Below are positions 1 through 32,000 of a stretch of DNA of 32,000 nt, one piece after another. The DNA is taken from contig CAYHAA010000003.1 of the NCBI GenBank assembly GCA_964354495.1, positions 160,507 to 192,506 on the forward strand. The letters run 5' to 3'. The first letter of the stretch is position 1; every line of letters begins with the position of its first letter. The notes beneath the pieces were generated by a model, which was not told the DNA's origin, did no database searches, and worked only from the letters and a program-made list of their open reading frames with translations. A program made the translations under genes and the position numbers. The stretch is from an uncultured archaeon. Lineage in GTDB: Archaea > Asgardarchaeota > Thorarchaeia > Thorarchaeales > Thorarchaeaceae.

Positions 1-372
1 ATACATTCTTCGTCGTTCTGTGTCTGTGGACTCAACAATGTCGTACAGGTTTCGTATCTCTGCAATCTGTTGTGCCAAAAGATGGTAGCACATATTGGTC
101 TCTCGTGATATCACTACATCTTGGTAGAAACTGCGGCAGGTGCAATAGATTCTGGGAATCATCATGTACTGACGGGCGCGCCCTCTTACTATCCAGATTG
201 TCGTGTCACTCGGACGGAACTGGTACTTGCTCACCTTCTTCTCCTCGACAACCCGGAGTGCTCTGACGAATCTCTTTCCATACCTATTCCGAAAATACTC
301 GATATCGTTTTGGGTGAGGCTCTCCCCTGAGAGTTTTTTCACTTCTGTAAGTGATAGCGCCATATTGTTCAT
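1..372 (-). CDS. SWIM zinc-finger protein, 3' end runs off the window
   Basis: Absent from the ORF track because no stop falls in the window. Manual translation from ATG 372: MNNMALSLTEVKKLSGESLTQNDIEYFRNRYGKRFVRALRVVEEKKV...YCTCRSFYQDVVISRETNMCYHLLA, containing the CxC...CxH SWIM motif. Confidence 0.8.
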   Translation of the reverse strand, partial: MNNMALSLTEVKKLSGESLTQNDIEYFRNRYGKRFVRALRVVEEKKVSKYQFRPSDTTIWIVRGRARQYMMIPRIYCTCRSFYQDVVISRETNMCYHLLAQQIAEIRNLYDIVESTDTERRRMY

Positions 373-408
373 TCTGTATCTAGTATAACGAGGTTAAAAT
401 GTTGTATC

Positions 409-1278
409 ATGAAACAGAAACCAGCGATGGAGATATTATTCGAAGACAGAAGCATGATAGTTCGTGGGGATAGTGTATCAGCCGTATTGATCTCAGACCT
501 GCACCTTGGATTTGAAAAGGTGGTTTCGAATGAGAAGGGCGTCAACTTTCCGCTACAACATACCGACATGCTTGAGAGAATAGGAACACTAGTCAAGAAA
601 CATGACGTGCAGACACTATATGTCATTGGGGATGTCAAGCACACTATTGCAACAGATGTTCCGTATAACTGGGACATCTTACCTGATTTCATGTCTGCTC
701 TATCAGGTCTTGTGAAGACTGTCGTTGTACCCGGAAATCATGATGGTGACCTTGAAGCAATGCTCCCACGGAGCGTGGACTTAGTAGATGTTCATGGAGT
801 CATAATAGGTAAGGGGGATGAGAAGATAGGTCTGACACATGGGCATGCTTGGCCAGCACCAGAGCTACTTGATTCCTCATTGTTGGTTGCAGGACATAGT
901 CATCCCTCAGTGAGTAGGTATCGTACTGTATCTAGTCCTGGAACGGGACGAGACAACAGAAGGAGATATGCTGGATCTGTACCCGTTGTTCTCCATTCAA
1001 AGTTGAGCAAGAATTCTGTCAGGCGAAACCTGGGTATGCTTGAAATTGCAGATGATGAATATGCCACACTTGTGACATTGCCAAGTTTTAACAAGATTAT
1101 AACAGGTATTGCTGTCAACTCGCCGAGCTCAAGACTGCAGGGCCCATTTTTTGATAACACCTGTTGTGAGCTTCTCAAATCAGAAGTGTTCAGCACAGAT
1201 GGACTGTTTCTCGGTACTGTTGGATGGCTAAGAAACCGTTTCAACGAAACGATTAAATCCAAGCCAAGAGGGGACTGA
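409..1278 (+). CDS. Metallophosphoesterase, calcineurin-like (ICC-like archaeal family)
   Basis: Motifs ISDLHLG, IGDVKH, GNHD, THGH, GHSHP. Confidence 0.85.
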   Translation: MKQKPAMEILFEDRSMIVRGDSVSAVLISDLHLGFEKVVSNEKGVNFPLQHTDMLERIGTLVKKHDVQTLYVIGDVKHTIATDVPYNWDILPDFMSALSGLVKTVVVPGNHDGDLEAMLPRSVDLVDVHGVIIGKGDEKIGLTHGHAWPAPELLDSSLLVAGHSHPSVSRYRTVSSPGTGRDNRRRYAGSVPVVLHSKLSKNSVRRNLGMLEIADDEYATLVTLPSFNKIITGIAVNSPSSRLQGPFFDNTCCELLKSEVFSTDGLFLGTVGWLRNRFNETIKSKPRGD

Positions 1279-1288
1279 TTTGACCAAT

Positions 1289-1418
1289 GGGTCGGTGGTC
1301 TAGCTTGGTATCACACCATCACTCATGATGTGTGCCACAGTGATTCTTGGTTCGGATCCAAGTTCAAATCTGGCGAAAATCCAAGGGATCGGGCGTTCAA
1401 ATCGCCCCCGGCCCACCA
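1289..1418 (+). tRNA. tRNA-Pro(CGG) with two introns (21/22 at 1311-1340; 37/38 at 1357-1379), CCA encoded
   Basis: Acceptor GGGTCGG/CCGGCCC-A-CCA. T-arm GGGCG-TTCAAAT-CGCCC. Anticodon stem CTTGG/CCAAG with loop TT-CGG-AT. The canonical intron has a perfect TTCG/CGAA central helix. Removing the D-loop intron gives GGTATGATT. Confidence 0.92.
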
Positions 1419-1605
1419 GCTCCTTTTTGTTTGAATAATGAAGAAACCCTGACTATGTCTGCATCAGGTGTGTTAATGACACTGGAAGAGTGATGACATT
1501 CGTAGAGAGCTGGAGCAACACTAATTAGAACAATGTCGATGGAAGACTTCAAAAGTACCGAATAACTACGGCGCGTTCAAAGACCGAGGTTGTGAGTGAG
1601 AGAGA

Positions 1606-2547
1606 ATGGGAATCGGTTCAGGCAAGGGAAAAGCAATCCTTTTTGGAGAGCATTTTGTGGTCTATGGATTCCCGGCACTCGCTGCGGGTATCTCATCAGA
1701 AACTGTGGCAAAGGTGACGAGAAAGCGTTCCAGTGGATGGGTGCTCCTAGATAATCGGCCAGCGATGCCAGGGTATAAGGAACAAAAGAGCGACGAGCAG
1801 AATGTGTCTATTGAGAACATCCTGAGATACTGTAATATCGATGCATCAAGAACGGGGTTCCAAGTCGAACTGGGAGGAAACCTGGTCTGCGCTTCGGGGA
1901 TAGGGGCCAGTGCAGCCAGCAGTGTGGCAATCGCCAGGGCTCTGAATGACGAGTACTCACTCGGCTTGAATGACAAGCGGATCAACGAGGCGGCCTATGA
2001 GGGAGAGAGAGGATACCATGGAACACCCTCAGGAATAGATAACACTGCGTCGACCTACGGAGGACTTGTATGGTTTGCCAGAGATCTCAAAGGGGGACCC
2101 CCGAAGTTTGAAGCACTCAAATTGAGAAGACCTGTGCACCTGGTCATCGCATCAACTGGTCTGACTGCGAGCACCAAGGAAGTCGTGGGAGATGTCAAAA
2201 GGAAAAAAGACGAGGACCCTGACTGGTTCGGGAAGCTATCTAGCGAGTACAATGAGTTAGTTCATGAGGGGAGAGATGCCCTCATTCAACTTGATTTGGC
2301 AAGGGTCGGTAAGCTCATGAATCGAAACCATGAGTTGTTGCAGGACATGACAGTTTCCTGCAAGGAACTTGATAGCTTGGTTGAGATAGCAAGAAAGAGT
2401 GGAGCAAGTGGAGCCAAGATGACCGGAACTGGCAGAGGAGGCAACATGATTGCTCTTGCCTCTGACGAAAAGACAATGAAGAAGATTGCAGCAGCGCTTG
2501 AAAGAGCCAAGGCTGCAGGTGTTTGGACAACAACTTTCGGACTCTGA
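1606..2547 (+). CDS. mvk: Mevalonate kinase
   Basis: GHMP signatures: GKAILFGEHFVVYG, SGIGASAA, HGTPSGID, AKMTGTGRGG. Confidence 0.92.
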   Translation: MGIGSGKGKAILFGEHFVVYGFPALAAGISSETVAKVTRKRSSGWVLLDNRPAMPGYKEQKSDEQNVSIENILRYCNIDASRTGFQVELGGNLVCASGIGASAASSVAIARALNDEYSLGLNDKRINEAAYEGERGYHGTPSGIDNTASTYGGLVWFARDLKGGPPKFEALKLRRPVHLVIASTGLTASTKEVVGDVKRKKDEDPDWFGKLSSEYNELVHEGRDALIQLDLARVGKLMNRNHELLQDMTVSCKELDSLVEIARKSGASGAKMTGTGRGGNMIALASDEKTMKKIAAALERAKAAGVWTTTFGL

Positions 2548-2557
2548 GGTGAAGTCA

Positions 2558-3865
2558 TTGATACTGGAGGACTATATCGGAAGACTGCAGGAACAAGGCA
2601 AGATTACAACAATCAGAAAGGAGATCTCGAAGAATCTCGAGATTGCGGGAGTCTTAAAGGGCCTCGAGCCAAGACCGGTCTTGTTCGAAAAAGTCAAAGA
2701 GAGCGAGTTTCGAGTGGCTGGAAACCTGTTCTGCAACAAGATGCAGATTGCAGACTATTTTGGAATTCAGACAGAACAGATGATTCCTTTCCTCACCAAG
2801 GCAATTGAGAACAGGAGCCCGCCCGAGAGCACAGACAAGGCTGCGTGTCAAGAGGTGGTTGAAAAGTCCGTCAATCTCGATAGACTTCCAATCCTGTTTC
2901 ATAACAAGGTGGATGGCGGGCCATACATCTCATCTGGTGTGGTGGTTGCTGCGGATCCCGAGTACGGGCAGAACCTCGACTTCCATAGGGCTATGCAGAT
3001 AGGAAAGAACAGAATGGTAACCAGAGTTGTCAAAGGAAGAGACTTCCACAAGTTTCTGGAGAAGAATGGAGAGGTGGATGTTGCGTTTTGTGTTGGAAAC
3101 ACCCCAGAGGTGTTGGTGGCAGCAGCAACATCTGTGGAAACCGGTTCAGACGAACTGGAGATAGCAAATGCCCTTCAGCAGATCAAGGTGGTGAAAGCCA
3201 AGACTGTTGATCTGATGATTCCTGCAGACTCCGAATTCGTACTAGAAGGCAGAGTTGTCCTTGAAGAGAAACACAATGAGGGGCCATTCATCGACCTTAC
3301 TGAAACCGTGGATGTCATCAGACAGGAACCGGCTTTCGAGGTGAGGAAGATTACTCATAGAAAGACTGCCATCTGGCAAGGCCTGCTTCCGGGGAGATCG
3401 GAACACAAGATTCTGATGGGAATGCCTAGGGAACCAACAGTATTCAAGAAGGTGAAGGATCGGGGTATAGATGTTCTGGATGTATACATCACACCAGGTG
3501 GAGCAAGTTGGTTACATGTTGCTATCAAAATAAGGAAGAAGAATGAGGATGACGGGCTGCAGGCCTTGGAGGCAGCTTTCGCGGGTCACAAGAGCGCGAA
3601 ACACATCTGGGTCTATGACGAGGACATTGACATATACTCAGACGAAGAGCGAGAATGGGCAATGGCCACCAGGTTTCAAGCAGATGTTGATCTGCTCATC
3701 AAGGACCGTGAAACAGGAAGTTCGCTGGACCCGAGCGCTGAAGTTGGTACGAATCTGACGACTAAGTGTGGGTTTGACTGTACAAAGGTGCTAGACACCA
3801 AGGGAAAGAGCTTCGACAAGGCGAAGTTTCCAGAAGTGGACCTGAAAAAGTACCTAGGTGATTGA
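2558..3865 (+). CDS. UbiD-family decarboxylase, probable trans-anhydromevalonate 5-phosphate decarboxylase (start moved to TTG 2558 after SD GAGGTGA)
   Basis: UbiD motifs (DGGPYI, EGPF, EHKILMG, SSLDPS). Lies between mvk and the aconitase X subunits. Confidence 0.82.
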   Translation: MILEDYIGRLQEQGKITTIRKEISKNLEIAGVLKGLEPRPVLFEKVKESEFRVAGNLFCNKMQIADYFGIQTEQMIPFLTKAIENRSPPESTDKAACQEVVEKSVNLDRLPILFHNKVDGGPYISSGVVVAADPEYGQNLDFHRAMQIGKNRMVTRVVKGRDFHKFLEKNGEVDVAFCVGNTPEVLVAAATSVETGSDELEIANALQQIKVVKAKTVDLMIPADSEFVLEGRVVLEEKHNEGPFIDLTETVDVIRQEPAFEVRKITHRKTAIWQGLLPGRSEHKILMGMPREPTVFKKVKDRGIDVLDVYITPGGASWLHVAIKIRKKNEDDGLQALEAAFAGHKSAKHIWVYDEDIDIYSDEEREWAMATRFQADVDLLIKDRETGSSLDPSAEVGTNLTTKCGFDCTKVLDTKGKSFDKAKFPEVDLKKYLGD

Positions 3866-5054
3866 GATGGTCTTACGATTAGTATCTGAAGAGAAGAAGA
3901 TGCTTGATGGTAAGTATGGGAAAGCAGCGCAGAAATCTATGGAGATCATCATAGCACTCGGGGAGATCTATGGTGCCAAACGTCTGATACCTGTATCAAG
4001 TGTTCAGATTGCCGGCGTATCCTATGACAATCTAGGTGAAGCAGGTCTTGGGTATCTCAGTGAGATGGCCGAGGATGGTAAGACACGTGTGCTGACCACC
4101 CTCAATCCTGCAGGCATGGACATGGTTGAATGGAAAAAGCACGGAATAAGCAAGAACTTCGCCAAAAACCAGCAGAGGGTTGTGGATGCATTCGAGAGAA
4201 TGGGAGCAGTGACAACATGTACCTGTACACCCTACCTTATTGGAAACCTGCCACACTATGGTGAGCATATTGCTTGGGCAGAGTCCTCTGCAGTGTGCTT
4301 TGCTAACTCAGTCATAGGTGCATACACCAATAGAGAAGGGGGGCCGAGCGCACTTGCTGCAGCACTCACAGGAGTGACTGCAGAATACGGTTTCCACTTT
4401 GACGAGAACCGAGTCGCACAGGTCAAGTACGAAGTCCAGGCAGAACTGAAGGGAACCGATGACTTTGGCCTCTTGGGACAGGTCATTGGAAACAGGACAG
4501 GAAAAGCAATTCCGTACATCACTGGAGTGAAGAAAGTGACCACTGAAGAGCTGAAATCTTTCAGTGCATCTGTTGCCACCTATGGTGGCATTGCTATTTT
4601 CCATATGGAGGGAATCACACCCAATAGGACCACGGTTCCAGAAAAGACCGAGGTTGTGACGACGAAGGACCTAAGGAGAGCAAGGACCGAGCTAGACGAT
4701 GAGGCGGCAGAAATCGACTTCATCAGCGTAGGTTGCCCACATGCAAGTATAAAGGAGATTGCAGAGATAGCGAGTATGCTCAAGGGAAAGACGGTCGCTG
4801 AAGGCAAAACTGTCTGGATTACTACTGCTAAGCCTACAAAGGACCTGGCTATCAAGATGGGCTATTATGATCAAATAGAGCAGGCAGGAGCATACCTTGT
4901 GGCTGATGCTTGTTGTGCAGTGGCTCCACTAAAAGGCAGATTCAAAGGACTGATGACTGATTCTGCAAAGGCCTGTTTCTATGCTCGTGGTAAGAATAAG
5001 TTCAAAACAGAAATTCGGACTGTTGAGGAATGTATTAGGGAGGCCCTGTCATAA
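3858..5054 (+). CDS. Aconitase X large subunit (DUF521), probable phosphomevalonate dehydratase large subunit
   Basis: IAGVSY, CTCTPY, WAESSA, NREGGPSALAAALTG, GCPHAS, TDSAKACFY. Confidence 0.85.
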   Translation: MIEMVLRLVSEEKKMLDGKYGKAAQKSMEIIIALGEIYGAKRLIPVSSVQIAGVSYDNLGEAGLGYLSEMAEDGKTRVLTTLNPAGMDMVEWKKHGISKNFAKNQQRVVDAFERMGAVTTCTCTPYLIGNLPHYGEHIAWAESSAVCFANSVIGAYTNREGGPSALAAALTGVTAEYGFHFDENRVAQVKYEVQAELKGTDDFGLLGQVIGNRTGKAIPYITGVKKVTTEELKSFSASVATYGGIAIFHMEGITPNRTTVPEKTEVVTTKDLRRARTELDDEAAEIDFISVGCPHASIKEIAEIASMLKGKTVAEGKTVWITTAKPTKDLAIKMGYYDQIEQAGAYLVADACCAVAPLKGRFKGLMTDSAKACFYARGKNKFKTEIRTVEECIREALS

Positions 5055-5440
5055 TGCAAGGACGAAAAATATTCAAGGGACGGGTCGTAGGGGAGGCCCT
5101 CGTCACTGGAGAGGACATTTCATTCTACGGTGGCTGCGACCCCGAAACCGGTGAGATAGTGGAAAAGGGGCACAATCTGGAGGGCAAGTCAATAGCAGGA
5201 AAAATCCTTGTCTTCCCCTCTGGAAAGGGATCTACTGTGGGCTCTTATGTCCTCTACGCCTTAAAGAAGGCCGAAAAGGCGCCCCTAGCCATAGTGAACA
5301 GGATAATGGACCCAATCGTTGCTGTGGGCTGTATCATTTCAGAGATACCTGCGGTAGACGAGATTGAGATTGAAAAGATTAAGACTGGTCAAAGAATTGA
5401 GGTGGACGCCGATAACGGCGTCGTAACTCCTGTCGAGTAA
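5054..5440 (+). CDS. Aconitase X swiveling-domain small subunit (DUF126), probable phosphomevalonate dehydratase small subunit
   Basis: GKILVFPSGKGSTVGSY motif; translationally coupled to the large subunit (TAATG). Confidence 0.87.
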   Translation: MQGRKIFKGRVVGEALVTGEDISFYGGCDPETGEIVEKGHNLEGKSIAGKILVFPSGKGSTVGSYVLYALKKAEKAPLAIVNRIMDPIVAVGCIISEIPAVDEIEIEKIKTGQRIEVDADNGVVTPVE

Positions 5441-5443
5441 GAG

Positions 5444-6079
5444 TCAGAACCGCTGAACTTGAGGCTCGAAGGCCTCTGGAGTGAAAGCCGGTTCACTCTC
5501 CTCTGGTATGTCGCCTCTCGCCTTCAGCACTTGAGTTGTCACAAGATAGTAGACCAATGCGAGTGACTTTCGACCACGATTGTTTGTAGGTATCACAAGG
5601 TCCACATTTGTGGTTGCATTGTCAGTGTCGCAGAGTGCGACTACTGGTACGCCAATCTTTGCCGCCTCGTTGAGAGCCTGCTGATCTGTGCGGGGGTCTG
5701 TGAGTATCACGACATCCGGTTCTATGTACTGTCTAGGGCCGGCAATCTTGGGATTCGTCAGTGTTCCTGGAACAAACCGCTCTGTGAAAGCATGTGCTCC
5801 AATATAATGGGCGAAGGTTTCTACAGGACGTTTACCGTATACACGACCGGATACTACGACAATCTTTGAGGGGTCGAACCGAGCAAGGAACTTGCCTACT
5901 TGTCTAATCCGCTCATCAGTCTTACGAACATCAAGAACGTATAGGCCAATTGGACGTTGCCTATAGACAAAGGGTTCCATGTCCTGTGTCTTGACCTGTG
6001 TGCCAATGTGGCATCCTGCAGCCAAGTACTTGTCCATTGGTGTTAAGAGATCTGAGTCCGGGACTTCTATATCACTCAT
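5444..6079 (-). CDS. rps2: 30S ribosomal protein uS2
   Basis: [39 protein letters not shown]. Confidence 0.97.
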
Positions 6080-6295
6080 CTATTTTACCTCCGCAGGGGT
6101 GACAGTTGAAAATGCCATGAAACTATGAATAATATCAATATGGGCAAGTAGCATTCTTCGACAACAGTATCGGTTCAGCCCGAGCTTGTCCAGAACAACT
6201 GCGGGATCCTCACCCTGCCGTACCTCTCGCCTGAACTGATCGTACTTGTCAGCGACTACTTTGCCACATGTGAAACATCGTATTGGGATTATCAT
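6080..6295 (-). CDS. rpoN: RNA polymerase subunit N (Rpo10); true start at MIIPIRC (6295), not 6409
   Basis: PIRCFTCGK and RYCCRRMLL zinc motifs. Confidence 0.96.
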
Positions 6296-6305
6296 TGAAT
6301 TCGCC

Positions 6306-6704
6306 TCACCTGTATGATTTCTGGAATCGCGAGCGAGCTGATGGACCACCGAACTTCTTTGGTTCGGTACGTCTCGGGTCTCCAACGAGCATCGTTCTGT
6401 CATGCTCAATCATCCTTGAACGGGCCTCGAAGTCTTGACTCATACGAATCAATCCGGTTGCTATCGACATTCTAACAGCGTCTGCCTGGCTCATGAATCC
6501 GCCTCCCTGAACTCTCACCTTGATGTCGTAACGCTTCCAGCCCTCACCGAAGATAATCAATGGTTCCATGATTCTCATTCGTGCCAGTTCTGGCTGATGG
6601 ATTTCCAGAGGCGTTCCATTAATCCTCACTCGGCCGGCGCCATCTCTCAACGTGGCCTTTGCAAGACTTGTCTTTCTTTTGCCTGTGCTCACAACAACCC
6701 TCAC
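6306..6704 (-). CDS. rps9: 30S ribosomal protein uS9 (probable GTG start 6704)
   Basis: [39 protein letters not shown]. Confidence 0.97.
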
Positions 6705-6705
6705 T

Positions 6706-7167
6706 TCATGCCACCTCCGGATTTCTCCAACCAAGTTCGTGGCTTAAATCACTCACTTGAATGTACTTGCTCTTCATGCTCACATAGCGCGACTTTTCAA
6801 GCACAATCCTCTCTGCATCGCGGTACTTCTCTGGGACTCCCATGTAGACCTTGACGCGTTTGAGGGCAGCCTTTGCTCTTGGGGTCGGCCATGGCAGCAT
6901 GCCCCGAATCATTCTTCGAACCATCATATCAGGTCTGCGCTCATGAAACGGGCCCAGAGTATGATTCGAGGAGGTTCGAATATCACGCTTCTCTTTGAAA
7001 GCCGCAATCAGAGACCTACGGCCGCCTGTGATAATGGCCTTCTCTGCATTGATAATGCAGACATCTTTGCCCATTAGTGCATCCTTTGCAACCCTAGTTC
7101 CAAGTCGACCGATAACCATCTTCTCAGCATCGTAGACTTTGACATTGTCTGTACTCATTGGGATCAC
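6706..7167 (-). CDS. rpl13: 50S ribosomal protein uL13
   Basis: DAEKMVIGRL, INAEKAIITG, GPFHERRPD, RGMLP. Confidence 0.96.
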   Translation of the reverse strand: MIPMSTDNVKVYDAEKMVIGRLGTRVAKDALMGKDVCIINAEKAIITGGRRSLIAAFKEKRDIRTSSNHTLGPFHERRPDMMVRRMIRGMLPWPTPRAKAALKRVKVYMGVPEKYRDAERIVLEKSRYVSMKSKYIQVSDLSHELGWRNPEVA

Positions 7168-7554
7168 CTACACAATAATCATAATGCCCGTCCCTTTCGG
7201 GGCCTGAGTAAGTAATTCGTCAATTGACATGACCGAACCACCGGCCTCAACTATCGCTGACCTCGCTGTCGAAGACGCATTCAATGCAGCAACTGTTACT
7301 TTGTGGGTAATGATGCCGGAGCCTAGAATTTTCCCGGGCACTACCACAATATCACCAGCGCTAGTATGACGCTCTATCTTGCCTATGTTCACTGCAGGAC
7401 GGTGTCTAGCAGGTTGGGCAATCATCTCAGCCACACGCTTCCAAATCCTGACATCGTGTTTCATGGATGTCTTTCTAAGCGCGTTAATCAGTGCGCGTGT
7501 ATTGGGGTCAGATGGGCCGCTTCTCACAGATCTCTCCATGTTCTCATACCTCAT
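7168..7554 (-). CDS. rpl18e: 50S ribosomal protein eL18
   Basis: IWKRVAE, VNIGKI, VVVPGKILGSG; canonical position after rpoD. Confidence 0.95.
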   Translation of the reverse strand: MRYENMERSVRSGPSDPNTRALINALRKTSMKHDVRIWKRVAEMIAQPARHRPAVNIGKIERHTSAGDIVVVPGKILGSGIITHKVTVAALNASSTARSAIVEAGGSVMSIDELLTQAPKGTGIMIIV

Positions 7555-8351
7555 AGTGAATTCGCATAATCTAGAGCTTGTCTGATTCGCTCCTTCAGAA
7601 TCTCAGCTGCCTTGTCAACAATCTGTTCAGGAGGCAATGCTCCCGTGGACTCAACCTTGAACAGATAACTATCCTTCTTTGAATCGATTGTAATTGCTCC
7701 GGGTTCGCAGACCTCGACACAGGCCTCACAGAGGCTGCAGTCGAGCGTGTTCTGTGTTGCTATTGTATCACCCTCAATGAGTAGGATGTTCTTAGGGCAT
7801 ACATCAACACAGTCCCCACATTGATTGCATTTCTCCTTGTTCACTTCAACGATTGGCACATACTTATAGGAAACAGTTGAAACGGGTTGGAACTTGGCGT
7901 TCTCAATACCCCGTCCAAGACGTGCATACGCCTCAATGATAAGATGTTGGTGAGGAGCAAGCTTCACTAGGGGAATATCACCTGATACAGGAACAATTTT
8001 CGGATCTTGTGATACAAGGTCGCGGGAATAGACGGTTTCATCTACATCGCCTGCCTGTTTCTCGAGAGTGAGGGTACATTGGCATAGACTGCAGCCTTTT
8101 CCCTCGCAGTCGCATTCCTCTGGGATATTATAGCTCTCATAGTCGGTCACTAGAGGAAGAAGCCCCATTCTGTGAGCTAACATCTCATCAAACATGACAC
8201 TGGTATTCTCTAGAATGAGCACTTCATCTATCGCCATCGCAGGCAATCTAGTAAGCATGGTTCTCCGGATTGCATTTGCAAAGGCAACATCTACTCCTTC
8301 TGCTAGGAAGTGGACAATGTTGTCTTGCTTGCGTATTATTGTGATTTCCAT
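7551..8351 (-). CDS. rpoD: RNA polymerase subunit D (Rpo3) with ferredoxin-like insert
   Basis: FANAIRRTML, DEMLAHRMGLLPL, ENAKFQPV; two CxxCxxCxxxC motifs (CNQCGDCVDVC, CSLCEACVEVC). Confidence 0.97.
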   Translation of the reverse strand: MEITIIRKQDNIVHFLAEGVDVAFANAIRRTMLTRLPAMAIDEVLILENTSVMFDEMLAHRMGLLPLVTDYESYNIPEECDCEGKGCSLCQCTLTLEKQAGDVDETVYSRDLVSQDPKIVPVSGDIPLVKLAPHQHLIIEAYARLGRGIENAKFQPVSTVSYKYVPIVEVNKEKCNQCGDCVDVCPKNILLIEGDTIATQNTLDCSLCEACVEVCEPGAITIDSKKDSYLFKVESTGALPPEQIVDKAAEILKERIRQALDYANSL

Positions 8352-8554
8352 TGACTCACCTTACTGTGGAGGTTAATCCAATACCCAAAAGACATGTTCT
8401 TCCCGGATGGACTCGCTAGTGGTGACGTTCAACCAGATAGCTCATACGCCCATGCCTTGGGCGCGTTCGTCTGCTGGCCTCGCACATAAAAGGCTTGTCC
8501 TAAGGCGATGAGATGAAGAGGCCAGTGCTCAAGTGAACACAATGTCACGGTCTA

Positions 8555-9052
8555 TCATGCAGCAACCTGGACCATATCTCTCAGTCCGTTGACAATCAGC
8601 TTGTATCCGTTTAGGCGTTCTCTTGGATCGACTGCGACCATGCCATAGGTTGGAACGCCCAGCAAATCTTGGACTGATTCAGGTCTCATAGAACCTGGAA
8701 GGTCCTGCTTGTTTGCAACTGCAATGACCTTCATTCCAGCAAGCTCGTTCTTGTATTTCTCCAAAAGCTGACGGGTCTTGAGTACAGCCTTTGGGTTACT
8801 CTCAGTGACAACTACGACCATTGTACTGCCTTTCATGAAGTCGGGCCAGAGAAACTCAAAATGCGCCTGACCACCCATCTCAACCAGAGAGACCTTTGTG
8901 GTGGCATCGATTGTGATTGTCCCGCAGTTCATACCCGGAGTTGGCTGGTAGTTGCACTGAAGCTTTGGCGCCTTGTCTGTCAGGAGCTTGATTAGAGTCG
9001 ATTTGCCTGCATAGCCTGATCCCATCAGCGCAACTTTGACATATTCGGTCAT
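8555..9052 (-). CDS. Small GTPase, Arf/Ras-like
   Basis: G1 GSGYAGKST, G2 PTPG, G3 EMGGQ followed by FLW, G4 NKQD. Confidence 0.88.
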   Translation of the reverse strand: MTEYVKVALMGSGYAGKSTLIKLLTDKAPKLQCNYQPTPGMNCGTITIDATTKVSLVEMGGQAHFEFLWPDFMKGSTMVVVVTESNPKAVLKTRQLLEKYKNELAGMKVIAVANKQDLPGSMRPESVQDLLGVPTYGMVAVDPRERLNGYKLIVNGLRDMVQVAA

Positions 9053-9237
9053 GACAGTTGAACTCCGAGATTGAAACGGTTAGACGGTGTATAGGTTGGT
9101 GTATTTCGTAGGTAACACTCATCAAGTGGCATGTCGAGCCTTCTAGGCTCTACTTAAAAATACTACAAGAATCGGTTGCTCAGAGCTATAGAAGCCCTTA
9201 ACAAGATGATACACCTCGCAAGGCCAGAGCTGATTGA

Positions 9238-10230
9238 ATGTCCTGTGATGGGCCGGTGACGATAGCAGTTGCTGAAGGAGCCCTAGTGGAACTCCGAAGA
9301 ATAGTGAGGGCCTATTCGAACCCGCTCTGCGTTTCAGACGAACTAATTCATTCTCAATACTCAGCCTATCTTGAAAAGGTCACAGGGCAGACCTGTAGAT
9401 GGTTGATGGCGTGTTCCTACTCTCAGAATTCGGTCAGTAACTTCGAAGGCGTAGATATTATCATTGGGTTCGGAGGGGGTACAAGCCTTGATGTTGCAAA
9501 ACTCATCGCAGGAAGAACAGGTCTGAATTGGATATCTGTGCCCACTGCTGCCTCTCATGACGGTATAGCAAGTGAGGTTGCATCTGTGAGTCATGACGGG
9601 TACAAATACTCGGAGAGATGCAAGGGACCCCTTGCTATCATTGCAGATATCTCGATAATCTCGAAGGCGCCGCCAAGATTGAAGTTGGCTGGCCTTGGTG
9701 ATATTATATGTAAGACGTCCAGCCTTGCAGAGTGGAAGCTAGCACATGAAGAGAAGAATGAGCCCTTTGACGAGCAGGCTTACTCAATTGTTGAAAATGC
9801 TCTCAATGCAGTGCTGAGAGATGATAGCATAGAGACTCTAATCCGAGCCGAAATCGATGCAGGCAAGGCTATGACTGTTTTCGGCAGCTCACGACCATGT
9901 TCTGGTACTGAACATGCAATCTCACACGCAATGGACCGAACATCTAGAGAGCTCCACGGTCTTCAGGTTGCATTTGCAACACCGATATGTCTGTACTATC
10001 TTGCGGAGGCAGGGTATGCAGAACATAGACCGGATGAAATTCGTGAGTTCATGTCAGCTCGGCATATGCCTACGACATTCAAAGAGATTAGGAGCACGCA
10101 GACAGCGTTCTTGGATGATATTCATCATGCCATGAAAATCATGAAGAAAAGGGGCCGGTATTCGGTCTTGGAACACCTCCATGTTGACGATTCTGATCTA
10201 TCAAGTTCATTACTGAACCTAGGTTATTGA
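9238..10230 (+). CDS. egsA: sn-glycerol-1-phosphate dehydrogenase
   Basis: GFGGGTSLDVAK, VPTAASHDGIAS, AGLGDI, SRPCSGTEHAISHA, LHGLQV. Confidence 0.9.
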   Translation: MSCDGPVTIAVAEGALVELRRIVRAYSNPLCVSDELIHSQYSAYLEKVTGQTCRWLMACSYSQNSVSNFEGVDIIIGFGGGTSLDVAKLIAGRTGLNWISVPTAASHDGIASEVASVSHDGYKYSERCKGPLAIIADISIISKAPPRLKLAGLGDIICKTSSLAEWKLAHEEKNEPFDEQAYSIVENALNAVLRDDSIETLIRAEIDAGKAMTVFGSSRPCSGTEHAISHAMDRTSRELHGLQVAFATPICLYYLAEAGYAEHRPDEIREFMSARHMPTTFKEIRSTQTAFLDDIHHAMKIMKKRGRYSVLEHLHVDDSDLSSSLLNLGY

Positions 10231-10302
10231 TGGTTCGACAGTTTTAAAAGAAGTCAACGAAACCACGCAGTGGAGCCTGATTCTCATAGAACAGGCACAG
10301 CA

Positions 10303-10328
10303 TACCGATGAAGAGATAAACCGAGGTA
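10303..10328 (+). promoter_or_regulatory. K-turn/K-loop in the rpl7ae 5' UTR overlapping the SD sequence
   Basis: TACC-GAT-GA...GA-GGTA: 4-bp stem, 3-nt bulge, tandem sheared G.A pairs. It covers SD GAGGT; TATA-like TTTTAAAA lies near 10242. Confidence 0.72.
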
Positions 10329-10329
10329 A

Positions 10330-10707
10330 ATGGTAATGCCAAAACCAAGTTTTGTTGAATGGGAGCCCACTGAGGAACTTCAGAAGAAGGCCCTTGAGGC
10401 TCTTGAGATAGCTAAGGACACAGGTAGAATCAAGAAGGGAATCAACGAAGCCACAAAGAGTATCGAGCGAGGAATTGCACGACTGGTTCTCATTGCGGAA
10501 GACGTTGAGCCACCCGAAATCATCATGTATCTTCCTGGTCTCTGTGACGATAAGAAAGCCCCCTACATCTTTGTGAAGACCAAGGCAGATCTTGGCAAGG
10601 CAGCCGGAATTGAGAGACCTACTGCTGCCATTGCAATCATAGTAGACGGCAAAGCAAAGGCGCTGGTAGACGATATCGTCGAGAAGATCAACGGCCTCCG
10701 AAAGTAG
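10330..10707 (+). CDS. rpl7ae: 50S ribosomal protein eL8 / L7Ae
   Basis: [30 protein letters not shown]. Confidence 0.97.
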
Positions 10708-10726
10708 ATTCAGGGGATGGCTTTCG

Positions 10727-10951
10727 ATGAGTAAAGATGAAGAAGTGACTCAATCAATTCCCGCAGAAATCATCCAGCTTCTAGGACGAACTGGTGTGAC
10801 TGGAGAAATCACTCAGGTACGTGTCAAGATATTGGATGGCAGGGACAAGGGAAGAGTCCTAACTCGAAATGTCAAAGGGCCCGTAAGAGAGGGTGACATT
10901 CTCATTCTGAGAGAGACAGAACGCGAAGCCCGAAAAATGAGGAGGCGCTAG
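10727..10951 (+). CDS. rps28e: 30S ribosomal protein eS28
   Basis: [27 protein letters not shown]. Confidence 0.97.
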
Positions 10952-10952
10952 G

Positions 10953-11150
10953 ATGGTCGGAACACAGCGATGTAGTTTCTGTGGAAAAGACATAGAGCCT
11001 GGAACAGGAATAGCCTATGTACAGACCAAGGACGGGTCTGTTTCTTGGTTCTGTTCCAATAAGTGCAAAGTAAACAGGATTTCGCGGGGTTTCAAACCCA
11101 AAGATACAAAGTGGACCGCCGGATATGAAAAGGGCGGCAGAGTATCATAA
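10953..11150 (+). CDS. rpl24e: 50S ribosomal protein eL24
   Basis: CSFCGKDIEPGTG, FCSNKC, KWT. Confidence 0.96.
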   Translation: MVGTQRCSFCGKDIEPGTGIAYVQTKDGSVSWFCSNKCKVNRISRGFKPKDTKWTAGYEKGGRVS

Positions 11151-11179
11151 TTGATGTATTACTGAAAGAATGGAACCAA

Positions 11180-11197
11180 AGGTGGCCTCTGCCACCT
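11180..11197. terminator. Hairpin between convergent rpl24e and ndk
   Basis: AGGTGGC-CTCT-GCCACCT, perfect 7-bp stem. Confidence 0.55.
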
Positions 11198-11204
11198 GAG
11201 GTTT

Positions 11205-11870
11205 CTACTTCGATTTTTCTACTTCTTCTCTCACAAAGTCAAAGACTGCCTTTGCAAGAGCGTTGGTTTCCTTCTGGTGGATGCCTGCTGCGTCCTTCCC
11301 GAACAGGTCCTTCAGCAAGCGAAGAGTCTTTCTGGACACGTTTCTGTCTTCAATGGCGTTCTTCACCACTTCACGGAGTTTCATGGTATAGTCAATGTCG
11401 CCATCGATGTACTGGTCGATGTAGGTACGAGCGGACACTTCTGCTCTTGGATCTTCTACAAGACCTCCCTCAGATGTCCAGAGCGCAATCTCAGATGCCG
11501 CGGTTTCTGGTGCATCTGATGCGTGTGCAATATTGATTCCAGCCCAGATGCCATATTTGCCTCTCAAGGAATCTGGTGCAGCCTTTTGGACAAAGGTCGC
11601 ACCCAAGGCATTTCGAACACCCTGGATAACACCATCAGCCTCAAAGATCATGGCTATCACAGGGGCCGAGCAAATGAAACTTACGAGCCAAGGGAAAAAG
11701 GGCTTCTCTCTGTGGACAGCATAGTGTATCTTTGCCAGAAACTCAGACACCTTCATCTCTCGAAAAGCTACTAGCTTGTATCCTCGGTCAAGGAGTGCCT
11801 GTAGCACCAGGGCGCTCACCCGCCGTCTTGCAGTACCATCGGGTTTGATAATCACAAGGGACCGTTCCAA
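11205..11870 (-). CDS. ndk: Nucleoside diphosphate kinase with a C-terminal extension of about 85 aa
   Basis: ERSLVIIKPDG, HYAVHREKPFF, SLRGKYG, NIAHASD (catalytic His); TTG start after SD GGTGAT. Confidence 0.92.
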   Translation of the reverse strand: MERSLVIIKPDGTARRRVSALVLQALLDRGYKLVAFREMKVSEFLAKIHYAVHREKPFFPWLVSFICSAPVIAMIFEADGVIQGVRNALGATFVQKAAPDSLRGKYGIWAGINIAHASDAPETAASEIALWTSEGGLVEDPRAEVSARTYIDQYIDGDIDYTMKLREVVKNAIEDRNVSRKTLRLLKDLFGKDAAGIHQKETNALAKAVFDFVREEVEKSK

Positions 11871-11926
11871 ATTGAATCACCATCTTTGATTACGCGAGAA
11901 CTGTATCCACAGGCTCCGGCAGAATA

Positions 11927-11958
11927 GGTGCTGAATATAATCCATTTCATTCAGCACC
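11927..11958. repeat. 10-bp perfect inverted repeat in the divergent ndk/infB intergenic region
   Basis: GGTGCTGAAT (11927-11936), 12-nt spacer, ATTCAGCACC (11949-11958). Confidence 0.75.
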
Positions 11959-12052
11959 GAACAGAACCAAGAATGCAATTCAGAGGGACAACGTATGAAA
12001 CGACACTTTCATAACGCATTTACTGTGACCTCAGGCAGTCCTTCCATGGGGT

Positions 12053-13840
12053 GTGCTGATGGCCGAGTCTGGAAAACTACGTTCCCCAATTGTGACAGTC
12101 CTTGGTCACATCGATCACGGAAAGACCTCTCTCCTTGATAAGATGCGTGGGACTGCAGTCCAAGCTAGGGAAGTAGGAGGAATGACACAGCATATAGGTG
12201 CATCTTTCTTTCCAACCGAAACAATTCTCTCAATCTGTGGCACTCTGCTCAATGCGGTTAAGACTGAATTGACTATTGATGGTCTACTGTTCATTGACAC
12301 ACCTGGTCATGAAGCATATCTGAATCTGAGAAGACGAGGCGGAGCCATTGCAGACATCGCAATACTAGTCATTGATATCAACGAAGGTCTTCTAAGTCAG
12401 TCATATGAGTCCCTGAAGATACTCATGTCTGGCAAGACACCGTTTCTCATTGCTGCAAACAAGCTTGACAAGGTCCCAGGGTGGATAGACAGAGAGAAAT
12501 TGTCACTTTTTCAAACCATCAAAGCCCAGACCATGTCAGTACAGACCGAGGTCGATAGAAGAATATACGAGATTGTGGGCTCACTCTCTGCAAATGGTAT
12601 CCAATCAGAGCGATTCGACCGGGTGAAGGACTTCACCAAGACTGTGGCCATAGTACCGACGAGCGCCAAGACTGGAACAGGAATTCCAGAGCTTCTGATG
12701 GTCCTCTCTGGGCTGACTCAGCAGTACATGAAGGAAAGGCTCAAGATATCGAGAGGGCCCGCAAAGGGCGCAATTCTTGAAGTCAGAGAGGAAACAGGTC
12801 TGGGTGTCACACTAGACACGATCATCTATGACGGTGTTCTGAGAAAGACAGACACAGTAGTCATTGGTGGTCTCTCTGGAGTGATAGTGGCAAAAATCAG
12901 AGCTCTGTTGCTCCCCAAGCCATTAGATGAGATTCGAGATCCAAGAGAGAAGTTCACTCAGGTAGATGTGGTCTATGCGGCAGCAGGTGTCAAAATTGTA
13001 GCTCCTGATATCGAGGGAGCAGTAGCAGGGGCGCCAGTCTATGCAGTGTCCGACCCCGAGAGACTTGAAGAAATCAAGCAGAAAGTAAAGGACGAGTTGA
13101 AGTCAATTCGAATTAAGACAGACAAATCTGGTATTGTGTTGAAAGCTGATGCATTGGGGTCCCTTGAGGCGGTGACGCAGTTCCTGCAGGAGAGACAGGT
13201 CCCTGTGCGTTCAGCAGATGTGGGCCCCATTGTGAAACGAGATGTCATCGAGGGACATGCCTCGGGCGATAGCGACCCGCTCAACGCAGTGGTCTTGGGA
13301 TTCAATGTGAAGATTACGCCAGAGATAGAGGACTTGGCAGCTGAACTGGGCGTCGAGATATTCATGAATGAGGTGATCTTTCGGTTATATGATGAGTACT
13401 ACGCATGGCTCATTGTTAAGAGAGAACAGGCAAAAGCCGAGTCGCTAGGTGCAATCATCAGACCCGGCAAGATTGAACTGATGCCCGAGTATGTCTTTAG
13501 ACACAACAATCCAGCAGTTGTAGGCGTCAAGGTCCACGGTATAGTCAAACCAAAAGCGGTACTAATCAACGGGGAGGGGAAGAGGATAGGCACTATTCTT
13601 CAGATACAGGACCGTAGCGTGCCTATTGGTGAGGCCATAGAGGGGATGGAAGTCGCTGTTTCAATTCGTGGCCCCACCGTTGGAAGACAACTGAAAAGCA
13701 GTGATATCCTGTATGTCGATATACCTGACAAACAAATACTAGCTATAAGAAAGAAGTTCATCGACGAACTCTCTCCAACAGAGAAGACAGTGTTAGAAGA
13801 ACTCACCGCAATCAAGAGGTCTGTTGGGTCATTAATATGA
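12053..13840 (+). CDS. infB: Translation initiation factor aIF5B / IF-2
   Basis: LRSPIVTVLGHIDHGKTSLLD, TQHIGA, FIDTPGHE, AANKLD. Confidence 0.97.
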   Translation: MLMAESGKLRSPIVTVLGHIDHGKTSLLDKMRGTAVQAREVGGMTQHIGASFFPTETILSICGTLLNAVKTELTIDGLLFIDTPGHEAYLNLRRRGGAIADIAILVIDINEGLLSQSYESLKILMSGKTPFLIAANKLDKVPGWIDREKLSLFQTIKAQTMSVQTEVDRRIYEIVGSLSANGIQSERFDRVKDFTKTVAIVPTSAKTGTGIPELLMVLSGLTQQYMKERLKISRGPAKGAILEVREETGLGVTLDTIIYDGVLRKTDTVVIGGLSGVIVAKIRALLLPKPLDEIRDPREKFTQVDVVYAAAGVKIVAPDIEGAVAGAPVYAVSDPERLEEIKQKVKDELKSIRIKTDKSGIVLKADALGSLEAVTQFLQERQVPVRSADVGPIVKRDVIEGHASGDSDPLNAVVLGFNVKITPEIEDLAAELGVEIFMNEVIFRLYDEYYAWLIVKREQAKAESLGAIIRPGKIELMPEYVFRHNNPAVVGVKVHGIVKPKAVLINGEGKRIGTILQIQDRSVPIGEAIEGMEVAVSIRGPTVGRQLKSSDILYVDIPDKQILAIRKKFIDELSPTEKTVLEELTAIKRSVGSLI

Positions 13841-13889
13841 TTCTGTCATCATCGGCAATGTTTTTAGGCTATCGCTAGAAGGGTCATAT

Positions 13890-14089
13890 TGCGACGGGTA
13901 GGGCTGGGTCGTTTGCCGCGACCTGTCACCGGTAATGGCAATAGCTGGAGCCAGTAACCAACATCAAGGATGAACCAGAACATCGGTGGGTCCAGTCGCA
14001 GGACGTTGACGTGCGGTCTCTTGAGTCTGTCACGGACAAAGCAGCATTCGTAGGTCTGCTGTGATTGTCATAGACTTTCGAACAGGGTT
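13890..14089 (+). ncRNA. 5' half of a split SRP (7S) RNA gene: Alu domain, helix 5 5' strand, helix 6, start of helix 8
   Basis: First ~69 nt differ from the intact copy at about 5 positions. Homology continues to ...GAACAGGGTT, then stops. TATA-like TTTTTA at 13861-13866. Confidence 0.88.
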
Positions 14090-14380
14090 TGACTGTTTTG
14101 GTTCAATCCATCCAAGTGTGCTGAAAAACTCGTATGTTGAAGGGTTCAAACCATTTTGTAGAAGTGAGGTTTTGAGTAGTCTTTTGCCTGACAATCGTAG
14201 CGAACTCTTGTCCATTGATACGCCAGCTAAGGTACTCCAGTCAATTATCCTTTCACGGCGGCGCTTCTATGTGTTCTGACACCTTCATTGATAGACTATG
14301 ACAATATTCAAATTTGTAGTTAATTATCCATATGTAAACAGGATTCATATCACTTGAAGCGTGAATACATGGGGGTTATT

Positions 14381-14518
14381 ATGATGCAGTTTAATGATAC
14401 TCTTCTTGACAGGCTCTATGCACATGTGAAGGCTTGGAAACGTAGAAACTGGTTGGTACCAGTCTTAGTAATACTACTGCTAATTATGGGTTTGTTTCCC
14501 AGTGTTGTTCTCTTCTGA
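14381..14518 (+). CDS. Putative 45-aa membrane microprotein (below the ORF-track cutoff)
   Basis: MMQFNDTLLDRLYAHVKAWKRRNWLVPVLVILLLIMGLFPSVVLF: basic patch then a C-terminal hydrophobic helix; SD-like GGGGGT upstream. Confidence 0.4.
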   Translation: MMQFNDTLLDRLYAHVKAWKRRNWLVPVLVILLLIMGLFPSVVLF

Positions 14519-14536
14519 TATGAATGTAGATGAATA

Positions 14537-14851
14537 CTAGGATGGAATTATGTGAATCCTGATGCTATAATAGTCTCCACTATAATCCAAGACAGATATC
14601 TTCACATAGTACAAGCCCTCGTAGGTCGTTACATGACCAGCAATCGCATGATTGTCAATATAGTACCATGAATATTGGAGAACATGCAAAGCATAGTCTA
14701 GAATCCAGATTATAGTGATTTTGTTCAGGAAACTTTCTTCCCGTGGATACTTGGTGGGAATCCTGCGCTTATCCTTTCGAACTACTAGAAGAATGGTAAC
14801 CAGACTCCCGATATTATCAGAAGCTGTACCCAGAACACAGGGTTTCTCCAA
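14537..14851 (-). pseudogene. Possible degraded fragment of a secreted or membrane protein gene
   Basis: TTG-start ORF of 104 aa. An overlapping frame reads NWRNPVFWVQLLIISGVWLPFF* (hydrophobic), suggesting frameshifts. No recognisable motif. Confidence 0.25.
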
Positions 14852-14909
14852 TTCTAATTAACCAAGGTAGACTCATTCAGAAGCATCTTAAATTTCGTAA
14901 CAAATGAGG

Positions 14910-15225
14910 TGCGACGGCCCTTCCACTCCGATTGTCGATTGCTCTAAGGCAAACCCACTTCATTTCTCAGAGCGGCACCCTCTGAGGCTCCACACCTTGG
15001 CCTTAGGGCTGCTCCCGCCAGGGTCTGGCCCGTTTCGGTCATCTAAGCACGCTCACAACAAACCTACGAATGTTGCTGCGGCCGATACAGACTTCAGAGA
15101 CCACCCGTCACAGTCTTGCAATGGACCAAAGAGGTCCTCGGTTCAACCTCGGTGATTGTTACTGGTTCCGGCTATTGCCATTCCGGTCACAGGTCGCGGC
15201 AAACGACCCAACCCTACCCGTCGCA
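14910..15225 (-). ncRNA. ffs: Intact archaeal SRP (7S) RNA, about 316 nt
   Basis: Helix 1 TGCGACGG/CCGTCGCA; Alu-domain CCTGTGACCGG...GCAATAGCCGG; helix 8 GGGCCAGACCC-TGGC-GGGAGCAGCCC; TATA-like CTTAAT about 25 nt upstream. Confidence 0.92.
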
Positions 15226-15327
15226 TGATGAGTTCTCTATCTTGAGGAATTAAGGCTTACGGAAAGCCCAACTCCTAAACAGTCTATGCAAATGTTTATT
15301 CAAATTCAATAATGGGATTCATACGAA

Positions 15328-15897
15328 TCATCTGGAGAGGAACTGAGTACTCATTTGTCTATCGAATAATCTGTCCAAGATGCTTCCATTCTTTTTGAAT
15401 AACTGATATATGAAGATGATAGCCATCGGACTGATCAGGATGAGTCCAATATAGATGAAAGACATTCGAGGACGTGCAGACAGCCCGCCTCGGATGATGC
15501 GAGGTTGATTATAGGGATGTGAGAGAACCCCCCCATAAATCCCAGGGTGCGGGAAGTGGACAACCCCTTGATATTCAGTAATATTTTCAAGAATAAAAAT
15601 CGGTTCAATACCCTCCAAGATTCCTGTCTCGAGGATTTGGTTCAGATCCGTGGAGTTGACTATGAAGAATGAGAAAAGACTCACATTGTCACCACTTTCC
15701 AGCCAAAGGTTCATGTCATCCGTAACAAAGAAACAACTTGCCTCGTAAGTATCTGGAAGTACAAACCCTGATATTTCACCATGTGCTGGAATGAGGAATG
15801 ACATGACCAGTAAGAGAACACCAACCACAGATACGAGCCTTGCCAAGGATATGATAGATTTCATAGATTCTAGACCTCCATTCTCTTGAAGAGCCAC
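15328..15897 (-). CDS. Hypothetical membrane protein (N-terminal signal/TM and C-terminal TM)
   Basis: Hydrophobic segments at both ends; co-directional with the ABC genes; probable start MKSIISL near 15864. Confidence 0.7.
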   Translation of the reverse strand: MALQENGGLESMKSIISLARLVSVVGVLLLVMSFLIPAHGEISGFVLPDTYEASCFFVTDDMNLWLESGDNVSLFSFFIVNSTDLNQILETGILEGIEPIFILENITEYQGVVHFPHPGIYGGVLSHPYNQPRIIRGGLSARPRMSFIYIGLILISPMAIIFIYQLFKKNGSILDRLFDRQMSTQFLSR

Positions 15898-16697
15898 ACC
15901 GAGAGGGATAGAAGCAGGACAACCATAACTGAAAGAAGAGCTACAAAGCTAAGCACTATTTCGATTGTTGGTACATTACTTAGTATAATTGGAAGTAAAC
16001 CGCTGGAGCTTTCTCCATATAGATAACGGGATATGAATATCATAGGATTCCCTATCCAACGAAGGATTTCTGGAGTGGCTATTGAATAGGAAGATGACAT
16101 TAAGCTGAACCACACTACGACGCCTCCAAGTGCGGAAACAATCATTCTCTTTGTGATTATCGCAAGGAAGACTGTTGATGTGATAATCATCAGAAGCGCT
16201 AGCCAAAAAACACCGAATAGTAAAATGCACGCTCCGAGGTTCCATGGTGCAGGAACCATAAGAAGCACAGCAAGAAGGACAGAGAATGTTACACAGGTTC
16301 CTATGATGACCGTTGGTACAACAGTTCTCATAATCAGCAGTTGCCAACGTTTTACTGGATATGATAGAATGGTCCGAAATGAATTATCCTCGAAAGATTT
16401 TGCTGTTGTGAAAGCCACTAGGAGTGGTACGATGAAAATGAGCATCGCCCAGAGTTGCTCCAGAGCTTGCGCCACTTCAAAGGTGGTGAAGATGTTGACA
16501 TAAGACAAGAAAATCTCTGTCGATTCAATTCCGGCTCCAACTGTGAAAGACAAGGTCCAACCCATCCAGTTGGAAACAGCATTAAATGAGAAATAAAGGA
16601 ACACCACAATAAGAATCTCTACTAAAGGCGACCGATAGGTATGACGAAAGTCCAGTCGTGTCACATCTAACCATTCTCTTCTCTTGACTTTACTCAT
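15870..16697 (-). CDS. ABC-2 type transporter permease
   Basis: About 6 TM segments; SFEDNSFRTILSYPVKRWQLL matches the ABC-2 E..G..R.LL..P..R pattern. Confidence 0.85.
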   Translation of the reverse strand: MSKVKRREWLDVTRLDFRHTYRSPLVEILIVVFLYFSFNAVSNWMGWTLSFTVGAGIESTEIFLSYVNIFTTFEVAQALEQLWAMLIFIVPLLVAFTTAKSFEDNSFRTILSYPVKRWQLLIMRTVVPTVIIGTCVTFSVLLAVLLMVPAPWNLGACILLFGVFWLALLMIITSTVFLAIITKRMIVSALGGVVVWFSLMSSSYSIATPEILRWIGNPMIFISRYLYGESSSGLLPIILSNVPTIEIVLSFVALLSVMVVLLLSLSVWLFKRMEV

Positions 16698-17622
16698 TCT
16701 TCACAACCTCCCTGTATACCTCTTCAAGTGTTGAGGCTTTTTCAATTGCATAGACGGTTATACCTAGAGTTTCAGCAAGGACATCCAGTTCATGCTTCAC
16801 TAAGTCGATATCTCCCGTACCAAGCGTTATGGTGAGGGTGTTGGCACCGCTTACAGTGCTTGATGTGATTTCCTCCGAGTGAATGGACTCCCGTAGTCGT
16901 TTGGGTTCAGTGCAAACCACTCTGAATGTTCTTTGTGTCCATTGCTGAATGATATTTCTCACACTTCCACTCTCGATTATCTTGCCATCTTTGATGAAGG
17001 CAACATTGTGGCAAGCCTTTTCCAGCTCTGAGAGGATGTGGGAGGAAATGAAGAAGGAGATCCCCATATCGGTGTTGAGATCGACAATAAGTCGGATGAT
17101 ATCATCGCGCCCTGTGACATCGAGGTTGGATGTTGGTTCATCAAGAAATACCAGTTCAGGATTCCCTATCAGTGCCTGCGCGATTCCTAAGCGCTGGTTC
17201 ATTCCTGCCGACAACTCGCCAATCTCTCTATCATGCGCTTCATCAAGACCTACTAGGGCGAGTAAATCTTTTGCATCGCGTTCACTTCGATAGATTCGTT
17301 TGACTCCCTGTAGATATTCGATAGTGGTGGCTGCTGGCAGAAATGATGGTCTTTCGTGAAGTACACCTATGCGGCGTCTGATCTCAAGGCTCTGTGTTTG
17401 CACATCCAGACCTAGAACCCTTGCTTCTCCGCTATCAAGGTGAGCAAGCCCAAGCAGTATACGCAGAAGTGTGGTCTTTCCAGCGCCATTAGGGCCAATC
17501 AACCCGAAAATGCATGGTTCAACTGATAGGTCTACACCATCAAGTGCTTGGACTCTCCGAAAGCTCTTCTTCAGTCCTGATACTTCAATTATAGAAGAAT
17601 TAGCAGACATCGTTACTGCCAC
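16690..17622 (-). CDS. ABC transporter ATP-binding protein
   Basis: Walker A GPNGAGKTT, signature LSAGM, Walker B VFLDEPT, SSH switch. Confidence 0.95.
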   Translation of the reverse strand: MAVTMSANSSIIEVSGLKKSFRRVQALDGVDLSVEPCIFGLIGPNGAGKTTLLRILLGLAHLDSGEARVLGLDVQTQSLEIRRRIGVLHERPSFLPAATTIEYLQGVKRIYRSERDAKDLLALVGLDEAHDREIGELSAGMNQRLGIAQALIGNPELVFLDEPTSNLDVTGRDDIIRLIVDLNTDMGISFFISSHILSELEKACHNVAFIKDGKIIESGSVRNIIQQWTQRTFRVVCTEPKRLRESIHSEEITSSTVSGANTLTITLGTGDIDLVKHELDVLAETLGITVYAIEKASTLEEVYREVVKNE

Positions 17623-17700
17623 TCCAAACCATACGACTGTTTCTACAAATGTTAGTATGATACTTATCTCTTTCGAAAAGAATCCTTATTCGATTCCCAA

Positions 17701-17816
17701 AGGCCCTGGCGGGAACAGCCCTAAGGAAGAGCGATGGAGCCCAAGAGAGAGCCGCATTGAGAAATGCACTGATTTGCCTTCGGACTACCGACATTCGAAA
17801 TCGAGGGGCCGTCGCA
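17701..17816 (+). ncRNA. 3' half of the split SRP RNA gene: rest of helix 8, helix 5 3' strand, helix 1 3' strand
   Basis: AGGCCC-TGGC-GGGAACAGCCCTAAGG...GGGCCGTCGCACCTC is colinear with the 3' part of the intact copy and pairs with 13890-14089. Confidence 0.88.
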
Positions 17817-17837
17817 CCTCTTCTTGGCCATGATACG

Positions 17838-18383
17838 CTACTTGAGTGCCTGTTCGACCTGCGATACAATGTCCTTGTAGACTGCATGAATGAATTGTTG
17901 ATCGAAGGCGTATTCCTCCTTCAGCATTTCCTCTCTCTCTGCTTCACTGAAGTATTTCATAGCTGGTTTGAAGAAGACCTTGTCTTCCTTCTCAATGTGC
18001 TTTGGATAGAAATTCACTAATCGAAGCATCGTGTCTAGTATCGTCTTCAGAGCTGCAGAGTCCCCAGCGACGTATTTGTTCTTGGCACGGACCAGTTTGC
18101 CTGTCAGATTTCTTCCCTGCACATGCTCTTCTATCAGCTCATCCATGACTTGTTTGTTGTCAGGACTGAGCTCCTTTTTCTGCAGATCACGGAATAAAAT
18201 CTTCTCTTCTTTCCCATGGTGACACAGGTCTGCATAGACGCGTATGAAATCGACTGCTCTATCGATGAATTCTGGATCCACAGCCTGCTTTTTCGTGATA
18301 CGGTCTATCTCTCTCGCCATTACTGCTATCATTCGTTCAATAAGCCTATGTTCAATCATTAATGGGCCGATTGGAAGTACCAT
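17838..18383 (-). CDS. Hemerythrin HHE cation-binding domain protein (start MVLPIG at 18383)
   Basis: EHRLI, HHGKEEKILF, EEH, HIEKEDKVFF. Confidence 0.88.
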   Translation of the reverse strand: MVLPIGPLMIEHRLIERMIAVMAREIDRITKKQAVDPEFIDRAVDFIRVYADLCHHGKEEKILFRDLQKKELSPDNKQVMDELIEEHVQGRNLTGKLVRAKNKYVAGDSAALKTILDTMLRLVNFYPKHIEKEDKVFFKPAMKYFSEAEREEMLKEEYAFDQQFIHAVYKDIVSQVEQALK

Positions 18384-18582
18384 TTTCAAACCTCCTGTTT
18401 CCTGAGATGTATCAGGCCATATGCCATTCACTATAGTTACAAACCATAATAAGATAATCAGTTACCGAAAAGTTACCATCTGACTCCAAGATAACGTCTA
18501 GGAGATGAACAGAGGCAGCGGAGGTCAGGCGGAGGTGTCGGATATTTCCTCTCCGGAATAATCTAATCAGTCTGTATCAGAA

Positions 18583-19761
18583 TTACTGTATCATGTCGGT
18601 CCTGACTTTACTTCGTTTTCTTCGGCGATGGAAGAAACCACCACTGAAAATCACCACAACAGCAGCAATGGTACCAATTATGCTAAGAAAGAGAAGGTCG
18701 TTCATTCCATTCCAGAGGCGTATTCCAAGAGCTGTCCCTCTTGTCGTTCTAAGTATCACACCATCAGCACCAACAGCCCAACCATATGTACTGTTGAGAA
18801 AATCAAGAGCCATCATACGGCGATTGACCTCACTTGGAACACTCTGTTCATACCATGTACTTCCTCCATCTGGTGTGTACATCACTGGAAGCTCGCCTGC
18901 TGCAATCCATCCATTGTCCTCAAGAAATAAGACGTCGGTGAAATAGGGTAAGGTGAGCCCTCTGAACGGTGCACGTCCTGGTATAGGTAGTTGATACCAG
19001 TCAGAACCGTTCAACGTATGCATCAGCCTTCCATCGCTCACTGCCCAGCCCTCACCATCATCCTGCATAGAGAGCGCCCAGCCGCCATAGTCATACACTT
19101 GAGTCCAAGTTTCGGCTCTGTCAGTACTATGATATATACCGAAGAATCCGATAGCCCATGCTTCAGTAGGAGAATAAAAGTGCATATCCCGGGGGAGATC
19201 ACTGAATGTCCACCCAGTAACAATAGTCCAGTTCTCTCCACCATCAATGGTCTTGTAGAGCACATCATTGGTCGCGGTCCAGCCGGTGTTCCCATCAAGG
19301 AATTTGACAAAACTCATGAATGAATGCGAATCGACGACAATGTGCTCTTCCCAAGTCAGACCCCCATCAGCTGAATGATAGACAGAACGAAATCCAGTCA
19401 CCCAGATTGAATCTTCAGCGACAATTTCTATCTGTTGATACATTTGTTCGGACCCATTCTTCAGCTGTGTCTGCCAGGTCGCCCCAGCATCAGATGTGTG
19501 TATGATAATACCATTGCCTAAGCTTCCCTCTGTCCATTGACCAACGATCCACCCATGGCTGGCATTGAAGAATGCAACATCGCTAAATAATGCTTCAGTA
19601 TAGTTCTGCTCCATTGCTATCCAAGTTGTGCTAGTTTGGTTGTCTTCCTGACTGCCGGTTGCGAGTACAGTCGACGGGCACATTGAACATAGTAATCCAA
19701 AGATGAGTGTCATGAATGTCAAGTGCAGCTTCCTGAAGTGCAGGACTGTACCTTGTTTCAT
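18583..19761 (-). CDS. Secreted BNR/Ycf48-like beta-propeller protein with C-terminal membrane anchor
   Basis: Signal peptide; repeated T.DGG.TW boxes; C-terminal TM followed by HRRRK. Confidence 0.85.
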   Translation of the reverse strand: MKQGTVLHFRKLHLTFMTLIFGLLCSMCPSTVLATGSQEDNQTSTTWIAMEQNYTEALFSDVAFFNASHGWIVGQWTEGSLGNGIIIHTSDAGATWQTQLKNGSEQMYQQIEIVAEDSIWVTGFRSVYHSADGGLTWEEHIVVDSHSFMSFVKFLDGNTGWTATNDVLYKTIDGGENWTIVTGWTFSDLPRDMHFYSPTEAWAIGFFGIYHSTDRAETWTQVYDYGGWALSMQDDGEGWAVSDGRLMHTLNGSDWYQLPIPGRAPFRGLTLPYFTDVLFLEDNGWIAAGELPVMYTPDGGSTWYEQSVPSEVNRRMMALDFLNSTYGWAVGADGVILRTTRGTALGIRLWNGMNDLLFLSIIGTIAAVVVIFSGGFFHRRRKRSKVRTDMIQ

Positions 19762-20140
19762 ACTTCACATCTTCTACCTGAGGCTGAATGAACGAAGTCT
19801 ACAATTAACATGTTCAACTATTCTGGTACCGGATCACCGCCGCCACCACTTGGAAGTGTCACATATTGTTGGTCGCTACCAAGGTAGTGATTTGCTGAGT
19901 CATATGCCTGAACGTTCACCTGCATTTGAACGTACCCTTGGAGAAGGCTTCAGCAGTCGATGTTCACTCGACTCGGTGGAATAGGTCAGGGGTCAGTTCC
20001 TAGTTCGGTAGGAAAGCCACCACAGGACGAATGTCATCCTGACGAAACGGGTCAAATCCAAGCTTGGACGCGCATCGGAATATGAAGACTAGGTGATCAG
20101 AAAAAGCGATGAATCAATGCATAAGTCCCAGGAAAAGTAG

Positions 20141-20285
20141 TGGCGCTGAGGACGAGACTTGAACTCGTGAGTCTTTCGACAATGGATGTTTGCGTACTTG
20201 CTAAATAGCAACTAATAGCAATCCATCTCCTTACTTCTCAATGCCCGTTTTAAAAACGGGCATTTCCAAGCTAGGAAACCTCAGC
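20141..20285 (-). tRNA. tRNA-Ser(GCT) with two introns (D-loop about 19/20 at 20234-20265; 37/38 at 20188-20215), CCA encoded
   Basis: Acceptor GCTGAGG/CCTCAGC-G-CCA; long variable arm TGTC-GAAA-GACT; anticodon stem ATGGA/TCCAT; BHB central helix TTGC/GCAA. Spliced form reads CCTAGCTTGGTAAGGAGATGGATTGCTAATCCAT. Confidence 0.92.
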
Positions 20286-20406
20286 ATGAGTGATTTGCTC
20301 GGAGATGATGATTCTCTCATAAACATTTTGACAGCCTGTAAAGATGGTTCTCCAAATTCATCTAAACAACTAGATGATGATGGAAGAATACAAAATGAGA
20401 AGACGA

Positions 20407-20424
20407 GAGGCAACCTTCTGCCTC
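20407..20424 (-). terminator. Hairpin plus pyrimidine-rich tract after the microprotein pair
   Basis: GAGGCA-GAAGGT-TGCCTC, followed on the minus strand by TCGTCTTCTCATTTTG. Confidence 0.55.
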
Positions 20425-20512
20425 AGCGCCTGTAGATGTAAGCATGAATCAGAGCGTCAGTCGAGATGATCGTGCCAGAGGACTTTCTCTGGGGTGTCTT
20501 AGCGAGTGCCAT
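20423..20512 (-). CDS. Microprotein B, 29 aa: MALAKTPQRKSSGTIISTDALIHAYIYRR
   Basis: SD GGAGGT 8 nt before ATG; paralogous to microprotein A. Confidence 0.7.
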   Translation of the reverse strand: MALAKTPQRKSSGTIISTDALIHAYIYRR

Positions 20513-20518
20513 GATGCT

Positions 20519-20623
20519 TTACCTCCGGTACTGGTAGGCGTAGGTGATTGCCTCGGTCGAGTAGATTCGACCAGTCATGTTCTTGAGCGCAGATGTGTTC
20601 CGGTTGTTAGTTGTTAGAGCCAT
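20519..20623 (-). CDS. Microprotein A, 34 aa: MALTTNNRNTSALKNMTGRIYSTEAITYAYQYRR
   Basis: TATA box about 33 nt upstream; paralogous to microprotein B. Confidence 0.7.
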   Translation of the reverse strand: MALTTNNRNTSALKNMTGRIYSTEAITYAYQYRR

Positions 20624-20655
20624 AATAGTTCACAGGAAATACTGTGTAGAGTCAG

Positions 20656-20663
20656 TATATATA
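20656..20663 (-). promoter_or_regulatory. TATA box of the microprotein pair
   Basis: TATATATA at a spacing that gives a near-leaderless transcript. Confidence 0.55.
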
Positions 20664-20750
20664 GCGAAGCCACCTGCGAGGGACACAAGATGAAGTCACA
20701 AGATGTGACTAGTCAGAGGGGGTCGTGAGGTCAATCAGAATCATTCTTGG

Positions 20751-21170
20751 TCATTGAATGTGCAAGCGTGTCCTGCAATGTGGACAGAGATAGACATCTT
20801 TTTCGACTGGAACTGCATTTCCGATGTCGAAGTCCATTCCACAACTGCTGCAGTGTAACATACCACTTAGAGAGCCACTCTCCACAGGAAGTGCATGTTT
20901 CCTCATTGATGCTAGTATTCTATCGTCCTCTGAGATGTTGGTTGGGGCAATTGAACGACCCTGAGCCCATCTGAATGTGGCATAGAGCAAAAATACGACA
21001 ATTGGAACATACATGAAGGTGTAGAGGAAGATCAGGTCAAGTGGTGTACTGACAATGACACCATAGATTCCGAGGACACCAAGTACGAGAACAACTGCGA
21101 AGATGAGCCATCTTCCTGTGTGCTGAGATGTATCTCGCGGATAGGGGTCATATGAGTCGTCATTCATCAT
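20751..21170 (-). CDS. Hypothetical membrane protein with C-terminal zinc ribbon
   Basis: Two TM helices, then CSSC...CPHC. Confidence 0.75.
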   Translation of the reverse strand: MMNDDSYDPYPRDTSQHTGRWLIFAVVLVLGVLGIYGVIVSTPLDLIFLYTFMYVPIVVFLLYATFRWAQGRSIAPTNISEDDRILASMRKHALPVESGSLSGMLHCSSCGMDFDIGNAVPVEKDVYLCPHCRTRLHIQ

Positions 21171-21255
21171 AGTAAAGAGACTCTACTGGTGAGTGATATG
21201 TAAAGCCTTCCATATTCTCTTATTTGACTAGTGTAGTACGTGACTCGATACTTCA

Positions 21256-22773
21256 TCACATACTTCGTCTGCGATATGCTGTGGCAAGTGCCAGAACTAC
21301 AAATCCAATCGTTCCACCAACTACTAGACTCGATTGTATCAGGGATATTTCATTGCCAGAAACAGTCTGGACACATATGATGAAGGAACTATGGTAACCG
21401 GGATCACAAGGACATCCCTCTACGGAATATCCTGCGAGATATGCCTGCCCGCCTTCGCCTACTGCAATGGCATTAGTGGTTTCGCGGTACACACTTCCAT
21501 AGAGATTGGAGAAGACCACAGCACCGGCTGTATTCATGCGAATAATAAAACAATCATCTAGTCCAGAGTATGGGTTAGTTGGGTTTTGGATGAAGTCGTT
21601 AGAAGTGGTTCTACCCGTGATGTATATGTAATCATGGGAATCAATTGAGAAGGCTCCAGCGCTATCAAAACCGGAGCCTCCCATCTCCTCTGTATACTCT
21701 AAACTATCGAGGTCGTCATTGAGTCTGTAAATCGCAAACGACCAAGCAGTATGTGAGTTGTCTAGAACATATATGTAGTATTCAGAGTCGACAACTATCG
21801 AAACACTCGGGAAGAAGCCGTTAGTTTTGAAAGCCCCAGAATCGAGGAGTGTACCATTGGCTGATATCTTCAGGACAAAACAGTGCCCACCATAGTCAAT
21901 ACCTGGATAGTAGTATTCGTCGGTAGGACAAATAGATGTAATTCCAGCGACATAGATAGTACCATTATCAGTGTAGAAGAGATCTGATCCCGAATCAGTA
22001 TACTGAGCACCATAGAACGAGGCATAGACTATCTCCGTACCAGTTGGATTCATCTTCAGAACATAACAATCAGTATCACCGTTATACGTATCATCGAATG
22101 CGTCTACAATCGGGACCTCAGAGGTTCTTGTGCTACCAGCCAGATACGCATAGCCTTGTTCGTCAACTGCGAGTGCTTGAAAATCAGCACCGTTTGGTTT
22201 GTCTATGAATTCAGGCCCAAAGAAGGTCGAATAGACTAGTGTCTGCCCATCAGGAGCGAACTTAGTCAGAAAGTACTGTGATGACTCGTTGAAGTAGTCA
22301 CTATATGGATTGACCAACGGAAAATCCTCTGAGTAAGTAGAACCCAGAATATAGATGCAGCCTAAGTCATCGACACAAATTGAACTGGGATAGTCAACAT
22401 CATTTCCTCCCAAGAACGAAGAATACAGAATGGATCCATCAGTTGCATTCATCTTCATCACGAAGCAGTCGTGAGTACCACCAAGAGTGTTGTCAATCCC
22501 ATCTACGATAGGAAATGAGGTGGAACTTGTGGTTCCTGTCACATAGAGATAACCCTGCGAGTCAATAGAAATGTCCCTCAACGATCCGATAGTGGAACTA
22601 TTGAGAATCGGAGTGCAATCATTGAATGATGCAAGTTGAGCAGCATCACCCTCTATTTCCCGGGCGTTCTCTGGAGATATTGCGGGAGCTGTAGAGATTG
22701 TTAGAAATGACGCCAAAAGAAGCACTACTGAAAGAGAGAATCCGAGTCTGACTAAACCATTACGACCCGACAC
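21256..22773 (-). CDS. Secreted SBBP-type beta-propeller repeat protein with C-terminal membrane anchor
   Basis: Repeats such as DSQGYLYVTGTTSSTSFP...DCFVMKM; signal peptide; C-terminal TM followed by YRRR. Confidence 0.85.
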   Translation of the reverse strand: MSGRNGLVRLGFSLSVVLLLASFLTISTAPAISPENAREIEGDAAQLASFNDCTPILNSSTIGSLRDISIDSQGYLYVTGTTSSTSFPIVDGIDNTLGGTHDCFVMKMNATDGSILYSSFLGGNDVDYPSSICVDDLGCIYILGSTYSEDFPLVNPYSDYFNESSQYFLTKFAPDGQTLVYSTFFGPEFIDKPNGADFQALAVDEQGYAYLAGSTRTSEVPIVDAFDDTYNGDTDCYVLKMNPTGTEIVYASFYGAQYTDSGSDLFYTDNGTIYVAGITSICPTDEYYYPGIDYGGHCFVLKISANGTLLDSGAFKTNGFFPSVSIVVDSEYYIYVLDNSHTAWSFAIYRLNDDLDSLEYTEEMGGSGFDSAGAFSIDSHDYIYITGRTTSNDFIQNPTNPYSGLDDCFIIRMNTAGAVVFSNLYGSVYRETTNAIAVGEGGQAYLAGYSVEGCPCDPGYHSSFIICVQTVSGNEISLIQSSLVVGGTIGFVVLALATAYRRRSM

Positions 22774-22847
22774 ACACCATCCCTAGAGAATATAGAGCAA
22801 AACATGTAATCTGTCTTTCGAAAACAGTAATGAAGAAAAGGAGAGAG

Positions 22848-22876
22848 GGAACTCGGGCCTTGCAGGCCCGGTTCTC
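22848..22876 (-). terminator. Terminator after EF-1alpha
   Basis: GGGCC-TTGCA-GGCCC stem with flanking pairs, followed on the minus strand by CTCTCCTTTTCTTC. Confidence 0.6.
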
Positions 22877-22891
22877 AATGATACACACAAC

Positions 22892-24187
22892 CTACCTTGG
22901 AGTGACCTTGGTGACAATACCAACAGCTACAGTCAGACCCATGTCACGGACAGCGAACCTACCGAGCTGCGGGAACTCCTTATAGGACTCGATGACCACC
23001 GGCTTCAAGGGCACCAACTTTGCAACCATGGACTCACCCTTCTTGACAAAGTCTGGTTTCTCCTCGATGACCTGCCCAGAGCGTTGGTCAATCTTCTGCA
23101 GGATCTCGTCAAATCTGCAGGCCACCTGAGCAGTATGGGCATGAATAACAGGGGTGTAGCCAACTGTGATAGCGGTTGGATGCTGAATGACCATCACTTG
23201 ACCTGTGAAATCAATGGCAACTGTGGGTGGCTTTTCAGCAGGACCTGCAACGTCTCCACGAGCAAGGTCCTTTCTGTCTACGCCTCTGACATTAAACCCT
23301 ATGTTATCACCAGGCACAGCCTGAGGAAGTTGCTCATGGTGCATCTCAATGGATTTTATCTCACCGGTCTTGTCCGCTGGCATGAAGGTAATCTTCATTC
23401 CTGGCTTCATGACTCCGGTTTCAACACGACCGACTGGTACAGTGCCAACACCCTTGATTGAGTACACATCATTGATGGGTACGCGTAGGGGCTTGTCAGT
23501 AGGCTTTGGTGGGAGTGTCACCTGGTCTAAGGCCTCAAGTAGACATGGCCCTTTGTACCATGGTGTGAGTTTTGGTGTCCGTACCTTGAGGTTAGCTGCA
23601 TCAAGTGCTGAGGTAGGAATGAACGGAATCTGATCGATCTTGTAACCGATGCTCTTCAGGAATGCTCCTACTTCATCCTTGACCTCTTTATACCTCTCTT
23701 CGCTGTACTTGACATCATCCATCTTATTGATACAGACGATTAGTGATGGAACCCCAAGGGTCATGGCAAGGTATGCATGTTCCTTTGTTTGTCCTCCGGG
23801 ACCAACTCCTGCCTCAAACTCGCCTTTCTTGGCGGAAACAACAAGCATTCCTACGTCTGCCTGTGATGCACCAGTGATCATGTTCTTGATAAAGTCCTTG
23901 TGACCTGGAGCGTCAATAATTGTGTAATAGTACTTGTCAGTAAGGAACTTGAAGAAGGCAATGTCAATTGTAAGGCCTCGTTCTCGCTCTTCCTTGAGTC
24001 TATCAAGTGCGAAAGCCCAAGCCCAGGATGGACGACCGAGTCGCTCGGCCTCAGCCTTGTTTGCTTGGAAAGTTCGCTCATCTACGGCACCGGTCTCGTA
24101 AAGCAGTCTGCCCGTCATAGTGCTTTTACCGTGGTCTACGTGCCCTATGACGACGAGATTGAGGTGCGCTTTGTCTTTTTTGCTCAA
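22892..24187 (-). CDS. tuf: Elongation factor 1-alpha (TTG start)
   Basis: GHVDHGKST, ERERGLTID, DAPGHKDF, NKMD, GRFAVRDMG. Confidence 0.98.
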   Translation of the reverse strand: MSKKDKAHLNLVVIGHVDHGKSTMTGRLLYETGAVDERTFQANKAEAERLGRPSWAWAFALDRLKEERERGLTIDIAFFKFLTDKYYYTIIDAPGHKDFIKNMITGASQADVGMLVVSAKKGEFEAGVGPGGQTKEHAYLAMTLGVPSLIVCINKMDDVKYSEERYKEVKDEVGAFLKSIGYKIDQIPFIPTSALDAANLKVRTPKLTPWYKGPCLLEALDQVTLPPKPTDKPLRVPINDVYSIKGVGTVPVGRVETGVMKPGMKITFMPADKTGEIKSIEMHHEQLPQAVPGDNIGFNVRGVDRKDLARGDVAGPAEKPPTVAIDFTGQVMVIQHPTAITVGYTPVIHAHTAQVACRFDEILQKIDQRSGQVIEEKPDFVKKGESMVAKLVPLKPVVIESYKEFPQLGRFAVRDMGLTVAVGIVTKVTPR

Positions 24188-24377
24188 TCTTATTCACCAC
24201 GTTGTTTATGGCCTGTCCACTGATTCGGACAGACTTTTGATGCTCCTTCGCGGGATGCTTTTAACGCTTTCGACAGGTTCCCTTGACCACAGGGAAAAGG
24301 CGTCTTCTTGATGTGATAGAAAGTGATTATTGACATGAGGAGGAGGACAATTGTTGCTCACTAGCATTCTCTAGAGG

Positions 24378-24863
24378 TCAGTAGTCGAACTCGTCATCTC
24401 CAACTTGTAGCTTAGTAGTTAATCTCTCGCCGGGCCAAGGTCTACGGAGTTCTATGAGGTTGAGTACGCCATAGCCACGCTTCTTTAGGAATGAGATACT
24501 GGCCTTGTTATTTGGATGGACCCAGTTGAAGACGGTGTCGCCTCCAAGTTCTTGGGATAAGCGCTCAGCCTCAGCAAATAGGGAGGATGCAATACCTTTG
24601 CGACGAAACTTGGGACGGACAAACAGCGATTCAGCCCATACCACATCGTCATCGATCCTGCATACAAGATAGCCAGCAAGTACTTCACGGGATTCATATA
24701 CGAATATGGGAAATCCCTTGTCAAGGTACGATTGCAGTTCGCTCGCGGCAGCATCGAGATCAGGAACCTTCTTTGTGGATTTCAATCTCGAAAGAAAGAC
24801 CCTTAGGTCAGCAATCATCTCAACGACCTGTTGCCTATCAGACTCCTCATAGAGGCGTATCAT
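24378..24863 (-). CDS. GNAT-family acetyltransferase
   Basis: LFVRPKFRRKGIASSL acetyl-CoA motif; NKASISFLKKRGY. Confidence 0.9.
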   Translation of the reverse strand: MIRLYEESDRQQVVEMIADLRVFLSRLKSTKKVPDLDAAASELQSYLDKGFPIFVYESREVLAGYLVCRIDDDVVWAESLFVRPKFRRKGIASSLFAEAERLSQELGGDTVFNWVHPNNKASISFLKKRGYGVLNLIELRRPWPGERLTTKLQVGDDEFDY

Positions 24864-24908
24864 CTGGGATTCCTTCCTTGACTATACAGCTCCATGGTCC
24901 AAGGCGTG

Positions 24909-25526
24909 TTATTGAAGTAATTGGCGTATCCAATCACGAATCTTGTCCCAGTCCCGGAAGTCTATCTTCTCAGGAACCTCCTCACCGGGCGGCAGTTGTG
25001 ACTTCACAATCTTCTTCACTAACGCACGAACTGCAAAGTTGTACTTACTGAAATCAAACATGCCGCCGATGAGCACTGTCGAGATGGGGGAAAGTCCAGG
25101 GTATTTCTCTACAATCTTATCTAGATAGGCAGACTGAGCTGCGCCACATCTCTCAGGACTACCCGCATCCCCACAGACCACGAAGAGCGCCACTCTGGTC
25201 TTGGATAGGATGTCGAGGTTATTCTTCATAAAGTCCAACGGTTGTTTTGTCCACCGGCCAGCTGCGATCCCACTTCCGATAATCACTAGATCATACTCGT
25301 GTAGGTTGGCTGGGGGCCTATCCTTCTTCAGAAACACAGCCTCAGCCTTCGTTCCCATTCCTTCGGCTGTCTTGACCATCTCTTGAACTACTTCGGTTGT
25401 CGTTCCATATCTGGACCCGTAACAGATGAGAGCTTTTTCTATCATAAGCATCAGGAGCGTGCTTGTATCTTCGCTCTCAAATAATTTCCTACTGGAAAGC
25501 AGACCTTGTATGTTCGCACGCTTCAT
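24909..25526 (-). CDS. Flavodoxin-domain protein (HemG-like); probable start MIEKAL near 25445
   Basis: YGSRYGTT FMN loop, DLVIIGS, DFRDWDKI. Confidence 0.85.
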   Translation of the reverse strand: MKRANIQGLLSSRKLFESEDTSTLLMLMIEKALICYGSRYGTTTEVVQEMVKTAEGMGTKAEAVFLKKDRPPANLHEYDLVIIGSGIAAGRWTKQPLDFMKNNLDILSKTRVALFVVCGDAGSPERCGAAQSAYLDKIVEKYPGLSPISTVLIGGMFDFSKYNFAVRALVKKIVKSQLPPGEEVPEKIDFRDWDKIRDWIRQLLQ

Positions 25527-25537
25527 GCATGCTACAA

Positions 25538-26194
25538 CTATCTGGCGGAACGAGCCACACGCTCACGCTCTTCTTTCCTAGCAATTGCAAAACTACCAGA
25601 ATCGTTCTTGTAAGCCAGCAGCAACTCGTCTACTAGGCACTCTTCGAAAGACTTGGCATTCTTATGTGAAGACCGTACGGCACCCACCATGAGATATCTC
25701 AGGGCAAGATCGACTCTTCGTTGGGGAGCCACATCCACTGAACGTGGGTATGCCATTCCTCCGTACGAGATTCTTGTTGTTTCTTCAGCAGGCGCAGCAT
25801 TCTCAATCGCTGTGACAAGCACTTGGATGGGGTTAAGACCGGTCCTGTAGTCAATCATCTCGAAGACTCTCCGGAGTTTATTTAGTACCTTCAATTTCTT
25901 GCCAGCATTCTTTCCGGTTCGAGTCTTCTTCTCTTGACGCTTGCCAGCATTGAGCATCTTGTTGGCAAATCGCTCGACAATGGGCACACCAGACTTGTGG
26001 AAACCCTTGTGTGCATGTCGGCCTGATGTATGAGGAATGAGACCGGGTTTCAGAGAGATGTATCTCACTAGACCAACATCGGTCACTTGGACTGCTGTAG
26101 CATCCCATTTGCCAAATAGAAGAAGGCCGGGAGGCGTTTGAGAACGACCCTCAGCAGTAGTTGGTTGTGATGAATCGTCTGACATGATAGCCAC
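25538..26194 (-). CDS. rps7: 30S ribosomal protein uS7
   Basis: LLFGKWD, PHTSGRH, NPIQVLV, VDVAPQRRVDLAL, KEERERVARSAR. Confidence 0.97.
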   Translation of the reverse strand: MAIMSDDSSQPTTAEGRSQTPPGLLLFGKWDATAVQVTDVGLVRYISLKPGLIPHTSGRHAHKGFHKSGVPIVERFANKMLNAGKRQEKKTRTGKNAGKKLKVLNKLRRVFEMIDYRTGLNPIQVLVTAIENAAPAEETTRISYGGMAYPRSVDVAPQRRVDLALRYLMVGAVRSSHKNAKSFEECLVDELLLAYKNDSGSFAIARKEERERVARSAR

Positions 26195-26638
26195 CTAACG
26201 TACCGGTTTCTCCTTTCTGCCATAGATCAGTGACTCTAGGCAAACACCGTTCACTTTGGTTACTCTCCATCTCACTCCGGGCAAATCGCCAAAGGCGCCA
26301 CCCATCGCACCACCAATCCCTTCCACCTCAACTGAGTCGTGCTCATCGATGTACTTCAGACCACCGTCCCCAGGAATGAATGCTGTGATCTGTTTTCCAT
26401 TTCTTGATAGCTGTATTCGTATAGCTTTGCGAATAGACGAGTTGGGCTGTTTGCATTCGATTCCGACCTTCTCAAGAACGATGCCCCGAGCTTGAGGCGC
26501 ACCCTCTAATGGGTCAGTCTTATCCTTGAGCTTCAAGGCTTTGTTCTTGTAGGATGACTTCTTCCAGCGAAACTTCTTCCTCTTTCGAAGAAGAGGTCGC
26601 GCTGCAAACTCGCCAACTGGGGACTTTGAACCTGTCAA
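26195..26638 (-). CDS. rps12: 30S ribosomal protein uS12 (probable TTG start 26638; ORF extends to 26674)
   Basis: [32 protein letters not shown]. Confidence 0.97.
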
Positions 26639-26767
26639 ATTGTCTAACCTCTTGGTAGTAGATGCACCATTCATGGTGCACTCCGCTTGGTGGTCACGGC
26701 TTCGGGTTTGTGTTTCCTTAAAAGCCTTATCAAATGCATCTGATTAGAATGAGTATAGAACTGCTCT

Positions 26768-27202
26768 CTAAGCTATCACTACGTTGTTCAAATCAAAATG
26801 ACGCCTGACTAGGATGCGTGCGCGGGCCACATTTCGACCATCGCGCCCGATGGCAATGCCACGATCGTCACTCTTCACGGTAACGGAGGCTACCTTTGTG
26901 CCATCCCTGTGCTCAATGATTTTCACAGACTCAACTCTGGCAGGGGCAAGAGCGCTCTTCACAAAGTCCTCTGGAGTTTCAGCCATTTCAACAACATCAA
27001 TGGCTCTTCCAAAAGCGTCAGAGGCCGCTCTGACATTGATGCCACCCTTTCCTATTGCCTTTCCAAGTTGCTTGGCTCGGACAACAACAATGATTCGCTC
27101 TCCATCGTCGTCTCTAACGACATCTACTGCGGAAACTCCTGTAATCTGCTCGAACCGAGCAATTAAGCCCATGTCATCCATTGAGAGCTTCACACGGGTC
27201 AA
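26768..27202 (-). CDS. nusA: Archaeal NusA (two KH domains)
   Basis: GKAIGKGG and GIAIGRDG KH loops; canonical position. Confidence 0.93.
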   Translation of the reverse strand: MTRVKLSMDDMGLIARFEQITGVSAVDVVRDDDGERIIVVVRAKQLGKAIGKGGINVRAASDAFGRAIDVVEMAETPEDFVKSALAPARVESVKIIEHRDGTKVASVTVKSDDRGIAIGRDGRNVARARILVRRHFDLNNVVIA

Positions 27203-27211
27203 AAAATCGCC

Positions 27212-27514
27212 TCAGACCATCTTTAGAATCTTGGAGTCACCGGGCTGGATAATCGCAATAGCAGAAACCATGAATGGTTTGCCTACAATCTCACCAAGGT
27301 CCCATGACGTCCCTTCGAATTCCTGCACTTTGATTTGTGCTAGCTGGGCATACCTTGTAATATCCTCGTATTCATCTTTAGGGCAATTGGCAGCAACAAT
27401 TACAAGCTTAGCCTCGCCCTTCTTGATTGAGGAGATTGATGATTTGGCGCCTATCCTGCACTTCCCTGTGCTTACTGCACTTGCTATTGGTTGATTCAAG
27501 CTCATTTTATGCAC
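27212..27514 (-). CDS. rpl30e: 50S ribosomal protein eL30
   Basis: AVSTGK, AKLVIVAANCP, LGEIVGKPFMVS. Confidence 0.95.
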   Translation of the reverse strand: MHKMSLNQPIASAVSTGKCRIGAKSSISSIKKGEAKLVIVAANCPKDEYEDITRYAQLAQIKVQEFEGTSWDLGEIVGKPFMVSAIAIIQPGDSKILKMV

Positions 27515-27602
27515 CTCATTTGATTGTCGGCAGACCAGAGTGGTTTGCGTCTAATGAATTCCTGTTTTAATGTTTCCGCAGTGGTCCCTCTGGTGCGTTT
27601 CC

Positions 27603-31657
<4,055 letters not shown>

Positions 31658-31784
31658 TTAAGCCATCTCCTATTGAACTACCTCTTTGTATTTATCATGA
31701 TACAGCATATTATCTAAAGTGAAGAAGTGTCAATGAACAATTCAAATTTCGAGAGAGAATGATTATAACAGTTATGGTATGTCT

Positions 31785-31914
31785 GGCTCTGTGTGAAAAG
31801 TCAATGATAGCGTAATGATCAGAACAATTCGCGTCATATCATGTACGGATCCTACACTCATTATTCCTTTTCTGACCGTACCATTTCATAGTTGGTGACT
31901 TTTCACACAAAGCC
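31785..31914. mobile_element. 130-bp MITE, IS5 family (IS903-like ends)
   Basis: 19-bp terminal inverted repeats GGCTCTGTGTGAAAAGTCA / TGACTTTTCACACAAAGCC (1 mismatch), flanked by the 9-bp direct repeat GGTATGTCT at 31776-31784 and 31915-31923; no transposase. Confidence 0.85.
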
Positions 31915-32000
31915 GGTATGTCTTGGATGGTAACATAGAACGATGCATTTTCTATTCAAATTCGAGCTAATCGGATTCTAATTCTGAAGCAAAATCAAGG

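Follow-up and report, generated by a model that had tools for sequence, protein, structure and literature searches.

The window analysed here, a stretch of 32,000 nucleotides from the metagenome-assembled genome (MAG) of a Thorarchaeota (Asgard) archaeon (G000; 51 contigs, 97.7% complete, 3.8% estimated contamination), contains an SRP RNA gene in two halves, with a second, intact SRP RNA gene between them in the opposite orientation. This arrangement raises the question of which gene serves the cell, and of how an essential RNA gene came to be broken in helix 8. The reading favoured here, with a probability of about three in four, is that a precise insertion inactivated the resident gene (type A), that a xenologous gene (type B) replaces it, that the two halves are dead, and that the process is a recurrent one in Thorarchaeia. 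Disruption of the resident gene by an insert that brings a full replacement was one of three options listed in the first-pass annotation, and it is the one best supported by the anatomy of the locus, the empty sites in relatives and the phylogeny.

The interrupted gene

The resident gene and its neighbours are arranged as follows.

12053..13840 (+): infB (aIF5B), left neighbour of the SRP RNA gene (Pfam GTP_EFTU, IF-2 and GTP_EFTU_D4)
13850..13872 (+): type A promoter, CAATGTTTTTAGG, with a TATA-like TTTTTA at 13861-13866, about -28
13892..14088 (+): 5' half of the resident type A SRP RNA gene (BLASTN; nhmmer, family HMM 2-191, 173.8 bits)
17701..17814 (+): 3' half of the same gene (BLASTN; nhmmer, family HMM 193-306, 85.5 bits)
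17838..18431 (-): hemerythrin-domain gene (Pfam Hemerythrin and synteny)

The 5' half comprises the Alu domain, the 5' strand of helix 5, helix 6 and the start of helix 8, and ends in the letters ...CAGGGT. It is 95.4% identical to the gene of G006, and its Alu domain gives a partial match to Rfam Archaea_SRP at 13892-13998 (+, 35.7 bits). The 3' half, which is 93% identical to the gene of G017, opens with AGGCCCTGGCGGGAACAGCCC (the helix 8 symmetric loop, tetraloop and 3' strand) and continues with the 3' strand of helix 5 and the 3' end. The gene is broken after the T of ...GGGT and before the AGG of AGGCCC. This point, about 7 nt 5' of the tetraloop, is at the 5' edge of the symmetric loop of helix 8, which is the SRP54-binding site. 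When the joined halves are aligned with the family HMM (2-191 plus 193-306), a single position, a C, is missing; the loss at the break, earlier put at nothing, is near zero but includes this one nucleotide.

Downstream of infB in close relatives, the exact uninterrupted site is seen. In G006, G017, G002 and others, the sequences corresponding to window positions 12397-14088 and 17701-18396 are contiguous except for a single intervening base, and in G006, G017 and G002 the hemerythrin-domain gene is the conserved right neighbour of the uninterrupted gene. The distance between infB and the SRP RNA gene is at most about 2.3 kb in all the surveyed family loci that included infB. In the alignment, the type A promoter block is unchanged across G006, G017, G055 and the split copies of G000 and G059, and the TATA box claimed at about -25 upstream of the 5' half is found within this invariant block at about -28. 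The first-pass annotation, with coordinates (13890-14089, 17701-17816 and 14910-15225) accurate to within 2 nt, had described an SRP RNA gene split by an insert with a second intact copy, and this description is borne out by the Rfam, BLASTN and nhmmer searches together with the empty sites of the relatives.

The intact gene and the origin of the two copies

The intact gene and its promoter lie within the insert.

14912..15223 (-): intact B-type SRP RNA gene (Rfam RF01857, 91.6 bits, model 1-317, E = 2e-20; nhmmer 257.7 bits)
15247..15267 (-): B-type promoter, gene-strand letters CTTTCCGTAAGCCTTAATTCC, with a TATA-like element about -28 from the 5' end at 15223

The Rfam match is derived from an Rfam 15 search by E-value, and a default scan at the gathering threshold gives no match in the window. 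The score of 91.6 bits, just under the RF01857 gathering score of 96.5, is typical for the genus, because SRP RNAs of the same genus reach about 80-112 bits. The B-type gene is the sole full-length SRP RNA gene of G000 (97.7% complete). Among the seven genes of the B clade, 20 of the 95 consensus pairs display double compensatory changes, and the gene is evolving under structural constraint. Its promoter, which is unlike the type A promoter, is kept in all seven. Metatranscriptome contigs 98-99% identical to the B-type gene are present in two studies; such contigs may contain DNA and are not tied to this organism. The B-type gene presumably now supplies the SRP RNA of the cell.

The two copies have distinct positions in the SRP RNA tree. 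The joined halves group with their orthologs in G006 and G017, the nearest species (support 100/97), and the intact copy falls in a B clade (100/100) together with genes of G007, G009 and G024, from the same genus, and of G054, G057 and G059, from genus g22. In the same tree, the G059 halves join a type A gene of g22, that of G055 (100/100). On the infB host trees, B-type genes are patchily distributed among the hosts. The intact copy is a xenolog, because it belongs to a separate, strongly supported clade that spans two genera and has its own promoter.

The halves had been noted to differ from the intact copy by compensatory changes in helix 5 (TCTCTTG/CAAGAGA versus TCTCTGA/TCAGAGG), helix 6 (CAGCA/TGCTG versus CAACA/TGTTG) and the Alu region (GGCT/AGCC versus GGTT/AACC), and all three were verified on the sequence. 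They show a separate functional ancestry of the two copies, but they are no proof that the split copy still works.

State of the two halves

The two halves have most likely lost their function and would now be in an early phase of decay. The split copy has 14 unique changes, versus 7 and 5 in its orthologs. Among the paired-site changes since separation of the split lineage, four of six break pairs in the split copy, versus 0/3 and 0/3 in the orthologs; these counts are small, and were scored on an ortholog-derived structure, which favours the orthologs. The joined halves keep 93 of 97 consensus pairs, and all four non-standard pairs are due to G000-specific changes. The branch length of the split copy is only about as expected from the long infB branch of G000, and the case for decay therefore rests on the small pair-breaking count. 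The 5' half may still be transcribed, since the type A promoter is intact.

It is conceivable that the halves are transcribed apart and then either spliced at a bulge-helix-bulge (BHB) motif by the tRNA-splicing endonuclease and a ligase or assembled in trans, in which case the split gene would be functional. Parallels for such a gene are known from split tRNAs and from the permuted SRP RNA of Thermoproteus. Such a scheme would agree with the almost complete lack of loss at the break, the helix 5 pairing that is still possible between the halves, and the intact promoter. However, neither G000 nor G059 has a strict BHB motif within 4 nt of its junctions, and relaxed matches turn up in 91% of shuffled controls. 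The search for a complementary leader and trailer gave none, the locus contains a second gene that is intact, and there are relatives that lack one or both halves or hold a decayed relic. Joined type A RNA contigs do occur in two metatranscriptome libraries, but they contain the extra C and 12 mismatches to G000 (3/187 in the 5' half and 9/102 in the 3' half). Because they carry a C that is absent from G000, these contigs probably derive from relatives with an uninterrupted gene. A functional split gene is thus extremely unlikely.

It is also improbable, if not quite to that degree, that the 5' half still functions by itself as an Alu-domain RNA, independent of the S domain and with a role in, for example, elongation arrest. 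The intact promoter, the lower number of differences in the 5' half than in the 3' half relative to the RNA contig of the uninterrupted relative, and a T4 tract 7-11 nt past the break that may act as a terminator are in favour of such a role. Against it, the 5' half is missing from G009, G024, G007, G054 and G057 despite the same replacement, and two G000-specific changes break pairs in Alu-proximal helices. Trans assembly and an Alu-only RNA had been the other two options of the first-pass annotation, and neither found support, given the lack of a strict BHB motif and the loss or decay of the halves in relatives.

Recurrence at one position of helix 8

B-type genes are present in antisense orientation at the same helix-8 position in G059, which belongs to another genus and has both halves, and in G009. 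The G059 locus consists of a 5' half (HMM 2-195), a 4.2-kb spacer, the antisense intact gene, a 133-nt spacer and a 3' half (HMM 197-310). G009 has the same right junction, which is also seen in two contiguous metagenome contigs (L132 and L133) from two samples. In G024, the 3' relic is decayed and lies 90 nt away from the B promoter. The insertions of G000, G059 and G009 share one inter-nucleotide position, and the relics in each are of the host type. The identity of the relics to the host-type gene is 95%/93% in G000 (G006/G017), 95% in G059 (G055), 94% in G009 (G023) and only 74% in G024. Of the B-bearing relatives, G009 and G024 lack the 5' half, and G007, G054 and G057 lack both halves.

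At least three insertions, in two genera, look independent, because the relics resemble each host's own SRP type. The recurrence of B-type insertion at one position across species and in a second genus is new here, and literature searches found no description of such an SRP RNA gene replacement.

Composition of the insert

The insert (14089-17700) is 3612 bp long and, besides the B-type gene, consists of the following parts.

14089..14906 (no strand): left arm (X), AT-rich, 37% GC at 14300-14699
15410..17629 (-): three-gene ABC-2 cassette (Pfam ABC_tran and a weak ABC2_membrane_2 match)
16690-17622 (-): ABC-2 ATPase, cassette gene
15870-16697 (-): ABC-2 permease, cassette gene
15328-15897 (-): cassette membrane protein, 170-190 aa, C-terminal end unlike its homologues
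17630..17700 (no strand): right end, ending in ...GATTCCCAA and adjoining the 3' half

The left arm is single-copy in the genome, has only short ORFs without family matches, and holds an inverted partial copy (14281-14305) of the final 25 nt of the 5' half. The ABC-2 cassette is 92% identical in DNA to those of metagenome contigs L121 and L122, 80% to those of L123 and L124, and 73% to that of L125; these five contigs contain neither SRP RNA gene nor infB, and the flanks of L121 are only 70-79% identical to contig C23 of G000. A paralogous three-gene ABC-2 cassette is present in the island region at rpoA1 on the same contig of G000, as checked by gene content. The insert is a mosaic, and its ABC-2 cassette, with 92%-identical counterparts in unrelated contexts elsewhere, is separately acquired secondary cargo. 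The earlier view of the insert as one island is accordingly not upheld.

A Logan contig of 11.4 kb from another study, 93% identical, covers 14907-17819, from the intact copy through the ABC cassette and across the right junction to the 3' half, with the left junction outside the matched span. The infB-to-B stretch of this 93%-identical relative is different, with 716 other letters versus 1037. These data bear on the possibility that the locus is an assembly chimera of two strains or species within the metagenome bin. The MAG is composed of 51 contigs with 3.8% estimated contamination, and independent contig support reaches the right junction but not the left, as a chimera would allow. The same architecture or right junction, however, appears in independent assemblies (the Logan contig, G009 with L132/L133, G059 and G024), and a mis-join at common sequence would yield a chimeric whole gene rather than clean halves flanking an antisense copy. 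A chimera is hardly credible.

Mode of insertion

Searches against Pfam, NCBIfam and PHROGs detected no recombinase or transposase in the insert of G000 or in those of G009, G059 and G054. No direct repeat or att core brackets 14089-17700, no terminal inverted repeats or target duplication were found at the G000 insert, and the G059 junctions have at most a 6-nt repeat, GGTCCT. The domain and repeat searches thus agree with the first observation of an insert devoid of integrase, terminal repeats and target duplication. Over their terminal 120 nt, the inserts have no stable hairpin in common. Domain searches found no endonuclease domain (LAGLIDADG, HNH, GIY-YIG and similar), degenerate or novel nucleases being outside their reach. 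There is no ORF common to the inserts, and the insert-side junction sequences differ in all four genomes.

In the favoured reading, a precise insertion at helix 8 would have inactivated the resident type A gene, and a complete xenologous B-type gene, arriving antisense with its own promoter, would have taken over the supply of SRP RNA. The mobile ABC-2 cassette would have entered separately, between the B promoter and the 3' half. In two genera, B-type genes would have entered host type A genes on three or more occasions, each time antisense and at one and the same nucleotide position; the relics would afterwards have decayed or been deleted, to leave infB followed by an inverted SRP RNA gene. 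The conserved helix-8 sequence may have been cleaved, or may have served as a site of recombination, by an agent whose gene is missing from the present inserts. A site-specific step in the placement of the B cassette is marginally favoured.

The main alternative to a site-specific step is the spread of one old junction by recombination. A single ancient accidental insertion would have produced a composite allele (5' half, X, antisense B, Y and 3' half), which then moved between species solely through homologous recombination in the adjoining SRP halves and infB, without a site-specific enzyme, and the halves would have been overwritten with host-type sequence. The junction is indeed inside the most conserved stretch of the gene, and a 15-nt run immediately to its right, CCTGGCGGGAACAGC, is identical between divergent type A genes. 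Moreover, uninterrupted type A and B-type RNAs, both very close to those of G000, occur in the same two RNA libraries, which fits within-population polymorphism, and the SRP gene trees are widely incongruent with the infB trees, so that allele exchange is common at the SRP locus. However, G006-like and G055-like sequences share runs of no more than 3-4 nt left of the junction, yet the left junction falls at the same nucleotide in G000 and G059. In addition, the G009 relic is host-like from its first base, and the nearest B-bearing lineage, G024, has a 74%-identical relic that is too decayed for recombination homology. Considering these points, descent from one old junction is rather unlikely.

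A stronger form of the site-specific reading, that B provides the rescue in a natural cleave-and-rescue or homing-like system in which resident type A genes are cut in their helix-8 DNA by a B-linked agent at a single phosphodiester bond, is speculative and has the lower probability of the two. The agent may have been lost from the present inserts or be encoded on an unsampled plasmid or virus, and survival would be limited to cells that acquire the B cassette at the break. If this were true, an essential non-coding RNA gene would be spreading horizontally across Thorarchaeia genera and replacing the resident allele.

Comparison with known systems

In Thermoproteus tenax and T. uzoniensis, the SRP RNA is permuted and circularised (Plagens et al. 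2015, eLife, PMC4731332). There, a single SRP RNA gene gives a permuted transcript, which is cleaved at a BHB motif and then closed by ligation to a functional circle (PMC4731332). The G000 locus is similar in that an archaeal SRP RNA gene is broken in helix 8 by genome rearrangement, but it differs in having no strict BHB motif, in the 3.6-kb distance between the pieces, and in the second intact gene that replaces the broken one.

Synthetic cleave-and-rescue (ClvR) gene-drive designs destroy an essential gene at a defined site and provide a linked, divergent rescue copy. As a conceptual analogue only, the present case resembles them in the destruction of an essential gene at a defined site and in the linked divergent copy that keeps carriers alive. 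In contrast to ClvR, no nuclease was found with the B inserts, and a selfish spread of B is only conjectural.

Homing introns and inteins, such as the archaeal rRNA introns with LAGLIDADG endonucleases, sit at highly conserved sites of essential genes. Like them, B is found again and again at a single exact position where an essential gene is most conserved, is patchy among hosts and horizontally transferred, and passes through a cycle of invasion, decay and loss. Unlike them, the B inserts have no endonuclease ORF or splicing that could be found, and viability is maintained by the replacement gene they carry rather than by excision of the insert from the RNA.

Where integrative elements and islets occupy the 3' part of a tRNA, tmRNA or SRP RNA gene, they restore the target by partial duplication (attL/attR). 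This classic form is found within the same family, in G046, which has an intact SRP RNA gene and, 2.3 kb downstream, a 95-nt perfect direct repeat of its 3' end. G000 shares with such elements the presence of foreign DNA in a stable-RNA gene whose function is saved by insert-borne sequence. In G000, however, the break is in the middle of the gene, with neither direct repeat nor att core nor integrase, and the rescue is provided not by a duplicated 3' segment but by a complete, separately promoted, antisense xenolog.

SRP RNA genes in the window

No match was found when the window was compared with Rfam at the curated gathering thresholds, and an E-value search over positions 13500-18200 was used instead. 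This search returned a full-length Archaea_SRP match on the minus strand at 14912-15223 (model positions 1-317, 91.6 bits, E = 2e-20), in agreement with the intact gene described in the first-pass annotation, and a partial match to the Alu domain at 13892-13998 (+). The score of the intact copy lies slightly below the gathering score of 96.5, and SRP RNAs of the same genus all score about 80-112 bits. For annotation, this is a caution that a genuine SRP RNA gene may score slightly below the Rfam threshold with fragments close by. The features concerned are as follows.

13892-14088 (+): 5' half of the type A SRP RNA gene (nhmmer family profile positions 2-191; BLASTN against the intact copy)
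17701-17814 (+): 3' half of the same gene (nhmmer family profile positions 193-306; BLASTN against the intact copy)
15410-17629 (-): ABC-2 cassette of three genes (ATPase, permease, third membrane protein), 92% identical to JGI metagenome contigs

By BLASTN and nhmmer, the sole profile position absent between the halves is 192, a C. The split and intact copies are about 80% identical, and the helix differences quoted for them in the first-pass annotation are all present in the sequence, as is a TATA-like element of the 5' half, at about -28. An nhmmer scan of the whole genome (G000, 97.7% complete) recovered these three SRP pieces only, and the minus-strand copy is therefore the genome's single intact SRP RNA gene. 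Further SRP fragments, of the kind that nested older events would leave, were found neither in the insert nor genome-wide.

In other genomes of the genus, among them G006, G017 and G002, window positions 12397-14088 and 17701-18396 align to adjoining DNA, so that an empty site exists in relatives and the insert is delimited to 14089-17700. The junction in the uninterrupted genomes reads ...ATGGGT C AGGCCCTGGCGGGAACAGCCC, and the insertion point borders the symmetric loop of helix 8 on the loop's 5' side. An assembly chimera is very unlikely, because 14907-17819 (intact copy, ABC cassette, right junction and 3' half) is spanned unbroken by an 11.4-kb contig that is 93% identical and comes from another study; of the two junctions, the independent support is for the right one. 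A partial Rfam match in G001 and a contig start in G005, considered as further split genes, are normal genes truncated at contig ends.

Origin of the two copies

In a tree of 79 Thorarchaeaceae SRP RNAs, the joined halves cluster with those of G006 and G017 (support 100/97), and the intact copy falls in a separate B-type clade (100/100) with G007, G009 and G024 of the same genus and G054, G057 and G059 of a second genus, g22. The phylogeny called for in the first-pass annotation thus assigns the two copies to different origins. The compensatory differences between them, taken there as a sign that the split copy diverged as a functional whole gene, reflect this separate ancestry and not continued function of the split copy. 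B-type genes have in common the promoter TTCCGyAAnCCTTAATTCC, at about -28 to -45; the type A promoter, CAATGTTTTTAGG, is invariant and unlike it. Of the 95 pairs in the B clade, 20 have changed in a compensatory way, which indicates that B-type RNAs are functional and under structural selection. Two RNA libraries from different studies (X17 and X18) each hold a B-type RNA that is 98-99% identical to the intact copy (14915-15213). It is also seen that each library contains uninterrupted type A together with B-type RNA, that is, both alleles or two close species in the same samples.

Recurrence at one position in relatives

All 86 species representatives of Thorarchaeaceae were surveyed at the SRP locus with nhmmer and tblastn. 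Wherever a locus included infB, the distance between this gene and the SRP RNA gene was no more than about 2.3 kb. The architecture of G000 is found again in G059: infB and a 5' half come first, then, after 4.2 kb, an intact B gene in antisense orientation and, 133 nt further on, a 3' half. The G059 halves correspond to positions 2-195 and 197-310 of the profile of genus g1, on which the G000 halves occupy 1-196 and 197-311. The G059 break also falls between ...GAGT and (C)AGGTCC, and both halves match the type A gene of G055, another g22 genome, at 95% identity. In G009, the order is B, 733 nt and a 3' half beginning at the same AGG; this right junction is confirmed by two metagenome contigs, each contiguous and each from a different sample, and the relic is 94% identical to G023. 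What is left in G024 is a 3' relic in decay (74%), 90 nt away from the B promoter; in G007, G054 and G057, an inverted B gene comes immediately after infB, and no relic is present. A scan of metagenomes for the B-promoter pattern found only two contigs, both of the G009 type.

B-bearing and type A genomes are interleaved on infB trees. The relics resemble their own host's SRP type, and divergence among the B genes is 0.1-0.25 substitutions per site. This combination speaks for three or more separate events of insertion, all fairly recent (G000, G009 and G059); each is antisense, and each falls between the same two nucleotide positions of a 310-nt gene.

Inverted SRP genes beside infB also occur outside the B clade, in L081 (G050), L082 (G051) and three loci of genus g15 (L074, L077 and L078). 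A simple local inversion is suggested for G050 by the type A-like promoter that its gene retains; in G051 the promoter is B-like and a 3' relic is present in eroded form; and in the g15 genomes 1.8 kb separates infB from the inverted gene. Across the family loci (L066-L120), the SRP RNA tree divides genera g1, g22 and g25 over two deep clades, and the two SRP types of g25 are interleaved on the infB tree. It is therefore suggested that allele replacement at the infB-SRP locus is frequent, even where no relic survives. By BLAST, window positions 20141-20285 are conserved beside the SRP loci of several relatives.

Contents of the insert

Searches of Pfam, NCBIfam and PHROGs revealed no integrase, transposase or nuclease domain in the insert, which also lacks terminal inverted repeats, a target duplication and terminal hairpins; the earlier reading is borne out as to integrase, terminal repeats and target duplication. 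Searches of the same databases likewise gave no mobility genes in the inserts of G009, G059 and G054, and tblastx found no protein common to the inserts of G000, G009, G059, G054, G057 and G007. Only the B gene and its promoter are common to the inserts of different genomes; no other ORF or DNA is.

The ABC-2 cassette occurs on the JGI contigs in other contexts, without an SRP gene or infB. The cassette is 92% identical, whereas the flanks of these contigs match G000 at only 70-79%; it is found in at least three different contexts (for example, beside an rpS19-like gene or a hemerythrin gene; L121-L125), and its left breakpoint in G000 falls within the 3' end of the third gene. From these identities, the cassette is recently transferred secondary cargo and behaves as a mobile unit. 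A search for a donor locus with B beside the cassette, by way of homologues of its 189-aa protein, found the cassette only without an SRP gene.

A paralogous three-gene ABC-2 cassette (permease 27% and third gene 25% identical) is present on the same contig, in accessory DNA adjoining rpoB and rpoA1 (L201, G000:C3:191000-202500, positions 1485-9147; window 31538-32000 and beyond). The same cassette type is thus seen in DNA interrupting two essential genes of one contig. The rpoA1 island also holds a 1228-aa ORF without family matches; the 1128-aa ORF of the G059 insert was considered as its relative, and the two are not homologous.

In the left arm of the insert (X), the last 25 nt of the 5' half recur in part and in inverted orientation, at 14281-14305 and 14189-14201. 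The match is 19/25 with a 10-nt exact run, and about 2% of shuffles match as well; the G059 insert has no such copy. The inverted copy could be due to chance or could be a template-switch scar, and as a signature of template switching it was set aside as marginal and not repeated in G059.

State of the split copy

When the split copy is compared with its orthologs in G006 and G017, 14 changes are found in it alone, whereas the orthologs have 7 and 5 of their own. Of the changes at paired sites, 4 of 6 in the split copy disrupt a pair, and none of the 3 in either ortholog does; these counts are small, and the structure used for scoring came from the orthologs. The longer branch of the split copy parallels the long infB branch of G000. 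There is thus modest indication that the split copy is decaying, in agreement with the decay series in relatives.

Assembly of the halves in trans, or removal of the insert as a bulge-helix-bulge (BHB) intron, was not borne out. By manual check and scripted scan, a strict BHB motif is absent at the G000 and G059 junctions; relaxed matches occur in 91% of shuffles, which is chance level; and no complementary leader and trailer were found for the halves. Contigs joining 14088 to 17701 do exist in two RNA libraries (13902-14088 plus 17701-17802). These, however, hold the C missing from G000 along with 3 and 9 mismatches (98% identical to the 5' half and 91% to the 3' half), and therefore stem from relatives with an uninterrupted gene.

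Probable gene replacement and repeated use of the site

Gene replacement is well supported, with the B gene as the source of SRP RNA and the type A halves as relics. A foreign SRP RNA gene with its own promoter lies within the interrupted resident gene, and all the later stages are seen in the relatives, from fresh halves through one decayed relic to a clean inverted gene.

A targeted process is suggested by the fact that the insertions, in two genera and in host-specific gene variants, fell at a single nucleotide position within the SRP54-binding helix. One old junction might have been spread by homologous recombination alone, and the 15 identical nucleotides to the right of the junction across host types would permit this. 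To the left, however, identical runs between the two host types are no longer than 3-4 nt, and in G024, the nearest B-bearing lineage to G009, the relic is too decayed to serve as homology. Spread by recombination alone is therefore considered rather unlikely, and a site-specific cleavage or recombination step, by which some agent places the B cassette, is favoured with a probability of roughly 0.5-0.55. A nuclease or recombinase recognising helix-8 DNA would be a testable hypothesis.

Comparison with known systems

SRP RNA is universal, essential and single-copy, and is usually treated as vertically inherited. The present genomes show its replacement in progress, which may explain why SRP RNA trees disagree with host trees in Thorarchaeaceae and why the SRP RNA gene beside infB is inverted in some Thorarchaeota. 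Literature searches found no paper joining Thorarchaeota with SRP RNA, and no description of a complete, antisense, separately promoted xenolog placed mid-gene at a recurrent position. A more familiar arrangement is seen in G046 (L079, G046:C47:6900-13300; 650-746 and 3033-3340), in which an intact SRP RNA is accompanied, 2.3 kb downstream, by a perfect 95-nt direct repeat of its 3' end (212-306), with no integrase found in the 2.3 kb between them. Such duplication of the 3' end is the classic att-type signature of an element integrated at an SRP RNA gene.

Follow-up and report, generated by a model that had tools for sequence, protein, structure and literature searches.

SRP RNA is universal, single-copy and essential. 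Among the systems which come closest to the locus described here, xenologous gene displacement in situ, by which a resident gene gives way to a foreign ortholog at its own locus, is known for operon genes; tRNA and tmRNA genes serve as att sites; endonuclease genes borne by introns or inteins home into conserved sites of essential genes; and split or permuted tRNA genes occur in Nanoarchaeum and Caldivirga. The SRP RNA gene is itself a target in Enterococcus faecalis, where phage phiEf11 integrates into ffs (4.5S/SRP RNA) with a 27-nt att core (PMC12540744). In Thermoproteus tenax, the SRP RNA is permuted and circularised, with its termini at the tip of helix 8 (PMC4731332).

We analysed a window of 32,000 nucleotides (positions are counted from its first letter) of the Thorarchaeota (Asgard archaeon) genome G000, and confirmed that the resident SRP RNA gene is split there by a 3.6-kb foreign block. 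The gene consists of a 5' half at 13890-14089 (+, nt 1-200) and of a 3' half at 17701-17816 (+, nt 201-316). A first-pass annotation of this DNA had proposed that the gene is split in helix 8 with nothing lost, and this is what we found: the two halves (200 + 116 nt) make up 316 nt and, once joined, align colinearly and without gaps with the single-copy, uninterrupted genes of the sister species G017 (94.0% identity) and G006 (93.7%). The 5' half (nhmmer family profile positions 1-199, 192 bits; 95% identity to G006 and G017) comprises the Alu domain, the 5' strand of helix 5, helix 6 and the start of helix 8, while the 3' half (profile positions 200-316, 91.6 bits; 91-93% identity to the same two species) comprises the apical stem, the loop and the 3' strand of helix 8, the 3' strand of helix 5 and the 3' end. 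The break separates nt 200 from nt 201; it lies in the 5' strand of helix 8, directly before the apical stem. A search of the window with the Rfam Archaea_SRP model (RF01857) matched the 5' half from 13892 (+).

On the left, the locus is bordered by aIF5B/infB (12053-13840, +; Pfam GTP_EFTU, IF-2 and GTP_EFTU_D4), the conserved left neighbour across the family, and on the right by a hemerythrin-domain gene (17838-18431, -; Pfam Hemerythrin and tblastn), a conserved neighbour which adjoins the SRP gene in G006, G017 and G002 too (tblastn). The promoter of the resident (A-type) gene is intact (13850-13868, +): the TATA box which had been noticed ahead of the 5' half is the TATA-like TTTTTAGG at 13861-13868, conserved in relatives, and the block CATCGGCAATGTTTTTAGG is found at an equal distance from the gene in G006, G017, G023, G015, G002 and contig L115. 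The empty site, with flanking synteny, is present in G006, G017 and G001; positions 1-8682 of the G006 locus (L032) correspond to 5408-14088 of the window and positions 8684-9379 to 17701-18396. The insert is 14090-17700, and the target is neither shortened nor duplicated, one base at the left boundary being ambiguous (T at 14089, C in relatives). The junctions read GGGTT/TGACTG on the left and TTCCCAA/AGGCCC on the right; they have no common core, and the target gene is not rebuilt.

No decay was detected in the split copy. The joined halves are 77% identical to the intact copy carried by the insert, and the compensatory pairs listed in the first-pass annotation, split copy versus intact copy, are all present in our alignment: TCTCTTG/CAAGAGA versus TCTCTGA/TCAGAGG in helix 5, CAGCA/TGCTG versus CAACA/TGTTG in helix 6, and GGCT/AGCC versus GGTT/AACC in the Alu region. 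Once joined, the halves make a single colinear gene which has the secondary structure of the family (RF01857): 86 of the 93 consensus pairs are kept and 7 are broken, as compared to 4-8 broken pairs in relatives, and the energy of the consensus structure is -81.9 (-72 to -90 in relatives). The split copy has 14 lineage-specific substitutions against about 6 per sister; the host branch of G000 is 5 times longer. As the halves are undecayed, the split event in G000 is probably recent. The 5' half probably gives a truncated RNA, if we judge from its intact promoter and from a T-run just after the break (14096-14099), which could terminate its transcript. Such a product might conceivably work as an Alu-bearing RNA, the third option of the first-pass annotation; however, this half is the part which is lost first in relatives.

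The insert is a patchwork made of an arm without relatives, a B-type SRP RNA gene and a truncated ABC fragment. The left arm (14090-14909, 820 nt, GC 0.39-0.42) contains only short ORFs (104, 72 and 54 aa); it has no match in 86 family genomes and no Pfam or PHROG match. Then comes the complete B-type SRP RNA gene (14910-15225, -; RF01857; nhmmer 277.6 bits), which is presumably the working copy. The RF01857 model matches it end to end (14912-15223, -, model positions 1-317, E 2e-20) with 91.6 bits for a gathering score of 96.5. Since the sole SRP RNAs of 24 genomes of the same genus score 80-112 bits against this model, the sub-threshold score is a property of the lineage and not of this copy. 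The promoter and upstream region of the B-type gene (15226-15342, -) contains CCTTAATTCC at 15246-15255 and the motif TTCCG.AA.CCTTAATTCCTCA, conserved in 8 of 8 B-type loci; promoters are intact on both SRP RNA copies of G000. The upstream homology to L115, G062, G009, G024 and G057 stops 40-120 nt from the B gene, and the B gene with these 40-120 nt is all that the inserts have in common.

The remainder of the insert is mostly a captured fragment of an ABC-2 transporter cassette (15410-17629, -), recognised by its nucleotide identity to metagenome contigs and by Pfam ABC_tran. It carries an ATPase gene (16690-17610/17622, -), a permease gene (15870-16697, -) and a third gene which breaks off at 15410 and continues into new sequence as a fusion (ORF 15328-15897, -). 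The fragment is 92% identical in nucleotides to contig L094, 88% to L140/L141 and 81% to L095, where the cassette stands in another context. The homology always ends at 15410, and its other end is at 17629/17631 in L094 and L095, the two contigs which reach there. The flanks of the cassette in L094 have just 66-79% identity to G000, the cassette being native to another species. The ABC fragment, which is truncated, was acquired separately; it has the B promoter region on one side and the right junction on the other. The last 71 nt of the insert (17630-17700) are outside the ABC homology and have no significant similarity to the junction-proximal ends of other inserts.

A second full instance was found in the metagenome contig L115, from another species (flanks 74% identical), with the same order of 5' half, B gene (-) and 3' half. 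When its halves are joined, they have 94.6% identity to the intact gene of G023; the left junction of L115 is offset by 3 nt, and its helix-8 stem lacks 3 nt (GGT). In G009 and in the assemblies L124 and L138, the B gene (-) is accompanied by a full 3' half (94% identity to G023) and the 5' half is absent. In G062, G024, G007, G060 and G054a, the 3' relics right upstream of the inverted gene are progressively decayed, and G057 and G053 have the inverted gene and no relic. Apart from the species of G000 and L115, five species show only the inverted gene facing a relic 3' half, this gene being B-type save for one, which has a different SRP type. Wherever the start of the relic 3' half is still legible, it is the same nucleotide. 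The right junction lies at the identical nucleotide in at least 4 lineages, abutted by different sequence and cargo: the bases preceding (C)AGGCCCTGG are ...GATTCCCAA in G000, ...CATAAGAC in G009, ...CTTGATAG in L115 and ...ATCTACTT in G062. No mutation is seen in G000, L115 and G009 in the 20 nt of the 3' half which are nearest to the junction. Over the family, the SRP RNA gene is codirectional with infB in 63 of 73 loci, about 50 nt after it, and inverted in the other 10; the codirectional orientation is ancestral.

The phylogeny places the two copies of G000 in different clades. In the SRP RNA tree the split copy groups with G017 and G006, and infB groups likewise; the intact copy belongs to a separate clade (100/100 support) with G062, G057, G060 (genus g22), G009, G007 and G024. 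This means that the split copy represents the native lineage and that the intact copy is foreign. As in xenologous displacement, the incoming gene comes from another clade while the flanks follow the species tree, and the resident gene is decayed or lost in those which keep the incoming copy (G009, G062, G024, G007, G060 and G054a, to which are added the relic-less G057 and G053). Each of the SRP RNA types A, B and C found within a single genus clusters with SRP RNAs from other genera. We must note, against the reading which we propose below, that the tree of the B gene resembles that of the hosts, and this fits vertical inheritance or exchange between close kin as well.

We searched the inserts for mobility functions. 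The first-pass annotation had described the insert as devoid of integrase, terminal repeats and clear target duplication, and our searches of the insert and of its ends likewise found none of these. Pfam and PHROG gave no match to a recombinase, nuclease, transposase or phage family in any insert examined; in particular, the ORFs of the G000 insert have no Pfam or PHROG match to a tyrosine or serine recombinase. The integrase family PF00589 has zero matches across the whole of G000, whose resolvase-type genes are on other contigs only. Homing endonuclease families (LAGLIDADG, HNH, GIY-YIG etc.) have no match among the insert ORFs of G000, L115 and G009, and these three inserts have no ORF in common; the only LAGLIDADG match in G000 is a 1144-aa ORF elsewhere on C3. 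The insert has no tnpA or tnpB, all 16 TnpB-type matches in G000 lying outside it. An element of the IS200/IS605/IS607 type would agree with the absence of terminal repeats and of a target duplication, but this absence is not specific. Finally, we looked for conserved insert ends between instances and found none. An end-acting recombinase would need such conservation. Its absence, like that of mobility genes from the inserts and like the 3-nt offset of the left junction in L115, counts against the reading which we propose below.

Judging from sequence comparison, the locus looks like an essential RNA gene caught in the middle of its replacement. We propose, with a probability of roughly 0.7, that a foreign SRP RNA gene displaces the resident one in place, through a recurrent entry point in helix 8. 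Our comparisons show that the resident A-type gene was opened between nt 200 and 201 and that foreign DNA occupies the gap, its constant core being a complete B-type gene which has its own promoter and the opposite orientation. This B copy would now supply the SRP RNA: it is complete, its promoter is conserved and it is the sole copy in relatives, which suggests that it is the working one. As the target gene is single-copy and essential, an insertion would not be survivable unless it brought a working copy; likewise, only the inverted orientation would persist, because a copy in direct orientation would be recombined away. After the arrival of the B copy the resident halves would be dispensable; the 5' half and its promoter would go first, the 3' half would become a relic, and a lone inverted gene would finally stand beside infB. 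The least certain step is the entry. The same junction nucleotide, the different abutting sequences and the unmutated start of the 3' half argue for repeated breakage or recombination at this exact site, and we favour a break or recombination activity acting in trans and encoded outside the insert, further pieces being possibly added later at the same junction. One option of the first-pass annotation was that an island had disrupted the resident gene while supplying a replacement. The empty site, the clades and the decaying relics uphold the disruption by a replacement-bearing block. The word island says too much for a patchwork which has neither mobility gene nor defined ends, and whose ABC cassette is a separate truncated fragment.

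It is also conceivable that the B gene was inserted only once, long ago and illegitimately, and then spread passively, homologous recombination carrying it from one related species to another. With crossovers inside the SRP halves, where local sequence conservation is highest, this would give both the constant junction and the fresh-looking recipient halves. The identical junction position in all lineages, the B core forming a single clade, the lack of both mobility genes and conserved ends and the interleaving of B-bearing and A-only species are consistent with this. The infB genes of G024 and G007 (B) and of G015 (A) are 92-93% identical and the relic in G024 and G007 is heavily decayed; therefore exchange of the whole locus does occur. 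In addition, L115 and G024/G007 have the last 7-8 nt before the junction in common, and 3 of the 7 G000-specific changes in the 5' half are within its last 17 nt, although this clustering at the junction side is not significant. However, G000, L115 and G009, although their B copies differ by 10-18%, carry no change in the first 20 nt of the 3' half, whereas an old junction tract which had not been refreshed should carry changes, as it does in G024. Moreover, the B copies of the sister species L115 and G009 (infB 89%) are just 90% identical, and their cargo is wholly different up to the same junction nucleotide. We consider such a passive spread rather unlikely.

A more speculative thought, which we hold to be doubtful, is that the B gene is the "antidote" of a selfish module similar to cleave-and-rescue systems, with site-specific breakage at nt 200 of helix 8. 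The breaking activity might come in trans from a virus, a plasmid or a guided nuclease, and a resistant copy (with the site GGGCCAGACCC instead of GGGTCAGGCCC) would be installed in the break, so that the host could not lose the B copy. If this were true, the module would be spreading in Thorarchaeota as the only working copy of an essential gene; an activity targeting helix 8 would amount to a natural "replace the essential gene" drive.

An integrative element now decayed, namely a virus or plasmid with an integrase, an attB in helix 8 and an SRP RNA gene of its own, which would since have lost its integrase and att sites, seems quite improbable to us. Stable-RNA genes, bacterial ffs included, are indeed known attachment sites (PMC12540744), and the GC content of the insert is lower. 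In G049, furthermore, a full SRP gene and 2.28 kb are followed by a second copy of SRP nt 222-316, repeated directly with two mismatches; this att-like duplication involves the same part of the gene. Yet neither an integrase nor a fragment of one is present in the inserts of G000, L115, G009 and G049, the junctions have no core repeat, the smallest inserts measure just about 0.5-1.6 kb, and a scan of IMG/VR returned zero viral contigs with an SRP RNA gene of this family.

We find it very improbable that the split gene is functional, its halves pairing in trans via helices 2, 5 and 8, or being joined as RNA, so as to yield an additional SRP RNA of the A type. In its favour, both halves are free of decay in two species, the 5' half keeps an intact promoter, the cofold of the halves reaches -113.9 kcal/mol as against -99.6 for the sum of the separate folds, and Thermoproteus tolerates a break at the helix 8 tip through circularisation (PMC4731332). 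Assembly in trans had been the second option of the first-pass annotation, and the following results speak against it. The break shows neither a BHB motif nor a trailer and leader able to pair (cofold of the junction region, z 0.65 versus shuffles), and the insert ends form a duplex (-19.6) which does not surpass those of shuffles (-22.9 +/- 4.5). The sequence before the 3' half is unrelated among G000, L115 and G009; L115 lacks the GGT of the helix-8 stem, G009 lacks the 5' half, relics decay in G024, G007, G060, G062 and G054a, and a complete SRP RNA copy is always alongside.

All the data are short-read metagenome assemblies. The insert is also found in three Logan assemblies of separate runs (ERR3804373, ERR4334728 and ERR4334727), which are colinear with the window across both junctions over 6-10 kb with 99.96-99.99% identity; each of the three contains the two 50-nt junction strings without a mismatch. 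Single-nucleotide differences between assemblies are few, two of them in the left arm (14460 and 14753), and one assembly has a frameshift variant at 15527, in the ABC region. As three separate run assemblies carry the insert with exact junctions, the window is not a mis-join, which the first-pass annotation had envisaged. A chimera of two co-occurring strains or species, which one might suspect as G000 is a 51-contig MAG with 3.8% contamination and its ABC fragment is 92% identical to DNA of another species, has a negligible probability given this agreement, the presence of the insert in 4 of the 4 contigs bearing the hemerythrin gene of the G000 species, the lack at the junctions of the common sequence needed for a graph mis-join, and the same architecture in other species and samples.

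The exchange of essential RNA genes from lineage to lineage is rarely visible, and the G000 locus offers a nested intermediate together with graded later stages. Displacement through helix 8 would explain the orientation flips beside infB in 10 of the 73 family genomes and the conflict between the SRP RNA tree and the species tree in this Asgard family. The Rfam gathering score misses most Thorarchaeota SRP RNAs, so that such loci are left unannotated.

When compared to xenologous displacement, the Thorarchaeota locus has in common that a foreign version sits at the locus of the resident, which is lost. It differs in that the intermediate is visible, with the incoming gene inverted inside the resident and with graded relics, and in that the gene is an essential non-coding RNA entered recurrently at one nucleotide. 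With elements of the phiEf11 type it shares the SRP RNA gene as target, the empty site in relatives and the precise insertion; but those elements have an integrase and an att core and rebuild the gene from a partial copy, none of which is found in the G000 insert, where a whole second gene, inverted, would stand in for the broken one. Like homing elements, the insert lies precisely at one conserved site of an essential gene, without target duplication or terminal repeats, with empty sites in relatives and with a cycle of invasion and then decay; unlike them, it has no recognisable endonuclease or self-splicing, and a spare gene copy would rescue the host. In Thermoproteus too, helix 8 is where the SRP RNA gene of an archaeon is broken, which suggests, by analogy, that this helix could be a preferred point of entry or breakage. 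There, BHB processing and ligation mend the RNA of a single gene, whereas G000 has neither BHB nor leader/trailer pairing, and a second complete gene would cover the function.

The split SRP RNA gene consists of a 5' half at 13890-14089 (+), nt 1-200 of the gene, and of a 3' half at 17701-17816 (+), nt 201-316. As the first-pass annotation had stated, the halves (200 and 116 nt) sum to the length of the intact copy at 14910-15225 (-). They are 77% identical to that copy, and every compensatory pair that the annotation had listed between the split and the intact copy is present in our alignment. When joined, the halves align without any gap with the genes of two sister species, G017 (94.0%) and G006 (93.7%). 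An empty site is present there: the gene is uninterrupted in G006 and G017, and the locus of G006 follows the window from 5408 to 14088 and then, one base on, from 17701 to 18396, while the flanks of G017 and of a third genome, G001, behave in the same way. Hence, the insert is 14090-17700. No nucleotide was lost and none was duplicated, one base being ambiguous (14089, a T versus a C in relatives). Within the species of the source genome (G000), no empty-site allele exists among the four contigs on record.

With the Rfam archaeal SRP RNA model (RF01857), no match in the window reaches the gathering score. In E-value mode, 14912-15223 (-) is matched over the whole model with 91.6 bits, and the start of the second copy is matched at 13892 (+). 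In 24 genomes of the same genus, each with a single SRP RNA, this RNA scores between 80 and 112 bits, and the low score is a lineage trait. The gathering score is passed by 28 of the 87 genomes of the order; most Thorarchaeota SRP RNAs fall below it and are therefore missed by standard annotation.

As judged from its sequence, the insert is a patchwork and not a tidy element. Its left arm (14090-14909) is low in GC, holds only short ORFs without any family match and has no relative in 86 family genomes. It is followed by the intact SRP RNA gene with about 117 nt upstream of it and with a promoter block conserved in all eight loci of this type, and then by a fragment of an ABC-2 cassette (15410-17629, -) which shares 92% identity with a metagenome contig from a different species. 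In that contig the cassette stands in a different context, the contig flanks being only 66-79% identical to G000. In all four related contigs the homology ends at 15410, inside a third gene whose C-terminus is replaced; at the other side it ends at 17629/17631, 7-9 nt before the ATPase start, in the two contigs reaching there. The ABC piece looks like an illegitimately captured fragment. A query with its permease found nothing in the genome contigs, and the family genomes hold only paralogs of at most 31% identity. The last 71 nt (17630-17700) lie outside the ABC homology. Four of the six differences between run assemblies fall in the insert, and an extra C at 15527 in the ERR3804373 assembly puts the fused third ORF of the ABC fragment out of frame (118 versus 178 aa). 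This suggests little constraint on the cargo, which is probably degenerating already.

The phylogeny proposed for both copies, based on 316 nt for the SRP RNA and on one protein for infB (aIF5B, the left neighbour), makes the split copy the native one. G000 groups with G006 and G017 in the infB tree (99 SH-aLRT) and the split copy does the same in the SRP RNA tree, while the intact copy falls in a separate clade (100/100 support) with three species of genus g22 and three of G000's own genus (G009, G007, G024). We call the lineage of the split copy A and that of the intact copy B. Compared with G017, G006 and outgroups, the split copy has 14 lineage-specific substitutions versus about six per sister; the host branch of the sisters is about five times shorter than that of G000. 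Seven of its 93 consensus pairs are broken, and functional relatives have 4-8 broken; its consensus-structure energy falls inside their range, and its promoter is intact. This undecayed state would reflect either a recent insertion or halves which are still selected. Gene conversion of the halves by B is not convincing, as 4-5 of the 14 changes specific to G000 have the B state. At SRP position 308 (window 17816 region), G (GGGGCC) stands in the disrupted A copies of G000, of G009 and of the metagenome contig L115, and in their resident B copies as well, against A (GGAGCC) in the nearest intact relatives. Coincidence may explain this, or short-patch gene conversion by the inverted copy.

The ancestral order, infB followed after about 50 nt by a codirectional SRP RNA gene, is kept in 63 of 73 family loci, and the gene is inverted in ten genomes from four genera. 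Metagenomes were scanned for a 3' half without the native GGG before it, a pattern which, in the loci of our set, selected junction cases alone. L115, from another species (flanks 74% identical), shows the 5' half, 0.4 kb, B (-), 0.86 kb and the 3' half; the joined halves are 94.6% identical to the intact gene of G023, and the left junction lacks 3 nt. In G009 and in two further assemblies of its species the 5' half is absent; the order there is B (-), a 197-aa ORF, a full 3' half with 94% identity to that of G023, and then the hemerythrin gene which is the right neighbour. Increasingly degraded 3' relics lie 70-170 nt upstream of the inverted gene in G062, G024, G007, G060 and G054a; in G057 and G053 the relic is absent and the inversion alone is left. 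Wherever the start of the relic is readable, it falls on the same nucleotide, (C)AGGCCCTGG. With the Rfam model, no other split SRP gene was detected in a sample of 151 genomes across the phylum, and only G000 gives an extra partial match.

In the SRP RNA tree (loci L014-L081), the SRP RNAs of genus g1 stand in three places (types A, B and C), each with other genera, unlike the infB tree, which keeps most of g1 together. Exchange of SRP RNA genes seems, from these trees, to be frequent in family f1. At seven loci, an insertion of 1.2-2.3 kb separates infB from the SRP RNA gene (L079 of G018, L068 of G019, L066 of G021; L043, L047, L049 and L168 of genus g15); the gene points the same way as infB in G018, G019, G021 and G045 and is inverted in G044, G047 and G048, and no relic was detected at these loci. 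A second infB-SRP locus in G054 of genus g19 (L076, G054:C13), whose infB is 81% identical to that of the window, groups for both genes within type C of g1 and is probably a contaminating contig in this MAG.

How did the insert enter? The first-pass annotation had seen neither integrase, terminal repeats nor clear target duplication in it, and we found none either. No integrase, transposase, homing endonuclease or phage family occurs in any insert, and the junctions show no att core, target duplication, or terminal inverted or direct repeats beyond chance. Across G000, no PF00589 tyrosine recombinase was found at E<=1, even a XerA-like gene being undetected at 97.7% completeness; IS110 was not found in this genome either, nor was the target 20-mer present in a second, guide-like copy, and its resolvase, LAGLIDADG and TnpB matches lie outside the insert only (in all, 16 TnpB-type matches and two IS607-type resolvase genes, on C22 and C24). 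A scan of IMG/VR with the conserved 19-nt SRP Alu-domain motif GGGTCGTTTGCSGCGACCT gave six viral contigs with an exact match (L082-L087); their likeness to SRP extends over only about 27 nt, and none of the six carries an SRP RNA gene of this family.

We lean towards repeated site-specific breakage or recombination, because four sequences and three cargos, unrelated to one another, meet the gene at one and the same nucleotide, because the B copies of the sister species L115 and G009 share only 90% identity, and because each of the three fresh cases has kept the 20 nt adjacent to the junction free of mutations, whereas old relics have changed there. The junction-proximal ends of different inserts show no significant homology (for the left arms of G000 and L115, the z score against a mononucleotide shuffle is only 3.1, a value judged untrustworthy). 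The remaining alternative is a single old insertion, which homologous recombination in the conserved halves would have passed from one species to another. It would account for the constant junction and for the single clade of B copies, and whole-locus exchange is clear: the relic of G024 and G007 is decayed, yet they share 92-93% identical infB with G015, whose A gene is intact. The cargo lies between the junction and the conserved block upstream of B, as though further pieces had been joined afterwards at the same point. The site-specific entry step is inferred.

At present, the complete B copy with its conserved promoter would supply the SRP RNA; it is the sole copy in six relatives. The 5' half keeps its promoter and meets a T-run 7-10 nt into the insert, at 14096-14099, so that a truncated RNA without the SRP54 site is probably produced. 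That relatives lose it early suggests that it is useless or harmful. No conserved element able to drive the 3' half was found. Assembly of the halves in trans, one of the options of the first-pass annotation, is thermodynamically possible, but it is opposed by the relic series, by the 3 nt which L115 lacks in the helix-8 stem and by the absence of the 5' half in G009; neither a BHB motif nor pairing of the insert ends is present.

The inverted orientation probably reflects survivorship, as a directly nested copy would recombine with the halves. Locus L061 (G049:C47, 617-3313) has a full SRP RNA gene and, 2.28 kb on, a direct repeat of nt 222-316 (about 95 nt, two mismatches), which resembles an att duplication and falls in the helix-8 region; between the gene and the repeat lie a 340-aa ORF and a BNR fragment, integrase being absent. 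Direct nesting may have led to this arrangement, or an independent att-type event.

Within the limits of short reads, a mis-join is excluded, since both junctions are reproduced by three Logan assemblies of the separate runs ERR3804373, ERR4334727 and ERR4334728 (6-10 kb, 99.96-99.99% identity) and the insert is present on all four contigs bearing the hemerythrin gene of this species. The evidence base throughout is metagenome assemblies; the source genome has 3.3 Mb in 51 contigs, with 3.8% contamination, and the window is C3:160507-192506. The neighbourhood 3' of the SRP locus is variable: genes for a BNR/YCF48-like protein (18583-19761, 392 aa) and for an SBBP beta-propeller protein (21256-22773, 505 aa) lack a counterpart at the matching place of the G006 locus. 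All three independent Logan contigs end exactly at 19944, within the variable BNR-gene region, which suggests a repeat or strain variation breaking assemblies there. The remaining window is core (RNA polymerase A'/A'', EF-1alpha, L7Ae, NDK), and a search of the window found no tRNA gene. The L7Ae protein belongs to a cluster at 90% identity in which the members with names are "Candidatus Thorarchaeota archaeon", which makes the source an Asgard archaeon.

For protein genes, foreign orthologs are known to displace resident genes in situ. In the literature that we searched, no SRP RNA gene is described as broken by an insert bearing a complete replacement. The phage phiEf11 integrates in bacterial ffs with an integrase and a 27-nt core which partly rebuilds the gene (PMC12540744). 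In Thermoproteus, the SRP RNA is permuted, with a break at the tip of helix 8, and is repaired by BHB processing and circularisation (PMC4731332). The SRP locus of G000 is best read as insertional disruption and xenologous displacement combined.

Follow-up and report, generated by a model that had tools for sequence, protein, structure and literature searches.

Basic micropeptides of Thorarchaeaceae: an undescribed multi-copy family among the predicted outputs of an archaeal activator regulon

The DNA analysed here (the window, a stretch of 32,000 nucleotides from a Thorarchaeaceae genome, assembly GCA_964354495.1) carries on its minus strand two consecutive open reading frames for basic micropeptides (Table 1). 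The original prediction, made from the letters alone, had described a self-contained operon of two genes with a TATA box, a GGAGGT site at 8 nt spacing, a hairpin and a pyrimidine tract. All of these parts were recovered at their minus-strand positions, and the operon does have its own promoter and a terminator-like hairpin after ORF2. The operator at 20682-20709 falls just outside the interval considered at that time (20407-20663). The non-consensus element at the BRE position suggests a promoter that depends on an activator. In ORF1, the core follows the pattern S-T-x-A-(I/L/V)-x-x-A-Y, and its last Arg codons together with the stop codon form the GGAGGT of ORF2, from which translational coupling of the two ORFs is predicted. 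The hairpin folds with -15.7 kcal/mol (z -2.2; equally stable in 2 of 200 shuffles), and its stems vary in sequence, yet are kept in relatives. The coding region of the operon folds no better than shuffles (z -0.15), and Rfam returned no match for the peptide operon region.

Table 1 Features of the micropeptide operon and its tRNA neighbour, in window positions
Feature	Positions	Strand	Basis
Operator boxes 1 and 2, palindrome GTCACA-N3-TGTGAC	20695..20709	-	Exact-copy counts in genome and genus
Operator box 3, direct repeat, 13 bp past box 2	20682..20687	-	Kept across 80 operator instances
Conserved element at BRE position, poor match to archaeal BRE consensus	20664..20673	-	Sequence comparison
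TATA box	20656..20663	-	Distance to ATG fixed across loci
Shine-Dalgarno site of ORF1 (GTGA)	20629..20634	-	Kept before first ORFs; 3' end of the genome's own 16S
ORF1, class A micropeptide 1, 34 aa	20519..20623	-	Basic disordered N-part, then C-terminal helix (predicted)
Shine-Dalgarno site of ORF2 (GGAGGT), 8 nt ahead of its ATG	20521..20526	-	Sequence
ORF2, class A micropeptide 2, 29 aa	20423..20512	-	ORF and family profile
Terminator-like hairpin; outer stem takes in last two Arg codons of ORF2	20401..20431	-	Folding compared with shuffles
Pyrimidine-rich tract 3' of hairpin	20382..20400	-	Sequence
tRNA-Ser(GCT) with two introns, neighbour outside the operon	20141..20285	-	Called as tRNA-Ser(GCT) after in silico splicing

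The operon had also been placed upstream of a tRNA-Ser gene. The tRNA is real; ARAGORN and Rfam miss it because it contains two introns, one of ~32 nt in the D-loop, which is common to relatives, and one of 28 nt in the anticodon loop (20188-20215), which is missing in two relatives. The arrangement itself is not conserved. A 193-bp block with the tRNA and its promoter (20141-20333) is inverted with respect to three relatives (L002, L003, L004), including one that is 93% identical, so that the position of the tRNA, on the same strand behind the peptides, is incidental. The inversion is either a true event or an assembly artefact. On the other side of the operon, positions 20751-21170 (minus strand) encode a 139-aa protein that has a pair of transmembrane segments and, at its C-terminus, a zinc ribbon; at 8 or more loci, its gene is kept in the space separating EF-1-alpha from the peptide operon.

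Comparative analysis indicates that both ORFs are real genes under purifying selection, and their expression is predicted. Each matched the family profile with E < 1e-11 among the 76,578 ORFs of the genome. The two peptides share 10 identical residues within their last 17 codons, 7 of them specified by different codons. Across 88 distinct copies, the 10-codon core had a pN/pS of 0.38 and a dN/dS of 0.17-0.19, figures that are descriptive because the pooled pairs are kin. The same core DNA read in the two shifted frames gave dN/dS values of 1.1 and 1.5, and 43-48% of the copies contained stops when read this way. For the whole ORF, dN/dS was 0.27 (11 disjoint pairs). Entropy reached 1.55 bits at third codon positions versus 0.43 bits at second positions. 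The suggestion that the diverged nucleotide sequences reflect selection on the peptide was therefore borne out.

A shared MAL start and an 18-residue C-terminal block had been proposed as well. The common core proved real, with a narrower extent: codons 2-8 show low synonymous divergence, the terminal RR codons serve also as the Shine-Dalgarno site of the next gene or as a terminator stem, and with the MAL start and terminal RR partly under nucleotide constraint, the core kept at the peptide level comes to ~10-12 residues. The linker evolves near neutrality (dN/dS 0.83) and keeps its basic character. In 232 unique peptides, the core columns were S (80%), T (92%), a variable residue, A (98%), I/L/V (99%), a small residue, Y/H/R/F, A (77%) and Y (86%); the best-kept residues, Thr, Ala, Ile, Ala and Tyr, are small or hydrophobic. 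AlphaFold predicted a helix at residues 23-33 (pLDDT ~80), and when column frequencies were mapped onto it, A25, I26, A29, Y30, Y32 and R33 shared one face. In this model, a conserved helix with a single preserved face suggests a specific docking site. The peptides are rich in K+R (21%), contain 18% L+I+V+F+W and ~1% Gly, and carry a net charge of ~+5. The hydrophobic moment of the core is 0.31, and by composition there is no hydrophobic stretch long enough for a transmembrane helix.

The two microproteins had been described as a paralogous pair. They are paralogs, though not a lone pair: the operon is one copy of a large multi-copy family with 8 copies at 5 loci in this genome. Using a broad profile, we obtained 636 matches in 84 of 86 Thorarchaeaceae genomes (83 of 85 besides this one). 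All 16 genera were represented, whereas the 314 other Asgard genomes gave no match. Homologs that keep the frame and an excess of synonymous change, whose absence would have spoken against the genes, were thus both found. Genomes with the family hold 1-15 peptide genes, so that up to 15 conserved genes per genome escape annotation across a whole Asgard family. The genes form arrays of 1-4 basic class A peptides, often ending with a class B type, of which the operon in the window has none. Class B peptides end in E-V-L-x-(L/W)-E-A-T, encoded inside a conserved hairpin, and although their length varies, 40 of 41 cases preserve the frame. At ~40 loci (for example L035:4897-5001), the C-terminal codons of class B double as a terminator-like hairpin, with some compensatory changes. 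The class B C-terminus is under a dual constraint, on protein and on RNA.

The junctions within the arrays follow a pattern of their own. When a class A gene ends in TAG, the start of the next gene is in frame at 35 of 39 junctions, versus 21 of 82 for other stops; at ordinary TAG junctions of this genome, the next start is in frame in 7 of 28 cases. Among 31 junctions between a last basic peptide with a TAG stop and the class B ORF behind it, 29 are in frame (L030:1702-1899 plus 28 further loci), and gene callers already output TAG read-through fusions (P0021, P0026, P0035, P0043, P0050, P0054). For natural in-frame fusions of basic and acidic parts, AlphaFold predicted two separate helices with a low pTM of 0.32. 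The in-frame junctions could reflect leaky read-through or a fixed Shine-Dalgarno spacing inherited from one ancestor. Read-through with pyrrolysine was rejected: in five genomes no PylS scored over the cut-off, and 719 of 1697 stops in this genome are TAG, more than of any other stop codon. The junction between ORF1 and ORF2 in the window uses TAA and lies outside the TAG pattern.

That the peptides belong to no recognised family held throughout our searches. There was no match in Pfam, NCBIfam, PHROG or the PDB, ribosomal protein chains included, none at >=0.9 in the ESM Atlas, and no paper on this peptide family in the literature search. A search of 1.84 billion representatives gave 47 matches, all of 29-73 aa. 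The longer of these reflect upstream extension or predicted read-through of TAG, and a fusion to a large domain was not seen among the 47. Within the large proteins of this genome, no class A core helix scored above the reversed control, and the top match for class B was a generic PAS-domain helix. These results point to an undescribed multi-copy family of ~30-residue basic peptides, which we interpret as small-protein outputs of an archaeal activator regulon.

Several known systems were compared with the family and dropped. The HbYX motif forms the C-terminus of the proteasome activator PAN, and a minority of the family likewise ends in a hydrophobic residue followed by Tyr-Arg. A hydrophobic-Tyr-X end occurs in only 18 of 232 peptides and in neither peptide of the window; the latter end in Tyr-Arg-Arg, and selection acts on the helix upstream of the C-terminus. 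A toxin of a type I toxin-antitoxin system was rejected for the lack of a transmembrane helix. Likenesses to the histone H3 tail, the histone alpha-3 helix, thymosin/WH2, the PIP box, the eIF4E-binding motif, the aIF2-beta N-helix, the ExxxY of PqqA and the class III signal peptide were set aside for want of a test or of fit.

The operator connects the peptide arrays with other genes. Its exact form occurs in 4 copies in the genome against 0.19 expected, 3 before peptide arrays and 1 before a gene for a 413-aa bactofilin. We found it in 28 of 28 genomes of the genus (reversed control, 0) and upstream of bactofilin at 28 of 30 loci; viral contigs gave no match. In many genomes it also heads genes for a 365-aa multi-pass membrane protein, an MFS transporter and a nitroreductase. 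The bactofilins of the regulon are soluble beta-helix proteins of ~390-410 aa (Pfam PF04519), and the Thor bactofilin is net acidic (72 D/E versus 56 K/R). On the upstream side, the bactofilin gene (G000 C4:55921-57159) adjoins an HTH_45 gene (G000 C4:55467-55802), which below the cut-off also scores as Sso10a family; it is 88% conserved in 14 aligned copies and is found in 69 of 76 family genomes. Since sister families with close HTH_45 orthologs carry the same operator, HTH_45 is the likely reader of the operator. One operator-preceded gene (L096:2167-3252, plus strand) encodes a 362-aa membrane protein with an acidic and then poly-Arg N-terminus and repeated transmembrane hairpins, for which no family match was found.

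Peptide arrays and MFS genes also stand behind two other promoter modules. The operator GGTTTG-N5-CAAACC abuts the TATA box and is often repeated downstream (L033:4057, L160, L143); its placement appears repressor-like. The other is an element of fixed length that lies 24 nt ahead of the start codon and combines three TGGTCA boxes, spaced by 11-12 bp, with a GTGACCA box. It occurs in 45 of 86 family genomes (for example L012:1752-1858, L133:1582-1688, G000 C1:548295 and C9:82036) and probably represents a third type of promoter whose TATA box is weak. MFS genes of three subfamilies lie downstream on the same strand at ~40 of 131 loci, which are redundant and thus not independent. One subfamily, related to exporters of the EntS/MefA type, is translationally coupled within ~8 nt. 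In L034:4720-5017, a G+C-rich leader of ~280 nt with inverted repeats precedes an MFS gene and has no Rfam match.

The same operator is present in other classes. In Hermodarchaeia it stands before bactofilin, before the same MFS subfamily and before one basic peptide of 28-30 aa with a Shine-Dalgarno site and its own terminator (9 of 19 genomes; pN/pS 0.56). A family of Heimdallarchaeia has the operator in 12 of 12 genomes, where it precedes several bactofilins, an MFS, an ABC transporter and, at several loci, tandem pairs of basic peptides of 27-33 aa (pN/pS 0.50). These Heimdall peptides are lysine-rich, with helices predicted by composition. Five Heimdall genomes place a peptide 30-40 nt ahead of bactofilin, with a single promoter for both; L316 and L343 are loci at which a peptide and bactofilin would be transcribed together. 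Neither the Hermod nor the Heimdall peptides are annotated. In Bathyarchaeia, the operator heads bactofilin alone, and in a sister family of the same order it stands before bactofilin with no peptide seen there. We scanned 185,579 genomes for the operator with the Hermod/Heimdall BRE element and obtained 38 matches: 33 of Asgard type, 2 in Bathyarchaeia before bactofilin, and 3 in bacteria without such genes, which are probably due to chance. Two of the 33 Asgard-type matches are labelled Bathyarchaeia yet hold Heimdall-type peptides; the sequences (L340, L341; DATKZI01) match an Asgard-family genome, and the label is probably wrong. Another operator-headed type of basic peptide, 32 aa long, lies upstream of deoxyhypusine synthase in Heimdallarchaeia (L308:1592-1687, L322:262-357, L362:2035-2130).

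The peptides of the three Asgard classes agree in size, charge (+4.5 to +5.9), promoter and architecture. Their profiles gave no significant alignment, so that homology is not demonstrable from sequence and the three groups may be independent recruits with different jobs. A five-residue pattern common to all three was chosen after seeing them; its enrichment over shuffles is circular and was not counted. Besides bactofilin, the members of the regulon differ by lineage, as with the deoxyhypusine synthase region and others in Heimdallarchaeia. The constant core consists of candidate regulator, operator and bactofilin, which transporters and micropeptides join in three Asgard classes. The core of this regulon of a candidate regulator, operator, bactofilin, transporters and micropeptides reaches back to Bathyarchaeia, and operator-headed counterparts of the peptides occur in Hermodarchaeia and Heimdallarchaeia, the latter a class often placed near eukaryotes.

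A described system with similar promoter geometry is the regulon of TFB-RF1 (PF1088), a TFB-recruiting activator of Pyrococcus furiosus, which binds a palindrome with a 5-nt centre (TCTG-N5-CAGA) immediately ahead of a TATA box with a weak BRE and targets a membrane protein and a drug-exporter-type transporter (PMC5937170). Both systems share a palindrome of the 13-bp type at a constant spacing in front of the weak BRE and the TATA box, as well as membrane protein and transporter targets. The Thor motif, however, reads TCAC-N5-GTGA and has a third box, and neither bactofilin nor micropeptides are reported for the Pyrococcus regulon (PMC5937170).

Our preferred reading, to which we assign a probability of roughly 0.4, is that the peptides are unmodified, inducible effectors needed at high dose in an envelope/cytoskeleton regulon, where they dock onto a partner via the short C-terminal helix. 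The genes, the selection on them, their common operator and the genes linked to it are the observed part of this explanation. An HTH_45 (Sso10a-like) winged-helix protein would bind the operator beside the weak BRE and act as activator, jointly switching on the long bactofilin, MFS transporters, the multi-pass membrane protein and the 1-15 peptide genes per genome. The operon would yield, as outputs of this old inducible regulon, two basic micropeptides that stay unmodified and in the cytoplasm. The number of copies, their tandem arrangement and the coupling of translation suggest that large amounts are needed and, with that, a stoichiometric role. One face of the putative helix would then dock onto a conserved envelope partner, most likely from the same regulon, either the bactofilin filament or an MFS pump, and the lysine/arginine-rich tail may contact an acidic protein or lipid.

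The regulon's constant gene resembles bactofilins and halofilins in its bactofilin domain (PF04519), and archaeal bactofilins shape membrane curvature in Haloferax (PMC11459167). In the literature searched, no micropeptide partner of any bactofilin was reported. Several points weigh against our preferred reading: co-regulation does not equal physical contact, the peptide profiles of the three classes do not align significantly, the regulon's members besides bactofilin vary by lineage, two other promoter types occur at some arrays, and many arrays precede MFS rather than bactofilin genes, which fits export equally well. In a wider version, which we regard as doubtful, the Thor, Hermod and Heimdall peptides would form a single family, ancient and quick to diverge, that supplies accessory subunits to a long-bactofilin cytoskeleton. 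They would have joined the wHTH-bactofilin regulon in an Asgard ancestor. Their task would be to control how filaments are bundled, capped or attached to the membrane when cells change shape or respond to envelope stress, and leaky UAG read-through would give basic-acidic fusions in Thorarchaeia. If the peptides act on bactofilin, they would represent small-protein regulators of a cytoskeletal system in Asgard archaea that is distinct from actin, tubulin and ESCRT-III. As all parts are small and can be made in vitro, binding of the regulator and the partners of the peptides could be tested without a culture.

The association with MFS genes raises the alternative that the peptides leave the cell through the co-regulated pumps and act outside as cationic antimicrobials or signals. 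They would then be comparable to the staphylococcal psm-alpha operon or the leaderless multi-peptide bacteriocins aureocin A70 and garvicin KS. Common to all are tandem paralogs of 20-35 aa that have no signal sequence and are each served by a separate ribosome-binding site; the candidate regulator and the MFS genes linked to some loci may match the dedicated regulator and co-regulated exporter of those systems. The downstream MFS subfamilies at the ~40 redundant loci, the translationally coupled EntS/MefA relative among them, the presence of MFS genes behind all three promoter types and the positive charge agree with this. However, PSMs, aureocin A70 and garvicin KS are hydrophobic, membrane-lytic, encoded at a single locus, patchily distributed and exported by ABC transporters. 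The Thor peptides are hydrophilic in composition, lack the strongly amphipathic character of PSMs and are encoded at several loci with MFS and bactofilin genes as partners. Their retention in 84 of 86 genomes with a fixed core is unlike that of patchy, diversifying weapons or pheromones, and the operon in the window contains no transporter gene. To our knowledge, export of 30-residue peptides by MFS transporters has not been established. We consider export unlikely, though together with binding to nucleic acid or the ribosome it is a leading rival of our preferred reading.

An unlikely reading, too, is that the peptides bind nucleic acid or the ribosome in stress or dormancy, as a hibernation factor or a small chromatin protein, via the basic tail and the Tyr/Arg helix. 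Small acid-soluble spore proteins and ribosome-associated stationary-phase peptides are analogues of this kind, and the strong positive charge, the Tyr and Arg in the core, the many copies, the inducibility and the lysine-rich Heimdall peptides with their predicted helices would fit. On the other hand, no solved chain matched, ribosomal proteins included, the best-kept residues are small or hydrophobic rather than basic, and the conserved co-regulated genes belong to envelope and transport, not translation.

The peptides could instead feed back on their own regulon by binding the HTH activator or the basal transcription machinery, being the operator's most amplified targets and headed by it in three classes with a common regulator. 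We regard this as quite improbable: from Thor to Hermod the regulator stays highly conserved while the peptides have no detectable common sequence, and neither Bathyarchaeia nor the sister family within the order showed a peptide at the operator that precedes bactofilin. The complex prediction of a peptide with the HTH dimer scored 0.00 and has no bearing on binding either way.

Besides a signalling peptide and a nucleic-acid or ribosome ligand, both of which persist as rivals here, the original prediction had considered a leader/core peptide precursor, while noting that no modifying enzyme is adjacent and that a RiPP role was unsupported. The latter remark agrees with the neighbours in the window and with a tally of 131 loci, at which no enzyme recurs as a neighbour in the same operon. 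PqqA, triceptide and related peptides are RRE-dependent radical SAM RiPP precursors, and the Thor peptides resemble them in being short with a conserved aromatic C-terminal block behind a variable N-part. Modification in trans, for example cross-linking of Tyr by a stand-alone RRE-radical SAM-SPASM enzyme, was conceivable, because each of the five genomes first tested has one PqqD/RRE radical SAM protein without a visible precursor beside it. Such an orphan enzyme lies in this genome at G000 C1:462708-464129 (L256:5709-7130, minus strand) and is 70-88% identical across Thorarchaeaceae. At the genome level, the precursor idea gained no support: the enzyme turned up in no more than 62 of 85 genomes of the family, and two genera rich in peptides had it in just 1 of 7 and 2 of 7 genomes. 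Five peptide-bearing genomes (86-98% complete) lack any PqqD domain yet preserve an intact peptide core, and no YcaO was found in five genomes. The enzyme also has no operator and has ~50%-identical relatives outside the family. In contrast to known RRE-dependent precursors, the Thor peptides have no linked maturase, and we consider modification very improbable.

Finally, the reading of the ORFs as cis-acting leader peptides for a downstream gene, or as incidental products of a recurrent regulatory element in DNA or RNA, is scarcely credible: some arrays run directly into MFS genes, where decayed peptide ORFs persist, and the ORF ends are nucleotide-constrained, but terminator-closed stand-alone arrays, the window's included, keep the same protein-level core, the tRNA downstream is opposite in orientation in relatives, the terminator-like hairpin after ORF2 leaves no co-transcribed regulated gene, the coding region shows neither excess folding nor an Rfam match, and dN/dS on terminator-closed arrays largely refutes it.

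Two further arrangements were seen at peptide loci. At G000 C9:77000-83400 (L032), smc-scpA-like genes on one side and a gene for a 167-aa protein on the other flank a peptide array with an MFS cassette, which runs on the opposite strand. The 167-aa protein has no Pfam match and may be a partner in the ScpB position; this arrangement recurs at ~15 loci. Just upstream of the C16 peptide array, there are two tandem profilin-like genes (L033:2132-3045).
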